DNA from: Planctomycetota bacterium
Lineage (GTDB): Bacteria > Planctomycetota > JACOTG01 > JAJDCM01
NCBI GenBank assembly: GCA_029260825.1
Contig: JAJDCM010000382.1
Coordinates: 1,221-65,220, forward strand
Direction of reading: 5' to 3'
DNA: 64,000 nucleotides
Part shown: piece by piece, positions 1 to 64,000 of the stretch
Position numbering within the stretch: position 1 is the first letter of the stretch
How the letters are laid out: every line of letters begins with the position of its first letter
Notes under the pieces: model-generated
The model's input: the letters and a program-made list of their open reading frames with translations, nothing else
What the model was told of the DNA's origin: nothing
Database searches by the model: none
Translations under genes and position numbers: made by a program

Positions 1-487
1 GCTCGAGAAAAGCGTTGTGAGAGGGTAGATCCTTGGAGTCAAAAGCATCGACGCTCGGGGTGTCGATTCCGATGAGTCGCACACCCTTCTCGTGAAGAAA
101 GTGAACCGTTTCCGGAGAAAGGCCGGAAAAATCCCGGTTGAAATCGGTGGGATCGGGAAAGGTTTCGCTTCGGAAGAGAACACGAGATTCGGTGATCGGA
201 CAGGTGATGAGTTCCGGAGCAATTCTCTCCCCCCGGGTTGCCTGGACTTTCACAACCTGACACGGTCCGAGATAGATCTCAAGATCCGCCTTCTCGATTC
301 CGGGGGCATGGGGTCCGTAATGATTGGGGCCGTCGGCGTGAGCACCGAGGTGGACGGTGGAATGAATTGTAGACAGGGTTACCGTGTCGCCCTTTTTGAG
401 GTCAAGCAGCACCTCTCGCTGAGGAGGAGTATCCCCCGGCCAAACCTGCAAGCCAGGGGCGATGGCGGGCGTAATGTCGTAGATCAT
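1..487 (-). CDS. kynB: Kynurenine formamidase (cyclase-family arylformamidase), 3' end runs off the window
   Basis: Minus-strand translation from ATG at 487-485 gives MTMIYDITPAIAPGLQVWPGDTPP...STVHLGAHADGPNHYG, the HxGTHxDxPxH cyclase/kynurenine-formamidase signature. No stop before coordinate 1, so it is absent from the ORF track. It lies directly downstream of kynA on the same strand. Confidence 0.7.
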   Translation of the reverse strand, partial: MIYDITPAIAPGLQVWPGDTPPQREVLLDLKKGDTVTLSTIHSTVHLGAHADGPNHYGPHAPGIEKADLEIYLGPCQVVKVQATRGERIAPELITCPITESRVLFRSETFPDPTDFNRDFSGLSPETVHFLHEKGVRLIGIDTPSVDAFDSKDLPSHNAFLE

Positions 488-534
488 GGTCAATCATCCT
501 GAACAAGTGATCCCAGGAGGATCACAGGATCGGC

Positions 535-1317
535 TCAGAGCCGGTGGCGAATCGCCCACAGATCAGGGAACACCGGGTGAAACAACGACTTTTTGAGGAA
601 TTTGACCCCCAAGGTTCCGGCAGTTCCTTGCTTGCTTCCGATGGTACGCTCCACCAGCTTGACGTGGCGGTAGCGCCATTCCTGAAGCCCTTCGTCCACG
701 TCCGTCATGGCCTCGATGAGGTAGGTCATTTCCGGAACGTCACGATAGAGCTGAAGAACACAGTCTTGAATCGTGGTATTCGGGACCGTCGGAAGAGTGA
801 TGTCCTTTTCCCGAAGTTCGGCCGGTATGGGAGCACCTCGTTTTTCCAGAAGGTCGTAGAAATGATCGACCACCGATTTTTCTGCCAATCGTTTCTCGAC
901 TTTCGCGTAGCCCGGCGTGCCACTCTGAAGCAGACGCAGGGTGTCCGGTCGCTTGTAGCCAAGAACACACTCGATCTCTCGAAACTGCGCAGACTGAAGA
1001 CCGGAGGCCGTGTCCAAGCGCACCCGAAAACTCGTGAAGTGCATCGGCGTCATTGTCTCCAGGATGTCGACCTGAGAGACAAGTGTCTTCAGGACCATGC
1101 GGACTCTCTTCCACGTGGCAATCGAGCCGAAGAGATCATTGTCAGAGAAGTCGGTCTTGATCTTGTCGATCTCATGAAGAAGCAATTTGAACCACACTTC
1201 ATAGGCCTGATGGATGACGATGAACAGCATTTCATCGTGTTCCGGGGGATCGGATTGTGCTTCCTGCAGGCCAAGGAGTGTCTCAAGCTTCAAGTAGTCG
1301 GGGTAGGTAAGAGTCAT
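535..1317 (-). CDS. kynA: Tryptophan 2,3-dioxygenase
   Basis: 260-aa ORF with the TDO-family N-terminus (YPDYLKLETLLGLQ...IHQAYEVWFKLLLHE). It is 9 nt downstream of kynU on the same strand. Confidence 0.85.
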   Translation of the reverse strand: MTLTYPDYLKLETLLGLQEAQSDPPEHDEMLFIVIHQAYEVWFKLLLHEIDKIKTDFSDNDLFGSIATWKRVRMVLKTLVSQVDILETMTPMHFTSFRVRLDTASGLQSAQFREIECVLGYKRPDTLRLLQSGTPGYAKVEKRLAEKSVVDHFYDLLEKRGAPIPAELREKDITLPTVPNTTIQDCVLQLYRDVPEMTYLIEAMTDVDEGLQEWRYRHVKLVERTIGSKQGTAGTLGVKFLKKSLFHPVFPDLWAIRHRL

Positions 1318-1326
1318 TATTTGCTC

Positions 1327-2616
1327 TCAGGAAATTCGGTGAGAAAGAGCCATCGCGAACTCCCAGACATCCTGGAAAGTATTGTACAGAGGGACGGGAG
1401 CGGCTCGAATGACGTTCGGGGGTCGAAAATCACAAGTGATTCCCGCCTGGCCAAGCGCGGCAAGACGCATTTTTGGATCGTCGTTCACAAGAAGAGAAAG
1501 CTGACATCCACGTTCGCTCGGTTGATCCGGAGAGACAATCGAAACCACGCCGTCTCCGAGTTCCTTCAGGAGAAACTCAAGATATCCGGTCAACAGTTCG
1601 GACTTTCTTCGCAAGGCCTCCATCCCGACCTCATCAAAAATTCGAAGAGAGGAAAGGAGTGGGGCCATGGAAAAGATCGAAGGATTCGAGATCTGCCAGC
1701 CATCGGCTCCAGCGCGGGGTATGAAATCGGCGACCTCATCCATCTGAAATCGGGTCTCCGGATCGTTTCCCCACCATCCTGCAAATCGAGGAAGATCGAG
1801 ATTGTGGCCATGACGTTCATGAACGAAACAACCGCCCACCGCTCCCGGTCCGGAATTCAGATATTTGTAATTACACCAGGCGGCGAAGTCGACGTTCCAG
1901 CGATGAAGTTCGAGAGGAACGTTGCCTGCCGTATGAGCCAGGTCCCAGCCGACCGTGCATCCTTTTGCCTGAGCAAGCTGGGTGATGCGCTCGATGTCAA
2001 AAAGCTGGCCGGTCAGGTATTGAACTCCGCTCAGAAGGACGAGCGCAATCCGCTCTCCTTCGTTCTCAAGGATCTCTTCAATGGTGGCAAGAGGAATGGT
2101 TGATTGACCGCTCGGCGGCCGGGCAATCAGCAAGGCCGCTTTGGGGTCAAGACCATGGTGAATCAACTGAGTCGACGTCGCATAGCCGTCGGACGGGAAG
2201 GCACGGTCTTCGATCAGGATCTTGTATCGTTTCTTGGTGGGGCGGAAGAAGGACACCATCATCAGGTGCAAGTTCACCGTCAGGCTGTTCATCATGACCA
2301 CTTCACCGGGAAGGCCGCCCACGAGACGAGCCCCCATCTCGCGGAAACATTCATGATAAGAGAACCAATCGGGGTCGGCTTCGAAATGCCCCTCAACTCC
2401 CAGCTTTGCCCAGTCGGAAAGAAGCCGCTCCATCTGGGGGCCGACGGCCTTGGGTTGAAGGCCCAGTGAGTTCCCGCAGAGATAGACGGACGGGGTGCCT
2501 CCTTCCCGCTGTGGGATATGGAATTGATCCCGCATCGAAGCGAGCGGGTCGTTCGCGTCGAGCTGCTCGGCGCAGCTTCGGTTGACGTCGAATGGTGAGG
2601 TCGATGTTGAGCCCAT
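1327..2616 (-). CDS. kynU: Kynureninase (PLP-dependent)
   Basis: 429-aa ORF with kynureninase-family conservation (VYLCGNSLGLQPK, YKYLNSGPGAVGG). It lies 5 nt downstream of the ACMSD gene. Confidence 0.85.
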   Translation of the reverse strand: MGSTSTSPFDVNRSCAEQLDANDPLASMRDQFHIPQREGGTPSVYLCGNSLGLQPKAVGPQMERLLSDWAKLGVEGHFEADPDWFSYHECFREMGARLVGGLPGEVVMMNSLTVNLHLMMVSFFRPTKKRYKILIEDRAFPSDGYATSTQLIHHGLDPKAALLIARPPSGQSTIPLATIEEILENEGERIALVLLSGVQYLTGQLFDIERITQLAQAKGCTVGWDLAHTAGNVPLELHRWNVDFAAWCNYKYLNSGPGAVGGCFVHERHGHNLDLPRFAGWWGNDPETRFQMDEVADFIPRAGADGWQISNPSIFSMAPLLSSLRIFDEVGMEALRRKSELLTGYLEFLLKELGDGVVSIVSPDQPSERGCQLSLLVNDDPKMRLAALGQAGITCDFRPPNVIRAAPVPLYNTFQDVWEFAMALSHRIS

Positions 2617-2621
2617 CTCGG

Positions 2622-3644
2622 TCAGTTTGACTCCCCGAAGACGTCTTTTTCTTTCAGTCCCAAGAACTCCAGAGGAGTCTTCACCAGCATCTGGTGCTTT
2701 ACTTCGTCCCCGATGTCGGAAAGAGAATCAACCAGCTTTCCAGGTTCCGCTTCCCCCAAAGGAAAAGGATAGTCGGATCCAAGGGCGATGCGCTCGGGCC
2801 CGATGAGGTCGATGAGCCCTCGAAGAGCAAATGGATCGTAAACCGCAGTATCCACGTAGAATTTACCGATGTAACTCCTGGGACTCTTGTCGTTGTCAAC
2901 GGCACACAAGTCGGGGCGAGCGTTGAAGCCGTGTTCGATTCGTCCAATTGTCCAGGGGAATGAGCCCCCGCCATGAACGAACAGAAGCTTGAGTTTCGGC
3001 AGGCGTTCGAGAACACCACCAAAGATCATCGAGCTCAGGGCCAGGGCGGTTTCCGTGGGCATTCCCACCAGCCAGGGAAGCCAGTACTTCTTCATGCGAT
3101 CCTTGGCCAACATGTCCCAGGGATGAACCATGATGGCAGCGCCAAGCTCTTCGGCACGGGCAAAGACAGGGAAGAGCTCTTCCGCATCAAGGTTCCAATC
3201 GTTGACGTGGCTTCCGATCTGGACGCCGCACATGTTGAGCTCGCTCATACATCGTTCGAGCTCTTTGATGGCAAGGTCCGGAGCCTGCATGGGAAGGGTC
3301 GCGAGTCCTCCAAAACGTCGGGGACGATCCTTGACGATCTCGGCGATGTGATCGTTGAGAAGCCTCGAGAGATCGTGACAATCATCGTGCTTGGCCCAGT
3401 AGCCAAACATCACCGGCACCGTGGAGAGGACCTGGTACTGAACCCCGAGCTGATCACATTCTTCTTCTCGTTTCGCCGGGCTCCAGCAGTTCTCCTTGAT
3501 CTCACGAAAAAAGGTATCGTCCACCATCATTCGAGCGAATCCAGGTCGGTGGTGCTCGAGTCGGACAAATCCGCCGTAACCATACCGATCTCGAAGATCG
3601 GGCCAGGTTTCAGGCAGAATATGAGTGTGTAGATCGACCTTCAG
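2622..3644 (-). CDS. 2-amino-3-carboxymuconate-6-semialdehyde decarboxylase (amidohydrolase-2 family), probable CUG start
   Basis: The track ORF 2622..3530 aligns along its whole length to ACMSD (VRENCW, TLPMQAP, KYWLPWLVGMP, HGGG.FP.T.GRI.HGF). The in-frame sequence upstream of the first AUG encodes (L)KVDLHTHILPETWPDLRDRYGYGGFVRLEHH, which is the metal-binding HxH N-terminus of ACMSD. No AUG, GUG or UUG lies in frame back to the upstream TAG. A CTG at 3644-3642 sits 7 nt after a GGAGG Shine-Dalgarno. Confidence 0.75.
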   Translation of the reverse strand: MKVDLHTHILPETWPDLRDRYGYGGFVRLEHHRPGFARMMVDDTFFREIKENCWSPAKREEECDQLGVQYQVLSTVPVMFGYWAKHDDCHDLSRLLNDHIAEIVKDRPRRFGGLATLPMQAPDLAIKELERCMSELNMCGVQIGSHVNDWNLDAEELFPVFARAEELGAAIMVHPWDMLAKDRMKKYWLPWLVGMPTETALALSSMIFGGVLERLPKLKLLFVHGGGSFPWTIGRIEHGFNARPDLCAVDNDKSPRSYIGKFYVDTAVYDPFALRGLIDLIGPERIALGSDYPFPLGEAEPGKLVDSLSDIGDEVKHQMLVKTPLEFLGLKEKDVFGESN

Positions 3645-3770
3645 GGCAGGACCTCCATCTTGCGTCGCTGGAATCGGATGAATTTTCCGTACCCTAGCAA
3701 AACACCATCTGGACTGCCAGCTCCCATCCCCCTCGATCAGAGCCGAGGGGGCCGACCTGAGGCGGGGAAC

Positions 3771-3998
3771 CTACTGGGTCGCCCCGAGTGCATCCAGGAT
3801 CTCTTGATCCTCCGGAAAACGATCGTCTTGCTCGTGCTTGCTGAAGACCATCTTGCCGTCTCGTTTGACGTCGAAAATGCCGCCACTACCTTCGATGAGC
3901 TCGGACTCGATTCCCAGTTTTCCCTTCAGGAATGCCGCCAGACTGGCGGCTTTTGGGTGATAGTCTCATTGAACGCAGTACGTGATTGAAACGTGCAT
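3771..3998 (-). CDS. SelW-like (Rdx family) selenoprotein with in-frame UGA (Sec) at codon 11
   Basis: AAGGAGG lies 7 nt before the ATG at 3998. Translation is MHVSITYCVQ-U-DYHPKAASLAAFLKGKLGIESELIEGSGGIFDVKRDGKMVFSKHEQDDRFPEDQEILDALGATQ, stop TAG at 3773-3771. It has the CxxU redox motif and the GGxF..DG...F SelW fold pattern. The TGA is at 3968-3966, and a perfect hairpin GCCGCCA-GAC-TGGCGGC begins 16 nt downstream of it. Not in the ORF track because of the TGA. Confidence 0.7.
3934..3950 (-). other. SECIS-like stem-loop (7-bp GC stem, 3-nt loop) 16 nt 3' of the in-frame UGA of the SelW-like gene
   Basis: Plus-strand sequence is gccgcca gac tggcggc. This is the position expected for a bacterial SECIS, inside the coding sequence immediately after the Sec codon. 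Confidence 0.5.
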
Positions 3999-4036
3999 CT
4001 TGAGTCCTCCTTTTGGCTTTCCATGTTGAAGTTTCT

Positions 4037-5614
4037 TCAGTTCTTCGGGTTTCCGGATTCAGGTTGGTTCGAATACAGATAGCCGAGTTCTTTCAATCGT
4101 TGAATCGCGCTTTCGCTCAGAGTTCCGGAGTCGCCGTCGAAATCATCCGGTTTGCCATGGGCACTCCGACGGATTTGAAAACTCTCCCAGTCCTTGCGAA
4201 GTCGACTGTTGAATTCAACCAGATCGGGAAACCTACTTTCCTTGATTGAGGATTGGTTCTGACTTTCCTGGGGATCCTTCTTCAGGTCGAATAACTGGTC
4301 GATTCGACCGAGATTTCCCTCCGGATCGACCTTCGAGAGGTCCTCAAGCCAGCCCTCCATATCTTCCCCGACTTGAGGGAAGTGAAGGATGTACTTCCAA
4401 TCCCTACTGACCAGGGCGTACTGCTTTCGTATCCCGCCTTCGAGGTAATAGACCGGATCATTCTCCTCCTTGCTTTCATCTCCTCGAACCAGGTTCACGA
4501 GACTGTTTCCGTGAAAACCACGTTCGGAAGGAAGGCCGGCAAGCTCGAGTAAGGTGGGAGCAACATCGACCAGGTTGACCGGTCTCTTGATGACCTTTCC
4601 AGCCGGGAGTTTCTGGGGATAGCTGAGAATCATGGGGATGCGCATCACTTGTTCGTAGAGAACCCCGTGGCCAAAGAAATCATGTTCACCAAGACTTTCC
4701 CCATGGTCGGAAGTGATCAACACGACGCATTCTTCAAGGAACCCTTCACGGTCCAGCCGCCGAAAGAACCGTTCAAGTTCCTGGTCGACGAACCCGACTC
4801 CTCCATCATACTGGGCGTCCAGAAAACCGGTGGGATTCTCCGGATCTTCCCGATCTTTGGCCACGAGATGGGCAGAGATCACTCCGAACTGATCGGTTCC
4901 TTCCCGGACTTCATAGCGTCGATCCTTCTTCCCCTCATAGATAGCATCCCCTACGAATTTTTGATCAAAAGGAGAAGGAGGGGCAAAAGGACCGTGAACA
5001 TCGAAACAATGAAGAAAGAGGAAGAACGGATCGTCACCGTCCCGCTCGGTCAGCCAGTCAAGAGAACGATTCGCGACCTGTCGGATGCCGCCGTCCGAGT
5101 CGACCTTGTCGTTCATGCCCGCCTCCGGGTCAAACTTCATGAAGCCCTGATGAAAGCCAAGCTGAGGTACGAGCCACGGAGTATCAACGAACGCTGCCGT
5201 GTCGTATCCCGCTTCGAGAAACCGCTCGGCAAGAGTCGTCTCCGCGGCATCAAGGAGCCAGTGGTGAAAGCTCTGGGGGTTTTCGACGGTGACCTCTTCA
5301 ACGGGCCTTCGGTACAACGCTGGATAGTTACCGGTGAGCATCGACATATGGGCGGGGACGGTCCATGGCGCCGAAGTGTAGGCCCGATCGAACCGGACTC
5401 CATCGCGGGCAAGTCGATCCAGGAAAGGGGAGGTAGCTCGAGGATGCCCGTAGCTTCCCAACCGATCTGCCCGAAGAGTGTCGATCGAGATGAGGATCAC
5501 CGAAGTTCGCTTGGGCGTCGGATCCGCACCACACGAAGAAAGAAGGAGCAAGGACACGATCCCCATGAAGACAGGAAAAGGAGCCCTTGGGCTGGGGGAG
5601 TCGGTTCCGTCCAT
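4037..5614 (-). CDS. Sulfatase-family (alkaline-phosphatase superfamily, LtaS/phosphotransferase-like) lipoprotein
   Basis: 525-aa ORF with a signal peptide and lipobox (LLLSSCG). It has the sulfatase-fold N-terminus (ILISIDTLRADRLGSYG...AYTSAPWTVPAHMSMLTG), but the CxPxR formylglycine motif reads T-V-P-A-H. A Thr nucleophile is typical of LtaS, EptA and OpgB-type enzymes rather than true sulfatases. Confidence 0.75.
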   Translation of the reverse strand: MDGTDSPSPRAPFPVFMGIVSLLLLSSCGADPTPKRTSVILISIDTLRADRLGSYGHPRATSPFLDRLARDGVRFDRAYTSAPWTVPAHMSMLTGNYPALYRRPVEEVTVENPQSFHHWLLDAAETTLAERFLEAGYDTAAFVDTPWLVPQLGFHQGFMKFDPEAGMNDKVDSDGGIRQVANRSLDWLTERDGDDPFFLFLHCFDVHGPFAPPSPFDQKFVGDAIYEGKKDRRYEVREGTDQFGVISAHLVAKDREDPENPTGFLDAQYDGGVGFVDQELERFFRRLDREGFLEECVVLITSDHGESLGEHDFFGHGVLYEQVMRIPMILSYPQKLPAGKVIKRPVNLVDVAPTLLELAGLPSERGFHGNSLVNLVRGDESKEENDPVYYLEGGIRKQYALVSRDWKYILHFPQVGEDMEGWLEDLSKVDPEGNLGRIDQLFDLKKDPQESQNQSSIKESRFPDLVEFNSRLRKDWESFQIRRSAHGKPDDFDGDSGTLSESAIQRLKELGYLYSNQPESGNPKN

Positions 5615-5671
5615 TTCTTCCTTAGCAACCTTTGAAGATAGAAGACTTGAGCCCGATCCGGCGCAGATGAC

Positions 5672-6577
5672 TCATGAGTTCGTCGTCACTCGGGCACGAA
5701 GACTTTGGAGTCGAAAGGATCTGAGGCTCGCCAGGGTGCCAAAGCCGGCTCCCAGCAGACCAATGCCGGCTCCACCAAAAGAGCCGACCCAGGTCATTAT
5801 CTTAGGAGAAATGATGCCGTGCGCAACCTCGAGTTGAACGGCGGCCATGCCAAGAAGAAAGATGGCCATGAGAAGCTGGAGGAAATACACGCCTCGAACC
5901 CTGAAAAGCCGATGTCGCTCCATCTCACGAGCGAGCTCCTCCCCGGCCGGCCCGGACTCCGGGAGGGCTTGAGGCGCCAGGACTTCTCGACGGACCCAGA
6001 ACATCGAAATCAGCAAGGTGACGAGTCCGCAGCCCTCGAAAAGGAAAGCGTTCAGCACCCAGTTTCCCGCAGTTTCCGAGGTGACGGTGACCATCCTCCA
6101 GATGAAAAGAGAAAGGGCCAGGACAGCGAGGAGCGGGAAGAGGACTCGGGACCACCCGGGGAGGTCCTTCGCGACAGACCGCCTGGTGAGGCTTGCCGTT
6201 CGAACCGAGCCGGTCGGGGTCACGGGCTCGATTCCCTTCTTCGACCGAGAAGCTCTCTCGTGCTTGCGGATGAGCACAAAGGAAAAGGGCCACCAGATCC
6301 CGTGAAACACGAGAAGCTGGGAAGCATTGAGGATCGATTTTCTGTCTCCTGCTTGGATCGCCTCGGCGTCGAGAATCATCCAAACAAGGAAGGCTACTCC
6401 GGCGAGCCCGGTTGCCAGGAACAGCCGGGTTCGATCGGGTGCAATGCACTGTTCCACTTCATCGCGAACCTCTCTTTTCAGGTTGCGACGGGCCCTACTT
6501 AGATAGAAAACCGGTACCAGGCTCACACCAAGAAGAATTCCAAATTGAATCATCGAGTGAATAAGAATGGGGCTCAT
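5672..6577 (-). CDS. Polytopic membrane protein of unknown function, 4-nt overlap with the upstream GntR regulator gene
   Basis: 301 aa with several hydrophobic segments. ATGA start/stop overlap with the GntR gene at 6574-6577. The plus-strand alternative 5705..6502 is low-complexity and charged. Confidence 0.6.
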   Translation of the reverse strand: MSPILIHSMIQFGILLGVSLVPVFYLSRARRNLKREVRDEVEQCIAPDRTRLFLATGLAGVAFLVWMILDAEAIQAGDRKSILNASQLLVFHGIWWPFSFVLIRKHERASRSKKGIEPVTPTGSVRTASLTRRSVAKDLPGWSRVLFPLLAVLALSLFIWRMVTVTSETAGNWVLNAFLFEGCGLVTLLISMFWVRREVLAPQALPESGPAGEELAREMERHRLFRVRGVYFLQLLMAIFLLGMAAVQLEVAHGIISPKIMTWVGSFGGAGIGLLGAGFGTLASLRSFRLQSLRARVTTNS

Positions 6578-6963
6578 GCCTGGATCTCCTTTGCCCAGCG
6601 ATCGATTTCTTTTGTGAGTAGCTTCTTCACCTCTGGAAACGGAAGCCCGGAAAGTCGCGCTTCGGTAAGAATCTCCCGAAGCTTTGCCTGGATCCGGCCT
6701 CGAGTCGATTCCCCCTCCCCTGAGGGGCCATCCGTCGCCACCGTCACGCCCTTTCCACGTCCCACCTGAAGTAGCCCCTCGTCCCGAAGCTTCCGGTAGG
6801 CTCGGGCCACGGTGTTGAAGTGGATTCCAAGATCCCCGGCGAGCTGCCGGACCGAAGGGAGAGAATCTCCCGGGCCGAGCTCTCCTCGAGCAATGGTCTC
6901 CCGAATGCCCCGTCGGATTTGCTCCTCAAGGGGGATCGAACTTTCAAGGTCAACGGTGAGCAT
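6574..6963 (-). CDS. GntR-family (YtrA-like short) transcriptional regulator
   Basis: 129 aa with a winged HTH (LPSVRQLAGDLGIHFNTVARAYRKLRDEGLL) and a short C-terminal effector region. Confidence 0.8.
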   Translation of the reverse strand: MLTVDLESSIPLEEQIRRGIRETIARGELGPGDSLPSVRQLAGDLGIHFNTVARAYRKLRDEGLLQVGRGKGVTVATDGPSGEGESTRGRIQAKLREILTEARLSGLPFPEVKKLLTKEIDRWAKEIQA

Positions 6964-7084
6964 GGTTACGCTGTATCATCTATTGGTACAGTACGTCAAG
7001 CAGCTTGGAAGGTTCAAAAATCGGGCCAAAATCGGCGGCGGGAGCGTATTGACGAATCCGGGGGAAAGAGAAAACAATAGACCC

Positions 7085-8983
7085 ATGGTGAATCCAGGCA
7101 TGACCGAGGCAGCACTTCATGTGCAAAAAGGACCGGCGCGACCCAGCCGGGTGCTCCTTCGTGAGGATCTCCTGTTAATCGGGCGATCCGAGGACTGCGC
7201 TCTCATCTTGCTGGATGATACCGCCTCCCGTCACCATGCCAGCGTCGAGCGGACCGAGGATGGCTTTCGTTTGAAAGACCTGGGATCTTCAAATGGAACC
7301 TTCGTGAACGGAGACATGAATCCAGATCGACTCCTCATCGAGGGGGATGAGATCCGGATCGGCTCGGTTCACCTTCAATTCAGCCTGAAGGCCGGGCGGA
7401 AAACGATCATCGTCGAGGAAAAAGAGGAGAGTCCGACAACTCTGAGGGTTGAAACCTCCATACCCGGCCCCACGTTTGATCCCACCGAGGGCGATGACGA
7501 TGACGGGCTTCTTCGACGACTGAAAACACTTTATCGGGTAAACACGGCTCTTTCCCGGTGCCTCGATACGAACGAACTCCTCCTCGAGGTCTTTCGGAGT
7601 CTGACGGAGGTCCTTCCGTTTGAGCGAGGCGCGGTCTGGTACAGCAAGGGGGGGCAAACAAGACCTTTGATCTACTACCAGCGAGAAGACGAAAATCATC
7701 GCCCGTTTCAGGTGAGCTCGACTCTTCTCCAGCGAGTGCTGGTGAGCAAGGAAGGCGTCCTCGTTCGGGATGTTCTCGAGGACGAAAAACTCCGAGATCG
7801 CCGGAGTGTTCTTCTGGGTAGTACGCTCTCCATCGCTGCAGTGCCTCTTCTGGTTGAGGGCAATTGCATGGGAGTTCTCTACATCGACTCAACCCTGGTC
7901 GATTCCTTTTCTCCCGAGGATCTCGAATTGCTCCTGGGCCTGGCATGTCCCACCGGGCTGGCGATCCGCAACGCGGAAACTTTCACCCGAAAAGACCAGG
8001 AAGCTCATCGACTTCGCCAGGAGCTTACGACTCACCACCGAGCCATCGGTGATTCTCCCGAATTCAAGGAGGCGCTTTCCCTCACCGAGAAGGTGGGGCC
8101 GACGGACACCACCGTCCTCCTGCTCGGAGAGACCGGAACAGGTAAGGAGATTCTTGCCCGGACCATCCACAATCTGAGCACCCGAAGAGAAGGGCCCTTT
8201 GTCCCGGTGAATTGTGCGGCGATTTCTCCCTCCCTCCTTGAAAGTGAACTCTTCGGTCACGTCAGTGGAGCATTCACCGGAGCTCATCGGGACGCTCCGG
8301 GTCAGTTCAGGCTGGCTGACGGCGGCACATTATTCCTGGATGAAGTCGGGGAAATGCCCCCCGAGCTCCAATCAAAGCTTCTTCGAGTTCTCGAGGAGCG
8401 CGAAGTTCGTCCGGTGGGCGCCGATCGCACCGTGGCGATCGACATCAGGATTCTTGCCGCCACGAACCGGGATCTCCAGGGCGACATCGAAACCGGTGGC
8501 TTCCGCGCCGACCTCTACTATCGCCTGGGTGTGATGCAGATCAACATTCCACCTCTTCGGGAGCGAACGGGAGACATCTTGCTTCTCGCTCGATCCTTCC
8601 TTGACGCATTGCGAGGCGGCCTGGGGAAGCATCCTTCTGGCTTCTCTTCGGAGGCAGCAGAGATCCTAGAGCGGTATCCTTGGCCGGGAAATGTGCGAGA
8701 GCTTCGCAATGTGGTGGAAAGAGCATCCGTTCTTGCCGCAGGAGAGCAGATCAAACCGAGAGATCTCCCCGATGATGTCCGTCGGAGCATCCAGGGCGCT
8801 GGGGGTGGGCGCTTCGATGACCCGGCCGGGGATGAACCCATCTTCTCTCTCAAGGAAGCGGAAAAGATCGCCATTGAGAGGGCCCTCCAGAAGACCGGGG
8901 GGAGAAAGGGGGAGGCTGCCAAACTCCTCGGTACTTCCTGGCCAACCCTGACGAAGAAGATCCGAGAATACGGGCTGGATTGA
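7085..8983 (+). CDS. Sigma-54-dependent transcriptional activator with N-terminal FHA and GAF domains (FHA-GAF-AAA+-Fis HTH)
   Basis: FHA region LIGRSEDCALILLDDTASRHHASVE...LGSSNGTFVNG. AAA+ region GETGTGKEILARTIHNLSTRREGPFVPVNCAAI...GAFTGA. C-terminal HTH KGEAAKLLGTSWPTLTKKIREYGL. Start chosen at ATG 7085 because the track ORF start at 6812 overlaps the divergent GntR gene. Confidence 0.85.
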   Translation: MVNPGMTEAALHVQKGPARPSRVLLREDLLLIGRSEDCALILLDDTASRHHASVERTEDGFRLKDLGSSNGTFVNGDMNPDRLLIEGDEIRIGSVHLQFSLKAGRKTIIVEEKEESPTTLRVETSIPGPTFDPTEGDDDDGLLRRLKTLYRVNTALSRCLDTNELLLEVFRSLTEVLPFERGAVWYSKGGQTRPLIYYQREDENHRPFQVSSTLLQRVLVSKEGVLVRDVLEDEKLRDRRSVLLGSTLSIAAVPLLVEGNCMGVLYIDSTLVDSFSPEDLELLLGLACPTGLAIRNAETFTRKDQEAHRLRQELTTHHRAIGDSPEFKEALSLTEKVGPTDTTVLLLGETGTGKEILARTIHNLSTRREGPFVPVNCAAISPSLLESELFGHVSGAFTGAHRDAPGQFRLADGGTLFLDEVGEMPPELQSKLLRVLEEREVRPVGADRTVAIDIRILAATNRDLQGDIETGGFRADLYYRLGVMQINIPPLRERTGDILLLARSFLDALRGGLGKHPSGFSSEAAEILERYPWPGNVRELRNVVERASVLAAGEQIKPRDLPDDVRRSIQGAGGGRFDDPAGDEPIFSLKEAEKIAIERALQKTGGRKGEAAKLLGTSWPTLTKKIREYGLD

Positions 8984-9021
8984 AAGGTTCTTTCAATCCT
9001 CCATTGAAAGATCTTTTCAAT
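8979..9021 (+). repeat. Tandem AT-rich hairpins/palindromes ATTGAAAG-N3-CTTTCAAT (x2) immediately after the activator stop codon
   Basis: attgaaag gtt ctttcaat cctcc attgaaag atc ttttcaat. Each has an 8-bp stem and a 3-nt loop. They stand out as AT-rich in a GC-rich genome. Confidence 0.5.
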
Positions 9022-9186
9022 TCTTACCTTTCTGCCGGAGCTCTCGGGGCTCAACGGTTCTGGCGTTTGTTATTTTAAGCCTTTAATTTACAATGGCTTA
9101 GAGGCACTTTTGGGCCGTCCCGATATCGATGGCACGATTCGTGTTGTTCTTCCCGGTGACAGAGCCACCAACCAGAAGAGAGCCAG

Positions 9187-10239
9187 ATGAACGAAAACAA
9201 GAACCTACATGCTCGCGTGACCCGAAACGCGGAGGATACTGCCAGCTTCGACACGAGTTCCCTGGTGGGGCTTGAGCTTGGCGGCTATCGACTGGACGAG
9301 CCGATTGGACAGGGAGGCATGGGATCCGTTTTTAGAGCAACCCAGCTCTCCCTCGGCCGCTCGGTTGCGGTGAAAGTACTCGCCCCCGAGCTTTCGGGGC
9401 GCGATCAGATGGTGTCCCGATTCAAGCGAGAGATCAAAACACTCACAAGCCTTAGCCACCCCAACATCGTTGCTCTTCTCGACGGAGGATTCGACAGCGA
9501 CAAGGGGCTTTATTACTACGTGATGGAGTTGATCGACGGAGTGACGGTTCGAGACGTGATCGACGGGGGCGGTCTTGAACCGGCAAAAGCGTTGCTCATG
9601 GTTCCCAAGATCTGCGATGCCCTGGAATATGCCCACCAGATGGGAGTCGTTCACCGGGACGTGAAGCCAGCCAACATCCTGTTGGACCGGGAAGGTCGGG
9701 TCAAGATCGCAGACTTCGGTCTTTCTCGTCTGATCGAAGAAAAGGAAGATGAAGGCCGGATCACCCGGACTCAGCAGGTCATGGGCACCGTCGAGTACAT
9801 GGCCCCCGAACAGCGAGAGGGGGCCAAGCACATCGATCATCGGGCAGACATCTACTCTCTCGGGGTTGTTTTCTACGAGCTGCTCACCGGTGAGCTCCCG
9901 ATCGGTCGGTTTGATCCCCCGAGTAAAAAGGTGGAAGTGGACGTGCGGCTGGATGACGTTGTTTTGCGGGTTCTCGCCAAAGATCCCCAGCGGCGCTACC
10001 AACGTGCAAGCGAGGTGGCCGTCGACGTACGAAGTCTCGAGTCGGACAGCGCCGTCGCCAGTCCGGGAACCAGTGGATCTCATCAGGAGGAGGAAGACAT
10101 GGAACACGCAATCTCGACCCCGTCCCGAGTCTCAGGATGGGCGATCGCCAGCTTCGTCCTGGCTCTTTTGATCATCGTGCCGTTTGTGCTGGGGATGCTC
10201 GCACTGTTGTTCCTGGGAGCAACCGTTCAGAGCGGATAA
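9187..10239 (+). CDS. Hanks-type Ser/Thr protein kinase (active; C-terminal TM anchor)
   Basis: Glycine loop GQGGMGSVF, VAVK lysine, HRDVKPANILL catalytic loop, DFG, APE. C-terminal hydrophobic segment. Confidence 0.85.
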   Translation: MNENKNLHARVTRNAEDTASFDTSSLVGLELGGYRLDEPIGQGGMGSVFRATQLSLGRSVAVKVLAPELSGRDQMVSRFKREIKTLTSLSHPNIVALLDGGFDSDKGLYYYVMELIDGVTVRDVIDGGGLEPAKALLMVPKICDALEYAHQMGVVHRDVKPANILLDREGRVKIADFGLSRLIEEKEDEGRITRTQQVMGTVEYMAPEQREGAKHIDHRADIYSLGVVFYELLTGELPIGRFDPPSKKVEVDVRLDDVVLRVLAKDPQRRYQRASEVAVDVRSLESDSAVASPGTSGSHQEEEDMEHAISTPSRVSGWAIASFVLALLIIVPFVLGMLALLFLGATVQSG

Positions 10240-10303
10240 GGGCGCCGCTTCCGGTCCCATTGGAAGTGCTCATGAAGAAGAGAGAAGAAAGGAACATCGA
10301 TCC

Positions 10304-10669
10304 ATGCAGATAAGTGAACTGTTATTAGTCCTTGGAGTCCTTGCTTTCTGTACCATCCCACTTCTATCGATTATCTTTGGAATCGTTGGACTGGTCAAAA
10401 TTGGGAGGTCAGGTGGGCAACTCCGAGGAGCTGGACTAGCTTGGACAGGAATCATCATCGGTGTCATTTCTCTGCTTGCGGTCCCCGCCGTGGGAGGCCT
10501 TGCTCTGGTCTCTCGCCGGTCCCAGGCATCAGCCTGGGAAGCAGAGACCGCACTCAAGGAGGCTGTCCTCCAGGAAAGAAAGGACAGAAAGAAGCGAACC
10601 AGGGCCATCGAAATCGCCCCGGAAGACCTTGCTCCGACCCAAGAAACCACGGAGAAAGAGGGAGTTTAA
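10304..10669 (+). CDS. Small two-TM membrane protein (DUF4190-like)
   Basis: MQISELLLVLGVLAFCTIPLLSIIFGIVGLVKIG...GIIIGVISLLAVPAVGG. A purine-rich SD precedes ATG 10304. The track ORF start at 10184 overlaps the kinase 3' end. Confidence 0.55.
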   Translation: MQISELLLVLGVLAFCTIPLLSIIFGIVGLVKIGRSGGQLRGAGLAWTGIIIGVISLLAVPAVGGLALVSRRSQASAWEAETALKEAVLQERKDRKKRTRAIEIAPEDLAPTQETTEKEGV

Positions 10670-10680
10670 GGCCCCTCGAG

Positions 10681-12045
10681 ATTCTCCTTCTCCTGGCGAT
10701 TTGCTGCTTCCTCGTCACCCCCTCGATCTCGGCTCAAACGACTGTCGATCCCGATGAGGTTGTTCGGGCCCGGGTCGAACAGAGTGCTTGCTCGGGAATC
10801 GTGGTCGGCCTCGTCAGTCCCTCCGGGACCAAGATCATCTGCCAGGGAACACGGCTGCGATCTGGCCGAGCCAGAGTCGATGCAGACACGCTCTTTGAAC
10901 TGGGTGAGGTGAGCCAGGTCTTTACCGGGCTTCTCCTTGCCGAACTCGAACTCGAGAAAGAGATCTCCTTCAAAGATCCGATCTCTCTTTTCCTTCCCAA
11001 GGACTGGTCTCTACCTGGTGATGATCCGGACGCGATCACTCCGCTGAGTCTGATCACTCATACATCCGGTTTCCCCCGCCATGTGAGGATTCCCCGAAAA
11101 GGAGACGACCCGGAGAGAATTCGAGCTGCTCTTGGCTCCTGCACTTTGGACAAGGGAAGGAACCACCCGGTTGAATCGAACTTCGGGATCGGGCTCCTTG
11201 GCCACGCTCTGGAAACCCGGGCGAAGACATCCTTTGAGGACCTTCTCACTCAGCGGATTCTAAGACCCCTCAAAGCGCCTCACGCCTGTTTTGAGTTCGA
11301 CCCGAATCCCGAGGTAAATCAGGCTCGGGGGCATGATGCGGAGGGCTTTGGGATTGCTCGCGCCAAAGGCCCGGCTCTCCTTCCCGCATCCGATGGCCTC
11401 CGTGCTTCCGGGGCCGATCTTCTCCGCCTGCTGGAGTTCCTCCTCGCACCGGGAAAAGATTCAAAGCTTGAACCCATCGTCAGCCCGACTCTTACGAATC
11501 AAATCAAGAACTCCCCCGAATTGCCGGGTGAAGGAAGAGGGCTCGGGTGGATCCTCTTGACCGAAAAGGGAAGCAATCTTGCGGTTCAATCCGGAGCAAT
11601 CTACGGGTGCAGCTCCTTTGTCGGGTTAGATCTCAAGGCCAGAACCGGGGTCTTCGTTCTCTCGAATTCGATTCAAGATGTGTCGGATCTTGGCCTTCAT
11701 TTCCTGGACCCCAAAAGACCACTTGCCAGGGCCCGGGTCAGAAAAGCAACCACCCTGGAAAAGGGAGCCCTCAAGGCCAAAGAAGGAATTTTTAGACTTT
11801 CCGACGGACGGCGCATCAATCTTCGCGCGATAGCAGGCGGCCTGAGAATGCAGTCAGACGACGGAAAAGTGCTGGACCTCATTCCTGAGACCGAGGATGT
11901 TTTCTTCGGTCTCACGGACGACATCGAGATCAACTTTCTTCCTGCCGAGCCCGGTTCCCCTCCATCTCTCTCGTTCAGGAATCGGGCAAGAACTCAGAAA
12001 GGGACGGGGCAGGGGAGGCAAGAGAAGACTCCGAAGAAAGACTAG
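10681..12045 (+). CDS. Secreted beta-lactamase/PBP-fold protein with degenerate catalytic motifs (probable pseudoenzyme); start codon uncertain
   Basis: Signal peptide ILLLLAICCFLVTPSISA-QT. Strong collinearity with class C beta-lactamases (LFELGEVSQVFTGLLLAELE versus AmpC LFELGSVSKTFTG). SxxK reads EVSQ, YxN reads ESN, KTG reads QSG. No ATG, GTG or TTG in frame near the signal peptide; ATT at 10681 or CTG at 10693 are the candidate starts, 12-24 nt after the upstream gene's stop. Confidence 0.65.
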   Translation: MLLLLAICCFLVTPSISAQTTVDPDEVVRARVEQSACSGIVVGLVSPSGTKIICQGTRLRSGRARVDADTLFELGEVSQVFTGLLLAELELEKEISFKDPISLFLPKDWSLPGDDPDAITPLSLITHTSGFPRHVRIPRKGDDPERIRAALGSCTLDKGRNHPVESNFGIGLLGHALETRAKTSFEDLLTQRILRPLKAPHACFEFDPNPEVNQARGHDAEGFGIARAKGPALLPASDGLRASGADLLRLLEFLLAPGKDSKLEPIVSPTLTNQIKNSPELPGEGRGLGWILLTEKGSNLAVQSGAIYGCSSFVGLDLKARTGVFVLSNSIQDVSDLGLHFLDPKRPLARARVRKATTLEKGALKAKEGIFRLSDGRRINLRAIAGGLRMQSDDGKVLDLIPETEDVFFGLTDDIEINFLPAEPGSPPSLSFRNRARTQKGTGQGRQEKTPKKD

Positions 12046-12318
12046 ACGGATTTCTGCTCAAGCTTACAACCATCCAGCTTCGATCAGGATATAGAGATTG
12101 AGAGTGAACCCAAGGCCCAAAGAAGGGGACCTGACCCAGGTCAAGGCCGGGTCGATTTCGGTCTCGTAGGATGGCTTCGGCTGCAGTTCGTAGGGTTGAA
12201 GCTTCGGATCCAGGCGGTATCCTAGGAGTTGCGCTCTTTCGGTTCGCCCCTTCGAATCTGGAAGGCGTCTCTCCCGTTCCCTCACAGTTTTCCGCGTCAA
12301 AAAATAAAGAGAAGAGCC

Positions 12319-14166
12319 ATGACAACGACCCAGGAGCTGAAATCCCGTCCCGAGATGGAGAAGAAGGCAAGTGAGCTTGAGTCTCGTGAAGTTGCCGAAT
12401 CGGCTCGGGAAACGGAATGGAAGAGCCCTAGCTTCGTGAAGGAGTTGTATGGAGGTCGGATCCTCCTGGATCTCCTTCATCCGTACCCGGAAAAACCGGC
12501 CGCGGATATCGAAAAAGCCCGCCCGTTCATGGAAAAGCTGGACAAGATCCTGGCCAAGGTTGATGGGGACGCCATCGATCGCACCGGCGATCTTCCCGCT
12601 GATATCGTCCAGGAGTTGAAAGACATCGGGGCGTTCGGGATCAAGATCCCGGAAAAATATGGAGGCCTTGGTCTTTCTCAGCGCTCGTACGTGGAGGCCA
12701 TCGCCAAAGTGACCAGCGTCGATGGATCCCTCACTGCTCTTCTTTCCGCTCATCAGAGCATCGGTCTTCCTCAACCTCTGAAGATGTTTGGGACCGAGGC
12801 GCAAAAGGACAAATGGTTCCCGCGGCTTGCCAAGGGGACGATTTCCGCCTTCGCACTTACCGAGCTCGAAGCAGGCTCTGACCCGGCCAACATGACGACT
12901 GCCGCTGTTTCCGACAACGGAGATGAATACGTCATCAACGGAAAGAAGCTCTGGTGCACAAACGGTGTCGTGGCCGACGTCCTCGTGGTGATGGCAAAGA
13001 CCGGAAAACGAATCTCCGCCTTCATCGTCGAGACAAAGACTCCCGGAGTGGAGCTTGTTCATCGGTGCCACTTCATGGGATTGAAGGGGATTCAAAATGC
13101 GGTGATCCACTTCAACGATGTTCGTGTTCCCAAAGAGAACCTGCTCTGGAAAGAAGGCTCGGGGCTGAAACTTGCCTTGATTACTTTGAACACCGGGCGA
13201 CTCACGCTGCCGGCAAGTTGTGCCGCAGGGACCCGAAGGCTGGTGCAAATTTGTCGTGAATGGTGCAAGGAGAGAGTTCAGTGGGGAGTCCCCATTGGAA
13301 AGCACGACGCCATCGCCCAGATGCTGGGGAACATGACCGCCAATGCTTTTGCCATGGAAACGGTTGCCGACATGGCTTCGGCCATGGCCGATCAAGGCGG
13401 ATATGACATTCGCCTGGAAGCGGCGATCGCCAAGCTCTTCAACTCGGAGGTTTCCTACAAGGCGTGTGATGACGCCTTGCAGATTCGCGGTGGACGAGGC
13501 TATGAGACCGCCGATTCATTGAAGGCTCGGGGCGAGAAACCCATCCCCATCGAGCGGTTTCTACGAGACATGCGGATCAACCGGATCTTCGAGGGATCCA
13601 CCGAGATCATGCATCTCTTCATTGCTAGAGAGATGCTGGACGGGCACCTCAAGGTCGCCGGAGATCTGGTGAATCCCAAGGCCACCGGGGGGCAGAAGTT
13701 CAAGGCCCTTCTACGTGCAGCCGGCTTTTACTCCTGGTGGTATCCAACCCGGTGGGTTGGCTGGTCGTTCGCACCGAAGTACTCGGAATTTGGCGAACTT
13801 GCGGGTCACCTGCGCTTCGTTTCAAGATCCTCTCGAAAACTTGCCAGGACGATTTTCCACTCCATGGTCCGCTTTGGCCCCAAGCTCGAGAAACGACAAA
13901 AGGTTCTCGCAAGGCTCGTGGATATCGGAGCCGAGCTTGTAGCCATGGCCATGACTTGTGTCCGGGCTCACGCGATGGTCAAGAAGGACCCGGGCAACCA
14001 AGGACCTTCCGAACTCGCCGACGTCTTTTGCTCTCAAGCCCGCCTCCGGGTCAAAGAGCTCTTCCGCAACGTCTCCAGCAATGCGGACGTGAAGACCTAC
14101 AAGGCGGCCCAAAACGTTATTTCCGGTGATCACGCCTGGATGGAGGAAGGCCTCCCCAAGGTCTAA
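12319..14166 (+). CDS. Acyl-CoA dehydrogenase (long form with C-terminal extension)
   Basis: ACAD motifs (FALTELEAGSDPANMTT, YVINGKKLWCTNG, IFEGSTEIM). RBS aagagaagag precedes ATG 12319. The 443-aa antisense ORF 12064..13395 is a shadow. Confidence 0.85.
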   Translation: MTTTQELKSRPEMEKKASELESREVAESARETEWKSPSFVKELYGGRILLDLLHPYPEKPAADIEKARPFMEKLDKILAKVDGDAIDRTGDLPADIVQELKDIGAFGIKIPEKYGGLGLSQRSYVEAIAKVTSVDGSLTALLSAHQSIGLPQPLKMFGTEAQKDKWFPRLAKGTISAFALTELEAGSDPANMTTAAVSDNGDEYVINGKKLWCTNGVVADVLVVMAKTGKRISAFIVETKTPGVELVHRCHFMGLKGIQNAVIHFNDVRVPKENLLWKEGSGLKLALITLNTGRLTLPASCAAGTRRLVQICREWCKERVQWGVPIGKHDAIAQMLGNMTANAFAMETVADMASAMADQGGYDIRLEAAIAKLFNSEVSYKACDDALQIRGGRGYETADSLKARGEKPIPIERFLRDMRINRIFEGSTEIMHLFIAREMLDGHLKVAGDLVNPKATGGQKFKALLRAAGFYSWWYPTRWVGWSFAPKYSEFGELAGHLRFVSRSSRKLARTIFHSMVRFGPKLEKRQKVLARLVDIGAELVAMAMTCVRAHAMVKKDPGNQGPSELADVFCSQARLRVKELFRNVSSNADVKTYKAAQNVISGDHAWMEEGLPKV

Positions 14167-14191
14167 CAGCCCGAATCGTGGCGGGAGTTCC

Positions 14192-15733
14192 CTACTCGCC
14201 CTTTGACCAGGTAGCCAGGACCAACAGGGTGGCCCAGGAAACTTCGCCAGGATAGCTGACAGCTTTCGTCACTCGAAGATGACGGCGAAGTTGTCGTTGC
14301 CTCGCCGAGACGATTGCTTTGGCGAAGTAGAGCGCCGGGGCGAGGGAGTAGGCGGCTTCGCCACCCAGACGATCCTCTCGAGTCCTGGCCCTCATGGCGG
14401 TCCAAAGTTTCTTGTTGTCCGGATGAAAGGTCCCCGAGGTACTTTTCAGATTCAATCCGGTCATCCCGGAATGTCCTCCGTCATAGCCAACCTCAAGCGC
14501 AAATGTTGCGATCTCCCGGGTGCGTTCCTTGATCAGAGGCGCCAGCCCGGGGGAGTGAGTCTCGATGACCAGCATTTCGTAGGGCCAGAGACAACCCAGA
14601 TGAAACCAGGTGACGTACCGTCCCTTCGGGTTCCGGGAAGCCAGGTAGGGCCATGTGATGAGGTCGCGGGTCTTGACCCACTCTCCTGGATCGGTCTGCC
14701 AGCCTCTCTTTGACGTATCACCGGCAACTTTTCGCCAGGAGCAAAACTGGAGCAAGCGGCCCTCGACAACGGCCAGGAAATCCTGGGTGGTTTCGAACGT
14801 AAATGGAACCTCTTTAAGCATCTCGGGGGTCAGATATCCCTGTTCAACTAGGGCCTCAAAGACCTGACTGAATCGAAAGGCTGCCCCCGCTGCTCGAACG
14901 AAAGGTCGAACGCCTCCCATTCCGATCATCCATTTCTCGTTCTCTGGATCATCCTGGAAAAATGGACTGTTCTGGAGACGATGAAAAGCGACTTGAAATC
15001 CGTTCAGCAGGGCAGCCCGGGTTTCACCGTCTCGTGCCGCGATTGCGGTCAGACCGATGGCCGGGTGCCTCTGAAGGTGTCCGTGGTCCTGCTTGTCCGG
15101 AATCTGGACCAGCCAGTTTGCGAGGTTGACGGCGTTGTCCCGTGCCTTCTCATCCCCGTAGAGTAGCCAGCCTAGAAGGTTATTCGTGATCCGGTCCGAA
15201 TCGTTGTTGCCCCGTCCTCCCCGGCGAGGGTCGGGGATGCTCTTTTCGTCCCCGGTTCGAACGTATCGCTCGAGCGGGTCTTTTACCTGGAGGGCGGCCA
15301 TGTAGCGCCGTCCCGCCGGGACGAGAGCCTTCTCGTAGAGTTTGCGAGCGATGGCCCTTTCCTTGGCGGTTCCTAGCGGAATGGGGAAGAGTTTTCCAAC
15401 TCGATCTTTCTCCACAACCGGATCGACTGGCTTCTGCTTCTCGTTCTTCTTTGTTCCGGGGTCAACCGTCGCTTTCTTGGAGCCGGAGATTGGTTGTGTT
15501 CCTGAGGAGGAGTCTTTCCCTGCCTTTGCCGGAGACGCTACCTCTCCGCCCAGCTGTCCTTTCTGGTGAGTTTCCGACGGACGCTTCTGGCTCTCCTCCT
15601 GGGAAATGGCGTCAGGAGCACCCCCAAATAAGAGGGAAGCAAGGAACAGCACGATGGGCCCCCGAAGCTTGAGAATCAGGGACCATGTCGGGGAATCCGT
15701 TTGGGCGTACATGGAGCACCTATTCTCCATCAT
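14192..15733 (-). CDS. Hypothetical secreted protein (signal peptide, no recognisable domain)
   Basis: Long ORF with signal peptide IVLFLASLLFGGAPDAISQ. It sits immediately downstream of the GDPD-FGGY gene, so it is probably co-transcribed. Confidence 0.5.
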   Translation of the reverse strand: MMENRCSMYAQTDSPTWSLILKLRGPIVLFLASLLFGGAPDAISQEESQKRPSETHQKGQLGGEVASPAKAGKDSSSGTQPISGSKKATVDPGTKKNEKQKPVDPVVEKDRVGKLFPIPLGTAKERAIARKLYEKALVPAGRRYMAALQVKDPLERYVRTGDEKSIPDPRRGGRGNNDSDRITNNLLGWLLYGDEKARDNAVNLANWLVQIPDKQDHGHLQRHPAIGLTAIAARDGETRAALLNGFQVAFHRLQNSPFFQDDPENEKWMIGMGGVRPFVRAAGAAFRFSQVFEALVEQGYLTPEMLKEVPFTFETTQDFLAVVEGRLLQFCSWRKVAGDTSKRGWQTDPGEWVKTRDLITWPYLASRNPKGRYVTWFHLGCLWPYEMLVIETHSPGLAPLIKERTREIATFALEVGYDGGHSGMTGLNLKSTSGTFHPDNKKLWTAMRARTREDRLGGEAAYSLAPALYFAKAIVSARQRQLRRHLRVTKAVSYPGEVSWATLLVLATWSKGE

Positions 15734-15756
15734 TGAGCGTGTCCGTCCAAGCGGAT

Positions 15757-17928
15757 TCAATCGAGCACCTTCCTGCGCCACTCCCGGTGGAGACGCTCGG
15801 CCTGCCGGGGGCGTGTGCGGGGGTGGATGACGGTAAGAGGTTCCCTCTCGCGAAGCCGTGCTTGCCCGCCCAGAGCCAGAAGAGCCGCGCCGATGATGGT
15901 GCTTTCCTGAACCGGGCTGACAAGAAGTGACGCGCAGAGGGTGTCCGCAAGGATCTGAAGAAGATGAGGATTCCTGGAAAGTCCGCCTCCCACGGTCAGA
16001 CGAGATCGATCGGGAACGACTCGTCCAAGCCGGATCAAATTCTCCCGCACCAGGTATGCGATCGACTCCAGGAGGCCCCGAGCAAGCCCGGGAGCGTTCC
16101 GACGTCCTCGGACAACAAACCGACGCCTCGGATCCCAGAAGGGAGATCCAAGGCCTTCCTGAGCGGGAAGGACGTAGGTCCCTGCCTCTCCTCGAGCGGC
16201 GAGCTCCCCAAGACTCAACTGGTCCGCATCGTTCTGGGCGAGGAAGCCCTGGATGGAAGGTACAACCCGGTGAACCGTGCCCTCGATCAGATACTCCGCC
16301 TTACCACCCTGGCTCCAAGCAATACTGGAAAGAAGGCCGGGCACGCGATGGAGCACCGAACCCGTGTTGGCAAGTAAGAATCCACCGGTCCCCAGATTCA
16401 GGCAGGCGGGACCGGTCTGGACTTCTCCAGAACCGAATGCGGCGAGCGCAGCCTGCTGGTCTCCGATCTGGCAACGGGTGACAAGCTTTCGGCCCCCCAG
16501 CATGATCTCGGCCGGGGATCCGCAAGTATCTGCAATCTCCGGGAGGATTGACGCCGGGATGCCAAAAAGGCTCAGAAGTTCCGGATCCCAGTCTCGTCGA
16601 CGCAGGTTCATGAGAAGCATGCGGGCGGCAAGGGTTGGGTCCGTGCGGAAGATGCGCCCCTCGGACCATCGCCACAAAAGATACGTGGGAAGGGGTCCAC
16701 AGAGAAGTCGATCCGAGTGAACTCGCGTCCGACGAAGCTTCCAGGCAATCTTGCTGGCTGAATAACTGGGAGACAGGAGAAGACCGGTTCGATCTCGGAC
16801 TAGATGGGCTGAGTCCTTGCGGGCGGCAACCAGACGACGTCCTCGAGTGCACCGCCAGCTCGGAGCATCCCCGATCGGCTTTCCTGTTTCCCGATCCCAC
16901 AGAACAAAAGTCGATCTCTGGGACGCGAGTGCCACGGTGCGTACGTTTTCTTCCTCGAGCAGGAGTCGAGAGGCCTCTCGGGTTACGAGACGCTCCACGG
17001 TTTCGGCATCGAGGCCAAGCTCACCCTTGGGGCCGCGAAGCGTGGGGAGCGGTTTCCTCACCAGCTTGAGCGGAACTCCCTGATGGGAGACAAGCGCAAT
17101 TTTTACCTCCGTTGACCCCAGATCGATGGACAGCACAGGGGCCCTTGCCCGGCTCGGACGAGGGGGAGACGAACGACGTTGATCGCCGACCAGCTCCACC
17201 CAACGGATCATGCGGCCCGGGTCATCGGTGATGACTCCATCCACTCCCACTCGATGCAGTCGTGTCAGCTCCTGTCGAGTGTTCACCGTATAGGGCAAGA
17301 TCTTGCGTCCTTGTCGATGCTGATTCTTGACCCAGCTCTTGGTCACGTGAGAGCGATTCGGAACGACGAAGGAAGCCTGAATCTCAGTGGCCAATCGATT
17401 GAGAGAAAAAGAAGGACGGGAAGGATAGACGATTCCGAGCTGGAGATCAGGAGCGTTTCTTGCAGCCTCTTGAACCATCGCCGGTTCCGCCGACGTCAAC
17501 AACGCCCGGTTGAAACCACCGGTTCTCCTCAGCGCCAGAAGGACCTCCCGGACAAGAGGCTCGGCGTGGGACGGGGGACCCTTGAGTTCCACATGTACGT
17601 CGACATCCGGCCGCAGAATGGCGAGAGCTTCATCAAGAGACAACATCCTTGTTCGACGCCAGGTCTGGTTCTTGCGAAAGTCCGGTCGGACTGAGAGCTC
17701 GCAGCATTCGGCAAGGGTCATCTCCCGGATCGAGCCGTTGTGGCCACAGACCCGCCGAGTGGTTGCATCATGGTGGACCAGAGCTCGGTCGTCCGCGGTC
17801 AGCTGAACATCGAATTCGACCGCATTCACCCCTGCGGCAAGGGCTAACGAGAACGAAGGAGCGGTGTTCTCCGGAGCGCGTGCGGCCGCACCGCGGTGGC
17901 CGACGACGATCAATCCGCCCTTGGTCAT
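15757..17928 (-). CDS. Fusion protein: glycerophosphodiester phosphodiesterase (GDPD) N-domain + FGGY-family glycerol-kinase-like C-domain
   Basis: N-terminus VVGHRGAAARAPENT...EFDVQLTADDRALVHHD (GDPD). C-terminus SIDLGSTEVKIALV...WDRETGKPI...LLLSPSYSASKIAWKL...GGGLSRNPHLLQILAD...IIGAALLA (FGGY/GlpK). Confidence 0.75.
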   Translation of the reverse strand: MTKGGLIVVGHRGAAARAPENTAPSFSLALAAGVNAVEFDVQLTADDRALVHHDATTRRVCGHNGSIREMTLAECCELSVRPDFRKNQTWRRTRMLSLDEALAILRPDVDVHVELKGPPSHAEPLVREVLLALRRTGGFNRALLTSAEPAMVQEAARNAPDLQLGIVYPSRPSFSLNRLATEIQASFVVPNRSHVTKSWVKNQHRQGRKILPYTVNTRQELTRLHRVGVDGVITDDPGRMIRWVELVGDQRRSSPPRPSRARAPVLSIDLGSTEVKIALVSHQGVPLKLVRKPLPTLRGPKGELGLDAETVERLVTREASRLLLEEENVRTVALASQRSTFVLWDRETGKPIGDAPSWRCTRGRRLVAARKDSAHLVRDRTGLLLSPSYSASKIAWKLRRTRVHSDRLLCGPLPTYLLWRWSEGRIFRTDPTLAARMLLMNLRRRDWDPELLSLFGIPASILPEIADTCGSPAEIMLGGRKLVTRCQIGDQQAALAAFGSGEVQTGPACLNLGTGGFLLANTGSVLHRVPGLLSSIAWSQGGKAEYLIEGTVHRVVPSIQGFLAQNDADQLSLGELAARGEAGTYVLPAQEGLGSPFWDPRRRFVVRGRRNAPGLARGLLESIAYLVRENLIRLGRVVPDRSRLTVGGGLSRNPHLLQILADTLCASLLVSPVQESTIIGAALLALGGQARLREREPLTVIHPRTRPRQAERLHREWRRKVLD

Positions 17929-18068
17929 GAGAGTCCGTCTTGGATGAGATTCGACAAGGTCCTGGAAAAGGCGAAAACCTCGCGGGTTGCTGGCCCGGAT
18001 TTCTGCTTACCCTACTCCAAGGTATCGGCCTGGGAGGGGGCCCGACTCAAGATTCAAGAACCTCGACT

Positions 18069-21000
18069 CTACTCGGCGAGAAGATCCCGATATCGGAGGG
18101 ACTCGATCATTTCTCCCCGACTTTCGTAAAGACTTATGAGTGCGCGAATTGCCGTAAAAGTACGGTCGTGGTTCGGACCCAGGGCTGCGAGGAGACTTTT
18201 GTATCCTGACAGGAGGCTCGTCTGGGCTGCATCGAAGCGTTTTTGCTCGAGAAGGCAGGTCCCCAGATTCACTCGGGCAAAGCCGATCCTCCAGTCATCT
18301 TCCGGGAGTGCGGCAATCAGCCCTTCCAGAGACTCATTGAGCAGCATCTCGGCCTCCTCGGTTCGACCCAGATGAAAATAGCAGGCGGCAAGGTTGTTGA
18401 GAGTGAGATACGTCGCAGGATCTTCCTCGCCTCGGTGAGCCTTCCGCAGGACGAGTACCTTCTCGTAAATTCTTGAAGCATGCTTCACATTGCCTTGCTC
18501 CCTCAGAATGGAAGCCAGGGTTCCTCGGGCCGACAGGATCTCCGGGTGATAGGACATCTCACCCGTGTCAAGGCTTCCCAGGTTCAATGTTCGCAGAGCG
18601 GCCTCCGCCTTCACGAAATTTCCCTGGGCCTTGTAGACAAGAGCAAGTGAATGGCGGTGCTTGATCGTCTGGAGATGGGAGGACCCCAGGATGCGGTCAC
18701 AATCCTTGACGACGTTCAGGAATGCATTTTCTGCTCGTCCAAGATCTCCTTTTCGATAAAGAACCATCGCTCTTGAGGCTCGGACGGAAAGAAGTGCAGG
18801 GTGCTCGTAGCTGAACAGGTCAAGAAGACCCACCTGCCCGGTCGTGAAATGCTCTTCTGCCTCTTCAAGATGGCCCATCTTGAGAAGAAGTTCTCCGAGT
18901 GAGATCCGGCAAAGCAGAGTCAGTGGGTCGGAGGGACCGAGGGTCTTTGTCCTGACCTGAAACACCTTCCGGCGCTGTGACAGCGACTCGTCAAAGTTGT
19001 CGAGCTCGTCGAGGCACCTGGCGTGGTCGAGAATGGCCTCCTGGGCCCGGTGATTTTCAAGACCCAGACCCCTCGTCAGGCTTTCAGCACTCTGCTTCAG
19101 AATGATGGCAGCCTCTTCGGTTCGCTTCCGGTGCAACAAGTTGATCCCGAGGTTCCGTTGCACTTCCCGAACCATCGGATGATGAGGAGCAAGCTGGGCC
19201 AAGGATCTCTCCAGAATGTCCTTGAGGTCTTGCTCCGGGTTCCCTCCCTCGGATGAAACCGAGTTTCGTGCCTTCAGAAGGTCCAGTTCAAGGAGGATGG
19301 GATCGGCCAGGGCCGGACGATTGTTACACCAGGCTATGGCCTTTCTTAATGCTTCCGTTGCTTGCGAACCTTCACCCCGATCCTGATGCAATTTCACCAG
19401 GTTGAAGTACAGACGAACCGGGAGGGTGGTCCCGGTGTCAGGGCAAGAATTCAGCTTCTCAAGCCCGAGATTCCATTGTTCGATGGCGTGTCGTGGATTT
19501 CCCCGGGCAAGCGCAATACGACCGAGGCTCTCGGAAACCCGGACCGCAAGGAGACTACTCTTGCCGGCGATTTGCTTCAGTTCTTCAAGAACTCCCTTGG
19601 CCTCTTCAAACTTCCCGATCTCCAGAAGCACATCGGCAAGATTCTCCAGGACCATCGGTTCATGAGGGTCAGGGGAACCTGCGGCCCCGGAAACATTGTT
19701 CACGCGAACAAGCTCGTAGGCCTCTTTCAGAAATCCTTCTGCATCCTGGAGGCGAAGTTCGAGCACCAGAACATCGGCGAGATCGCAAAGCTCCTTCACC
19801 CGGCTCTTGTGATCAACGGTCTTCTCGGGTCTATTCTCCTGAGTAAGAAGCCGGCGCAGCTCTTCGGCTTCATGCAGGAGAGCGTTCCTCTTCCCATCCT
19901 TGGATGAACAAGCCACGTCTACGAGATGATCGGCGAGAACCCGACGCGTGTCCCGAATGAAAGATCGAGGGTCATCTCCTGTGGATTTCAGAAGACGTAA
20001 GGATTCCCTCAACAGGCCGATTCCCCGGTCCGACTCGCCGCAGCGAAGATAAGCCTTTCCGAGAATCGAATAGGTGATTCCTCGGGAGACCTCATCGTTG
20101 GCAAATCTGATGCTGGCCTGGTCGCTCGCCAGAGTTGTAAGTTCCGATAGAGTCAGCCGGCGATTCCCTGGGCCGTCGCTCTCTCCCAGGACATCGGAAA
20201 GGAAGGAAAGGATCCCGTCGGTCCGACGACTGTCCGTCCGTGCTTTCTGGAGTTCTTGACCGAGTTCAGCCAATTCGGTCATCAACCCCGCCGCTTTCAT
20301 CTCTTCGGCTTCAAATCGATGTTCGGCATCAACCCGAGAAGCCCGTGCGGAGTCCAGAGTCTTTTCCGCCTGCTGGTTCTTCGATTGTTCATGAAAAAGA
20401 AGAGTCACGAGGCTGGCCAAAACGAGCATTACACTTCCAGTGATCGAGCCAGCAAGGAGAGCCAATTTGGGATTCCGGCGACGAAAGAGAGAAATCCGCT
20501 GGAAAGGAGTGACGGGACGATCCGGTAGAGGCACCTTCCTTTCATGGAGGGAGACATCCCGGGCAAGGTCGGCGACGCTCGCATGGCGTCTCCGGCGATC
20601 TTTGGAGAGCGCCCTCGTCGCGATGAAGTCAAGGTCACCGGCGAGCCTGGCCGAAAGGCCGCCCTCACTCAGACCTCTTCGTTTGGCGATCTGACCCCAG
20701 TCTTCAGTAGGTGAACCTACTTGCTGGCTCGGTTTGGGTGGAGGTTGTCGAAAAAGCTGAGAGGCGGACATCTCTGTCCCTGACTCCGGCTTTTGGGCGG
20801 AAAAGATCCCGACGCCACAGATCATCTCATAGAGAACGACTCCCAGGGCGTGAACGTCCACCCGAACGTCAAGGAACTTATGAGGGTCGAGATGCTCCGG
20901 GCTGAGTCCGTCCAGGTCGGGGAAGTATTTGATAATATCAATTGCTGGTAGATGCTCGGTCTTTCTGGCAAGCCAGCTTGCGGGCCCCATTCGTTGGACT

Positions 21001-21527
21001 CTCGGAGTCGGTTTGTTGTCGCTGCTGACGACGGCAATATCTTGACTTCTCAGGCCACCATGGATGATCCCCTTCAGGTGAGCATGTTGGATTGCTTCGC
21101 AAAGTCGGAGAAAGAGAGCGCACCGATTCGAGAGCGAAACATGCTGGGTATCACAAAACTCCTGGAGTGTTGGCGCCTGAATCCAGTCCGAAATGTAGTA
21201 GGGCTGTTGCTCCTGGGTCAACCCGGATCCGAGGTTTCGTGCAAGTCCCGGGTGGCGGATGTTCGAGAGACGTTCGCTGTGTTGCGCAAAGAAAGCTCGA
21301 TCGACGGGATCGTCGAGCCGGGCGGTGAGAACATCCACCCTGACGGTTTTTGGGGTGTTTCTTGCTCCCTCCACTTCACCTCGCCAGACAGAGAATCCTG
21401 GTGTCTCCTCGATCATCTCAAGAAGATTCACGTCCTCGATCTTTGGCGCAGGTGTTCTCGCGGCGGCGGTGATGCCTCCATCACGGCCGCCTTTCTCAGA
21501 TGGGTGGCTCTGGCCCTTGAGCCCCAT
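18069..21527 (-). CDS. Large pseudokinase-TM-TPR protein (Hanks-kinase-like N-domain with degenerate catalytic motifs, single TM, long TPR array)
   Basis: Kinase-like region with HRDLKPxN replaced by HGGLRSQD, no DFG, and an altered beta3 Lys (RVDVL). Activation/APE-like LGVVLYEMICG is retained. A TM segment LLAGSITGSVMLVLASLVTLLF is followed by about 750 aa of TPR-like repeats. Confidence 0.8.
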   Translation of the reverse strand: MGLKGQSHPSEKGGRDGGITAAARTPAPKIEDVNLLEMIEETPGFSVWRGEVEGARNTPKTVRVDVLTARLDDPVDRAFFAQHSERLSNIRHPGLARNLGSGLTQEQQPYYISDWIQAPTLQEFCDTQHVSLSNRCALFLRLCEAIQHAHLKGIIHGGLRSQDIAVVSSDNKPTPRVQRMGPASWLARKTEHLPAIDIIKYFPDLDGLSPEHLDPHKFLDVRVDVHALGVVLYEMICGVGIFSAQKPESGTEMSASQLFRQPPPKPSQQVGSPTEDWGQIAKRRGLSEGGLSARLAGDLDFIATRALSKDRRRRHASVADLARDVSLHERKVPLPDRPVTPFQRISLFRRRNPKLALLAGSITGSVMLVLASLVTLLFHEQSKNQQAEKTLDSARASRVDAEHRFEAEEMKAAGLMTELAELGQELQKARTDSRRTDGILSFLSDVLGESDGPGNRRLTLSELTTLASDQASIRFANDEVSRGITYSILGKAYLRCGESDRGIGLLRESLRLLKSTGDDPRSFIRDTRRVLADHLVDVACSSKDGKRNALLHEAEELRRLLTQENRPEKTVDHKSRVKELCDLADVLVLELRLQDAEGFLKEAYELVRVNNVSGAAGSPDPHEPMVLENLADVLLEIGKFEEAKGVLEELKQIAGKSSLLAVRVSESLGRIALARGNPRHAIEQWNLGLEKLNSCPDTGTTLPVRLYFNLVKLHQDRGEGSQATEALRKAIAWCNNRPALADPILLELDLLKARNSVSSEGGNPEQDLKDILERSLAQLAPHHPMVREVQRNLGINLLHRKRTEEAAIILKQSAESLTRGLGLENHRAQEAILDHARCLDELDNFDESLSQRRKVFQVRTKTLGPSDPLTLLCRISLGELLLKMGHLEEAEEHFTTGQVGLLDLFSYEHPALLSVRASRAMVLYRKGDLGRAENAFLNVVKDCDRILGSSHLQTIKHRHSLALVYKAQGNFVKAEAALRTLNLGSLDTGEMSYHPEILSARGTLASILREQGNVKHASRIYEKVLVLRKAHRGEEDPATYLTLNNLAACYFHLGRTEEAEMLLNESLEGLIAALPEDDWRIGFARVNLGTCLLEQKRFDAAQTSLLSGYKSLLAALGPNHDRTFTAIRALISLYESRGEMIESLRYRDLLAE

Positions 21528-21869
21528 ATCGATCTCCTATCTTCCCTGACAAAGGGGTCAGCTGCTGGGTCTACCCCTCGGACCCAGTCCAGTATGAACA
21601 AAGCGATGGGAGACTGGCAATCAATTTGTTTATCTCGGGGAGAGATCGGAGGGAGGAGGATAGGGTCCTTTCTTCATTCAGGTTCACCACTTACGCTTCT
21701 GTGCTGGCTGACTGAAGAAAGTCGTATAACTTCCTATCTAGCGGGCTTCGGCTCCTCCAAGTGTTGCCTGAAGGGAGGATGCTGTCCTGGAGCGCTGAAA
21801 TCCGGACCGCTGAGGAAGGGGGCGAAATAGAGTAATTCTTTTATCGCCTTGCCCGGCAGGGAGTTTCGG

Positions 21870-22643
21870 TCAAAAAGAGTATTCTTTCCCCATTTCGACC
21901 ACGCTGATGTTGTCCCGTCCGAGGTTTTCGAGCTGCTCCATGATGGTGTCCCGATATTGAGGCTTCATGTGGACGATCTGAATCTTGACTCCGTCGACTT
22001 TGAGCTTTTTCAGCTCTTCGTCAAGAGAATGGGGGGTCAGGTGCCGGGCCACCTGGGCCAGCCCCTCCATTTCGTTTGGATAGGAAACGTCGATGAAGAT
22101 GGATTTCAGATTCTTGGCCTGATTGCAGAAGTCCCACATCCGATCCGTGCGGTAAGTGTCGGACGTGAAGCAAAAAGAGCTCTCCTTGGCCTGAAGAACC
22201 AAGGCGTGGGTCGGAATAATATGGCTTGTCGTGATCGGAGTGATCGTGAGTCCGTTGATCTCGAACGACTTTTCCTCTTCAATCTCGACGTATTCAAGAC
22301 CTTTTCCCGAGCCTTGCAAAAGATCGATCCGGTCAAAACGGGGCCAGATCAGGTCGTTGAAGATGTGTTTCTTCAGGCTCGCGATCACCGTTTTGGATCC
22401 GTAGATACGAAACGGTTCATCCAGGAACGGGAAGACCTCGGAAACAAAGAGGGGCAACGTTGCCACGTGATCAATATGCTCGTGAGTCACGACAACGTTT
22501 CGAATCTTTGTCTGCTCAGCAAGGGGAACAGCAAGTCCCAGGCTTCCACCGTCGATCGCCAGAGAGCGATTGACCAGGATGGTCGTGAGCGTCTGCAACC
22601 ACTTCGTGTTCTGAAAATGGCTGGGAAGCAATTTGACTTTCAT
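21870..22643 (-). CDS. Metallo-beta-lactamase-fold hydrolase, class II 3',5'-cyclic-nucleotide phosphodiesterase-like
   Basis: HxHxDH motif (VVVTHEHIDHV) and the N-terminal GG loop of MBL enzymes. It lies 62 nt downstream of the cyclase gene on the same strand. Confidence 0.6.
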   Translation of the reverse strand: MKVKLLPSHFQNTKWLQTLTTILVNRSLAIDGGSLGLAVPLAEQTKIRNVVVTHEHIDHVATLPLFVSEVFPFLDEPFRIYGSKTVIASLKKHIFNDLIWPRFDRIDLLQGSGKGLEYVEIEEEKSFEINGLTITPITTSHIIPTHALVLQAKESSFCFTSDTYRTDRMWDFCNQAKNLKSIFIDVSYPNEMEGLAQVARHLTPHSLDEELKKLKVDGVKIQIVHMKPQYRDTIMEQLENLGRDNISVVEMGKEYSF

Positions 22644-22705
22644 AGTTCCTCAGGAATGGCATGCCGTTCCCCGTGGGGGCGGAAGAGACGTGCCCAAGCC
22701 TCGTC

Positions 22706-24268
22706 TTACTTGGCAAAGACCTCATAGATCCGAACCGGTTTCTGTCGCCCTTTCACCTGGATCTCATGAATAAATTTGCCTTCGAATTCTTCTTTGGCCC
22801 TGTTCCAGGACTCCTCGGCCACGGCGATGCCCGATTCCGTTTCTTGCTTGGAAAGCCGTTCCGATACATTGACCGGGTCACCGATGACGGCATATTCCAG
22901 GCGATGTCTCGGACCAATGTTGCCAGCGATCACGTGCCCCGTATTGATGCCGATCCGGAGAGCGAAAGCTCGCTCCGGCGTCGATGCGTTGAATTCATGG
23001 ACTCGACGCATGAGCTCCTGGGCAGCCCTCACGCCGCATATCTCGTGCTGATCCACTTCCAAGGGAGCATTGAAGACAGCCAGGACTGCGTCCCCGATGT
23101 ACTTATTGACGTGACCCTTGTGCGCAAAGACCGCATCGGCCGACATTTCATAGAAACTGTTCAACAGCCCGTGGATTCCGGTTTCCCCGAGCTTTTCCGT
23201 CAACCCGACCGAGTTGCGAATGTCGGCGAACAACAGGGTGACTTCTTTTCGGCCGGTTACGAGCTTCCCCTCGTTCTTCATCAGAAGCTCAACCACATCC
23301 GGCGAGTGGTACTGGCCCAGACTATTTCGGAGCCGCTCTTCCTTCTCAAGCTTGATTCGAAGAGCCAGAAGATTGGCAATACCACACAAAAGAGCCTGAT
23401 CTTCACGAGAGAAAGGAAACGCCTGATTGGAACTCTCCAGGTAAATAGCTCCATGAGATGTCTCGTGATCCCAGAGGGGAACACAGAGAACGGAACGAAT
23501 CTGGTCCAGAATAATACTTTCCATGTTCTGGAACCGGGGATCCGTCGTGGCATCGCTTGTCAGGGTCGCTACATGTTCGTCAAAGGCCCGTTTGAGAATC
23601 GACGTGCTGTAACCTTTGGGTTCATCACTGAGGAACCCGTCATACCGGTCGTAATGAACCTGGGCCGAAAAGGCCTGGGTTTTCTGGTCTCGCAAGAAGA
23701 GGATTCCTCGGTCGGCCGTCATGACCTCAAAAATGGAGAGCATGACAAGACGTGTGAGATGGTCCAGGTCTCCCTGCTGGCAAAGCTTCTTCGAGATCTG
23801 ATAGAGCGAGAAGAACATCTGGGAACCCTTGCTCGTATCTCCGATCCCGGAAAGGGTGGTCTCTGCCGCCGGAGGAGGAATCGACATCGAGGCCTGGCTG
23901 TGCAAACTGAATTCCTGCAGCACCTCTTCCGCATCCGATTCAATCTTTGGACCGCTGGGCTCCGCCGGCTCGCTCTCGGAGACATCCCCCTCAAAGACAA
24001 GTTCGACTTTGCCGATCCGAATCGTATCTGCGGCTCTTAGTTCTGATTTTGTTACCGGGGACTCGTTGAGGAGGGTCCCGTTGAGACTCTGGAGATCTTC
24101 GACCGTGTAGCGTCCGTCTTCGAATTTGATGCGACAGTGCTTCCTCGAGAGAAACGGCTGATTGACCGGAAGGTCGCAATCAGGATCTCGACCAATGATG
24201 ATCGGGTTCGGACCCAACGCGATTTCCTGCTGGATTACGCCGTCGGTTTTCAGTACCAGTTTAGCCAT
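22706..24268 (-). CDS. Class III adenylate/guanylate cyclase with N-terminal FHA and GAF domains
   Basis: FHA IIIGRDPDCDLPV...SRKHCRI...LQSLNGTLLN. Cyclase motifs VTLLFADIRNSVGLTE, KYIGDAVLAVFNAP, LRIGINTGHVIAGNIG, EYAVIGDPVNVSERL. Start taken at MAKLVLKTDG (24268). Confidence 0.85.
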   Translation of the reverse strand: MAKLVLKTDGVIQQEIALGPNPIIIGRDPDCDLPVNQPFLSRKHCRIKFEDGRYTVEDLQSLNGTLLNESPVTKSELRAADTIRIGKVELVFEGDVSESEPAEPSGPKIESDAEEVLQEFSLHSQASMSIPPPAAETTLSGIGDTSKGSQMFFSLYQISKKLCQQGDLDHLTRLVMLSIFEVMTADRGILFLRDQKTQAFSAQVHYDRYDGFLSDEPKGYSTSILKRAFDEHVATLTSDATTDPRFQNMESIILDQIRSVLCVPLWDHETSHGAIYLESSNQAFPFSREDQALLCGIANLLALRIKLEKEERLRNSLGQYHSPDVVELLMKNEGKLVTGRKEVTLLFADIRNSVGLTEKLGETGIHGLLNSFYEMSADAVFAHKGHVNKYIGDAVLAVFNAPLEVDQHEICGVRAAQELMRRVHEFNASTPERAFALRIGINTGHVIAGNIGPRHRLEYAVIGDPVNVSERLSKQETESGIAVAEESWNRAKEEFEGKFIHEIQVKGRQKPVRIYEVFAK

Positions 24269-24723
24269 CGTGTCCCTTAGCCTCTTTACGGGCCGCTTGT
24301 CAGAATTTGAGCCCGGCCTTCTCGCACATCTCAAAGCGATCGAATGTTTTAACCTTATTAGAGTGGCAACGGAAGGAGCTTTGAGCGTCAGCCAGACGAA
24401 GGCCCTTCTGTTGTTTGGCTGTTACCGTAACAGCTTGAATGACTTATCTGCAAGCACATGACATGACTAAGCTTGGTCATGACTTGCCATCGTAGGTAGG
24501 GGTTCCGTTAGCGGGGGCCGGTCTCAGTTGAGTCCCGATCTCTGGAAACGAAATGTAATCTGATCAAGGAAATCCTCCGGTTGTTCCAAACCGCCCAGCG
24601 AGGCACCAGGGATCGTGGTGAAGGAAGGGCCACCCGAGAAGAGTCTTGTCGGGGTCGTTTGTCCTGAAAATCGGAGCAAAAACCGGATCGATGAAAGACT
24701 TCAACTGGAATGGGAGCGCAGCG

Positions 24724-26148
24724 ATGGACCGAGCGGCCACGAATCTTGCAGTCGTGATCATGGCGGGAGGAGCGGGGACGAGATTCTGGCCCCTCAGCAC
24801 CCCCGAATTGCCCAAGCAGTTCATGACTGCCTTTGGAGACGAGTCTCTCTATCAGGAAACAGTAGCCCGCGCCCTGACCCTCGTCCCGGCGGACCGAATC
24901 ATCGTGGTAACCAACCAGTCGTTCATCGGAATGGCACGAGCACAGGCTCCGGATATTCCCGGCGCCCAGGTTGTGGGAGAACCCTACCGCCGGGATACGG
25001 CCCCCGCGGTGGCACTTGCCACGGCCATTTCCGAGAAGCTCTGGCCTGGAAGTGTCAATGTGGTGATGCCGGCCGATCACGTCATCCGGGACTCTGCGGG
25101 ATTTCGAAAGAACATCCTTGCTGCTGTCGAGAAGGCTCAAGAGGGTGCCCTCGTCACTTTGGGAATCCCTCCGACGTATCCAGCCACCACCTATGGGTAT
25201 CTTGAGACTGCTTCTTCAGACGTCAAAGAGCCTCAAAGGCTGATTCGATTCGTCGAAAAGCCGGACGGTAAACGGGCAGCTGAGTTCCTGGCCACCGGAC
25301 GCTTCTTCTGGAACAGTGGTGTTTTTGTCTTTCGTGCGGCCAGGATGATGAAGGATCTGAAAAGGCACCTCCCCGGGATGGAAAAGCTCATGTCAGGGGC
25401 AGTCGAGCAATTTCAGACGGAAAAGTTTGTCCCCGAGCTTCGAAAGGCCATGGAAGTTACTACCGCGGTCTCCATCGACTACGGAGTCATGGAGAAAGCA
25501 GAGGACATCTGGGTCGTTCCGGCTGGGTTCGACTGGTCCGACGCGGGCGGGTGGCTAGCGGCCATCGATCTCGTCGAACCCGACGGTGATGACAACCGGG
25601 TGCGTGGAGCGGTCATTCTCGATGATTGTCAGGAAAACCTTCTGCTCTCGGAGGATCCGGGAAAACCGCTGATTTGCGCCGGCTTGAAGGGGGTGATCGT
25701 TGCCAGCACTCCCGAAGGGATATTAGTCTGCAAAAAGGAAGCGGCAGAAGGGATCAAACCTCTCGTCCAGAACGTACTGGAGTCCAGAGACAGAACAGCG
25801 CGAGAAGATCATCGGCCGTGGGGTTACTATGTCGTCCTTGAAGATCTTCCCGACCACAAAGTAAAACGGATTGTTGTCGATCCGGGTCAGAGGCTCAGCC
25901 TCCAACGACATCAGTATCGAGGTGAACATTGGCACGTTGTGTCAGGATGCGCCATGGTCACAAAAGATGACGAGGAAATTCAGGTCGGGCCCGGAGAATC
26001 GGCGGAGATCCCCCAGGGAGTCTGGCACCGGGTTCGAAACCCGGGAACCGAACCTCTGGTGTTTATCGAGGTTCAACACGGAACCTACTTCGGCGAGGAT
26101 GATATCGAACGTAAGGATGATGATTACGGAAGAGTCGAACAAGTCTAA
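24724..26148 (+). CDS. manC: Mannose-1-phosphate guanylyltransferase with C-terminal cupin domain (bifunctional ManC/PMI type II)
   Basis: VVIMAGGAGTRFWPLS nucleotide-binding loop and C-terminal cupin (HQYRGEHWHVVSG). GGGAG RBS before ATG 24724. Confidence 0.8.
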   Translation: MDRAATNLAVVIMAGGAGTRFWPLSTPELPKQFMTAFGDESLYQETVARALTLVPADRIIVVTNQSFIGMARAQAPDIPGAQVVGEPYRRDTAPAVALATAISEKLWPGSVNVVMPADHVIRDSAGFRKNILAAVEKAQEGALVTLGIPPTYPATTYGYLETASSDVKEPQRLIRFVEKPDGKRAAEFLATGRFFWNSGVFVFRAARMMKDLKRHLPGMEKLMSGAVEQFQTEKFVPELRKAMEVTTAVSIDYGVMEKAEDIWVVPAGFDWSDAGGWLAAIDLVEPDGDDNRVRGAVILDDCQENLLLSEDPGKPLICAGLKGVIVASTPEGILVCKKEAAEGIKPLVQNVLESRDRTAREDHRPWGYYVVLEDLPDHKVKRIVVDPGQRLSLQRHQYRGEHWHVVSGCAMVTKDDEEIQVGPGESAEIPQGVWHRVRNPGTEPLVFIEVQHGTYFGEDDIERKDDDYGRVEQV

Positions 26149-26170
26149 CCAGGGTAAAAGGGAACATGAA

Positions 26171-26800
26171 ATGAAAGAACTGAGTGATAAGAAGGGGCGT
26201 GGATCGAGTCTTTCACAAATGGCTCTTTTCGGCCTTGTGGTATTGATCGGCCTCAGTGGCTGTCGATCCACGCCGAAAGGACGCATCAAGGAGGAATCGG
26301 AAGGGGACCTCGTCGGCGCAAGAAGCGCCGGAGCTCCTACGTTCAACAAACTCGTCAGCGGGAGCACGGAAAAGCTCCTGGATCGAGCCTCTGCAAAATA
26401 CGCCAGCCCTCGCCTGAGTGTTGCCGTGATGGAAATCGAAAACCGGAGCAACGAAGCGATCGGTGACTTCCTTGCTCAGCTGGATGATGTCATCGAGACG
26501 GTCTTTGAGAACAGTGGCTCCTACGATTCCGTGAGTCGCCGATACATCGAAGCGGTTCTTCGGGAAACCCGTCTGAAACCCGACCAGCTGGTCATTCCCA
26601 AGTATGCCCGACAGTTCGCCAGTGTCCTCGAACGACAGGATGTACCTGTCACTCACCTCCTATTTCCGCGAATCACCAGCGGAACGACCCGTGGCGATGA
26701 GGTGACCCAGAAGGACTACCTCATGTCCCTTGAGCTTCTGGACATCAGCTCGGGAAGGTTTGACAAGGAAACTCAGAGGGTGCGGAAAGAATACAATTGA
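26171..26800 (+). CDS. Lipoprotein, LpoB/CsgG-N-terminal-like fold (putative PBP-activator-like)
   Basis: Lipobox LIGLSGC. The pattern SVAVMEIENRSNE...SGSYDSVSR...DYLMSLELLDISSG resembles LpoB (VLLVDSVNNRTN...YVLYS...MQLMLVQTGEI). Similarity is recalled from memory, not a search. Confidence 0.45.
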   Translation: MKELSDKKGRGSSLSQMALFGLVVLIGLSGCRSTPKGRIKEESEGDLVGARSAGAPTFNKLVSGSTEKLLDRASAKYASPRLSVAVMEIENRSNEAIGDFLAQLDDVIETVFENSGSYDSVSRRYIEAVLRETRLKPDQLVIPKYARQFASVLERQDVPVTHLLFPRITSGTTRGDEVTQKDYLMSLELLDISSGRFDKETQRVRKEYN

Positions 26801-28167
26801 ACCGGCCTTCGTTCATCCTTGTTGTTTCCCTGCTGGGTGTGCTGGTCGTCTCGAGTTGTAAGAGCTACGATGTCCGGGTGGCCGAGGCTCGAAGTCGTTT
26901 TTTCAGAGGAGACTATCTGGGCTCGACGGAAGAGCTCCAGAAGCTCCTCGAAGATGACAGAGAGAACGCCCATCTCTATCGCCTGGAGCGATCTCTCCCT
27001 CTCCTTGCCCAGGGACGGTTCCAGGAGGCCGAGGAATCTCTGAGCCAGGCGAAAGAGCGACTGGACTTCCTCTCTCAGCCTCTCACCGTGGAATCGATGG
27101 CTGCACTTCTCACCGATGATGAAGCCATTGCTTACGGTGGGGAGGACCACGAGAAGATCCTCGTTCGTGCCGTCCTGGCGCTCGTCAACCTGATGCGAGG
27201 GGGGGGCGACGCCATTGCGTACGCCAACCAGCTGGAGGAAAAGCAAAATGAGATCATCTCCTATATAGATGAGGAGGGGGCGACACCCAAAAGCGGTTAT
27301 CAACGGATTGCTTTTGGGGCCTATCTGGCAGCGATTCTCTTCGAGGATCAGGTCCGTTTTGATCGGGCCCGCCGGCTCTTTGAGCAGGTGCTCGAATGGG
27401 AGCCGGGCTTTCCTCTGGCAGAAGAAGGAATCTTGAGAACTCGAGGAGAAGAAAAGGATCCTCCTCCCGGATTCGGAGTCGTTCACGTGATCGGCCTCGT
27501 CGGGGAGGGACCCCTCAAGATCGAGTCGTCCGAGCCCATTTCCTCCACGGCGTTGGCCCTTGCTCAGGCAATCTACCGCATCGTGTCCGATCGTGGGGTG
27601 ATTCCTTCGGGAGGCAGTATCCGGGTGCCGATTCTCGTCGGGACCCCGGATTCGGTCGATCGGCTTTCCGTTTCGGTTGACGGCTCGCTTGCAGGGGAAA
27701 CCTTGGTGCTGACCGACGTCGAGTCGGTGGCCCTTTCTCAGTTCGAAACCACGATCGATCAGATCGTCGCCCGTGCCGTCGCAAGAAGAACGATCAAGCT
27801 CGTCATTCTTGAGGGGGCGACCCATCATCTTGCCCGAAAAGACAAACGGCAATACAGCGAACAGGAGTTTGCCGTCGATCTCCTCACCAGTGCCGCTGGC
27901 TTCCTGTGGACAGAAACGGAGAAAACCGACACCCGGTGCTGGTCTTGCCTCCCCTCATCGTTTCAGGTCAAACGCCTGGTCGTCCCCGCGGGAGAAGCTT
28001 GGATCGAAGTTGCCCCCGTCCTGAACGGGCGGCAGGTGGCGCCGCCGAGTCGTACCCGGGTGCTCGTTCGGGATGGTTATGCTACCTTCGTGCTGGCGGT
28101 TGCGCCGGGGGCGATCTCCCCTTCACTCCTCAGCTCGGATCCGGGCACGGAGGAGCCGGCGCGCTGA
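26797..28167 (+). CDS. Lipoprotein of unknown function (helical N-region), 4-nt overlap with upstream lipoprotein gene
   Basis: Lipobox LVVSSC. ATGA overlap at 26797-26800. Confidence 0.5.
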   Translation: MNRPSFILVVSLLGVLVVSSCKSYDVRVAEARSRFFRGDYLGSTEELQKLLEDDRENAHLYRLERSLPLLAQGRFQEAEESLSQAKERLDFLSQPLTVESMAALLTDDEAIAYGGEDHEKILVRAVLALVNLMRGGGDAIAYANQLEEKQNEIISYIDEEGATPKSGYQRIAFGAYLAAILFEDQVRFDRARRLFEQVLEWEPGFPLAEEGILRTRGEEKDPPPGFGVVHVIGLVGEGPLKIESSEPISSTALALAQAIYRIVSDRGVIPSGGSIRVPILVGTPDSVDRLSVSVDGSLAGETLVLTDVESVALSQFETTIDQIVARAVARRTIKLVILEGATHHLARKDKRQYSEQEFAVDLLTSAAGFLWTETEKTDTRCWSCLPSSFQVKRLVVPAGEAWIEVAPVLNGRQVAPPSRTRVLVRDGYATFVLAVAPGAISPSLLSSDPGTEEPAR

Positions 28168-28215
28168 ACGATTTCCCTTCGTATTGGCCCTGATCCGGGA
28201 AGGTGTGAGGCGGCG

Positions 28216-29610
28216 GTGTCGAACCCATCGGTTTGTGTCATCAACGTAGTTGGTCTGACCGAGGCGTGTCTTGGGCCTCACACACCAGCGCTCTGTCGGC
28301 TCCGGTCAGAGGGGGGAGGGAATCGCTTCGATGGGGTCCTACCCGCCGTGACCTCGACGGCTCAAGCAACTCTGCTCACCGGAGCACGCCCCCAAGACCA
28401 CGGAATCGTCGCCAATGGGTGGCTCTTTCGAGATACCCGGGAAGTGCGCTTCTGGCAACAGTCTCGCCATCTCATCCAGGGAGAGCCGGTCTACGAAACA
28501 GCGCGTCGACGAGCGCGAGACAAGGGACGGAAGTTCACCACGGCAAAACTCTTCTGGTGGTTCAACCAGGGGTGCGGAGTCGACATCTCCGTAACACCCA
28601 AGCCTCACTATGGTGCCGACGGATCCAAGGCTTTCGACATCATGGGGTATCCATCCGGAATCGCCCCGACCCTCACATCCAAGCTCGGTCCTTTTCCTTT
28701 TCACACGTTCTGGGGGCCGATGGCCGGGCTTCCGGCGACTTCCTGGATTGCCCGTTGCGCCGAGCATGTGTTGCATGAGCACCGTCCGGATCTCAGTTTT
28801 GTTTATCTTCCCCATCTGGATTATGATTTTCAAAGGTTTGGCCCCGAGTTTCCGGAAGCAAAACAACGTCTCTCGGAAGTGGATGAGTGTGCGGGTCGGG
28901 TGATTGCCGCCGCAAGAGAGGTCGGAGCGACGGTGGTTTGCCTCTCCGAATATGGTCTGGTTCCGGTGCAGCGAGCCGTACTGATCAATCAAGCCCTTCG
29001 CCGCAAGGGCTGGCTTCAGGTTCGCGAGGGGCCCTTTGGCGAAATGCTGGATCCATATGGATCTGGCGCATTCGCCGTCGCCGACCATCAAGTCGCCCAT
29101 GTTTATGTTTTCGAGGCAGGCCTGATCAACGCGGTGGCCCGAGAGATTTCCAGCCTGGAAGGAGTGAACCAGGTTCTCGTTGGTTCCGACATCATGAAAG
29201 CCGGACTCGCTCACGAAAGAAGTGGGGAAGTGATCGCCCTTGCCGATGCAGACGCCTGGTTTGCTTATCCCTACTGGCTTGACGATCGGAAAGCGCCGGA
29301 TTTTGCTCGTACCGTGGATATCCATCGAAAGCCAGGCTATGACCCGTGCGAGTTGTTCTTTGATCCAGACCTATCCGCGCCTCGTCTCCGAGCGATGTTC
29401 AAGCTTCTCAAGAAGAAACTCGGGTTTCGCATGCTGATGGACTTGATCCCCCTCGATCCGTCTCCGGTTCGGGGGAGTCACGGGCTTCTCGCCGGTTCAT
29501 CCTCCGAAAAGCCGATCTTGCTTTCGGATCGAATCGACGCATTTCAAACCGATCCATTTCCCATGACGGGCTTCAAGGATGCTCTCCTTGGACTTCTGGA
29601 TCTGAACTGA
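28216..29610 (+). CDS. Alkaline-phosphatase-superfamily type I phosphodiesterase/nucleotide pyrophosphatase-like enzyme
   Basis: N-terminus VCVINVVGLTEA...LPAVTSTAQATLLTGARPQDHGIV (NPP-like Thr nucleophile context). GTG start at 28216 as called by the track. Confidence 0.7.
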   Translation: MSNPSVCVINVVGLTEACLGPHTPALCRLRSEGGGNRFDGVLPAVTSTAQATLLTGARPQDHGIVANGWLFRDTREVRFWQQSRHLIQGEPVYETARRRARDKGRKFTTAKLFWWFNQGCGVDISVTPKPHYGADGSKAFDIMGYPSGIAPTLTSKLGPFPFHTFWGPMAGLPATSWIARCAEHVLHEHRPDLSFVYLPHLDYDFQRFGPEFPEAKQRLSEVDECAGRVIAAAREVGATVVCLSEYGLVPVQRAVLINQALRRKGWLQVREGPFGEMLDPYGSGAFAVADHQVAHVYVFEAGLINAVAREISSLEGVNQVLVGSDIMKAGLAHERSGEVIALADADAWFAYPYWLDDRKAPDFARTVDIHRKPGYDPCELFFDPDLSAPRLRAMFKLLKKKLGFRMLMDLIPLDPSPVRGSHGLLAGSSSEKPILLSDRIDAFQTDPFPMTGFKDALLGLLDLN

Positions 29611-29755
29611 GAAACCAAGGGTTGGGAGTGGTATTCGCATTCCCATGGGCTGGAGGGATGCTTGGGGCAGCAACTGACCTGAGCCCGGAAGGGGAAGATA
29701 GAAGGGGCAACGACCATCGAGTCGGGGCCGAGCAAGAAGAAGGGGTAGGAAAAGA

Positions 29756-32617
29756 ATGGGAATGGGTTTGGTACCTGGTGATCGTGGGAGACGAATTCTC
29801 CTTTTGATTCTCGTTTTGATGTTTCTTTCCATCCAAGGACAAAAAAAAGCGGGTGCGGAAGAGACCGGAACCATCCGCTTCACCGACAACGTCTTCAAGA
29901 AAACCTGGGTTCTCGTTCCTGAAAGACGGGAAGTCATGATCCAGTTCCGCCCCGGGGTTGATGAAGAGGAGGCGATGCGAATCGCCCGCTCTCTCCTTCT
30001 GACCGAAAGGAAGCCCTTTGATCCTCGCCATGGATTTGGGGTGTTCGGATTCGCCAATGAGGCGCCCCTTTCCGGGCCCCTCCTGAGAGAGCTCCGGGAG
30101 CAGCCGGAAGTCGTTGCAGCGATGTTTCCGCGCATCGACCAGGATGGCTTCCTCAAGTACTTCTTGCCAGGAGAGCTGACGGTTCAGTTCAACAACAATG
30201 TTTCCTTCCCCCGAATGATGGAAGTACTCCAGGACCTGGAAACCCGGGTGATTCGCGACCAGTGGACTCCCGGTTATTTCACCGTCTCCGTCCCTCCCGG
30301 AGAAACCGTCTTTTCCGCCATGGAACGCATCGGAAAGACCAAGGAGATCCTGTTTTGCGAGCCCAGCTACTTCAGTTACAACGATGATCTTTCCCCCGTC
30401 AACGACCCTCTTTTCTCCGACCAATGGCATCTCATGAACACGGGACAACTGGAGGAATCGACTGCATCTTCGGACATGAATGTCCCGCAGGCCTGGTCGG
30501 TAACGACGGGAGATCCGGATGTTGTCATTGCCGTCATTGACACGGGAATCGACCTGAGTCACCCGGATCTTGTTGCCAACATCCTCCCCCGAAACGGAGA
30601 GGATTGGAATTTCGCCAGCACATCCGAAGAGGAGCCCACCGACGTAGGAAACCACGGGACCGCATGCAATGGAATCGTCGCCGCTGTTCAAGAGAACGGG
30701 ATCGGTGTCTCTGGCGTGGCTCCCGGTTGTAGCCTCATGCCTCTCAAGATCGATCTCGTAGCAGGTGCCAATGCAAACCGAGCGGATGCCATCAACTATG
30801 CCGCGAGCCGACGCCCCGAATTCAAAGCCATGATCTTGAGCTTGAGCTGGCGGATGTCGATTGGCGATTTCACCGCGGTCGGACTCGCAGTGCGAAATGC
30901 GTGGGAAGCAGACTGCATCATCTTGGCTGCATCGGGAAACGACAACGGCCCGATCAGTTATCCTGCAAAATACCCGGAGGTGATCGCGGTAGGCGCGACA
31001 ACTCCCTGCGATGAACGAAAGAGCCCGACCAGCTGCGATGGCGAGACGTTCTGGGGAAGCAGCTTCGGACCCCAGCAAGAGGTTGTCGCTCCGGGTGTGA
31101 GAATTGTCACGACCGATCGGGTGGGAGCCTCTGGCTACAGTAGCACCGACTATACGATGACATTCAATGGCACTTCCGCCGCTTGCCCGGCCGCCGCTGG
31201 AGTCATGGGACTCATCTACTCGACAAACCCCAACCTGACCAATGAGCAGGCGCGGTCCGTACTCCGCTATTCCGCCTCGGATGAGGTCGGGGTGGCCGGG
31301 GAAGATCTTCCCGGTTTCGATCCCTTCATGGGATACGGGCGCGTCGATGCGGAGAACGCGGTTCGCCTGGCTCACGATCATCCATTCCTGACCGCGGATG
31401 ATTTGAAGGTCAGGGATCAACGGTTCGGCAATGGCAACGAAGGGTTCGATCCGGGAGAATTTGGAACCATGGATCTGACCGTTCAGAACCGCGGAACGGG
31501 GGATGCTTCGGATGTCATCGCAACCCTGGTGACGGATCGTCCCGACCTCGTGACCCTGGTCGACTCGACCGTTCGGATCCCCGGCGTTGAGGCCTCCGCA
31601 CGTCGAACGGAGAAGAGAGCCTTCTCTTTCATTGTCTCGCCGGAAGCTTCCTGTGGGGCCGAGCTGGTTCTCGAAGTCCATCTCGAATATCAGGGCATTC
31701 AGATCACCCGGGAATTTCCATCGTTCATCGGCAGTGAAACCCAGGAGTTCTTTGATGACCTTGAGTCGGGGGGCGGAAACTTCACAACCTCATCTCCGAC
31801 CGGAAACGGAGACTGGAATCTTCTTGAGTTTGGGGCGTCCCGGAGTCCGGTACACTCCTGGTTCACGAGCGATGTCGCAGAGATCAAAGAGGATCGACTG
31901 ATCCTGAGCTACGGTCTACTTCCCCAGGGAGCCTTGCTTTCCTTCTGGCATCTCTACTTCACCGAAGACTTCTTCGATGGGGGAGTGATCGAGATCTCTA
32001 CCGACGGACTTCATTTCGAGGATCTGGGTCCGTTCATCCGTCAGGGAGAGTATGACCGGACTCTCTCGTCCGGATTCGGGAATCCACTCGAAGGAAGGAA
32101 TGCCTGGACCGGGAGCTCCGGGTCGACCATGAGCAACGTTCTCGTGGATCTCTCCTCTTTTTTCGGTAACTCGGTTACCATCCGATGGCGGTTTGGTTGT
32201 GACAGCTCGCAAGCTAGTGACGGATGGTATGTGGATGACATCTCGATTCTCACGCCTGATTGTGAGACGTTCCAACCCGAGGTCGGTGCAACCCTCTCCC
32301 TTGGAACGACCGATGCCTCCGCAGGCGACTCGGTCGACTTTCAGGTGATTCTTTCAAATCCTGGTTTCACCCGTCGAAACGTCCAGATCAAGATTTCGTT
32401 CCTTCTGCCGGGAAGGGAACGCCTTCTCTCGATTCCGATGTTCTCAAGATGGGTTCAACTGCCGGAAACCGACGTTCAAACCGAGGACTTTCAGGTTCAG
32501 CTCCCATCGCCTCTCCCGACCGTCATGATCGGGGAAATCCTTGCGGTCGTTCGTGTCACAAACGAGGACGGAAGAATTCTCTCGGTGGATGGATTGAGGT
32601 TCGTCGCCGGTGAATGA
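29756..32617 (+). CDS. Secreted subtilisin-like serine protease (S8) with large C-terminal extension
   Basis: Signal peptide. Catalytic triad contexts VIDTGIDLSHPDL (Asp), HGTACNGIVAA (His), GTSAACPAAAGVMGL (Ser). The 702-aa antisense ORF 29573..31681 is a shadow. Confidence 0.85.
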   Translation: MGMGLVPGDRGRRILLLILVLMFLSIQGQKKAGAEETGTIRFTDNVFKKTWVLVPERREVMIQFRPGVDEEEAMRIARSLLLTERKPFDPRHGFGVFGFANEAPLSGPLLRELREQPEVVAAMFPRIDQDGFLKYFLPGELTVQFNNNVSFPRMMEVLQDLETRVIRDQWTPGYFTVSVPPGETVFSAMERIGKTKEILFCEPSYFSYNDDLSPVNDPLFSDQWHLMNTGQLEESTASSDMNVPQAWSVTTGDPDVVIAVIDTGIDLSHPDLVANILPRNGEDWNFASTSEEEPTDVGNHGTACNGIVAAVQENGIGVSGVAPGCSLMPLKIDLVAGANANRADAINYAASRRPEFKAMILSLSWRMSIGDFTAVGLAVRNAWEADCIILAASGNDNGPISYPAKYPEVIAVGATTPCDERKSPTSCDGETFWGSSFGPQQEVVAPGVRIVTTDRVGASGYSSTDYTMTFNGTSAACPAAAGVMGLIYSTNPNLTNEQARSVLRYSASDEVGVAGEDLPGFDPFMGYGRVDAENAVRLAHDHPFLTADDLKVRDQRFGNGNEGFDPGEFGTMDLTVQNRGTGDASDVIATLVTDRPDLVTLVDSTVRIPGVEASARRTEKRAFSFIVSPEASCGAELVLEVHLEYQGIQITREFPSFIGSETQEFFDDLESGGGNFTTSSPTGNGDWNLLEFGASRSPVHSWFTSDVAEIKEDRLILSYGLLPQGALLSFWHLYFTEDFFDGGVIEISTDGLHFEDLGPFIRQGEYDRTLSSGFGNPLEGRNAWTGSSGSTMSNVLVDLSSFFGNSVTIRWRFGCDSSQASDGWYVDDISILTPDCETFQPEVGATLSLGTTDASAGDSVDFQVILSNPGFTRRNVQIKISFLLPGRERLLSIPMFSRWVQLPETDVQTEDFQVQLPSPLPTVMIGEILAVVRVTNEDGRILSVDGLRFVAGE

Positions 32618-32643
32618 TCCGGGTTCGAGAAGTGAATCAAGAG

Positions 32644-33414
32644 TTAGTAGGTCTCCACGGCGACCCCTGGATAGGGGCGACGCATGGCAGCACTCCTTCG
32701 TCTCAAGCTCTGGCGAAAAATGCGAGAACCAGGGAGGATCGGTGGGGCGGTCGCCTCTTTGGATACGGCCAGGTGACTGGCAATGATGCTCGCTGCGGTT
32801 CCGTAGTGACGCCCCGCGATGTGGATGCCGTCCATCCCCATCAGCTTTCCTAGATCTCGCTCCAGGGTGATCGGATAGATGCTCGAAAGCGAAGAGAGCT
32901 TCTCACAGAGATCAACGATGCCAAGCTGAGCCTGTTTCAGGGTGTACTTACGGAGTGGAAAAAGGACCCCCTTGAGGATGCGAAAGCGAAGGGGCGACAT
33001 TCGTAGCACCGCAGCCGCAGGAGGGATCATGAGGGTGACACGAACCCCTCCCTCGGTAAGCTTGTCGATGATCCGGCTCACCCAATCGGCAATTTCCCCG
33101 GGGGTGGCCCCATAAAGAAGATCGTTGCCCGTATCCATGAGAATCGCTCGAGGAGGGGCGCTTGGATTCTCTTGTGCTATTCCGGCGAGAAGAGCCTCCT
33201 CGATGCCGCAGGAAACAAGGGGCTCGACCCTTCGAAAGGCAAAGGCCCCCGGGAGCCCATATCCTCGCCCCGGTCCTTTGGCCACGAAAACACGATGAGA
33301 GATCCTGGGCTCTGCAATGCGAAGCGAATCGAGAATCCCGTAAAAAAGAAGGGACAGGTTGCTCGCTCCAAGAAGAGCGATTCGACCCTGCTGATCGCAA
33401 GAACGGGTGTTCAC
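32644..33414 (-). CDS. SGNH/GDSL-type hydrolase-like protein
   Basis: ALLGASN (block I) and MDTGNDLL (GxND block III). Confidence 0.5.
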   Translation of the reverse strand: MNTRSCDQQGRIALLGASNLSLLFYGILDSLRIAEPRISHRVFVAKGPGRGYGLPGAFAFRRVEPLVSCGIEEALLAGIAQENPSAPPRAILMDTGNDLLYGATPGEIADWVSRIIDKLTEGGVRVTLMIPPAAAVLRMSPLRFRILKGVLFPLRKYTLKQAQLGIVDLCEKLSSLSSIYPITLERDLGKLMGMDGIHIAGRHYGTAASIIASHLAVSKEATAPPILPGSRIFRQSLRRRSAAMRRPYPGVAVETY

Positions 33415-33428
33415 GGGAATAAGGCTCG

Positions 33429-34952
33429 CTACGACTTTGACCCGAGGCCCATGAGAAACTCAGCGTTCGTCCCTGTCTTTCGCATCTTGTCGGTGAGGAG
33501 TTCCATGGCTTCAACCGGGTTCATCTCGTTGAGAACCTTTCTCAGCAACCAGACCAGCGTCAACTCATCCTTCTGGAGAATGAGCTCTTCCTTTCGAGTT
33601 CCCGAGCGGTTGATGTCGATGGCCGGCCAGATTCTCTTGTCTGCCAGTCGACGATCAAGATGAAGCTCCATATTGCCGGTGCCTTTGAACTCTTCGAAGA
33701 TGACCTCGTCCATGCGACTACCGGTGTCGATGAGCGCGGTGGCAAGGATGGTGAGGCTGCCTCCTTCTTCAATGTTGCGGGCGGCTCCAAAGAAGCGTTT
33801 GGGCTTTTGTAGAGCGCTGGCGTCCACACCACCGGAGAGGATCTTTCCGCTGTGTGGCACCTCCGAATTGTAGGCCCGTCCGAGGCGAGTGATGGAGTCG
33901 AGCAAGATCACCACGTCCCGACCGAACTCAACCATGCGCTTTGCTTTTTCGATGACCATCTCGGCGACCTGAATGTGCCTTGCCGACGGCTCATCGAACG
34001 TCGAGCTGATGACTTCTCCGCGAACCGAGCGCTCCATGTCGGTCACTTCCTCGGGGCGCTCATCGATCAGCAAGACGATCAGGTCAACCTGGGGGTGATT
34101 GGTGGAGATGGAGTTGGCGAGCTTCTGCAGAAGGATCGTCTTTCCCGTTCTCGGCGGTGCAACGATCAACCCTCGCTGCCCCATGCCAATGGGTGTGACA
34201 AGGTCCATGATTCGCATTTCGATCTCGTCAGAAGCCGTCTCGAGAGCGATCCGGTTTTCCGGATAAAGAGGGGTGAGATCATCAAAGACAATCTTGCCGA
34301 TCAGCCGATCCGGTTCTTCATAGTTGATTGCCTCAACCTTGAGGAGGGCGAAATACTTCTCGCTCTCTTTCGGGGGGCGAATCTGGCCGGAAACCATGGA
34401 TCCAGTTCGGAGACCAAACCGCCGTATCTGGGACGGAGACACGTAAATGTCGTCCGGACAGGGCATGTAGTTGTAGTCAGGCGAGCGCAAGAATCCAAAC
34501 CCATCAGGAAGAACCTCAAGAACTCCTTCGCCATACATGAGCCCGCTGGTGTTGATCCGGTCTTTCAGGATCTTGAAGATCAAGTCCTGCTTCTTGAGGC
34601 CGGAATACTCCTCGATTCCTTCCTGCTTGGCGGTCTCGATGAGCTCGGACATGGTCATCCGCTGGAGCTCGGAGATGTGAAGCTCACCTTTTTTTGCCGC
34701 TTCGTACCGGGCATTGGGATCTCCCGGCCGGCGCTCCGTTTTTGGCGCTTCCTCTTCCACCGGCAACTCCAGTTGCTCCGGTTTGGGATCACCATCCTTG
34801 GAGGCCTTGGCGAGATCTTCTTTCTTGTCAGCAACTACCGCGCTGACCGTCTTTTCCTTGGTCGTCTTCTTTCTTGCTTTGGTCGTGGTGACCTTGCTCT
34901 TGGCGGGCATCGTAACTCTCCAATGTTTGTGCGGAAGGTTTGGGGGCACCAA
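33429..34952 (-). CDS. rho: Transcription termination factor Rho with Lys-rich N-terminal insertion
   Basis: RNA-binding domain ([17 protein letters not shown]), Walker [22 protein letters not shown] loops. The true start may be MPAKSK at 34910. Confidence 0.9.
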
Positions 34953-35233
34953 TAAGGCAGGGTTGTCCCCAGGCGTGAATAGAAATTAGAAGGTTCTCCA
35001 ACCGAATCATCATCTCCACCCAAAGAAGAAAGCCCAACTTGTTTTGGGGTGGGACAACCGTGGCGGCGGGAGAAAAAATAAGAAAGGAACGTGTGAAAAC
35101 TTAACGGCTGATGACCATCGTGTATACCACGCACGAACACAAAGGGTCAACAGATTTTGATGGGAGCCCCAACATCTTGTCCTTCTCAGCCGGGGTGGCA
35201 AGTGACGGACAGAATGAATTTTTGAGCGGGGGG

Positions 35234-35261
35234 TTGAACTGCTGTCTTAAATGAGTATTTA
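35234..35261 (+). promoter_or_regulatory. Candidate sigma70 promoter for tRNA-Leu (TTGAAC-N16-TATTTA)
   Basis: -35 TTGAAC at 35234-35239 and -10 TATTTA at 35256-35261, about 30 nt upstream of the tRNA. It is embedded in an 8-bp inverted repeat GGGTTGAA/TTCAACCC (35231-38 and 35262-69). Confidence 0.35.
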
Positions 35262-35291
35262 TTCAACCCTCAAATGCCAATTGGAGCATCA

Positions 35292-35377
35292 GCCCGGGTG
35301 GCGGAATTGGCAGACGCGCTAGATTGAGGGTCTAGTGGCCTTTATTGGCTGTGGGGGTTCAAATCCCCCCCCGGGCA
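35292..35377 (+). tRNA. tRNA-Leu (anticodon GAG), class II with long variable arm; CCA not encoded
   Basis: Acceptor GCCCGGG/CCCGGGC with discriminator A. Anticodon stem CTAGA/TCTAG with loop TTGAGGG. Long variable arm. T-arm GGGGG-TTCAAAT-CCCCC. Confidence 0.85.
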
Positions 35378-36754
35378 CTCCCAAACGGATATCAATCCAC
35401 CTCCGCTCTTGGCTTCGACTCTCCCCACACCCTTCCCGAATCGATATCGAACGTCAGACTGACTCGCGGTTTCGGGAAGCCCGGATGGAACGTTGACCTT
35501 GATTCGCCCCATGTTCGTCACGGCTTGGAGTGTAAGATCTGGCGAATTCGGGAGCTGAAGGTCAATGGGCCCAAAGGATGTCTCCACGACCCAGTCGACC
35601 GGCTTTCCTGCTGATTCAGCAGGAGATGCCCAGCTGGAAAGTGAAATGGAACCGGATCCAGTTCGAGCCCTGACCCGACCCAGATCACCGTCAATGATCA
35701 GGGGGCCGGCCTTGGCCTGAAGGTCGACATCTCCCCGAAACTGGGTGACCGTGACGTCTCCCGACTCTGAAACGCCAACGAGCCGTCCCGAGGAGTTCAG
35801 GATTTCCATCGACCCGGCACCGCTTCGGAGATCGAGTTGAGTCCCGTTCGAGCGATCGACGTGGATGAAGCCCGACCCCGTTTCAACCCAGGTCACTCCA
35901 TGGGTCCCGATCAGGGTCACGTCACCGATGCCCGCGCGCAGAACCGATTTCTCTCCGGTGATATTGTGAGCCTGGAGCGCCCCTCGGTCCGTGATGAGCT
36001 CGACTTCTCCGGCAACGTTCGATGCCTGAATGGTGCCTTCCTGTGTGTGAGCAAGAAGGTGAACGCATTCCAGGTTATCCAGCAGGAAAGAACCCGTCGT
36101 GGCGATCATCTCGACGCGCTCGGCCCTGGATGCCATCAAGCTGCCTCCACCCGAATCGACCTGGCAGCGGATGACCGATCCCGTGATTCGGGCCGCGTCA
36201 ATCTTCCCCTTTCCAACTGCGGCAAGCAGATTTCCTCGAACTCCGGAAACGACGATGTCTCCAACGTTCGTAGCAAGCTCACAGCTGTCGAAAGGGCCAA
36301 GGGCAGTGATCGCCCCCTCGAGCGCCTTCACATTCAAACGAGTGTGATTCGGAACGGTGATGTGGAGATGAATCTCGTACGCCCCGCCATCTTCGACGGT
36401 GGATCCCCCCTGAAGGACGATCGCTCCAAACTCCTCCTCGAGGCGTAGATCGATCTCGTCCAGCCGCTGATTGGCCTCTTCCTCCGATCCGGAGAAAGCG
36501 ATGATTTCAGCAAAGACAGAGAGGGTTGGGTCCGGCGAGGCCACGATCCGAACCCGCCCTCGAGGATTGCGGACCGTGATCGGCGTTCCTGTCGGCAGAG
36601 GGATGTTCAGCTCACGAATTTCTCCGTAGGGTTCCTTTGCCTCGTATTTGAGACCACCCCATGGAAATGAGGCGCAGCCACCGATGCAAAGAGCAAAGAG
36701 CAGGCCAGAAAGAGAAACCAGCAGTCGGGGTCGATGGACGTCGGAATTCGTCAT
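35342..36754 (-). CDS. Lipoprotein with repetitive beta-rich (DUF4097/adhesin-like) C-terminal region
   Basis: Lipobox LFALCIGGC, then repeated G/S/T-rich beta-strand units (GDVTL.., GSGSISL..). The last 11 codons are antisense to the 3' end of tRNA-Leu. Confidence 0.6.
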   Translation of the reverse strand: MTNSDVHRPRLLVSLSGLLFALCIGGCASFPWGGLKYEAKEPYGEIRELNIPLPTGTPITVRNPRGRVRIVASPDPTLSVFAEIIAFSGSEEEANQRLDEIDLRLEEEFGAIVLQGGSTVEDGGAYEIHLHITVPNHTRLNVKALEGAITALGPFDSCELATNVGDIVVSGVRGNLLAAVGKGKIDAARITGSVIRCQVDSGGGSLMASRAERVEMIATTGSFLLDNLECVHLLAHTQEGTIQASNVAGEVELITDRGALQAHNITGEKSVLRAGIGDVTLIGTHGVTWVETGSGFIHVDRSNGTQLDLRSGAGSMEILNSSGRLVGVSESGDVTVTQFRGDVDLQAKAGPLIIDGDLGRVRARTGSGSISLSSWASPAESAGKPVDWVVETSFGPIDLQLPNSPDLTLQAVTNMGRIKVNVPSGLPETASQSDVRYRFGKGVGRVEAKSGGGLISVWECPGGDLNPHSQ

Positions 36755-36880
36755 GATTCACTCGGATTTTGCGTGGAACGCCTACACCAGCTTGGCGGGC
36801 TACAAGAACCTTCGGAATCTTAACCGAAAGGGCTTAAGACGGGATCAAAGTCCGATGACCAGGAATTCGCCCCGGACTTC

Positions 36881-39283
36881 TCAAGGCTCTAACGGTAATG
36901 TCAGGGTAGGACTTACAAGCGGTGGTCCCGAGTCCGGGAAGATCACGGCTTGAAAGAAAATCGGGCGGGATCCAAGCTCCGCTCCGCCATGCATCAGGGC
37001 ATGACGAGGAACGCGAAAAGAAACCTCGGCCAAACCTGTCTCCGAAAGAGGCAGATCCGGACCAAAAACCGTATCGGCGAGAACGCGCTGACGAGGTCCA
37101 ATATCGAGGGGGACACCTTGTGGGGCGAGAACGGATCCAGCATCTTCCACCGATGCTATGAGGACGAAATCGGAGTTTTTCGGCCCGCCGACGCGCAGGG
37201 TCGCCGACTCGCCAACCAAAATACGACTCGGCCCAAAAACTCGGGGCGGAGATTGATAATCAAAGCCACCCGGAATCAGGAGTTCGCCAAAAGCATTGAC
37301 GATCTTGAGATCCACCGGACCGACGTCGGTTGCGAGAGGAGATTCGATCACGCACGAATGATCTCCGGCTTTTTCCAGCACCCGAGTCGACTGACCATCG
37401 ATCAAGACTTCGGTCTCATTGCCAGCAAACCCGCCCCCGGTAAAGGTGATTCTGGAGCCACGAAAGGTGTCGGATGTGGCCGGCTCAATCGACTCGACCC
37501 GGGGCAATCGGGGGACGTGAAGAAACCCTTGAGAAAGAGCCGCCTCATGCAAAAGTTCACCGTGAGGGGTTCCATTCAGGAGGTTTCCGTCGTCATCATC
37601 GAGCAAGAAGACTTCGATCACAAAATCCGGGATACGATTGTTGTTCGCAAGAATCGTGTTGATGACGATTTCTTCGGCAATGACACGCCCCGCGTCTTCC
37701 TGTCTCTTGATGAGTTCCTGACGGACCTTCCAGGCAAATCCCGCCGCCGTCAAACCCACGCAATGAAGTGACTCGCACCGAAGCGCCGGCCATTTCTCGG
37801 TTCTTTCCACCGAACGCAGGGCCTCGGACGTGCCTCGATATCCCTTCCCCATGAGGGGCTGACCGGAGGCGAACGTCGCAACAATATCGGCCAGGCCTTC
37901 GGAGAGGCTCGGGTTCCGAATGCCACCGTAGCGATCATCGGCGAAATGGCCGTACTCATGATAAATGAAGGTCTCGTAGGAGGAGTTCAGGCAGTTTCCA
38001 CCGGCCTGAAGGAAGTTGATCGTATTGGAGACATAAAACGCATTGCATCGACCGGCAAGGTTTACCCGACAGAGAACCGGAAGATCAATCCGGCCCATTT
38101 CAGGGGACACCCCTTTGAGCCAATCATGAACGAACGTGGTCTGAAAGTGAGCGTTCACCTGGGCAAGGGTGCGTTCGTTGATCGAATCCCGGTTGAGGGT
38201 CAGGGAAACTCTGTCACCATCGGAAACCGTGGTGCGCAGCACCAGATTTCCACCCAGAGTGCTGCTTACATCCACCCAGGGTCCTTGTAGCCTGGCAACG
38301 ATCTCGAGAGGACCTGGCCCGGGAAGTTCGAGAACGAAGGAGCCGTCCGGATCGGTGAGGGTCTCGGTTCCGTTCGGAATCCGAACAACCAGGTTGTTCA
38401 TCGAAAGAAGTTGCGGGGGAAACAACGTCGGAGGACCCGTTCCCGAGCCAAATGCGGTCACATGGCCCGATACAGAAGCATCGGCCCGCCGACTCAACAG
38501 ATGGAGAAGACCACCGGTCTGGGCGTCTACAAATGCATCCCAGGAGTCGATCGGATTCGAGTTCTCGGCGGTCACATGAAAAACCAGGAGTGGGCCCTCT
38601 TGGTTTTCCATGGGGTGGATCTTGAGGATCGGATCCTGGGTTAGAACAGGGGTGAACCCCTGGGACATCAACGCATCGAGAACAACGCTTCCAGCTTCCA
38701 CGGCTGCGATGCCGGGAACCAGCGAAGGCGGTGGCCGGAGGGCAACCCCCTCACCGCCAAAAAGAGAAAGGACGCCACTTTCATGAATCCGTAGATCGAC
38801 TTGACTACCCACGACCTCGAGCCCTTCGAGCCGTTGCCGTAAGAGCACGAACCAGAGGTCTCTTCCCCGGGTACAATGAATGAGCTCGCCCTGATCGAGA
38901 TCAAATCCAAGGAGAGATCCGTGGGAAGAGAGAAAGCCTCGAGAGGCCATCAATGCATCTGCTTGGTTTTCAATGGATCCAATCGCGACTCGAATACCGC
39001 TGCCTACTGCGCGCCTCAAGGTTCCGTTTTCGTTCCAATCCGGAATCCAGGGACCGTTGGCCGCGACGAATTGATCCCAGAGATCTTGACGAACTCGAGA
39101 GGAGGACAGAGGCGTGGCGGACGCGACACCCACTTGCAAAAGAAAAAAGAATAGACAGAAGGCGGGCGTGAAGTATTGGCGAGCAATTCGAGTGTGATTC
39201 GGGGAAATCATAGGGCCTCTTAAACCCTCACGAATAACGGTGAGGGTTCTTGAATTGAAGCATGGCGCAACTGAGTTTGTCAA
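36881..39283 (-). CDS. Secreted zinc metalloprotease (HExxH) with C-terminal beta-sandwich domains
   Basis: FIYHEYGHFADDRYGG zinc-binding motif and a signal peptide. The start may be the internal MISPNH.. at 39211. Confidence 0.7.
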   Translation of the reverse strand: MTNSVAPCFNSRTLTVIREGLRGPMISPNHTRIARQYFTPAFCLFFFLLQVGVASATPLSSSRVRQDLWDQFVAANGPWIPDWNENGTLRRAVGSGIRVAIGSIENQADALMASRGFLSSHGSLLGFDLDQGELIHCTRGRDLWFVLLRQRLEGLEVVGSQVDLRIHESGVLSLFGGEGVALRPPPSLVPGIAAVEAGSVVLDALMSQGFTPVLTQDPILKIHPMENQEGPLLVFHVTAENSNPIDSWDAFVDAQTGGLLHLLSRRADASVSGHVTAFGSGTGPPTLFPPQLLSMNNLVVRIPNGTETLTDPDGSFVLELPGPGPLEIVARLQGPWVDVSSTLGGNLVLRTTVSDGDRVSLTLNRDSINERTLAQVNAHFQTTFVHDWLKGVSPEMGRIDLPVLCRVNLAGRCNAFYVSNTINFLQAGGNCLNSSYETFIYHEYGHFADDRYGGIRNPSLSEGLADIVATFASGQPLMGKGYRGTSEALRSVERTEKWPALRCESLHCVGLTAAGFAWKVRQELIKRQEDAGRVIAEEIVINTILANNNRIPDFVIEVFLLDDDDGNLLNGTPHGELLHEAALSQGFLHVPRLPRVESIEPATSDTFRGSRITFTGGGFAGNETEVLIDGQSTRVLEKAGDHSCVIESPLATDVGPVDLKIVNAFGELLIPGGFDYQSPPRVFGPSRILVGESATLRVGGPKNSDFVLIASVEDAGSVLAPQGVPLDIGPRQRVLADTVFGPDLPLSETGLAEVSFRVPRHALMHGGAELGSRPIFFQAVIFPDSGPPLVSPTLTLPLEP

Positions 39284-39351
39284 GAGCAGCCAATCGACCC
39301 GGGAGCCCGGGTCCAGAAGGAGAATCCTGTCATTTTGAGAGGGAGGCTCGA

Positions 39352-39380
39352 TTGTAAGCTGTCGAGTTTTGTACTATAAT
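39352..39380 (+). promoter_or_regulatory. Candidate sigma70 promoter upstream of rpoN (TTGTAA-N17-TATAAT)
   Basis: TTGTAA at 39352-57, a 17-nt spacer, TATAAT at 39375-80. It is 53 nt upstream of the rpoN ATG. Confidence 0.4.
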
Positions 39381-39432
39381 AACTACGGCCGCGGGGGACG
39401 AGCTAAAGTGTTGATCCTTATAGGGTAAAGGC

Positions 39433-40839
39433 ATGAAGATCGATTTATCGCAAAAGCTTCAGATGCGCCAGGAGCTGCGGTTAGCACCGCAGATGATCCA
39501 GGCCATTGAGATTTTGCAGATCCCCGTGGCTGAGCTTCGCGAAAGGATCGATCAAGAGCTCGAAATCAACCCTGTCCTGGAGATTGACGAGCGACCGAAA
39601 GAAACCTCATCAGATTCATCCAAGGAAGAGGCACCAACGCCAGAAGAGCTCAAACGCGAAGAGCGCTACGATGCGATGGACCGCTACCAGGATGACGATT
39701 TTGCCCGGCCATCCCGCCATATAGCGGGGGAGCGTGACCGCAAGCTCGAAGCCATGGCAAACCGAGAATCTCGACCGGAGACTCTTCAGGAACATCTCAT
39801 CCAGCAGGTCCACTTTCTCGATCTTTCTGAAGCGCACAAAGAACTCGCCCAGTTCATCATCAACAACATCAGTTCGACCGGCTACATGCTTTGCACACTC
39901 GACGAGCTGATGGACGCCGTAAAAGGAAAGAACGAATCAGACGATGTCAAAGACGTCCTGGAAGTCGTCCGTTCTCTCGATCCAGCGGGGGTGGGCGCCT
40001 TCGATCCTCGGGACTGTCTGCTTCTCCAAATTGATCGTTATGGACCGCACCGGGATATTGAACGCGATCTCATTTGTGATCATCTGGAAGACATCGAGTA
40101 CAACCGTTTCCCCAAGATCGCCAAAGCCACCGGGCAAGACATGGAGACGATCAAAGCGGCGATCGACTTCATCAAGTCTCTCAATCCTCGCCCCGGGTCA
40201 GCCTTTGGTGGGGAGGAACCTCAGTACATCGTTCCCGACGTCATCGTGGAAGATATCGACGGCCGCTACGAGATCCGGCTAGAAAACAGCTACATTCCCC
40301 CGCTTCGACTGAATTCGGCCTACAAAGGACTTGGCCGGGATAACGAAGCGTATGAATTCCTGAAGCGTAAGCACGAATCGGCCCGGTGGCTCATCGAGTC
40401 CATTCATCAGAGGCAAAATACGTTGCAGAAGATTTGCAGTGACATCTTCCGCATTCAGAAAGACTTCCTCGACAGGGGCCCAAACTTTCTTCACCCCTTG
40501 CGCATGCAAGAGGTGGCGGACAACGTTGGGGTTCATATCTCGACCGTGAGTCGTGCGATCGCGAACAAATACGTCCAGACTCCTCGCGGAATCTCGGCAC
40601 TTCGATCCTTCTTCACCGGAGCTACAAAGAGCCTCAACGGATCGGCTGTCGAATCCCAGGAAAGTGTTCGCCAGAAGCTCCAGGAGATGATCAACAACGA
40701 AGACAAACGATATCCTCTTTCCGACGAAGATATCCGCACCAAGTTCCGTGAGCAGGGAATCGACATCGCTCGCCGAACGATTACAAAGTACCGAAAAGCA
40801 TTGGATATCCCGTCGACGCGTCAGCGCCGTCAATATTGA
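39433..40839 (+). CDS. rpoN: RNA polymerase sigma-54 factor
   Basis: N-terminal activator-interacting region (LRLAPQMIQAIEILQ) and C-terminal RpoN box ARRTITKYR. Confidence 0.9.
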   Translation: MKIDLSQKLQMRQELRLAPQMIQAIEILQIPVAELRERIDQELEINPVLEIDERPKETSSDSSKEEAPTPEELKREERYDAMDRYQDDDFARPSRHIAGERDRKLEAMANRESRPETLQEHLIQQVHFLDLSEAHKELAQFIINNISSTGYMLCTLDELMDAVKGKNESDDVKDVLEVVRSLDPAGVGAFDPRDCLLLQIDRYGPHRDIERDLICDHLEDIEYNRFPKIAKATGQDMETIKAAIDFIKSLNPRPGSAFGGEEPQYIVPDVIVEDIDGRYEIRLENSYIPPLRLNSAYKGLGRDNEAYEFLKRKHESARWLIESIHQRQNTLQKICSDIFRIQKDFLDRGPNFLHPLRMQEVADNVGVHISTVSRAIANKYVQTPRGISALRSFFTGATKSLNGSAVESQESVRQKLQEMINNEDKRYPLSDEDIRTKFREQGIDIARRTITKYRKALDIPSTRQRRQY

Positions 40840-42071
40840 CACCCCATTTCGGGTCCCGCATGAACCATCTCATCGATTCCTTGGCCGTCGAAAGTGACGC
40901 CAAGATCCTCTTTCTCATCCTGGATGGCCTTGGAGGGCTCCCCGATCTTGATCAGGGTGGAACTGAGCTTGAGGTCGCAACAACTCCAAACATGGATGCT
41001 CTTGCCAGGAAATCCGTCTGCGGATTCCTTGATCCAATTCATCCAGGAATCACCTCGGGTAGCGGACCCGGTCATCTTGGCCTCTTTGGCTACGATCCGG
41101 TCGAGACCGACATCGGTCGAGGTCTTCTGGGAGCAGCGGGAGTGGGCTTCCCCCTCACGGATCGAGACCTGGCGATTCGATGCAACTTCTGCAACCTCGA
41201 CGACAAGGGGCACATCACCGATCGTCGCGCAGGAAGAATCGACTCCGAGCTGAACCGGGCAAGATGTTCTGCGATCATGAAGGCGCTGCGTCCGATCGAG
41301 GGGGTCGAAATCTTTCTATCGACCGAAAAGGACCACCGAGCTGTCCTGGTCGTTCGGGGAGACAATCTTTCCGACGATCTTGTTGAAACAGACCCCCAGG
41401 CGACGGGAGTTCCGGCCCGCCATCCAGATCCTCTGAGTGAGGGTGCGAACAAGGCATCGACGGTTCTTGCCGACTTCCTCTCTCAGGTCGGCGAGATCTT
41501 GTCCGGGGAGATGCAAGCGAACTCCCTTCTGCTGCGAGGGTATGCCAAACATCGCCGATTGCCTTCCCTGACCGAACGATTCAAACTGAAGAACCCGCTT
41601 GCCATGGCAACCATGCCCATGTACCTGGGAATTGGTCGGCTCATCGGAATGGAACCGGTCGAGGGCTTGGGGACCATTGAAGAAGAAGTTGAGGCACTGC
41701 GGGAACATTTTCATGAAGAGCGGGATTTCTTCTTTCTCCACGTGAAGAAAACAGATAGCTACGGAGAAGACGGGAACTTCGACGCGAAGAAGAAAGTCAT
41801 CGAAGAGGTTGATCGACTCCTTCCAGACATTCTGGCTCTGTCTCCCTCGGTGCTCGTCATCACCGGCGATCACTCGACACCATCCCAGATGCGAGCCCAC
41901 AGCTTTCATCCAAGTCCGGTTCTCATCGCCAGCGACCTTGCGCGAGTGGACGGTGCGACACAATTCGGGGAGACCGCCTGCATCACGGGTGGTCTCGGTC
42001 GAAATCGGGCCCAAGACCTCATGGGGCTCAGCCTCGCCCACGCAGGACGGCTCAGAAAGTTCGGGGCGTAA
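40836..42071 (+). CDS. apgM: Cofactor-independent phosphoglycerate mutase, archaeal type
   Basis: ILFLILDGLGG...TPNMDA...GSGPGHLGLFGYDP. 4-nt overlap with rpoN. Confidence 0.8.
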   Translation: MTPHFGSRMNHLIDSLAVESDAKILFLILDGLGGLPDLDQGGTELEVATTPNMDALARKSVCGFLDPIHPGITSGSGPGHLGLFGYDPVETDIGRGLLGAAGVGFPLTDRDLAIRCNFCNLDDKGHITDRRAGRIDSELNRARCSAIMKALRPIEGVEIFLSTEKDHRAVLVVRGDNLSDDLVETDPQATGVPARHPDPLSEGANKASTVLADFLSQVGEILSGEMQANSLLLRGYAKHRRLPSLTERFKLKNPLAMATMPMYLGIGRLIGMEPVEGLGTIEEEVEALREHFHEERDFFFLHVKKTDSYGEDGNFDAKKKVIEEVDRLLPDILALSPSVLVITGDHSTPSQMRAHSFHPSPVLIASDLARVDGATQFGETACITGGLGRNRAQDLMGLSLAHAGRLRKFGA

Positions 42072-42074
42072 AAG

Positions 42075-43310
42075 GTGGAACAGCCGGGCGGGGAGCTCAG
42101 AAACCCTCTTGCCAGGCAGTACCTCACCCGCGACATTCCCCGGGTTCATGGAGTCTTGAAAGTCGTCCCAGAAGATTTCCTGGTTGATGAGGTCCCCCAG
42201 TATCCTCCCTCAGGAAAGGGAGACCTGCTCTTTCTTCGCATCTCAAAACGGGGTCTTTCCACGTTCCAGGCCATCCGCCTTCTGGCACGCACGCTCGACA
42301 TCCCCGAGAGGCATGTGGGCTATGCCGGATTGAAGGACGCTAGAGCGGTTACCAGCCAGATGGTCTCGGTGCCTGTTGCTACTCGCCCTCGGGTGGAGAC
42401 CATGAGGATTCCGGGAATCCGCGTGCTCTCCATCGATCGCCACCACCAAAAGCTCAAGATCGGGCACCTCAAAGGCAATCGCTTTCGAATCCGGGTCCGT
42501 CGGACGCGTGCCGATGAGCGAGAACGCTTCTTTCAGGTTCTCGAGGTTTTGAAGTCAGAGGGGGTGCCCAATTATTTTGGCCGACAGAGATTCGGTTTTC
42601 GCGCCAATTCTCACATCCTGGGCCGAGCGATCCTCACGTATGACTATCCAACCTTCCTCGAAAACTTCCTGGGAAAGGCCCATCGGCGAGAGGACGAGAC
42701 ATGCAAGGAAGCCCGAGGACACTACGATCAGGGAGATTACCCCGCGGCCATCAATGCGTTTCTCCCTCGGTTTACCAACGAAGCCAAAGCCATCACCATG
42801 CTGGCAAAAACCGGAGATCCGCGACTGGCGTACAACGCGATCCCCCGAAAAACTCGCCAGTTCTTCGTCTCTGCCTATCAGTCGTATCTCTTCAACTGCT
42901 ATCTCGATCGCCGGGTGAACCACCTCAATCGATTGGAGACCGGCGACCTCATCATCCGGCATTCTCGGGGTGATCTCTTTGCTGTACTCGACCCTCCTGT
43001 CTGGGTGAAAGCGATGCGCAACTTCGAGGTCAGTGCCACCGGCCCGATCTTCGGGGGATACATGCGATTTCCCCGGGGACCGAGGAGGGTTTTTGAGGAG
43101 GAGCTACTTGCCAGTGAATCCCTCACACCGGGGAGTTTTCTGGCCATTGACGGGTTTATCGAGCGGGGAGCAAGACGTCCCCTTCGTTTTCCTGTCCATG
43201 AATTGGAAGTCTGGTTCGGGGAAAACGAAGCGTTCCTTTCTTTCTACCTGCCAAAAGGATGCTACGCCACCTCCGTCTTTGACGAGTTATTCAAGGAGGG
43301 GGATGTTTAG
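42075..43310 (+). CDS. truD: tRNA pseudouridine(13) synthase
   Basis: GYAGLKDARAVTSQ and NYFGRQRFG motifs. Confidence 0.85.
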   Translation: MEQPGGELRNPLARQYLTRDIPRVHGVLKVVPEDFLVDEVPQYPPSGKGDLLFLRISKRGLSTFQAIRLLARTLDIPERHVGYAGLKDARAVTSQMVSVPVATRPRVETMRIPGIRVLSIDRHHQKLKIGHLKGNRFRIRVRRTRADERERFFQVLEVLKSEGVPNYFGRQRFGFRANSHILGRAILTYDYPTFLENFLGKAHRREDETCKEARGHYDQGDYPAAINAFLPRFTNEAKAITMLAKTGDPRLAYNAIPRKTRQFFVSAYQSYLFNCYLDRRVNHLNRLETGDLIIRHSRGDLFAVLDPPVWVKAMRNFEVSATGPIFGGYMRFPRGPRRVFEEELLASESLTPGSFLAIDGFIERGARRPLRFPVHELEVWFGENEAFLSFYLPKGCYATSVFDELFKEGDV

Positions 43311-43413
43311 TCCCGGCGACCTCCGAAACCAGGCCTCAAACGGACCGGTTTTTGCTTCAGGAAGCACCATTGGCGACTGGATCATTCCAAACCCCGTGAG
43401 AGATAAACCTTCC

Positions 43414-43770
43414 ATGATCTGCCACGCAGAGCGACGAAAGTTCCCGAGAATGGGCCGAGAGTACCCGGTCATCGTGCGCTGGGACACCCGAGGAAAAGGC
43501 TCCCACACCGCAGCACGAACCGCAAATGTAGGAGCAGGGGGGATCCTCCTCATCGAGGAATCGTCGAAGGATGTCCACGTGGGGGAGCCCGTCACCCTGG
43601 TCATTGAAGTTCCTGCGCCCGGGGGATCAAGACATCAAAAGCTCCATCTCCGGGGTTCGGGTAGAGTCGTGCGCCAAAACGGAAGCGATGCGCCATCGGG
43701 AGCGGTTCGGGTGGTCGCCATCATGTTCGACCGCCCCTTATCCCTCGAGAATCCCGTAACCGTCTCGTAG
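43414..43770 (+). CDS. PilZ-domain (c-di-GMP-binding) protein
   Basis: RRKFPR (RxxxR) and NVGAGGILL (D/NxSxxG-like) motifs. ATG at 43414 has an RBS. The track ORF start at 43033 overlaps truD. Confidence 0.6.
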   Translation: MICHAERRKFPRMGREYPVIVRWDTRGKGSHTAARTANVGAGGILLIEESSKDVHVGEPVTLVIEVPAPGGSRHQKLHLRGSGRVVRQNGSDAPSGAVRVVAIMFDRPLSLENPVTVS

Positions 43771-43778
43771 CCCGCGGT

Positions 43779-43945
43779 CTAGCAGCCCGTTGACAAAGTC
43801 AGATTTCGCCGAGGACAGCCCTTTCAGCCCAGCTCTGCGTCGCCGAAAAGCACAAGAATCAACCAATTCGAGTCCGTTCCGGCTTCTTGATCTGAACCGA
43901 AATGACTCGCCCTCGTCAAAAAGCACTTTATCAACGGGCTGCTAG
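43779..43945. repeat. 21-bp near-perfect inverted repeats (CTAGCAGCCCGTTGAcAAAGT / ACTTTaTCAACGGGCTGCTAG) flanking a 125-bp spacer in a convergent intergenic region
   Basis: Left arm 43779-43799 and right arm 43925-43945 match 20 of 21. The arms abut or overlap the stop codons of the pilZ gene and the small minus-strand ORF. Each arm carries an inward-facing TTGACA or TTGATA hexamer. Confidence 0.6.
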
Positions 43946-44235
43946 GTCAGATCCTCCGGAATCTCCTCTCGGTCGTCCGACTCGGATGGAGAGGCGCCGT
44001 TCTCCACCTTGCTGTACCCAAGACTCTTCAAGATGCTCAGTACCTCTCGCCAGGTGGGAAAAGGACGTACATTCTTGCGCTTGAAGTCGTCAATCGCCTT
44101 GAGGAAAGCGAGCTCTTCAGCTGTCATATCTCCGGTAATGGTTGGAGATGCAGCAAGTGACTTCTTGTTTTTTCGGACCTTTTTGGTCACTTTGCGCTTC
44201 GAAGGCTTTTCTGGGGTCGGACTGGATTCAAGCAT
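43942..44235 (-). CDS. Small basic hypothetical protein (Lys-rich N-terminus, acidic C-tail)
   Basis: 97-aa ORF with plausible composition (AEELAFLKAIDDFKRKNVRPFPTWREVLSILKSLGY). No recognisable family. Confidence 0.4.
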   Translation of the reverse strand: MLESSPTPEKPSKRKVTKKVRKNKKSLAASPTITGDMTAEELAFLKAIDDFKRKNVRPFPTWREVLSILKSLGYSKVENGASPSESDDREEIPEDLT

Positions 44236-44313
44236 CCACCAAGCTCCTGATCACTGGGGGAAAGGCTGTTTGGCTCGTTGATTCGGTGTCCTGTGCAGGA
44301 CACGCCACAAGGC

Positions 44314-45651
44314 TTATCGGCCGTCCTGGGGCGCCGGCTTGAGGACGGTATGACCACGCCGAGCCCGAGGAAGCTCGCTCGGGATCCCGAACTGCTCCTG
44401 ACAGAGATCGGGAGCCCTCGAAACGAGCTGTTTCTGTTCCGGATCGACGAAGACATAGAACTTCCAGAGCTGCCGATGCTTCTCCTTCAAGATCTCGATT
44501 TCCGGGTTTCTCAGGGTGGCGAGGGAGACGAGATCAGCCGCGTCGGTACGAACGAGAACGTCCGCTTCCTTGAGCGCCATTCCCACCGCCGGGCAATAGA
44601 TGATCACGGACTCGGGGGGAACGGCAAGTTTTCGGGCGATCCGTCGCTCGATCTTCTCTCGTTCTCCTCCTTCATTCAGATGATAACGACTGACCAGATC
44701 GGCTTGACGATCCGGCCCGATCGCCGGGCTAAGAAGATAGGCAGCCTTATAAAGACGCCGTGCATCCAGGCGCTGCATCAAGGTGCGAATACCTCTTACC
44801 CGTGAGAAACGGGTGCGGAGGACATAAAGAAGTGACTCGTCCTTCAAGCCGTAGAGATCCGCTTTCTTCAGCCCCTTCGTGAGGCCCAGCTCGACCGCTT
44901 TGGAGATCATGGCTCCGGAGGCGATCTTGGTGTGATGATAGTAGACCCTCTCGGAGAGCGTGTATCGGAGGCGGAGGAGGTTGATGATCTCGGTGAGTGC
45001 ATCGTGGCGGAAGAGTCCGTTCTTGATGAGCTCGAAAAAGAGAGTGCCTTTCTCCTGTCGAAAATATTGAAACACCCGGTCATCGTAGTGCTGAGAGAGG
45101 CCACAGAAGTAAGCATCGCGACGCAGGTAATCAAGAAGATCGGCGCAAACCGTATCTCGCACCACTTGAATGGCAAATTTCGGTACTTCTCCGGCGCCGG
45201 CTTTTCCCGTGAGACAAGACGTCACGGTTTTTTTCAATCCGCTCTTCTTCAGGACCCCTCCGAGCTCCTTGCTCTCGAGAAAATGCGTCCATCGATCTTT
45301 GTCGTCATCGTGCCTTGGAAAAACGCGCCGCTCATCCTCCAGAGTGTGACCGTAGGGAAGATGTCCAACGTCGTGAAGAAGGGCGGCGACCCCGATCATC
45401 TCCCGATGCTCGGGTTGCACCACGATCCCTGCATCTTCGATGCAATCAAGGATGCGTCCCGCCACATGGAGAGTCCCCAGGCTGTGTTCGAATCGGGTGT
45501 GCTGAGCGCCAGGATAGACGAGGTACGCCGTTCCCAGCTGGCGAATCCCGCGCAGCCTCTGCATCTGAGGAGTGTCCAGGCACTTCTTTTGAAGGGGGGT
45601 GAGCTGGATGTCCCCATGGACCGGGTCCCGAACAATCTTTGCCATGGTCAT
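44314..45651 (-). CDS. HD-domain phosphohydrolase (dGTPase/SAMHD1-like dNTP triphosphohydrolase family)
   Basis: IVRDPVHGDIQLT...RLRGIRQLG...RFEHSLGT...LLHDVGHLPYGH...YLRRDAYFCG. Confidence 0.75.
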   Translation of the reverse strand: MTMAKIVRDPVHGDIQLTPLQKKCLDTPQMQRLRGIRQLGTAYLVYPGAQHTRFEHSLGTLHVAGRILDCIEDAGIVVQPEHREMIGVAALLHDVGHLPYGHTLEDERRVFPRHDDDKDRWTHFLESKELGGVLKKSGLKKTVTSCLTGKAGAGEVPKFAIQVVRDTVCADLLDYLRRDAYFCGLSQHYDDRVFQYFRQEKGTLFFELIKNGLFRHDALTEIINLLRLRYTLSERVYYHHTKIASGAMISKAVELGLTKGLKKADLYGLKDESLLYVLRTRFSRVRGIRTLMQRLDARRLYKAAYLLSPAIGPDRQADLVSRYHLNEGGEREKIERRIARKLAVPPESVIIYCPAVGMALKEADVLVRTDAADLVSLATLRNPEIEILKEKHRQLWKFYVFVDPEQKQLVSRAPDLCQEQFGIPSELPRARRGHTVLKPAPQDGR

Positions 45652-45659
45652 CTCGCCGA

Positions 45660-46703
45660 TCAGCCCAAAACGATGGCCCGCACTTTTTCAGTCGTCGGGT
45701 TGTAGATGATCCCCTTCTCCGTCACGATGCCCGCGACATAGGAAGCCGGGGTGACATCAAATGCAGGATTGAACACCGAGACGTTGGGGGGGGCCACCAT
45801 GGCGCCAAAACTCTCGGCAACTTCCGAAGGGTCTCTCTCTTCGATGGGGATCTCATCTCCGGACGCGATCTCCATGTCAAAAGTAGAGGTCGGCGCAACC
45901 ACGTAGAACGGGATTCCGTGAGCTTTGGCGAGAACCGCAACGGAGAAGGTACCAATCTTGTTGGCCACGTCGCCATTGGCGGCGATTCGGTCCGCACCCA
46001 CCACCACCTTGTTCACTTTTTCCTTCTTCATGGCATGACCCGCCATGTTGTCGGTGATGAGTGTGACATCGATTCCAGCCTGCATGAGCTCCCACGTGGT
46101 GAGCCGCGCACCCTGAAGCAGGGGGCGGGTTTCGTCCGCGTAGACCTCGAACTTCTTTCCCGCTTCTTTGGCCGAATACATGATGGAGAGAGCGGTACCG
46201 TAGCGAGCCGTGGCCAGTCCTCCGGCGTTGCAGTGGGTGAGGACCGAGTCTCCGGAGTCGATCAGGACGTGACCGATCTCGCCAAGTTTCTTGCAGATTT
46301 TCACGTCGTCTGCGTGGATGATCTTGGCTTCCTTCAGCAGGGCTTCCTTGATCGCAGCAACCGGTTGATCTGCAACCGACTCCGCAATCTTCACCATGCG
46401 CTTGACCGCCCAGGAGAGGTTGACCGCAGTGGGGCGGGCGGTACTGACCGCCTCTGCCACCCGGGCCAGCTCGGATTTGAAGTTTTCATCCGTTGCGTTC
46501 CGGATCCCCAGAACGACTCCGAATGCGCCTGCGACCCCGATAGCGGGGGCACCCCGAACCGCAAGAATCTGGATGGCATGAATCATCTCCTCCATCTTCT
46601 CGCAGACAAGATATTCAAGGGATCCGGGAAGCTTCGTCTGATCGATCAGGCGAGCGTGGCCGTCGAGGTCTCCGACCCACTCAAGTGTCATGGGAACGGT
46701 CAT
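45660..46703 (-). CDS. mtnA: S-methyl-5-thioribose-1-phosphate isomerase
   Basis: eIF2B/MtnA family motifs (AIQILAVRGAPAIGVAGAFG, GADRIAANGD). 4-nt overlap with purE. Confidence 0.85.
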   Translation of the reverse strand: MTVPMTLEWVGDLDGHARLIDQTKLPGSLEYLVCEKMEEMIHAIQILAVRGAPAIGVAGAFGVVLGIRNATDENFKSELARVAEAVSTARPTAVNLSWAVKRMVKIAESVADQPVAAIKEALLKEAKIIHADDVKICKKLGEIGHVLIDSGDSVLTHCNAGGLATARYGTALSIMYSAKEAGKKFEVYADETRPLLQGARLTTWELMQAGIDVTLITDNMAGHAMKKEKVNKVVVGADRIAANGDVANKIGTFSVAVLAKAHGIPFYVVAPTSTFDMEIASGDEIPIEERDPSEVAESFGAMVAPPNVSVFNPAFDVTPASYVAGIVTEKGIIYNPTTEKVRAIVLG

Positions 46704-47245
46704 CGGGACGTCTCCTGATGAAATTGTCTTCGAACTCGCTCATCCGAGGCAAGTGCCTTTCTCTCCATGTTCTTTCGAAATTCCAGCAGCTTGTCGGTGA
46801 GATCTCGGTCCGAAAGCGCAAGGATCTCCGCCGCGAGAATCCCGGCGTTCCTGGCGCCTCCCTTGCCGACGGCGACGGTGGCAACCGGGATTCCCGGAGG
46901 CATCTGAACCGTCGAGTAGAGGGAATCGACCCCGTGAAGATCCGAGGATGGAACTGGAATTCCGATGACGGGGAGAATGGTCTGTGCTGCAACCGCACCG
47001 GCGAGATGGGCCGCATGGCCCGCGGCGCAAATCAAGACCTTCATCCCCCGATCCGTGGCCGATCTGGCGTAGTCTGCGACCAGCGTTGGGGTTCGATGGG
47101 CCGAGAGGACCCGAACATCAAAAGGGATCTCAAGTTCCACCAACGCATCGAGACAGGGGCGAACCCCGTCGAGATCGGATTCACTTCCCATGAGGACACC
47201 CACTGCAATTTCTGGTTGAGTCATGAGCCTTTCTGAGCTCTCCAT
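46700..47245 (-). CDS. purE: N5-carboxyaminoimidazole ribonucleotide mutase
   Basis: [11 protein letters not shown]...[13 protein letters not shown]...PVIGIP. Confidence 0.85.
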
Positions 47246-47381
47246 CTACGGGGTTTTTGCGTCGAATCCAGAGCGAGGGCGCATTGTAGATGGGCGGTGT
47301 CTCACCACCAAGGGGGCCTTGGGAAAAACGTTTCAAAACTCCGCCGGTTTTCAGGACTCATGATGGCCGGAAGGGGGCGGT

Positions 47382-49529
47382 CTACTGCTTGACACCGACG
47401 CAGAAGAGGTGGCCGAGCGACCGCACAAAGATCATTCCATCCGAGATGGCCGGAGTCGCCATGCACACCTCTCCGACGGAATTGGAGGCGAGGAGCTCGT
47501 ATTTCGCCCCTGCCTTCACAACGTGGATATCTCCGTCCTCGCTGGTGAAGTAGATTTTCCCGTCCGCGGCAACCGGCGACGCCGTGTACCCCCCGCCTTT
47601 GCCTCCAGCGACCCGATTGCGATAGAGGCGTTTTCCGGTCGTCGCCTCATAGCAGGTCAAAACCCCCGAATTGGCAAGAGTGTAGAGATGGTCTCCATAC
47701 ACAAGAGGAGTCGGCATGTAGGTTCCGCCCCGGTTGTGGCTCCAGGCAACGCCATCGTTCCTGCTCTCTCTCCCCTTGAGAGTAATGTCACCTACAGCGT
47801 CGACCTTCACCGCATAGAGGGGCTGAATCGGTTGATAGCCGCCGGTAAAGAAGATGAGACCATGACCGAAAACCGGGCTACCCACCGTGACTTCCGAGTT
47901 CCCGCCAAGGCGCCAGAGTTCCTTCCCCGATCGTGGATCGTAGCCATAAACTCTCTTGCTCGAGTTCGTGACGACCTGAACCCGGTCCTTGCTTTCCACG
48001 ATTGTTGGAGTTCCCCAGGAAGGGATCTCATCTCGCCTGGTTTTCCAGACTTCCTTGCCATCTCGGAGCTGGTAACCCGAGATGAACGAATTCTTCTGGA
48101 TATCAGCCTGCACGATGACAAGATCTTCGAAAAGAACGGGCGAGCTTGAAAACCCCCACTGGTATTCCGGGTCATAGAACCATCCGGAATCCAGATCCCC
48201 CAGATCCCGCTTCCAGCGGAGATTTCCCGAAAGCTCGTAACAATAGAGGCCTTCCGCACCCAGGTTCACCACGAGGCTCTCCCCGTCGGTGGCGGGGGTG
48301 CAGCTTGCGTGACTTCCCTTCAAGTGACGGCGAATTTTCGGGACCCCTTTGCAGATTTCTTTTTCCCAGAGGAGCTCGCCCGAATCCTTCTGAAGACAGT
48401 AAAGCTTCCAGGTGTGGACGGACTCATCGACCACGGAATCCACGTCGCCGTACTGACCATGGCGGAAGGCGGGATCCGACTTGCCGCTGATGGCGGTGGT
48501 GAGAAAAACCCTGTCCCCGGCAACGATCGGGCAAGAATGGCCGAGACCGGGAATCGCGGTCTTCCATCGGATGTTGTGAGAAGTCCTGACGTCCCAGCGA
48601 AGAGGCGGGTGCTGCCCATCGGCGACGCCGGAGCCCCGGTTTCCTCGGAACGAACCCCAGTTTGATGGAGAAGTAACGGGCATTGCTTCCTCCGGAGGAG
48701 CACTTACCGTCTCAACCTCAGGAGCCGCCTTCCTCTCCACACGATCAAACACAAAAGTGGAGGAACCCTGCTTCAGGGTCATGCTCCCGACTTTCCCCTC
48801 GGTCGGCTTGAATACAATTGTGATCCCTGGATACTCGACCGAACTGAAGGTGGTGGGATCGGTGGGAGCATAGGTAATCTCGGGTTGGCCGGAGACGACA
48901 CCTTTGAGCTTTCCCGTCTCGGGCCGAAAAGAAATCTCCAGACCGATCTGAGCATTCTCGTAAGAACCGGCATAGGTCTCCAGCGTCTCCTGGGAAACCT
49001 CCGGGGCTGATTCTTTCGTGGATTTTGCACCGCCATCCAAAAGGAGTTTGACGATCTCGTCATGGGACCCGGATTTGGCCGCGACAAGGGCGGCTGAAAG
49101 AGTTTCCGGGGGAAGGGAACCCTGTGCCAGAGCCGCTCTGATCAATCCCGCGTGGCCCTTTTCTACCGCCTTCATGAAACCGGACGGCTCAGCCGGAGCC
49201 CCGCTGGAAATGAGTAGAGACAGGATGTCGAAGTGGTCGTGAGAAAGGGCCCAATAATAGGGAGTTGCCCCGTAGAAGGTGTCCGAGAGGTTGACCGTCG
49301 CACCCTTTTCGATGAGCAATCGGGCGATATCAAGGTAACCCTTGTCACAGGCGAAAAAAAGCGCCGTGGCCCCGTATTCGGTCTTGACGTTGACATCCGT
49401 TCCCGCGTCGAGGAGGCCCTCAATCTTCTTCAGGTTTCCCTTTCGTGCCGCCTCGAAAAAGGCCTCGGAGGCGACGGAAGAGGAGGTCGAGACGACGCAA
49501 AGGGTAAAAACGAGGAAGATGGTTCGCAT
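47382..49529 (-). CDS. Secreted protein with N-terminal ankyrin repeats and C-terminal PQQ-type beta-propeller
   Basis: Signal peptide. Ankyrin units ([28 protein letters not shown]). Repeated W-containing PQQ/BamB-like blades ([27 protein letters not shown]). Confidence 0.7.
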
Positions 49530-49660
49530 ATGACCGATTCCTGCGATAGGGGTCTTCGTTCCTTTAGATGTGGCCCGCAGCAGCTACGAGGAAGCGGCAG
49601 AACTCACGATTTACCGTTCTACGCCGCCGCAGCGATCGAGTTCCTTCGTTTTTCCATTTC

Positions 49661-51463
49661 TCAGGTATTCTCCTGGTCGGTCTTCAAAACCGCCAGGAAA
49701 GCCTCCTGCGGGATTTCAACGGACCCGATCATCTTCATCTTCTTCTTTCCGGCACGCTGCTTATCGAGGAGCTTTCGCTTCCGGCTGATATCACCGCCGT
49801 AGCATTTGGCGGTCACGTCTTTTCGATAGGCATTGATGGTGCTGCGAGCAATGATCGTCCCTCCGATTGCCCCTTGAATGGCAATCTTGAAGTTCTGCCG
49901 AGGAATCGTGTCCTTCAATCTCTCGCAGTATTTGAGGGCTCGGGGGCGTGATTTTCCCCGGAACACAAGCTGGGAAAGAGCATCGACAGGCTCGGAGTTG
50001 ACCAGGATATCCACCTTCACCACATCCGTTTTTCGGTAGTCAAGGAGTTCATAGTCAAACGAGCCGTATCCCCGGGTGACCGTCTTCAGCTTGTCGTAAA
50101 ATTCGTACAGGACCTCGCCAAGCGGGAGCTCGCTCTTGACCTCGAGCCGGCCCACGGCCAGATAGTTGAATTCCGTGTTCTCCCCTCGATGCTCCTGACA
50201 GAGCTCGATGACCGTTCCCAGGAACCTCTCGGGAATGAGGACCGACGCCTTGATGAACGGCTCGGTCACGGATTCGATCGTTCCCGGATCCGGATAGTAA
50301 GTAGGATTATCTACTTCGACTTCCTCGCCGCTCGTGAGTGTAATCTTGTACATGACGGTGGGGGCGGAAAGAAGGAGCGAGATTCCATGTTCTCGTTGTA
50401 GCCGTTCCTGAACGACATCGAGGTGGAGCAGGCCGAGGAATCCACAACGAAAACCGAATCCCAGCGCGGCCGAGGAGTCCTTTTGATAGGTCAGCGACGC
50501 ATCGTTCAGGGATAGTTTCTCGAGAGCTCGAGTGAGGTCTTCATAATCTTCGGTCGCCATGGGATAGATGGAAGAGAAGACCACGCTCTTTGCTTCCTTG
50601 TAACCAGGAAGCGGCTCGTCAGCCGGACAGTCGGCAAGGGTGACGGTGTCACCGATAGCAATATCTTGAATGGCCTTGATTCCGGCGATGACGTAGCCCA
50701 CGTCTCCCGCCTGAAGCGTCTTGGTTTTGACCTTCTTGAGCTGAAGGTGACCGACTTCTTCCACTCCGTAGTCGGCTTTTGTGTACATGAGGCGGATGGT
50801 GTCTTTTGCCTTGATCGTCCCTTGAACGACCCGACACATGAGGACGACTCCGACGTATGCATCATACTGGGCGTCGAAGACCAGAGCCTTCACCGGTGCT
50901 TTTGGATCTCCCTGGGGAGCCGGAAGCCGCTCAACGATCGCCTCCAGGATTTCCTCGATCCCGATGCCCTTCTTGGCGGAACACGGAAGAGCTTCATCGC
51001 TATCCAGACCGAGATCCTCTTCAATCTCTTCCTTGACCCGCTCCACATCCGCGGCGGGAAGGTCGATCTTGTTGATGACGGGGATCAGCTCCAGATTGTA
51101 TTCCAGGGCCAGATAGAGATTGGCAACGGTCTGAGCCTCCACTCCCTGGGAGGCGTCCACCACCATGAGAGCCCCCTCACAAGACATGAGGGACCGACGC
51201 ACTTCATGGGAGAAATCCACATGGCCCGGAGTATCGATCAGGTTCAGGGTATAGTCTTTTCCATTCTTCGCCTTGTAGGAGAGGGTCACCGTGTTGCTTT
51301 TGATGGTGATCCCACGTTCCCTCTCGATATCCATCGAATCCAGGATCTGATCTCTGAACTCCCGGTCTGAAATGGCTCCGCAGGCCTGAATCAGGCGATC
51401 GGCCAGGGTCGATTTTCCGTGGTCGAGATGGGCGATAATGCAAAAATTCCGGGTGTTCTCCAC
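49661..51463 (-). CDS. lepA: Elongation factor 4 (ribosomal back-translocase)
   Basis: IRNFCIIAHLDHGKSTLADRL and full-length LepA conservation. Confidence 0.95.
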   Translation of the reverse strand: MENTRNFCIIAHLDHGKSTLADRLIQACGAISDREFRDQILDSMDIERERGITIKSNTVTLSYKAKNGKDYTLNLIDTPGHVDFSHEVRRSLMSCEGALMVVDASQGVEAQTVANLYLALEYNLELIPVINKIDLPAADVERVKEEIEEDLGLDSDEALPCSAKKGIGIEEILEAIVERLPAPQGDPKAPVKALVFDAQYDAYVGVVLMCRVVQGTIKAKDTIRLMYTKADYGVEEVGHLQLKKVKTKTLQAGDVGYVIAGIKAIQDIAIGDTVTLADCPADEPLPGYKEAKSVVFSSIYPMATEDYEDLTRALEKLSLNDASLTYQKDSSAALGFGFRCGFLGLLHLDVVQERLQREHGISLLLSAPTVMYKITLTSGEEVEVDNPTYYPDPGTIESVTEPFIKASVLIPERFLGTVIELCQEHRGENTEFNYLAVGRLEVKSELPLGEVLYEFYDKLKTVTRGYGSFDYELLDYRKTDVVKVDILVNSEPVDALSQLVFRGKSRPRALKYCERLKDTIPRQNFKIAIQGAIGGTIIARSTINAYRKDVTAKCYGGDISRKRKLLDKQRAGKKKMKMIGSVEIPQEAFLAVLKTDQENT

Positions 51464-51602
51464 CGATGCTCCTTCACTGAGCTAATTCCTGGGCCAGGTA
51501 AATGCCTGGGCATTCTACAAGTTCAGCCGCGTCCTGCCGAGAATCGTGACTGGATGCCGCCTGATCGGCGATGCTTCAGCACGAGGCTTCAGCGCGATGC
51601 TT

Positions 51603-52727
51603 CTAGGGCCGGGCTATGAGCTGGGCCACGGTTTCAAGGTGCCCGGTCTGGGGAAAGAGGTCCAGATGATGGAGGCTTTCGAGGTCGTAAGCGGGAAGGA
51701 AATGGGCCAGATCTCGTGCCAGAGTCGCCACATGGCAGGATACATAGGTGATTCGGTCCGGCCGTTTCGACAAGAGCGTGGTGCGAACCGCCGATGACAT
51801 GCCGGTTCGGGGAGGATCCAGAAGGACCCGATCCGCGGAATGGGGTAACCGGCGGATCCAGCTCTCGACCCGAGATGAATTGATGGTGAGATTCTTGTGT
51901 TGATTGGCCTTGGCATTTTGCTGGGCGAAGCTTGTAGCAACCCGGTCGCTTTCCACCCCGATGACTCGTTTGTACTTACGGGCAAGAGCCAGAGCAAAGA
52001 GCCCGACTCCGCAGTAGAGGTCGTAGGCGGTGTTGCCCTCGAAATCGCCCACCGCGAGCTCGACCAGATTCACCAGCAAGTTCCGGTGAGGCTGAAAGAA
52101 GCATCGAGAATCAAAGGTGATGCGGTCCTGGAGAACCTGGTGGACGATCGGTGCGGTGGGGAGGCCCCCGATTGCCGGGGAGACCGAAACCCGACCGTCG
52201 CCACCGGTGGCAAGAGTCGCTTCTTGCGGATATGTGGAGGCAAGCTTCTCGGGAAGGGTCGTAAGAAGGCCTTCGAGAGAAGGTGCGAGAATCGGGCACG
52301 CGTCCACCGGTACGTGCTGATCCGAGTTTCGAGCGAGAAACCCGATCGTGGGGAGCCCCTCTGCGTCGGGACGAAAATGCACCTTGGTCCGCAGGCGGTA
52401 ACCCCAGAAACCTCCGGTCGTCACAGGAAGAGGGTCTTTCAGCTCCAGCCCGGCGATCCGGCTCAAGGTCTCCCTGGCGGCCTCGGCCTTCAGGATGAGC
52501 TGAGCTTCGTCTTCAATGTGCTGCAGGTCACATCCGCCACAGTCCTGGAAATAGGCGCACGGAGGATTGCGACGGCTCGGACCCGGCTCGAGAATTTCGA
52601 GAATCACTCCGCGAGCAAAGTTCTTTTTCTGCTCGATGATCTGAATCCGGAGAACGTCACCCGGTGCAGATCGGGGGACAAAAACGGAGAGTCCTTCATG
52701 GCGGAGGAGTCCGTCACCGCCGTCCAC
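51603..52727 (-). CDS. rlmD: 23S rRNA (uracil-5-)-methyltransferase RlmD/RumA family (TRAM-FeS-MTase)
   Basis: TRAM-like N-terminus, CxxxxxxC...C Fe-S cysteines (CAYFQDCGGCDLQH), SAM-MTase DLYCGVGLF, catalytic C-terminus DPPRTG...VSC. The N-terminus may start slightly upstream. Confidence 0.8.
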   Translation of the reverse strand: MDGGDGLLRHEGLSVFVPRSAPGDVLRIQIIEQKKNFARGVILEILEPGPSRRNPPCAYFQDCGGCDLQHIEDEAQLILKAEAARETLSRIAGLELKDPLPVTTGGFWGYRLRTKVHFRPDAEGLPTIGFLARNSDQHVPVDACPILAPSLEGLLTTLPEKLASTYPQEATLATGGDGRVSVSPAIGGLPTAPIVHQVLQDRITFDSRCFFQPHRNLLVNLVELAVGDFEGNTAYDLYCGVGLFALALARKYKRVIGVESDRVATSFAQQNAKANQHKNLTINSSRVESWIRRLPHSADRVLLDPPRTGMSSAVRTTLLSKRPDRITYVSCHVATLARDLAHFLPAYDLESLHHLDLFPQTGHLETVAQLIARP

Positions 52728-52780
52728 CAGCTTGAGGACCGTGCCTTCAAACTCGACCTTGTCGGAAAGATGGTTGATAC

Positions 52781-53977
52781 CTATGGCGCCCGAAGCTCCT
52801 TTGAATACTGAAAGAGGGCGGTTTCAAGCTCGGCCATCTGCTTCTTGAAGATCTTCTCGAAGAGCTTGGCTCCGTGGTCGTTTGCGGCTTCCTGCATGTC
52901 GGTAAAGCTTGGCACTTTGATGTATTTTTCGCAGAGCTTTTCCCAGGTCGGATAGAAGACAGAATCCTTGTTCTTCTGCATGAAATGGCAAAGAAGCCAG
53001 CACTGACCACCCCAGGCCCAACGGGACCTTCCTTGAACCTCTCTTGGAGAAGTGCGAAGAAGTTTCCGAAGGGGCATCAGTCCTTTGACGGGAAGCTCAT
53101 CGATCAGGGATTCGTAGAGTAACCCGACTTCAAGGGTCTCTGTTTCTCGATCCCATTTCACTCGCTCAAAATACCTGCGAGCCCCCTCTCCAAACCAGTC
53201 GGGAACTCGGTCCTTCCATGCGTACCACGTATAGAGCTCGGACACGGCCCCGACCGTTCGACTGATCAGGGTTTGACGGCCTTCACCCGGATCATAGGTG
53301 ACGAAAACTTCGAGCCCCGAATCAAAGAATCCGGTGGTATGAGCCCAACCCTTGGCGTCGTGATCCTCGCAGAAATCCTGGAATCCCTGCTTATCCTTGA
53401 AGAGAAAGACAGGCATCAGGGCCCCGGGGATCTTGATGTCGTCCACCCTGCGAGTGAGCTTCTTTGGTTTCTCGGGAGTGCGATTCATGAAGAACTCTTG
53501 ATAGGCGGGAGCTGCCGCCTCCAGGGCCATCAGGAGCTCGGCCCCCAGATCCTCCGGGCCGTCTGTGCGCACATAGAAGTGAAGACCGGAGAGTTCCCAG
53601 CCCTTTCGCCAGTTCGAATGAAGAGCATCGGCCTCGGCCCGAGGAACCCAATCTTTTCCCCGGGGCAGGAGCCCTTTTTCCATCTTCTCCCGATCTTTCT
53701 TATCCATCCAGCGTCCGCGGTGACGGACCTTTCCCTTTTTCAGGAGCTTCAGCTCCTTCTTGGTGACCCACTTTCCCTCATGCTCAACAAGACCTCGCTC
53801 CATCGCGGACTTCTCTGCGAGAGTCACAAGCTTCCCCTTGTAGCGGACCTTCTCTTCCTTTCCCGCGCCTTGTTTTGGTCGAGACACAGGAGATGACGCC
53901 TGAGCAACCGGCAAAGTGAGGGAAAGACAGAACAGGACGAGGGCTAGCCAAATCGGAAATAATGGCCGTTGGTTCAT
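52781..53977 (-). CDS. Hypothetical secreted protein (signal peptide; Lys-rich region)
   Basis: Start chosen at MNQRPLFPIWLALVLFCLSLTLPVAQA. No recognisable catalytic motif. Confidence 0.5.
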   Translation of the reverse strand: MNQRPLFPIWLALVLFCLSLTLPVAQASSPVSRPKQGAGKEEKVRYKGKLVTLAEKSAMERGLVEHEGKWVTKKELKLLKKGKVRHRGRWMDKKDREKMEKGLLPRGKDWVPRAEADALHSNWRKGWELSGLHFYVRTDGPEDLGAELLMALEAAAPAYQEFFMNRTPEKPKKLTRRVDDIKIPGALMPVFLFKDKQGFQDFCEDHDAKGWAHTTGFFDSGLEVFVTYDPGEGRQTLISRTVGAVSELYTWYAWKDRVPDWFGEGARRYFERVKWDRETETLEVGLLYESLIDELPVKGLMPLRKLLRTSPREVQGRSRWAWGGQCWLLCHFMQKNKDSVFYPTWEKLCEKYIKVPSFTDMQEAANDHGAKLFEKIFKKQMAELETALFQYSKELRAP

Positions 53978-54118
53978 GGGAGAGCTCCTTGTGGGTTGTC
54001 CCCCATTGTCCCTTTGTTCCCATAATTTGTCCATCAAGGACTCCGGCGGCCAAGCCGACGGACCTTGAAAATGCGATGATGCGCACCCAGCGGGACAAAG
54101 ATTCAAAACCGGGAGATC

Positions 54119-54670
54119 TTGATGAGCGAAGAGCAAGAAGTCGAAAAGTGGAGAACCCTTGAGAAAGAGGAGCAGTTTCACTGTCGTGTCTTCCAGATAG
54201 ACCGGGTCCGCAATCAATCTCCGGGAGGAGAAAGGCTCGATGATTTCTTCATCATCCGGAGCCCGGACTGGGTAAACGTCATCGCTCTGACTTCAAGGCA
54301 GGAGGTGGTGATGATCGAACAGTACCGTCACGGAATCGACAAGATCACCCTGGAGATACCGGGCGGAATGATCGACGCGATCGACAAGGATCCGATCGAG
54401 GCGGGAGTCCGTGAGCTTCGGGAAGAGACGGGCTACGTGGGAAAGAACCCCCGGCTCATCGGGACGGTGGAGCCGAATCCGGCCCTACAGTCCAACGTCT
54501 GTCACTCGATTGTTGTCGAAGATGCGGAAAAGCTGGCGGAACTGGAACTCGACCCGAACGAAGAAATCGTGACCCGATTGATTCCTTTGAAGGACATCCG
54601 CGGATTGATCGCAGACGGAATCATTCGACACGTCATGGTCATCGGCGCCTTTTACCACCTCGGGGATTGA
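54119..54670 (+). CDS. NUDIX hydrolase (ADP-ribose pyrophosphatase-like)
   Basis: Nudix box GGMIDAIDKDPIEAGVRELREETGY. Confidence 0.75.
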   Translation: MMSEEQEVEKWRTLEKEEQFHCRVFQIDRVRNQSPGGERLDDFFIIRSPDWVNVIALTSRQEVVMIEQYRHGIDKITLEIPGGMIDAIDKDPIEAGVRELREETGYVGKNPRLIGTVEPNPALQSNVCHSIVVEDAEKLAELELDPNEEIVTRLIPLKDIRGLIADGIIRHVMVIGAFYHLGD

Positions 54671-54746
54671 GTTCTTCTCCCGATCCTCCAACCTTCCCCA
54701 CGGCCTTGGCCTCGGAGTCAACTCGAAGCCAAGGCTCGCAATGGGC

Positions 54747-55628
54747 CTACGACGTCAGGCGATGGAAGACATCCTCATAGGCCTGAGCCGTCTTCTGGAT
54801 CACCTCTTCGGGAAGATCGGGTGGGGGTGGATTCTTGTCCCAATCCGTGGTTTCAAGCCAATCACGCACGATCTGTTTATCCAGAGACGGTTGGGACTTT
54901 CCGGGCTCGTAGAGGTCGCCGGGCCAGAATCGAGATGAATCCGGGGTCAGGATCTCATCGATCAGGACGGTCTCTCCGCCATACTCTCCCCACTCGAACT
55001 TCGTGTCGGCAATGAGAAAACCGCGCTCCTCGACATGAGCCCTCGCTCTTGAATAGATCTCCAGACTCTTGTCTCGCAACTCGGCGGCAAGACTCTTGCC
55101 GACGAGGTTTTCCATTTCGGCAAAGGAAATGTTCTCGTCGTGTCCGGTTTCCGCCTTCGTCGAAGGAGTGAAGATCGGTTCCTCAAGTCGGGAGGAGTTT
55201 TGCAGACCCGCAGGGAGGGAAATGCCGCTCACCGCCCCCGTTCTCTGGTAATCCTTCCAGCCCGAGCCGGCAATGTAGCCCCTCACGATGCATTCCACCG
55301 GGTAGGGGTTTGCTTCCCGCACGAGCATGCACCGTCCGTCCAGAGCATCCCGGTGCTTTTGCACTGCTTCTGGCATTTCCGAGAGATCCGCGGTAATCAG
55401 GTGATTTCCGGTGACTTCCCGGAACAACTCCAGCCAGAATGCGGACATTTTGTTGAGGACCTGTCCCTTTCCCGGAATCCCCTGGCGGAGAATGACATCG
55501 AAGGCCGAAATCCGGTCCGAGGCAACAAAGAGGAAGGCATCCTCGACGCGGAAGATTTCCCGAACTTTGCCACGCTTGACGAAATCGAGTCCTGGCAAGG
55601 AGAAATCAGTGAGCACCGCGGTCTTCAT
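54747..55628 (-). CDS. purC: Phosphoribosylaminoimidazole-succinocarboxamide synthase
   Basis: SAICAR synthetase motifs (GKVREIF, ASDRISAFD, LIADTKFEWG). Confidence 0.9.
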   Translation of the reverse strand: MKTAVLTDFSLPGLDFVKRGKVREIFRVEDAFLFVASDRISAFDVILRQGIPGKGQVLNKMSAFWLELFREVTGNHLITADLSEMPEAVQKHRDALDGRCMLVREANPYPVECIVRGYIAGSGWKDYQRTGAVSGISLPAGLQNSSRLEEPIFTPSTKAETGHDENISFAEMENLVGKSLAAELRDKSLEIYSRARAHVEERGFLIADTKFEWGEYGGETVLIDEILTPDSSRFWPGDLYEPGKSQPSLDKQIVRDWLETTDWDKNPPPPDLPEEVIQKTAQAYEDVFHRLTS

Positions 55629-55827
55629 TGGACTTCACCCCAATTCACTGGGTCCAAAGCGAGTGGACAGAAAAACACGTTGGGCCACGCCTCACGACCA
55701 AGATATTGGCCCTCTCGCCCGGAGGATCGGTAAGCCGCGCCAACGAAATCTTTGCAGCGTGGGATGTGGATTGCAATAATCTCTTGCCGGCGAGCCCGGA
55801 TCCCGGGGCATCAGGAGATCGCGAGTT

Positions 55828-57150
55828 TTGAAAGATAACGAGTTTAGTGGGCTTTTCCCCGTTTCAGATCTTGACGCATCCGTCCGGGTCCCCGGTTCGA
55901 AAAGCATCACCAATCGAGCGCTCCTGGTAGCAGCTCTGGCTCATGGTCCCTCGACCCTGGAACACGTCCTCTTCGCCGACGACACCCATCGCATGCTGGA
56001 GGCCCTGGAACACCTGGGGGTCGGCATTCATCAGGATGTCGCCGCGGAGAGGGTCAGAATCGAAGGGACAGGAGGAGTCTTTCGCAGCCCCGGGACTCCC
56101 CTCCACGTTGGCAACGCCGGAACCGCCATGCGTTTTCTTCTCGCCGCTCTTTGTGCATCGGCGGGGGGGCCCTACGTGCTGACCGGCGATCCGAGGATGT
56201 GTGAGCGCCCCCTTGGAGATCTCGCGACCGCCCTCCAGGAGCTGGGGGCATCCATCGAATACGAGAAGAATCCGGGATATCCGCCTGTCCGGATCCTTGG
56301 CGGTGGCCTGGAAGGAGGGGTCGTTAGGCTGCGAGCCGAAAAAAGTAGCCAGTACATTTCGGCCCTCCTTCTCGCCGGCCCCCTCACTCGCACTTCACTA
56401 AAAATCGAGGTCGTCTCTCCTCTTGTTTCTCGGCCCTACGTGGATCTAACTCTCGATCTGATGGAAAAGTTCGGGGTCTCGGTCGACGAGACGAGCCCGG
56501 GGGCTTTTTCCGTATCCGGGGAAAGAGGATATCAGGGGCGCAACTTCGAGATCGAAAGCGATGCCTCGTCCGCATCCTATTTCCTCGCGGCCGCAGCCAT
56601 CTGCGGAGGTCGAGTCCGGGTGGAAGGAGTGGGGACGAATTCGAAACAGGGAGACGCCCGATTCGCCCGGATCCTGGCCCGGATGGGATGCGAGGTGATC
56701 GAAGAGCCAAACGCGATCGAGGTGAGATCCAGCGGAAAGATCACCGCTGTCGACGTGGACATGAACGACATGCCGGATGTGGCCCTCACCCTCGCCCCGG
56801 TTGCGGCGTTTGCCCGGGGAATCACCCGGGTCAGAAACGTCCACAACCTCCGCATCAAAGAATCGGATCGAATCCACGCCATCTGCAACGAACTTCGAAA
56901 AACCGGGATCCGTGCCGAAGAAAAGGAAGACGGCTTTGAGATTGAAGGAGGGCTGCCCATGGCTGCCTCCATCGAAACCTACGATGATCACCGCATCGCC
57001 ATGACGTTTTCCCTTCTGGGTCTACGGACCGCCGGCATCACGATTCTCGACCCAGGCTGTGTTGCCAAGACCTTCCCGGATTTCTTCGAGCGACTCATCC
57101 GGGTTGCCAGGACAGGCCGGGGAGCTGGTCCCTCCGAGGTGACCACTTGA
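55828..57150 (+). CDS. aroA: 3-phosphoshikimate 1-carboxyvinyltransferase (EPSP synthase)
   Basis: VRVPGSKSITNRALLVAALA, GNAGTAMRFL, RVRNVHNLRIKESDR. Confidence 0.9.
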   Translation: MKDNEFSGLFPVSDLDASVRVPGSKSITNRALLVAALAHGPSTLEHVLFADDTHRMLEALEHLGVGIHQDVAAERVRIEGTGGVFRSPGTPLHVGNAGTAMRFLLAALCASAGGPYVLTGDPRMCERPLGDLATALQELGASIEYEKNPGYPPVRILGGGLEGGVVRLRAEKSSQYISALLLAGPLTRTSLKIEVVSPLVSRPYVDLTLDLMEKFGVSVDETSPGAFSVSGERGYQGRNFEIESDASSASYFLAAAAICGGRVRVEGVGTNSKQGDARFARILARMGCEVIEEPNAIEVRSSGKITAVDVDMNDMPDVALTLAPVAAFARGITRVRNVHNLRIKESDRIHAICNELRKTGIRAEEKEDGFEIEGGLPMAASIETYDDHRIAMTFSLLGLRTAGITILDPGCVAKTFPDFFERLIRVARTGRGAGPSEVTT

Positions 57151-59783
57151 CCGGGATCGGGATCACCTTCTTCCTCCTCGCCAATCTCCTGGGAATCCAA
57201 ACAGGATCCTCCGCAACCGGAGTCGATCTCGCTCCCCTTGCCTACTTCGGATTTGAACCGGGTACAGAAGGCCGGCTCATCGCCCTGGATCGGATGACCG
57301 AGTATTTCAAACACCTTGAAAAACACACCGGCAGGGTTCAGATCTCGGAAATCGGTAGAACGACGGAGGGGAGGCCGTTTACGAGAGTCATCCTGTCGGC
57401 CCCGGAAAATCTGACCACGCTGGAATCCCATCGGACCGCCCTGGCCCGCCTGACGGATCCTCTTCATCTCACCCGGGAGGAGTCAATCGACCTCATCGAC
57501 AGCTGTCCGGCTAGCGTGGTGATCAATTGCTCCATTCATTCCGACGAGCCCGGACCCACTCAATGGGCTCCAAGATTCGCCCACCGACTCGCCACCAGCA
57601 AGAGCCCGGAAGTTCAGAGAATCCTCTCGAACCTCATCGTGATCCTGTTGCCCTGTCAAAACCCCGACGGCTACGGACGGGTTCAAGATTGGCATGACAG
57701 GATCGACTCCGGCCAGCGCCAAAGTCGGGTGCCGTTCCTCTATCACAAGTACTCGGGACACGATGTCAATCGGGACTGGTTTGCGTTCAACCTGACGGAA
57801 ACCCGACTTGTGGTGGACCGTGTGGTGAACGATTTCTTTCCCCAGGCCGTTTTTGATCTCCATCAGATGGGCAAACAGGGCTATCGGTTTTTTGTCCCTC
57901 CTTACAAAGACCCGACGGAACCCAACATCGACCCGGTTCTTCTCGCTCAGCTTCGAGAAATCGGCGCGGTGATGTCTGGTGCGCTTGTTGCCGAGGGAAA
58001 GGGGGGCGTCATCAGCTCCGACCTCTTCGATGCCTGGTCGCCCTCTCGAGCTTACCCTCCTTATCGTGGAGCGATTCGGGTGCTCCTTGAAGCCGCAGGA
58101 TGCCACTTGACGGAACCGACTCACCTCGCTCGGGGCGATCTTTCTCATGGAGCCCAGACCCGCTCCTGGAACCACCCATTGCCGTGGAAGGGCGGGCGCT
58201 GGTCTCTTTCGGATGTCCTTGACTATTATGATACAGCTCTGTTTTCCGCCCTCGAACACATCGCGCTGAATCGGGTCGACTGGCTGAATCGATACGATTC
58301 AGTCTTTCGCAAGGCGATGAAGCCAAACCCGGAGTCTCGACTTTATGTCTTTCCCAGGAGGCAGCACGACCCCTCCAGCGCCAGCGCCTTGATCAAGATC
58401 TTGATCCGCGCCGGAGTTTCAGTGACTCGAGGCGCAAAGCCAGTCACTCTTGCGAACAAGATCTATCCGGAAGGAACCCTGTTCGTCGATTCCTGCCAGC
58501 CCTTTTCCGCTTTCGCTCGCTGCATGCTGGATAATACTCCCTATCCTCGTGGGGTTTCCCCTTCCGACCCACAAAGTCGGGCAGAAACTCGACCCCCATC
58601 GCTGCCCCCTCCCTACGACGTCACGTCCCATTGCCTTCCTCTGATGATGGGGGTTTCGGTGATCTCTCTTTCTCGTGGCGAAGGGCTGTCAATCCCGACG
58701 ACCGATGTCCTCACCGAAGAAGAGCCGTGGTTTGAAGGGGAGAAGACCACGATCAGAAGCCTGGTTGCGTCGGGAGGCTCGAAAGATCCCGGGGAAACCA
58801 CGAAGGCTTACTTCCTCCGGCGCGAGACGAACGAGAACTATCGACTCGTCATGGCTCTTCTTTCCCGGGCCATTCCCGTTTTCGAGTTCGTCGCTCCGAA
58901 GGGAGTCAAAGGCCGAAGCCCTGAATCCGGTTTCATTTCCCCGGGAACCTTTGTTGTTCCAGTTCAGGGGAATAAGGCCAAAATACTCGACCTTTCTCGG
59001 AGTCTTGGAGTCTCGTTGGGCCAAGCAGTCGACCTTCCCGACAAACCGCCCCTTCACCCGTTGCAGGCTCCAAGGGTCGGCCTCTATGAAAGTTCCGTGT
59101 CCAACCCGGATTCCGGATGGACCCGTTTCGTGCTTGATCAGCATGGGTTTGAGACCCGCAGCTTGAAGGACCTCGACATCCGAAGAGGCACTCTCGCAGG
59201 GCTCGACGTGATCGTTCTTCCCCATCAGATCCCTTCCAGACTGTTGAACGGAAACCATTCCGGAAGTCTCCCCGATCAATACACAGGAGGACTCTCGAAG
59301 AATGGAATGAGAAAGCTCTTCTCGTTCGTTCGGAAGGGAGGGACACTTGTCAGCTTTGGCGATGCCTCACGGCTTGTTCTTTCTCAGCGAAAAAAATGGA
59401 TGAACAACCGTCCGGAGGTCGTCGATCTCCTGGCTTCACGTCAAGGAAGGTCTTTTCACGCTCCCGGAGCTCTCCTGGGAATTCGTGTCGATCCTGCCCA
59501 TCCTCTTTGCTATGGCATGCCGGCTGAGGCAGCCGGGTTTTTCTGGGGAGGAACGGCTTTTCTGGCCCCGGCCGATCTCGTGCCAGCTCGCTACCGAAAA
59601 AACGATGTTGCTCTTTCCGGCTATATCCGAGGAGAATCGGTGATCAAGGGCCGGGGAGCCCTTCTGGATCTTGCCTGGGAAAAAGGCCAGCTGGTTCTCT
59701 TTGGCTTTCGACCTCAATTTCGTTCCCAGACGACCGGGACTTTCAAACTCTTCTTCAACGCGTTACTTCGGGCGGCATCATGA
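57147..59783 (+). CDS. M14-family zinc carboxypeptidase-like protein (large, secreted)
   Basis: HSDEP (HxxE zinc ligands), GHDVNRDW, signal peptide. 4-nt overlap with aroA. Confidence 0.7.
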   Translation: MTGIGITFFLLANLLGIQTGSSATGVDLAPLAYFGFEPGTEGRLIALDRMTEYFKHLEKHTGRVQISEIGRTTEGRPFTRVILSAPENLTTLESHRTALARLTDPLHLTREESIDLIDSCPASVVINCSIHSDEPGPTQWAPRFAHRLATSKSPEVQRILSNLIVILLPCQNPDGYGRVQDWHDRIDSGQRQSRVPFLYHKYSGHDVNRDWFAFNLTETRLVVDRVVNDFFPQAVFDLHQMGKQGYRFFVPPYKDPTEPNIDPVLLAQLREIGAVMSGALVAEGKGGVISSDLFDAWSPSRAYPPYRGAIRVLLEAAGCHLTEPTHLARGDLSHGAQTRSWNHPLPWKGGRWSLSDVLDYYDTALFSALEHIALNRVDWLNRYDSVFRKAMKPNPESRLYVFPRRQHDPSSASALIKILIRAGVSVTRGAKPVTLANKIYPEGTLFVDSCQPFSAFARCMLDNTPYPRGVSPSDPQSRAETRPPSLPPPYDVTSHCLPLMMGVSVISLSRGEGLSIPTTDVLTEEEPWFEGEKTTIRSLVASGGSKDPGETTKAYFLRRETNENYRLVMALLSRAIPVFEFVAPKGVKGRSPESGFISPGTFVVPVQGNKAKILDLSRSLGVSLGQAVDLPDKPPLHPLQAPRVGLYESSVSNPDSGWTRFVLDQHGFETRSLKDLDIRRGTLAGLDVIVLPHQIPSRLLNGNHSGSLPDQYTGGLSKNGMRKLFSFVRKGGTLVSFGDASRLVLSQRKKWMNNRPEVVDLLASRQGRSFHAPGALLGIRVDPAHPLCYGMPAEAAGFFWGGTAFLAPADLVPARYRKNDVALSGYIRGESVIKGRGALLDLAWEKGQLVLFGFRPQFRSQTTGTFKLFFNALLRAAS

Positions 59784-60520
59784 ACAGCTGGGTTGATCTT
59801 CACACGCACGTTCTTCCCGGAGTCGACGATGGGGCAGCCGACGTCGATGTGTCCCTGGCAATGCTCCGAAAGTTTCGAGATGACGGAGTCAAGACGGTGG
59901 TCGCGACTCCCCATTTTCTCCATCCTCACTTCAAGGTGAGCCTCGAACTGGTTCGAGACAGGCTCTTGCGGCTCCAGAATGCAATCACCGAGGAAGGCGA
60001 GGAGATCTCGGTCTGTTTTGGTGCCGAAGTGCGTTATCGATCCGACCTGGCCTCGAACCCGGAGCTTGTGAGAAGTTTGACCCTGAATGAAACGGGGAAA
60101 TACCTGCTGCTCGAACTTCCCTTTCAATTCGCGCCTCCCGAACTTCCCGAGGTCGTCTTTGCTCTTCTCTCCCAGGGAGTGACTCCGATCCTTGCTCACG
60201 CCGAGCGCTACACGGACTTTCAGGAGTCCCCCGAGCTCATCGAAGACCTGGTTCGCCGAGGCGCTCTGGTGCAAGTGACAGCAGGAAGCGTTGTTGGACA
60301 GCTTGGTCGCCGTGAAAAGAAGCTTTCGCGCTGGCTGCTGAAGAGGAACCTGGTTCACGTTCTTGCCAGTGACGCTCACGATCCGAAAGTGCGGGCCCCG
60401 GGCCTTCGAAAGGCGGTTCAGGAAGCTGGCGGGATTCTGGGCAAAGAAGCGGCAGTGGGCCTCGTCCAAGACAATCCAACCCGGATCATTGCCGGCGAGC
60501 CGATCCCGCGCCATCTGTGA
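59780..60520 (+). CDS. PHP-family manganese-dependent protein-tyrosine phosphatase (CpsB/YwqE-like)
   Basis: N-terminal DLHTHVLPGVDDGA, ATPHF, and a C-terminal ASDAHD motif. Confidence 0.7.
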   Translation: MNSWVDLHTHVLPGVDDGAADVDVSLAMLRKFRDDGVKTVVATPHFLHPHFKVSLELVRDRLLRLQNAITEEGEEISVCFGAEVRYRSDLASNPELVRSLTLNETGKYLLLELPFQFAPPELPEVVFALLSQGVTPILAHAERYTDFQESPELIEDLVRRGALVQVTAGSVVGQLGRREKKLSRWLLKRNLVHVLASDAHDPKVRAPGLRKAVQEAGGILGKEAAVGLVQDNPTRIIAGEPIPRHL

Positions 60521-60652
60521 CCCGGATGATTCAAAAAGTGAAAACTTCTCATAATCCTGTTCACGAGTTAGGCTTTTGTGCCAACTTGTGGTATTCGGGT
60601 CCTCACTGCGGGTCCTGCGGACAGGTTTCATGAAACCGATCGAGGAATCTCC

Positions 60653-61660
60653 ATGACTGGAAGCGGCGGAGCATCGGTGATGGTCTCCGGTGGGGCTGGA
60701 TACATCGGAAGCCATGCGGTAAAGGGGCTTCTTGGTCGCGGCTACAATGTTCTCACCTATGACAGTTTGGCGGAAGGCCATCGGCAAGCAGTGCTGGGGG
60801 GAGATTTCTTTCAGGGTGAGCTTGCTTCAAGAGAGCAACTCGACCAGGCGATGTCCACGTTTCGCCCCAAGATCGTGATGCACTTTGCCGCCCACTGTTA
60901 CGTGGGAGAATCGGTCGAAGATCCTGGCAAGTACTACCGCAACAATGTCTCCAATACCCTGAATTTACTCGAAGCCTGCCGGGACAACGGAGTCGAGGGG
61001 GTGATCTTTTCCTCCACTGCGGCCGTATTCGGCAACCCGGTTTCTCTTCCGATCGAGGAGACCCATCCCCAGGCACCGATCAATCCCTACGGTGAAACGA
61101 AACTCATCGGGGAGAGGATGCTTCGGGACTTTGAAACCGCTTACGGGCTGAAGCACACCGTGCTTCGCTATTTCAATGCGGCGGGGGCAGACCCGGAAGG
61201 CCAGCTCGGGGAAGATCACGATCCGGAAACTCATCTCCTTCCCCTGGTTCTCAAGACGGCCCTTGGAAAACGGGATTCCGTTCAGGTTTTCGGGACAGAC
61301 TACGACACTCGAGACGGAAGCTGTCTTCGAGACTACGTCCATGTAACCGATCTCGCGGAAGCACACATCATGGCCCTGCAGCGCCTCCTTGATGGAGGGG
61401 CAAGCGATTCGTTCAATCTGGGAAACAGTCTGGGCACTTCGGTTCTTGAGGTGATTCAAACCGCAGAACGCATCACGGGAAAGAAAATCAAACACCAGTT
61501 ATGTGACCGACGTCCTGGCGATCCCGCCGTCCTGGTCGCAGATTCAGCCAAGATGGAGAAATCGTTGGGTTGGAAGCCCAAATACCAGGACATCGAGGCC
61601 ATCCTCACCACGGCGTGGGACTGGATGGCTGCTCACCCCGACGGCTACAACAAGAGGTAA
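60653..61660 (+). CDS. galE: UDP-glucose 4-epimerase
   Basis: VSGGAGYIGSH Rossmann motif, YxxxK region, full-length GalE conservation. Confidence 0.85.
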   Translation: MTGSGGASVMVSGGAGYIGSHAVKGLLGRGYNVLTYDSLAEGHRQAVLGGDFFQGELASREQLDQAMSTFRPKIVMHFAAHCYVGESVEDPGKYYRNNVSNTLNLLEACRDNGVEGVIFSSTAAVFGNPVSLPIEETHPQAPINPYGETKLIGERMLRDFETAYGLKHTVLRYFNAAGADPEGQLGEDHDPETHLLPLVLKTALGKRDSVQVFGTDYDTRDGSCLRDYVHVTDLAEAHIMALQRLLDGGASDSFNLGNSLGTSVLEVIQTAERITGKKIKHQLCDRRPGDPAVLVADSAKMEKSLGWKPKYQDIEAILTTAWDWMAAHPDGYNKR

Positions 61661-61706
61661 CCCGTCATGTGTCCTCATCGGATCAGGACACAAGGAAAGG
61701 CAATCC

Positions 61707-62468
61707 ATGGAGCTCACGATTCTCGGTTCGGGTACCGGTGTGCCCACCAAGAAACGAGGTGCAGCCGGCTACCTTCTGCGGGTCCACGAGTCCCGGTTCC
61801 TCTTTGATTCGGGGCCGGGTACGATCCTCAAGCTTGCTCAGCTCGGGGTCGGGCTCGATGAACTCGACGGCATCTTCTACACTCACTTTCATCCCGATCA
61901 TTCCCTCGAATTTGCCGCGATTGTCTTTGCTCTCATGAATCCAAGCTTCGAGAGCAGTCTCAAGGAACTCCTCGTGATGGGTCCCCCCGGCTTGAAAGAG
62001 TTCTACGGCAAGCTTCAGGCCCTGTACGGCTCGTGGGTGACCCCGAAAAACTACCGGCTTCATTTGAAGGAGATCTCACCGACGGGGAAGGAGCACACAT
62101 TCGGCCCCATGCGAATTGCCGCCTGGAAAACGGCCCACACACCTGAAAGCCAGGGCTACAGGATTACCGGTCCTGAGAATCGAGTCCTTGCTTACACCGG
62201 CGACACCGATGTTTGTCCGGAGCTCGTGGATCTTGCGAAAGATGTGGACGTCCTTCTCTGCGAAAGTTCTCATCCGGACGGGCACCACGTGAGTGGGCAT
62301 CTGACTCCGCGCCGTGCCGGGAGGGTGGCTCGAGAGGCGGGATGTGAGCGCCTGATCCTGACTCACTTCTACCCCATGTGTGAGGGCCGAGATCTCGTCG
62401 GTCAGTGTCGGAAAGAATACCCCGGAGAAATCGTCCTTGCGGAAGATCTCATGACTTTGTCCATATGA
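61707..62468 (+). CDS. MBL-fold metallo-hydrolase (RNase Z/ElaC-like short form)
   Basis: MELTILGSGTGVP...HFHPDHS (HxHxDH). RBS aaggaaagg before ATG 61707. Confidence 0.7.
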   Translation: MELTILGSGTGVPTKKRGAAGYLLRVHESRFLFDSGPGTILKLAQLGVGLDELDGIFYTHFHPDHSLEFAAIVFALMNPSFESSLKELLVMGPPGLKEFYGKLQALYGSWVTPKNYRLHLKEISPTGKEHTFGPMRIAAWKTAHTPESQGYRITGPENRVLAYTGDTDVCPELVDLAKDVDVLLCESSHPDGHHVSGHLTPRRAGRVAREAGCERLILTHFYPMCEGRDLVGQCRKEYPGEIVLAEDLMTLSI

Positions 62469-62495
62469 TCGATCAAGAGATGGCCTGATTCCAAC

Positions 62496-64000
62496 ATGAT
62501 GAAGAAAACCTCCCGAAGTCTTGCCTCGCTCTACCGGCCCGCGATGGGAAAAGCCAGCTGTTTCGCTTTCATCGTATTTCTTTCCCTTCTTGTCGGCCCG
62601 GTTTCTTCCACACCCGGTTCTCCACCGTCGGGGCAAGAAAGGGGAGCAACCACCTGGCTCTCATCCAGGATCGAGGAAATCCTTTCCGATCGTCGGATGG
62701 CAAAGACCAGGACCGGAGTGGTCATCATCCGGGAAGGAACTCTCGAACCTCTTTACGATCGGTTTCCCGATCACCTCTTTCCTCCGGCCTCCAACGAGAA
62801 GCTTCTCACCACGGCTGCGGCCCTGCATTTTCTGGGTAGGAAGTTCGAGTTCCAGACGGAAGTGCGTGTGCAAGGGAATCTTCGTGGGGGGATCGCAAAC
62901 CGGCTGTGGATTGTTGGCGGCGGAGATCCTTCCATTTCCGGAAGACATCACCAGGGTCAACCAAAAGCACGCCTCCGTGAACTCGCCGAGACTCTGTGGT
63001 CGAGGGGAGTGCGGGAGATCGACGGCGACCTCCTGGTGGATGACTCGTACTTCGATGATGAACGGGTTCATTCCAGCTGGCCCAAAGATCAGCTTTCCCG
63101 CTGGTATTGTGCGGAAGTAGGTGCTCTTTCTCTCAACGATAACTGTGTGGATCTCAAGTTTTATCCCGGAACCAGGATCGGCGCTCCCGGTAGGCTCATC
63201 ATTTCCCCGAATGGCTACATCAATCCGACGGGGTCCTTCACGACGGGAAAGAGAGGGAGCGCCAGTCGGGTGATTGCGGAACGGATTCTCGGGACCAACG
63301 ATTTCCGAATCGGCGGGAAACACCCACTTGCGGGCAACCCGTTCTCGACCTCGGTCACGATCACCGACCCGGGTATGTTTTTCGGGACGATCTTCCGGTA
63401 CGTCCTCGAGGAAAGAGGAATCCAGATGTCGGGCGAAGTGCGGCGATCTCGAGCTCCCACACCATCTCGGGTTCTGGCCAGCCTGACGACGCCGATCTCC
63501 CAGGTCGTGACAACGACCAACAAGAGAAGCCAGAACTACTACGCGGAAATGCTCCTGAAGTCGGTGGGGAAGCGGAAATACGATCACGGTTCTTTCGCTC
63601 AGGGCGCAAGGGCCGTTTCCGATTTTCTGGTCCGTGATGTGGGTGTCGAGCCCGATCATGTCGCTCCCGTGGACGGTTCCGGTCTCTCCAGACGGAATCG
63701 AGTCACACCTCGAACCATTGCTTCCCTTCTCGTCCATATGACGAACCATCCGGCCAAGAAGGAGTTCTTCCTTTCTCTTCCCGTGTCGGGACAGGAGGGC
63801 AGTCTCAAGAAAAGACTCGTCAGTCCCAAACTTCGAGGCAAGGTTGCGGCAAAGACAGGTTACATTACAGGCGTTGGGTCTTTATCCGGATACCTTCGAG
63901 GAGCGGGGGACGAAACCTACGTATTCTCCATCTTGATGAATACCTCGGGATGGATCTCAAACAGCGTGATGAAGAGCATCCAGGACGAGATCTGTCGGGC
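62496..64000 (+). CDS. dacB: D-alanyl-D-alanine carboxypeptidase/endopeptidase (PBP4, S13 family), 3' end beyond window
   Basis: Frame has no stop through the window end, so the track omits it. Signal peptide, SxxK PASNEKLLTTAAAL, SxN DGSGLSRRN, KTG KTGYITGVG. Confidence 0.8.
   Translation, partial: MMKKTSRSLASLYRPAMGKASCFAFIVFLSLLVGPVSSTPGSPPSGQERGATTWLSSRIEEILSDRRMAKTRTGVVIIREGTLEPLYDRFPDHLFPPASNEKLLTTAAALHFLGRKFEFQTEVRVQGNLRGGIANRLWIVGGGDPSISGRHHQGQPKARLRELAETLWSRGVREIDGDLLVDDSYFDDERVHSSWPKDQLSRWYCAEVGALSLNDNCVDLKFYPGTRIGAPGRLIISPNGYINPTGSFTTGKRGSASRVIAERILGTNDFRIGGKHPLAGNPFSTSVTITDPGMFFGTIFRYVLEERGIQMSGEVRRSRAPTPSRVLASLTTPISQVVTTTNKRSQNYYAEMLLKSVGKRKYDHGSFAQGARAVSDFLVRDVGVEPDHVAPVDGSGLSRRNRVTPRTIASLLVHMTNHPAKKEFFLSLPVSGQEGSLKKRLVSPKLRGKVAAKTGYITGVGSLSGYLRGAGDETYVFSILMNTSGWISNSVMKSIQDEICR

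Follow-up and report, generated by a model that had tools for sequence, protein, structure and literature searches.

Control of class III nucleotidyl cyclases by N-terminal sensor domains is exemplified by Anabaena CyaB1 and CyaB2, which are GAF-regulated, and by Synechocystis Cya1, an FHA-cyclase. In this class of cyclases, the position occupied by Lys or Glu is the dominant determinant of specificity. Termination of the cAMP or cGMP signal in bacteria has been poorly mapped beyond the class III CpdA/Rv0805 enzymes. For the class II phosphodiesterases (PDEs), the strict signature is HxHLDH (PMC9293780, PMC4320098), and the MBL-fold enzymes Rv1339, yeast PDE1 and Apyc1 are broad or dual in specificity (PMC9293780; Hobbs et al. 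2022), Rv1339 also cleaving 2',3'-cNMPs (PMC9293780). Host homologues of Apyc1 have been raised as possible regulators of cNMP systems (Hobbs et al. 2022). The locus described here lies in the window, i.e., the whole 64-kb stretch of DNA that was analysed, which comes from an uncultured and probably acidobacterial genome, and pairs an FHA-GAF-cyclase gene with the gene of a small MBL-fold hydrolase. With a probability of roughly two in three, we read the pair from its sequence as a unit for the synthesis and degradation of a cyclic nucleotide, most likely cAMP, under FHA/GAF control.

The cyclase and its specificity residues

The cyclase gene (22706..24268, minus strand) encodes a protein of 520 amino acids, in which Pfam found FHA, GAF and Guanylate_cyc domains, all above cut-off, in agreement with an earlier note on this DNA that had described an FHA-GAF class III cyclase. 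The 520-residue form begins at the ATG at 24268 and is the choice of the gene callers on an identical public contig; a longer form from a TTG at 24334 is possible. The FHA domain (residues 23-86; 24011..24202, minus strand) scored 70.7 bits, and the GAF domain (residues 167-305; 23354..23770, minus strand) scored 45.7 bits as GAF and 36.7 bits as GAF_2. The class III catalytic domain (residues 341-511; 22736..23248, minus strand) matched Guanylate_cyc (PF00211) at 76.2 bits (cut-off, 21.9), and its catalytic residues were assigned by alignment to CyaB (3r5g) and column counts over 120 homologues. It was found that the phosphothreonine-binding residues of the FHA domain, namely G26-R27, S41..H44 and N63-G64, are all canonical and are kept in 114-116 of the 116 aligned homologues, the exception being G64 (104/116). 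The FHA-GAF-cyclase architecture is common in metagenomes, where it forms more than 120 clusters; as far as could be found, this combination of FHA, GAF and cyclase in one protein is uncharacterised.

The earlier note had made its cyclase assignment turn on a pair of metal-binding aspartates, and both were found, D349 in the sequence FADIRN and D393 in YIGDAV, each present in all 120 homologues. The transition-state residues are N467 (120/120) and R471 (119/120), and K506 joins the metal, specificity and transition-state residues of the catalytic domain. The specificity pair consists of K389, the adenine-specifying lysine, and A460, the criterion for an adenylate cyclase being Lys together with Asp (class IIIa) or Thr (class IIIb). 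Of the 120 homologues, 108 have Thr at position 460, 9 have Ala and 3 have Ser, the clade of the window having Ala. Among solved structures, the best matches to the cyclase are the adenylate cyclases 6fht and CyaB (3r5g, E 3e-22). The 520-residue protein is probably, rather than certainly, an adenylate cyclase, because the catalytic residues and Lys389 are present, yet Ala460 stands where most relatives have Thr. Caution over cAMP versus cGMP, which had been voiced before, is justified by this very pair of residues.

The alternative that survives best keeps the same module but has it work with cGMP, or with a mixed or non-canonical cNMP, such that the alanine would make base selection less strict and the PDE would be of broad specificity. 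Formation of cGMP, or of a mixture, is conceivable given Ala460 in place of the common Thr and given that four members of the cyclase family carry a Glu/Ala pair resembling that of guanylyl cyclases; the broad or dual specificity of the characterised MBL-fold PDEs named above points the same way. Nonetheless, we regard this alternative as unlikely, considering that the adenine-specifying Lys389 is retained, that adenylate cyclases are its nearest relatives of solved structure, and that the Lys/Glu position is generally held to dominate over the second.

The compact MBL-fold hydrolase

The second gene (21870..22643, minus strand) encodes a cytoplasmic MBL-fold hydrolase of 257 amino acids, predicted to be a compact class II-like 3',5'-cyclic-nucleotide phosphodiesterase. 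Its metal-binding motif, H54-E-H56-I-D58-H59 (22467..22484, minus strand; in full, T53-H-E-H-I-D-H59), occupies invariant or nearly invariant columns of a 22-sequence alignment (A1), in which the ligands D31, H54, H56, D58, H59, H141 and D162 are invariant and H225 is nearly so. The best Pfam family was PF02112 (class II PDE), with 61.7 bits against a gathering cut-off of 23.7 in a partial match, the best stretch of which covers profile positions 81-172 of 340; by hmmscan, all 22 family members matched it. The generic Lactamase_B_2 (PF12706) scored below it (53.5 bits, cut-off 27), and the RNase Z models fell far under their cut-offs (TIGR02651, 36.6 against 292.95; NF002558, 37.5 against 315), so that the class II reading of the earlier note held against both a generic MBL and an RNase assignment. 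The NCBIfam scan of the hydrolase returned RNase Z, PhnP and RNase J matches only, all sub-threshold, and therefore gave no equivalog assignment; NF041851 ('cyclic nucleotide-degrading phosphodiesterase') reached 18.1 bits against a cut-off of 400.

Comparison with solved structures pointed in the same direction. When the profile of the hydrolase family was run against the PDB, yeast PDE1 ranked first, 13 bits over RNase Z, with 50.7 bits for PDE1 as against 33.9 for YhfI, and an E-value of 2.7e-3 for Apyc1. The PDE1 motifs FNDxIWPxF and HLTP/HLSP also align with the family. The AF2 model of the hydrolase is confident (pLDDT 94.8), and its top Foldseek match in the PDB was PDE1 (4ojv, E 3.6e-15), with YhfI (6kns) at E 2e-14; this search confirms the MBL fold and leaves PDE1, YhfI, RNase Z and Apyc1 unseparated (E 4e-15 to 4e-13). 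The strict HxHLDH signature is replaced by HEHIDH, with Ile for Leu at a position where family members carry I, M, L, S, N or A, and the [T/S]HxHxDH motif of the atypical class II PDEs is present as T53-HEHIDH. Owing to the partial PF02112 match and the HEHIDH motif, the hydrolase sits between the 'typical' and the 'atypical' class II PDEs. One family member (P0253) carries the start of a cNMP-binding domain. Overall, these sequence comparisons support a class II-like cAMP/cGMP phosphodiesterase. Such an enzyme had been called rare in bacteria, which is wrong for the compact clade, as it comprises at least 679 clusters at 50% identity (E<=1e-30).

Gene order and the loci of relatives

The cyclase gene ends with its stop codon at 22706-22708, and the hydrolase ATG follows at 22643 on the same (minus) strand. 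In the 62-nt spacer (22644..22705, minus strand), a GAGGA ribosome-binding site precedes the hydrolase start codon by 5 nt, and a scan of the spacer for a terminator-like hairpin found none; the 62-nt same-strand spacing to a 257-residue HxHxDH hydrolase, as earlier described, proved exact in its coordinates, the motif being HEHIDH. The two genes are presumably co-transcribed, and the pair is kept in relatives of 63-67% identity. After a further gap of 342 nt, also on the minus strand, comes the gene of a 1152-residue protein (18069..21527) with a kinase-like domain, a TM segment and a TPR array (Pfam: Pkinase, 37.9 bits, and many TPR families); this gap, together with a promoter-like site, separates it from the cyclase/hydrolase pair. 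The three genes are not chance ORFs, since they are long, have domain scores well above curated cut-offs, and encode proteins found identical or 63-67% identical on public contigs. Long antisense ORFs opposite the cyclase and the hydrolase (22661..24040 and 21849..22727, both plus strand) were treated as shadow ORFs. Rfam and tRNA scans returned nothing near the locus, and sigma-54 promoter patterns upstream of the cyclase and pseudokinase genes matched at or below chance level, with none suitably placed.

Alignment of the 1152-residue protein to three intact kinases revealed loss of its catalytic motifs, VAIK having become VRVD, with Asp in place of the β3 Lys, HRD having become HGG, and DFG having become RMG. 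By these residues it is a pseudokinase, as the earlier note had it, and probably an accessory or scaffold of the module; its gene is syntenic in a 63%-identical relative. In a Terriglobia locus (L009), an active STK with TPRs adjoins the PDE/FHA-cyclase pair, and the window itself contains an intact kinase at 9187..10239. The surroundings are those of a housekeeping chromosome (manC, GDPD-FGGY, rho, rpoN, lepA). Both rpoN and an FHA-GAF sigma-54 activator are encoded in the window. Searches of the 64-kb window with phmmer and a locally built HMM found no cNMP-binding receptor, PP2C or CHASE2 protein, a negative that is weak because the HMM is crude. The 'self-contained' or 'insulated' circuit that had been proposed was not borne out, as a cNMP-binding effector was not found in the window.

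Among 59 loci of hydrolase relatives, a class III cyclase lies within 1.5 kb in 20 and a cNMP-binding protein in 15, one or the other being present in 26; beyond 1.5 kb, the same loci contained no cyclase and one cNMP-binding protein. About half of the relatives have no cyclase or cNMP-binding neighbour. The linkage of PDE to cyclase takes at least five different arrangements. The first is a cyclase followed by the PDE, as in the window. In the second, the PDE is followed by an overlapping FHA-GAF-cyclase, adjoining a cNMP-binding MscS-like channel (L008), and in the third the PDE is convergent with an FHA-cyclase (the P0007 locus, L009, L066 and L057). The fourth, seen in about 11 betaproteobacterial loci, consists of an FHA gene, a CHASE2-cyclase and the PDE, flanked by CHASE2-STK, PP2C and cNMP-binding-rhodanese genes, and the fifth of a CHASE2-cyclase, a cNMP-binding gene and the PDE (L071, L077). 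The betaproteobacterial cluster, which has eight genes and is carried by, e.g., Dechloromonas and Propionivibrio, is conserved in its genes for the Ser/Thr kinase, PP2C and FHA protein as well as in those for the cyclase, PDE and cNMP-binding protein, and GAF-MshEN-T2SSE and GAF-HD_5 genes also occur. Many of the linked loci are not independent, since they come from this single betaproteobacterial lineage. A PDE neighbour was absent in all three sampled FHA-GAF-cyclase orthologues (37-47% identity), so that the pairing is clade-specific rather than general to FHA-GAF-cyclases. The comparative genomics of the relatives' loci supports the functional coupling and the Ser/Thr-phosphorylation control that had been suggested for this locus.

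The same neighbourhoods bear on the remaining alternatives. It would be distinctly improbable, in our estimate, that the MBL enzyme cleaves some other phosphodiester, e.g., pGpG or another breakdown product of c-di-GMP, a cyclic dinucleotide or a 2',3'-cNMP, and is only indirectly linked to the cyclase. Three relatives (P0262, P0280, P0284) are fused to GAF-HD_5 (HD-GYP-type) domains, the PDE genes of L005 and L018 directly follow GAF-HD_5 genes, the betaproteobacterial cluster contains the GAF-MshEN-T2SSE and GAF-HD_5 genes just mentioned, and Rv1339 also accepts 2',3'-cNMPs; however, class III cyclases (in 20 loci) and cNMP-binding proteins (in 15) accompany the PDE relatives at least as often, neither an HD-GYP nor a GGDEF gene adjoins the pair in the window, and the family closest in sequence is that of the cAMP/cGMP PDEs. 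Still less credence is given to mere chance adjacency, in which the cyclase would share no function with its neighbour, be that a generic MBL enzyme or a nuclease of the RNase Z/BN type. Two relatives are indeed named 'ribonuclease BN' by JGI, RNase Z models are the top NCBIfam matches, RNase Z structures are near in fold, and half of the hydrolase relatives are without signalling neighbours. A Pycsar-like antiphage system, i.e., a defence cyclase with a host Apyc1-like MBL regulator of the immune signal, is the least probable and was rejected: PADLOC PycC models match the cyclase domain (best, 67 bits), PF23023 (Anti-Pycsar Apyc1) appears in precomputed Pfam lists for the hydrolase family, and Hobbs et al. 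(2022) considered that host Apyc1 homologues might regulate cNMP systems, but the PycC matches reflect generic class III homology that PF00211 outscores, the hydrolase has no PADLOC match and no PF23023 match by hmmscan at E<=1, its family profile reaches Apyc1 only at E 2.7e-3, neither a TIR nor a TM effector lies beside the pair, the chromosome around the locus is a housekeeping one, and the FHA and GAF sensors indicate physiological signalling.

Proposed mechanism and comparison with known systems

In the preferred reading, that of a cAMP synthesis and degradation unit, the cyclase would dimerise via its class III domain and make cAMP from ATP. The output of the cyclase would be set by two inputs, namely the docking of the FHA domain on a partner protein that carries a phosphothreonine and the binding of a small ligand by the GAF domain. 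The 257-residue binuclear-metal MBL enzyme, translated from the transcript of the cyclase, would convert the cyclic nucleotide to the 5'-NMP, so that the signal would be short-lived and would scale with cyclase expression. The membrane-anchored pseudokinase-TPR protein would most likely be the docking partner of the FHA domain or a scaffold, and since a pseudokinase is unable to phosphorylate, some other kinase, e.g., that at 9187..10239, would have to supply the phosphate. We infer, in this scheme, the enzyme activities, the identity of the nucleotide, the FHA partner and a downstream effector that is not encoded nearby.

More tentatively, the locus may represent a widespread and undescribed cassette, in which a compact class II-like PDE and a class III cyclase are combined with phosphothreonine signalling (STK or pseudokinase, PP2C, FHA) and often with a dedicated cNMP receptor, for example a cNMP-gated MscS-like channel or a rhodanese protein that binds cNMPs. 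The FHA domain would be fused to the cyclase in Acidobacteriota and be a separate gene in Betaproteobacteria, and the kinase would have degenerated to a pseudokinase scaffold in the lineage of the window. A literature search yielded no account of the betaproteobacterial cluster or of an operon that joins an FHA-cyclase with a class II PDE. Both genes belong to known families, but the recurring signalling cassette of which, judging from relatives, their pairing forms part is apparently undescribed. For the window alone, the analysis mostly confirms what careful annotation yields. In environmental bacteria, Acidobacteriota and Betaproteobacteria among them, the compact MBL-fold PDE clade, with its hundreds of clusters, is suggested to serve certain class III cyclases as a dedicated off-switch, and the cyclase/PDE pairs are suggested to be wired to Ser/Thr phosphorylation through FHA domains. 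Testable enzyme pairs are thereby gained, and relatives hold complete kinase-phosphatase-FHA-cyclase-PDE-receptor sets in which the crosstalk of Hanks-type kinases with cyclic-nucleotide signalling could be studied.

With the typical class II PDEs of PF02112 (yeast PDE1, 4OJV; Vibrio fischeri CpdP; Dictyostelium PdsA; Myxococcus xanthus PdeE), the hydrolase has in common the MBL fold, the HxHxDH binuclear site and the downstream His, Asp and His ligands, and with PDE1 the FNDxIWPxF and HL(T/S)P motifs. It differs in being cytoplasmic and stand-alone, in having HEHIDH for HxHLDH, and in its length of about 257 amino acids as against about 340-370, good alignment to the Pfam profile being confined to its central third. 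The atypical class II PDEs (Rv1339, B. subtilis YhfI/YfhI, C. glutamicum CpdA; PMC9293780) are like it in length (about 250 amino acids), in the [T/S]HxHxDH motif, in PF12706 and in fold; they are, however, defined by the lack of a PF02112 match, which the hydrolase family has, and its profile is nearer to PDE1 than to YhfI, with NF041851 far under cut-off.

The window cyclase resembles P. aeruginosa CyaB (3R5G) in its class IIIb-like catalytic domain, its specificity lysine and its intact metal and transition-state residues. As in other multidomain class III adenylate cyclases, N-terminal sensors would control the C-terminal cyclase; unlike them, it has FHA and GAF together, Ala for Thr/Asp, and a paired PDE gene. 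Lastly, the Ser/Thr kinase-PP2C-FHA pathways (PpkA/PppA/Fha1 of type VI secretion; mycobacterial PknB-FhaA/GarA) likewise use a canonical phosphothreonine-binding FHA domain and show linkage to a Hanks-type kinase, with PP2C in the relatives of the present locus. In contrast to those pathways, the neighbouring kinase of the window is catalytically dead, and the output here would be a cyclase/PDE pair instead of a secretion system or a metabolic enzyme.

Gene layout and the FHA-GAF cyclase

Three consecutive genes lie on the minus strand: a 520-aa cyclase ORF (22706..24268, ATG start at 24268), a 257-aa hydrolase ORF (21870..22643; a probable phosphodiesterase, PDE below) and a 1152-aa kinase-like ORF (18069..21527). 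An alternative TTG start for the cyclase is possible at 24334, the 520-aa form being the gene callers' choice on the identical public contig. The cyclase-PDE gap is exactly 62 nt, with a GAGGA ribosome-binding site 5 nt ahead of the PDE ATG, and no terminator-like hairpin was found in it. The earlier note had described an FHA, GAF and cyclase gene followed 62 nt on by a same-strand 257-aa HxHxDH hydrolase, and the ORFs, the Pfam matches and the motif T53-H-E-H-I-D-H59 indeed confirmed every factual element of this; its overall interpretation is essentially supported as well. The antisense ORFs opposite the two genes, 22661..24040 (+), 459 aa, and 21849..22727 (+), 292 aa, were treated as shadow ORFs of a 54-57% GC genome, the public calls taking the minus-strand genes.

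The FHA (aa 23-86, 70.7 bits), GAF (aa 167-305, 45.7 bits) and Guanylate_cyc (aa 341-511, 76.2 bits) domains of the cyclase all scored far over the Pfam cut-offs, and the canonical residues for phosphothreonine binding are intact in FHA (G26-R27, S41..H44, N63-G64). The best solved relatives are adenylate cyclases, namely the phytochrome-AC fusion 6fht and Pseudomonas aeruginosa CyaB 3r5g (E 3e-22). Over an alignment of 120 homologues, the metal-binding D349 and D393 are invariant, the transition-state residues N467 and R471 occur in 120 and 119 sequences, and the adenine-specifying K389 in 116. The second specificity position is Thr, the class IIIb pattern, in 108 of the 120; it is Ala in the window cyclase and its close relatives that share the PDE neighbour. 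With K389 at one position and Ala at the other, the earlier caution that purine specificity cannot be read with confidence still stands. By its residues the window cyclase appears fit for catalysis, and adenylate cyclase is its probable identity, to which we assign about 70%. Four other family members (P0071, P0072, P0079, P0111) have Glu/Ala rather than Lys/Thr at the two base-specifying positions, a guanylyl-cyclase-like pair that makes them candidate guanylyl cyclases. Proteins that combine FHA, GAF and cyclase domains are common: they form >120 clusters at 90% identity, come from MAGs labelled Planctomycetota, Thermoanaerobaculia, Myxococcota and Acidobacteriota, and are annotated as adenylate cyclase by existing pipelines.

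The surroundings are those of an ordinary chromosome (manC, a GDPD-FGGY fusion, rho, rpoN, truD, lepA, tRNA-Leu), and LepA is ~75% identical to Acidobacteriota and Thermoanaerobaculia MAG proteins, with no nearer named relative, a weak pointer to an uncultured source resembling acidobacteria. A defence-system reading is not supported, the PycC matches being generic cyclase homology and the PDE having no PADLOC match. The 723-aa fusion at 15757..17928 (-), which joins a glycerophosphodiester phosphodiesterase (GDPD) to an FGGY carbohydrate (glycerol-type) kinase, is kept in a 63%-identical relative (locus L001, 756 aa). The Rho termination factor (33429..34952, -) has an N-terminal extension of ~90 aa ahead of its Rho_N domain.

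Kinase-like neighbour, shared input module and proposed mechanism

Alignment of the 1152-aa protein with three intact kinases revealed Asp for the beta3 Lys (VRVD), HGG for HRD, RMG for DFG and a degenerate glycine-rich loop. A hydrophobic segment and then a long array of TPRs come after the kinase-like domain. Judged by its kinase motifs the protein is a pseudokinase, in agreement with the earlier designation of a pseudokinase-TPR neighbour. In the 63%-identical relative, the orthologous protein still has an Asp in each of two motifs, HGD and, in place of DFG, DAP, which argues that the decay is recent. In the window, a 342-nt gap holding a promoter-like site (21620..21591) lies ahead of the pseudokinase gene, which may therefore have its own transcript.

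The window also encodes an FHA-GAF-sigma-54 activator with AAA+ and HTH_8 domains (6812..8983, +), an intact Ser/Thr kinase immediately 3' of it (9187..10239, +), and rpoN (39433..40839). The FHA-GAF cassettes of the activator and the cyclase are homologous (26% identity over ~360 aligned positions, E 2e-20); thus, one phospho-Thr/GAF input module seems to drive a transcription factor and the cyclase alike.

We infer a mechanism in which the co-transcribed cyclase would make cAMP, gated by FHA docking on phosphothreonine and by a GAF ligand, and the co-translated PDE would remove it. The membrane pseudokinase-TPR protein would probably serve as a scaffold or as the site where FHA docks, with its phosphate added in trans; the kinase at 9187..10239, 13 kb away, is a candidate for this step. 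The earlier description of the circuit as self-contained is not borne out, since phmmer and a crude, locally built HMM found no cyclic nucleotide (cNMP)-binding protein in the window.

Linkage of PDE relatives to cyclases in other genomes

Comparative genomics provided the strongest functional evidence for cyclase-PDE coupling. In 63-67%-identical relatives, the whole order of manC (divergent), cyclase, PDE, kinase-TPR and GDPD-FGGY is preserved, which by itself shows only shared ancestry. One PDE, at 51% identity, and a 310-aa FHA-cyclase without GAF are convergent, amid unrelated flanks, and the convergent form recurs in L057 and L066. In L009, a Terriglobia MAG locus, genes for an intact Ser/Thr kinase and for a TPR protein come after the convergent pair, which suggests that a kinase-TPR partner is an ancestral component of the module. 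The order is reversed in L008, where the PDE precedes an overlapping FHA-GAF-cyclase; the pair there adjoins a gene (4346..5737, -) for an MscS-like mechanosensitive channel that carries a cNMP-binding domain at its C-terminus and could plausibly be the direct effector there. L071 and L077 have a CHASE2-cyclase, a cNMP-binding protein and the PDE, in this order. About 11 betaproteobacterial loci (L019 1..11831; also L020, L023-L025, L027, L028, L030, L032, L079), from Propionivibrio, Dechloromonas, Gallionella, Nitrosomonadales, Methylophilaceae and Comamonadaceae MAGs among others, share a cluster of CHASE2-Ser/Thr kinase, PP2C, FHA protein, CHASE2-cyclase, PDE, cNMP-binding-rhodanese protein, GAF-MshEN-T2SSE ATPase and GAF-HD_5 phosphohydrolase, of which no description was found in the searchable literature.

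Of 59 loci each with a PDE relative, 20 had a cyclase ORF and 15 a cNMP-binding protein at a distance of up to 1.5 kb, 26 having at least one of the two; beyond that distance the same loci held no cyclases and one cNMP-binding protein. Since many linked loci belong to one lineage, the linkage amounts to ~5 independent events rather than twenty. At three sampled FHA-GAF-cyclase orthologues (37-47% identity), a PDE neighbour was absent from all three. A large FHA-4Fe4S-pyridine-nucleotide-disulphide-oxidoreductase is encoded near the PDE in two unrelated loci, L004 (319..3633, +) and L008 (1..1803, +, its N-terminus cut off by the contig end).

What these comparisons add is evidence that a compact PDE clade is coupled, time and again, to class III cyclases, to FHA/Ser-Thr-kinase signalling and to cNMP receptors, a cassette for which no description was found in the searchable literature. 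The cyclase and PDE genes each add a member to a family already known, and their relatives carry the labels adenylate cyclase and 3',5'-cyclic-nucleotide phosphodiesterase in standard pipelines.

Probable identity of the PDE

The earlier choice of a class II PDE over a generic metallo-beta-lactamase or RNase was upheld: PF02112 (class II cAMP PDE) scored 61.7 bits against a cut-off of 23.7, mainly over profile positions 81-172 of 340, versus 53.5 bits for Lactamase_B_2. All NCBIfam matches were sub-threshold, including RNase Z (~37 bits, cut-offs 293-315) and NF041851 'cyclic nucleotide-degrading phosphodiesterase' (18 bits, cut-off 400). In a 22-homologue alignment, D31, H54, H56, D58, H59, H141, D162 and H201 are invariant, H225 nearly so, and an FN..(I/V)(W)P.F motif is also conserved. 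The profile of this alignment retrieved yeast PDE1 as the top PDB sequence (E 1.4e-12, 50.7 bits), ahead of RNase Z (37.6 bits), YhfI (33.9) and Apyc1 (20.2), and the family's FNDxIWPD and HL(S/T)P motifs align with PDE1. A confident AlphaFold model from the alignment (pLDDT 94.8) again matched PDE1 best by Foldseek (E 3.6e-15), although the fold alone does not discriminate the class, since the E-values of YhfI, RNase Z and Apyc1 come within 10- to 100-fold of this.

The type had been thought rare, but an exhaustive profile search returned 679 clusters (50% identity) at E<=1e-30, rising to 1763 at E<=1e-10; almost all of these proteins stand alone and are 250-265 aa long. Three relatives (P0262, P0280, P0284; 782-794 aa) carry a C-terminal fusion to GAF and HD_5 (HD-GYP-type), P0253 ends in the beginning of a cNMP-binding domain, and GAF-HD_5 genes lie directly upstream of the PDE in L005 and L018.

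Thomson et al. 2022 (PMC9293780) divide class II PDEs into 'typical' (PF02112, HxHLDH) and 'atypical' (PF12706, [T/S]HxHxDH; Rv1339, YfhI, CpdA) enzymes. In size and motif the window protein fits the atypical group, whereas its sequence affinity and Pfam family are those of the typical one, whose strict HxHLDH signature it lacks; considering this mixed profile, we call it a predicted compact class II-like PDE.

Follow-up and report, generated by a model that had tools for sequence, protein, structure and literature searches.

A 159-bp element between convergent pilZ and small basic-protein genes is very probably a MITE with the ends of IS5/IS1182-superfamily insertion sequences

Two 21-bp inverted repeats separated by 125 nt occupy the gap between a pilZ gene and the convergent gene for a small basic protein, and the question raised by this locus is whether they arose in place, as a bidirectional terminator, a small-RNA locus or a pair of regulator-binding sites, or arrived with a transposon. 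A preliminary description had offered all four readings; the MITE-like insertion was upheld, whereas the other three failed as accounts of the origin. We conclude that the feature is very probably a 159-bp non-autonomous, non-coding MITE with the ends of an insertion sequence (IS) of the IS5/IS1182 superfamily. Base-by-base comparison of the left arm, CTAGCAGCCCGTTGACAAAGT (positions 43779-43799, plus strand), with the reverse complement of 43925-43945 gave 20 of 21 identities, the sole mismatch being C43794 opposite A43930. Within the window, i.e., the whole 64-kb stretch of DNA that was analyzed, the two arms were the only matches at ≤3 mismatches, and none of 100 dinucleotide-preserving shuffles yielded an arm match. 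The repeats, their 20/21 match and the 125-bp spacer were thus borne out by window search, shuffles and direct comparison. An automated repeat listing, both local and for the whole window, did not include this 21-nt, 95% inverted repeat; direct search and comparison show it.

The PilZ-domain protein (Pfam PF07238, E = 2e-7) is encoded on the plus strand at 43303-43770, with the ATG at 43303 as its presumed start, and 8 nt separate its TAG stop (43768-43770) from the left CTAG. The convergent gene, an ORF on the minus strand at 43942-44235 supported by syntenic orthologues, encodes a conserved small basic protein of 97 aa with no Pfam domain; its stop reads CTA on the plus strand at 43942-43944. 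The arms had been described as containing or abutting the stop codons of both genes, and this was correct to the extent that the small-gene stop is inside the right arm, whereas the pilZ stop abuts the left arm at a distance of 8 nt without overlapping it. The element therefore sits directly 3' of the small gene, in its putative 3'UTR.

The element core, 43783-43941, comprises 159 bp of the form CAG...CTG with 17-nt terminal inverted repeats CAGCCCGTTGAYAAAGT, to which two 4-bp CTAG copies are added. The left copy of the target-site duplication (43779-43782) is identical to the CTAG at the other end. It is followed by the left terminal inverted repeat, CAGCCCGTTGACAAAGT (43783-43799, plus strand), which matches the right repeat at 16 of 17 positions and is the same sequence that bounds two ISs (L013 and L020) and 14 short elements in metagenome-assembled genomes (MAGs). 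The 125-nt body (43800-43924, assigned to the minus strand) is non-coding, and in it the homology to a 168-bp MITE family continues past the repeats. The right terminal inverted repeat, located by window search and direct comparison, extends over 43925-43941 and reads CAGCCCGTTGATAAAGT on the minus strand; in the 168-bp family, the T variant of the repeat is more frequent than the other. The right duplication copy, CTAG at 43942-43945, holds the TAG stop of the small gene (minus strand, 43944-43942). The only ORF inside the element is a 51-aa stop-to-stop frame that ends in a repeat; no transposase similarity was found in the element or elsewhere in the 64-kb window, and no second copy of the element was found in the window. 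The TTGACA/TTGATA hexamers reported in the arms are present and point inward, but the promoter that they might signify was not recovered, as no sigma-70-like promoter was found in 43300-44500; the inward TTGAYA hexamers are part of a conserved transposon end and give no sign of a local promoter.

The tips of the MITEs are ambiguous by themselves, owing to the palindromic nature of CTAG and to single-base changes in one tip of many copies. That the outer CTAG might belong to the repeat was ruled out by full-length ISs on plasmids, which are flanked by perfect 4-bp direct repeats: TGTA/TGTA on Solidesulfovibrio magneticus pDMC1 (L043), GTAG/GTAG on a Rhodovastum atsumiense plasmid (L044), TTTG/TTTG on a Methylocystis heyeri plasmid (L045) and TTAG/TTAG on Novosphingobium sp. 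P6W pP6W2 (L046). The two full-length elements in MAGs (L013 and L020) have CTAG/CTAG flanks, and two short copies also have direct repeats (L026, TTAG/TTAG; L030, CTGG/CTGG). Because the plasmid ISs, L026 and L030 all show 4-bp repeats, we placed the boundaries of the core at 43783 and 43941 and took the outer CTAGs as a 4-bp duplication. The target-site duplications that the preliminary description had proposed to look for were accordingly found, as CTAG/CTAG at the window element and as 4-bp repeats on its relatives.

The target CTAG consists of the stop codon of the small gene and one further base, so the stop is the original target sequence, and the right arm "contains" a stop codon because the insertion hit, and duplicated, this stop-bearing CTAG. 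The reconstructed empty site would be ...TAG CCCGCGGT CTAG GTCAGATCC..., and an empty-site allele would read ...GCCCGCGGTCTAGGTCAGATCC.... ORFs with coding-type GC1/GC2/GC3 patterns likewise end on the tip TAG in eight other copies (L004, L010, L012, L017, L018, L019, L020 and L021). Long ORFs ending in the tips of Acidobacteriota copies (L002, L003 and L006) resembled antisense shadow frames in their GC1/GC2/GC3 pattern and were not counted. In a Thermoguttaceae MAG (L009, 13-182), a 146-bp MITE lies at the exact center of a perfect 28-bp palindrome, gtcatggtttgc CTAG gcaaaccatgac. Some IS1182-family members are said to target palindromic sequences (PMC5678879), with which this site agrees.

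Two elements of 1518 bp (L020) and 1486 bp (L013) are bounded by the same ends as the window element. Each has one ORF, of 472 and 468 aa, respectively, with DUF772 and DDE_Tnp_1 domains (PF05598 at E = 1e-19; PF01609 and PF13751 also match), and the ORFs terminate as ...LSTGC* inside the right repeat. The two transposases are 54% identical, and the ends of the elements are nearly the same. The best NCBIfam model for these parent transposases was IS1182 (E = 1e-47), at 162 bits and so below its curated cut-off of 270, and the IS5_4 model gave 93 bits against a cut-off of 140. Because the scores fall below the NCBIfam cut-offs for both IS1182 and IS5, the parent ISs appear to form a related but formally unplaced subgroup, nearest to IS1182/IS5. 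Full-length relatives on finished plasmids have transposases of ∼50% identity and the same type of end; the 17-nt repeats of the window element are identical or nearly identical to the ends of these plasmid ISs and of L013 and L020. Cultured carriers of a transposase of this group include Novosphingobium sp. P6W, Methylocystis heyeri and Sphingobium indicum UT26S. The 17-nt ends have stayed almost invariant over at least seven phyla despite transposase divergence to ∼50% identity. Multicopper/copper oxidase coding sequences are annotated on both flanks of the Methylocystis heyeri element (L045; NZ_CP046053.1, 20120-22179), and this full-length IS may interrupt a copper oxidase gene.

An exact scan for CTAGCAGCCCGTTGAYAAAGT was made with one genome per species, using a pattern that demanded CTAG and the T/C arm. 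The 21-mer arm was detected at 24 loci in 15 MAGs, which represent seven phyla going by record titles; by our own rough estimate, ∼2 arm matches would be expected by chance. The carriers, again by title, were Acidobacteriota, Latescibacterota, Rhodothermaceae, several Alphaproteobacteria and other Pseudomonadota, together with Planctomycetota, Hydrogenedentota and Verrucomicrobiota. At 14 of the 24 loci a partner arm lay 125-270 nt away, defining short two-armed elements of 146-290 bp. One Latescibacterota chromosome (OZ242318.1) holds six 168-bp copies, all at different sites, and OZ244852.1 holds three copies of another type. The remaining single arms were at contig ends or beside a partial transposase (L014), as expected for repeated ISs in MAG assemblies. 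A two-arm pattern with the tips left free, applied to JGI metagenomes, recovered seven more elements of ∼166-180 bp; L029 is the same insertion as L012 and L034 the same as L033, which leaves five independent ones. Plasmid and phage collections gave no match to MITE DNA. The IMG/VR scan yielded one 126-bp two-armed element with a TTAG/TTAG duplication (L026, 281-406, in IMGVR_UViG_3300039412_000802) on a contig classed as viral; such a contig might carry the element from host to host, unless it is a cellular fragment misclassified as viral. One insertion with identical flanks was present as 200 bp in an NCBI Latescibacterota MAG (L012, 5493-5692) and as 180 bp in JGI data (L029, 3945-4124), an internal 20-nt length polymorphism in the hairpin. 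One carrier (L015, bin80 from Aplysina aerophoba) is a sponge symbiont (PMC5649159). An association of the element with sponge symbionts in general is not claimed, as L015 was the only carrier verified as such and the names of other MAGs suggest sludge or soil.

The minus strand of the window element aligns with the 168-bp family well past the repeats. When an nhmmer profile was built from eight family members without the window element, the latter was matched end to end (66.5 bits, E = 9.6e-20), and on the plus strand the family profile matched at the two arms only. The body is ∼70% identical to that of its nearest family members.

Orthologous loci were used to ask whether the element is ancestral to the junction. 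The small basic protein has only one relative in a collection of 5.8 billion proteins, and the contig of this relative (L001, with L038 as a second copy of its type) is syntenic: it encodes MtnA, an HD protein, the small protein, a convergent PilZ protein and TruD, with 38 nt between the two stop codons. Further lineages were reached via homologues of the neighboring HD protein. One (L039/L040) has the same gene order with 6 nt between the stops, and in another (L041) the gene order is identical and the stops are 15 nt apart. The element and its arms were thus absent in 3/3 syntenic lineages that keep the small gene, where the gaps are 6-38 nt; the orthologues behind this result have HD proteins of 57-64% identity, and none is from a near-identical strain. 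Because no orthologous locus has room for the element, we regard it as an insertion in the window's lineage. The preliminary description had held that poor conservation of the arms at orthologous loci, together with a lack of other copies and of a transcript, would count against the feature; the arms are indeed missing there, which we read as insertion, and other copies do exist in other genomes.

Some further observations concern these loci. The small basic protein gene (window, 43942-44235, minus strand; L001, 10001-10273; L039, 4910-5206; L041, 2746-3117) always has an HD/HD_assoc_2 gene on one side and a convergent PilZ-like gene on the other, and the C-terminal motif of this orphan protein is roughly EDxLxFLKAxDDYKRKxxRPFPSxxExLxILxxLGY. 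Exact-protein look-ups for close strains returned no contig across the junction; the small protein had no identical record, and the MtnA look-up gave one 3.5-kb Logan contig that ends short of the junction. Proteins from many MAGs of both Acidobacteriota and Planctomycetota are ∼75% identical to the LepA of the host. The HD protein of the closest relative is 72% identical, and the contigs of this relative end 38 nt past the HD gene. Its two independent Logan contigs (L036, 6309-6346; L037, 2220-2257) end at the same base, possibly because the expected start of the small gene coincides with a repeat or with a break in coverage.

The entire 167 nt form an imperfect palindrome that, as minus-strand RNA, is predicted to fold into a nearly continuous rod of ∼66 pairs. 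Folding of the 167 nt as RNA gave -91.9 kcal/mol for the minus strand versus -58.7 kcal/mol for the plus strand, and a slightly longer minus-strand stretch had z = -7.4. The RNA folding suggested in the preliminary description thus showed that the whole element can adopt a ∼66-bp hairpin with the minus strand favored. The minus strand has nine G-U pairs and no C-A 1 × 1 mismatch, and the difference in stability arises because these nine G-U pairs become C-A mismatches on the plus strand. Folding as single-stranded DNA gave -43.9 kcal/mol for the minus strand versus -31.5 kcal/mol for the plus strand. Among nine diverged family members, double, pair-preserving changes occurred in 19 of the 55 consensus pairs. 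The family consensus folded at -72.4 kcal/mol with 55 pairs and its complement at -41.1 kcal/mol with 41 pairs; G-U and C-A cells numbered 38 and 7, respectively, and 21 pair columns included G-U and six included C-A. In the window and in five Latescibacterota copies (L010, L017, L018, L019 and L021), a gene of the same orientation has its stop in the tip and leads into the favored strand. The L004 orientation is opposite, and L012 has genes on both sides. This orientation count is biased and serves as a lead only, because the scan pattern demanded CTAG and that arm and so brought ascertainment bias, for which we discounted the apparent preference. Such strand asymmetry is not predicted by a double-strand DDE transposon and has no obvious use for one. 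It might stem from selection on the RNA in 3'UTRs, from a transcription-linked C-to-T bias or from inheritance of a master copy.

These properties bear on how the element came to be at this junction. An origin by host evolution, in which the small protein would bind the inverted repeats as paired operators, or the repeats would belong to a small-RNA gene or form the long stem of a bidirectional terminator, could appeal to the position between convergent genes, the very stable hairpin and the -35-like hexamers in the arms; we consider it extremely improbable, as the arms are missing at every orthologous locus that keeps the small protein and are transposon ends in unrelated phyla, and as the element has no promoter-like site, no terminator and no Rfam match other than a chance hit to a miRNA model. 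In particular, neither strand has a U tract after the stem (the sequence is GTCAGATCC on the plus strand and ACCGCGGGC on the minus strand), and a scan reported no terminator at the element, which speaks against the suggested bidirectional terminator. The proposed small-RNA locus lacked both a promoter and an Rfam match: against Rfam 15, which includes 6S RNA, the element had no match at the gathering threshold, and at E ≤ 10 it gave only a chance hit of 14 bits to a miRNA model. 6S RNA and other known structured RNAs were ruled out on this basis. The idea of paired sites for a regulator, possibly the small basic protein itself, was dropped because the protein is conserved in 3/3 orthologous lineages without the arms. 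A second origin to be weighed is a full-length IS that inserted at this junction and whose transposase gene was subsequently removed by an internal deletion; the remnant would then never have moved as a MITE. The identity of the ends to full-length IS ends and the single copy in the window would fit such a relic, but the 125-nt body shares homology with a family of 168-bp MITEs, equal in length, that occupy many unrelated sites in other genomes; an independent deletion would not recreate that family, and nothing in the body resembles the transposase or the subterminal sequence of L020 or L013. The full-length family match and the lack of similarity to the interiors of L020 and L013 indicate that the window element is a diverged member of the MITE family, as judged by alignment, rather than a locally decayed IS, and the relic is a very improbable alternative.

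A different kind of alternative accepts arrival by transposition and adds that the MITE was then kept for a strand-specific RNA hairpin that serves the small gene's mRNA, either by stabilizing its 3' end, by terminating transcription between the convergent genes without a U tract or by offering a site to RNase III. The minus strand is the mRNA sense of the small gene and is the strand with the nine G-U pairs and the lower folding energy; the compensatory changes, the consensus energies and the 38:7 ratio of G-U to C-A point the same way for the family, as does the placement of the favored strand after co-oriented genes in the window and the five Latescibacterota copies. No U tract follows the stem, however, the asymmetry may come from a master copy or from transcription-linked C-to-T bias, and the orientation count has the bias and exceptions given above. 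Hairpin-forming MITEs are common without any proven function, and we regard domestication at this locus as unlikely. Its extension to the whole family, according to which the elements favor TAG stops through CTAG and are selected for a strand-specific RNA hairpin of ∼65 bp that becomes the 3' end of the upstream transcript, is a speculation that we think quite unlikely to be correct. If true, it would define a mobile, cross-phylum module for 3'UTR stabilization or termination in bacteria without U-tract terminators at such sites.

The properties of the window element are those of a MITE: it is short and non-coding, shares its terminal inverted repeats with ISs, is flanked by a 4-bp duplication and is present at one orthologous site and absent from the others. 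The multi-copy nature applies to the family (OZ242318.1 and OZ244852.1), with one copy in the 64-kb window. Matching full-length ISs, multi-copy relatives, the target-site duplication and the empty orthologous sites thus agree on a MITE insertion, and the steps by which it occurred can be sketched. A transposase supplied in trans would have bound both repeats and excised or copied the element, cutting at CAG...CTG. The element would then have been joined into a 4-bp staggered cut at a CTAG, as the family suggests, that lay 8 nt beyond the pilZ stop, and gap repair would have duplicated the CTAG. The duplication of the target left both genes with their frames and stops, and the junction would have grown from a reconstructed ∼12 bp (the 8-nt spacer plus CTAG) to 175 bp. 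The hairpin, which is very stable and more so in the mRNA of the small gene, now probably lies in the path of both convergent transcripts, where it could attract RNase III or hinder read-through or 3' exonucleases. We infer that mobilization took place in trans, and likewise when and from where the element came and what effect, if any, it has today. For annotation, the feature is very probably a transposon scar, neither a regulatory site nor a small-RNA gene. Should the strand-biased hairpin and the association with stop codons hold, the family would provide a natural case of mobile hairpins reshaping the mRNA 3' ends of convergent genes.

Correia elements of Neisseria and ERIC/IRU elements of enterobacteria are intergenic, 100-200 bp long and imperfect palindromes over their full length. 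They are co-transcribed with neighboring genes and can form long hairpins in the RNA, with consequences for mRNA stability or processing that in some cases depend on orientation. Correia elements target TA, and Correia and ERIC/IRU elements are each confined to one genus or family. The window MITE differs from them in sequence, target and presumed parent transposase, and its ends occur in at least seven phyla. A closer parallel is MITEPsy1/ISPsy2 of Pseudomonas syringae pv. phaseolicola, in which a MITE that is likewise short and non-coding has ∼18-nt repeats in common with an IS5-type IS and generates 4-nt duplications on insertion into CTAG or YTAA targets (PMC3189936). The MITEPsy1 repeat, GGAAGGTCTGAAAAAGCC, is unrelated to that of the window MITE, and MITEPsy1 is 100 nt long versus 159; its spread is confined to P. 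syringae pathovars. Experiments with a trap plasmid captured MITEPsy1; the window element was identified from sequence. The parent ISs resemble the IS1182 family, e.g., IS1272, in their single ORF, length of ∼1.45-1.5 kb and DUF772 plus DDE domains, and IS1182 was their best-scoring curated model. Palindrome targeting by the IS1182 family also has a counterpart, as CTAG is itself a palindrome and the L009 copy lies in one of 28 bp. IS1272 replaces stem-loops and makes no duplication (PMC5678879), whereas the window group generates clean 4-bp duplications, as does the IS5 group. No description of this repeat sequence was found in the literature searched; the MITE and its IS group are apparently undescribed so far, and the kind of element, an IS5/IS1182-type MITE, is well known. 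Elsewhere in the window, a tRNA gene (35292-35377, plus strand) was the only Rfam match at the gathering threshold.
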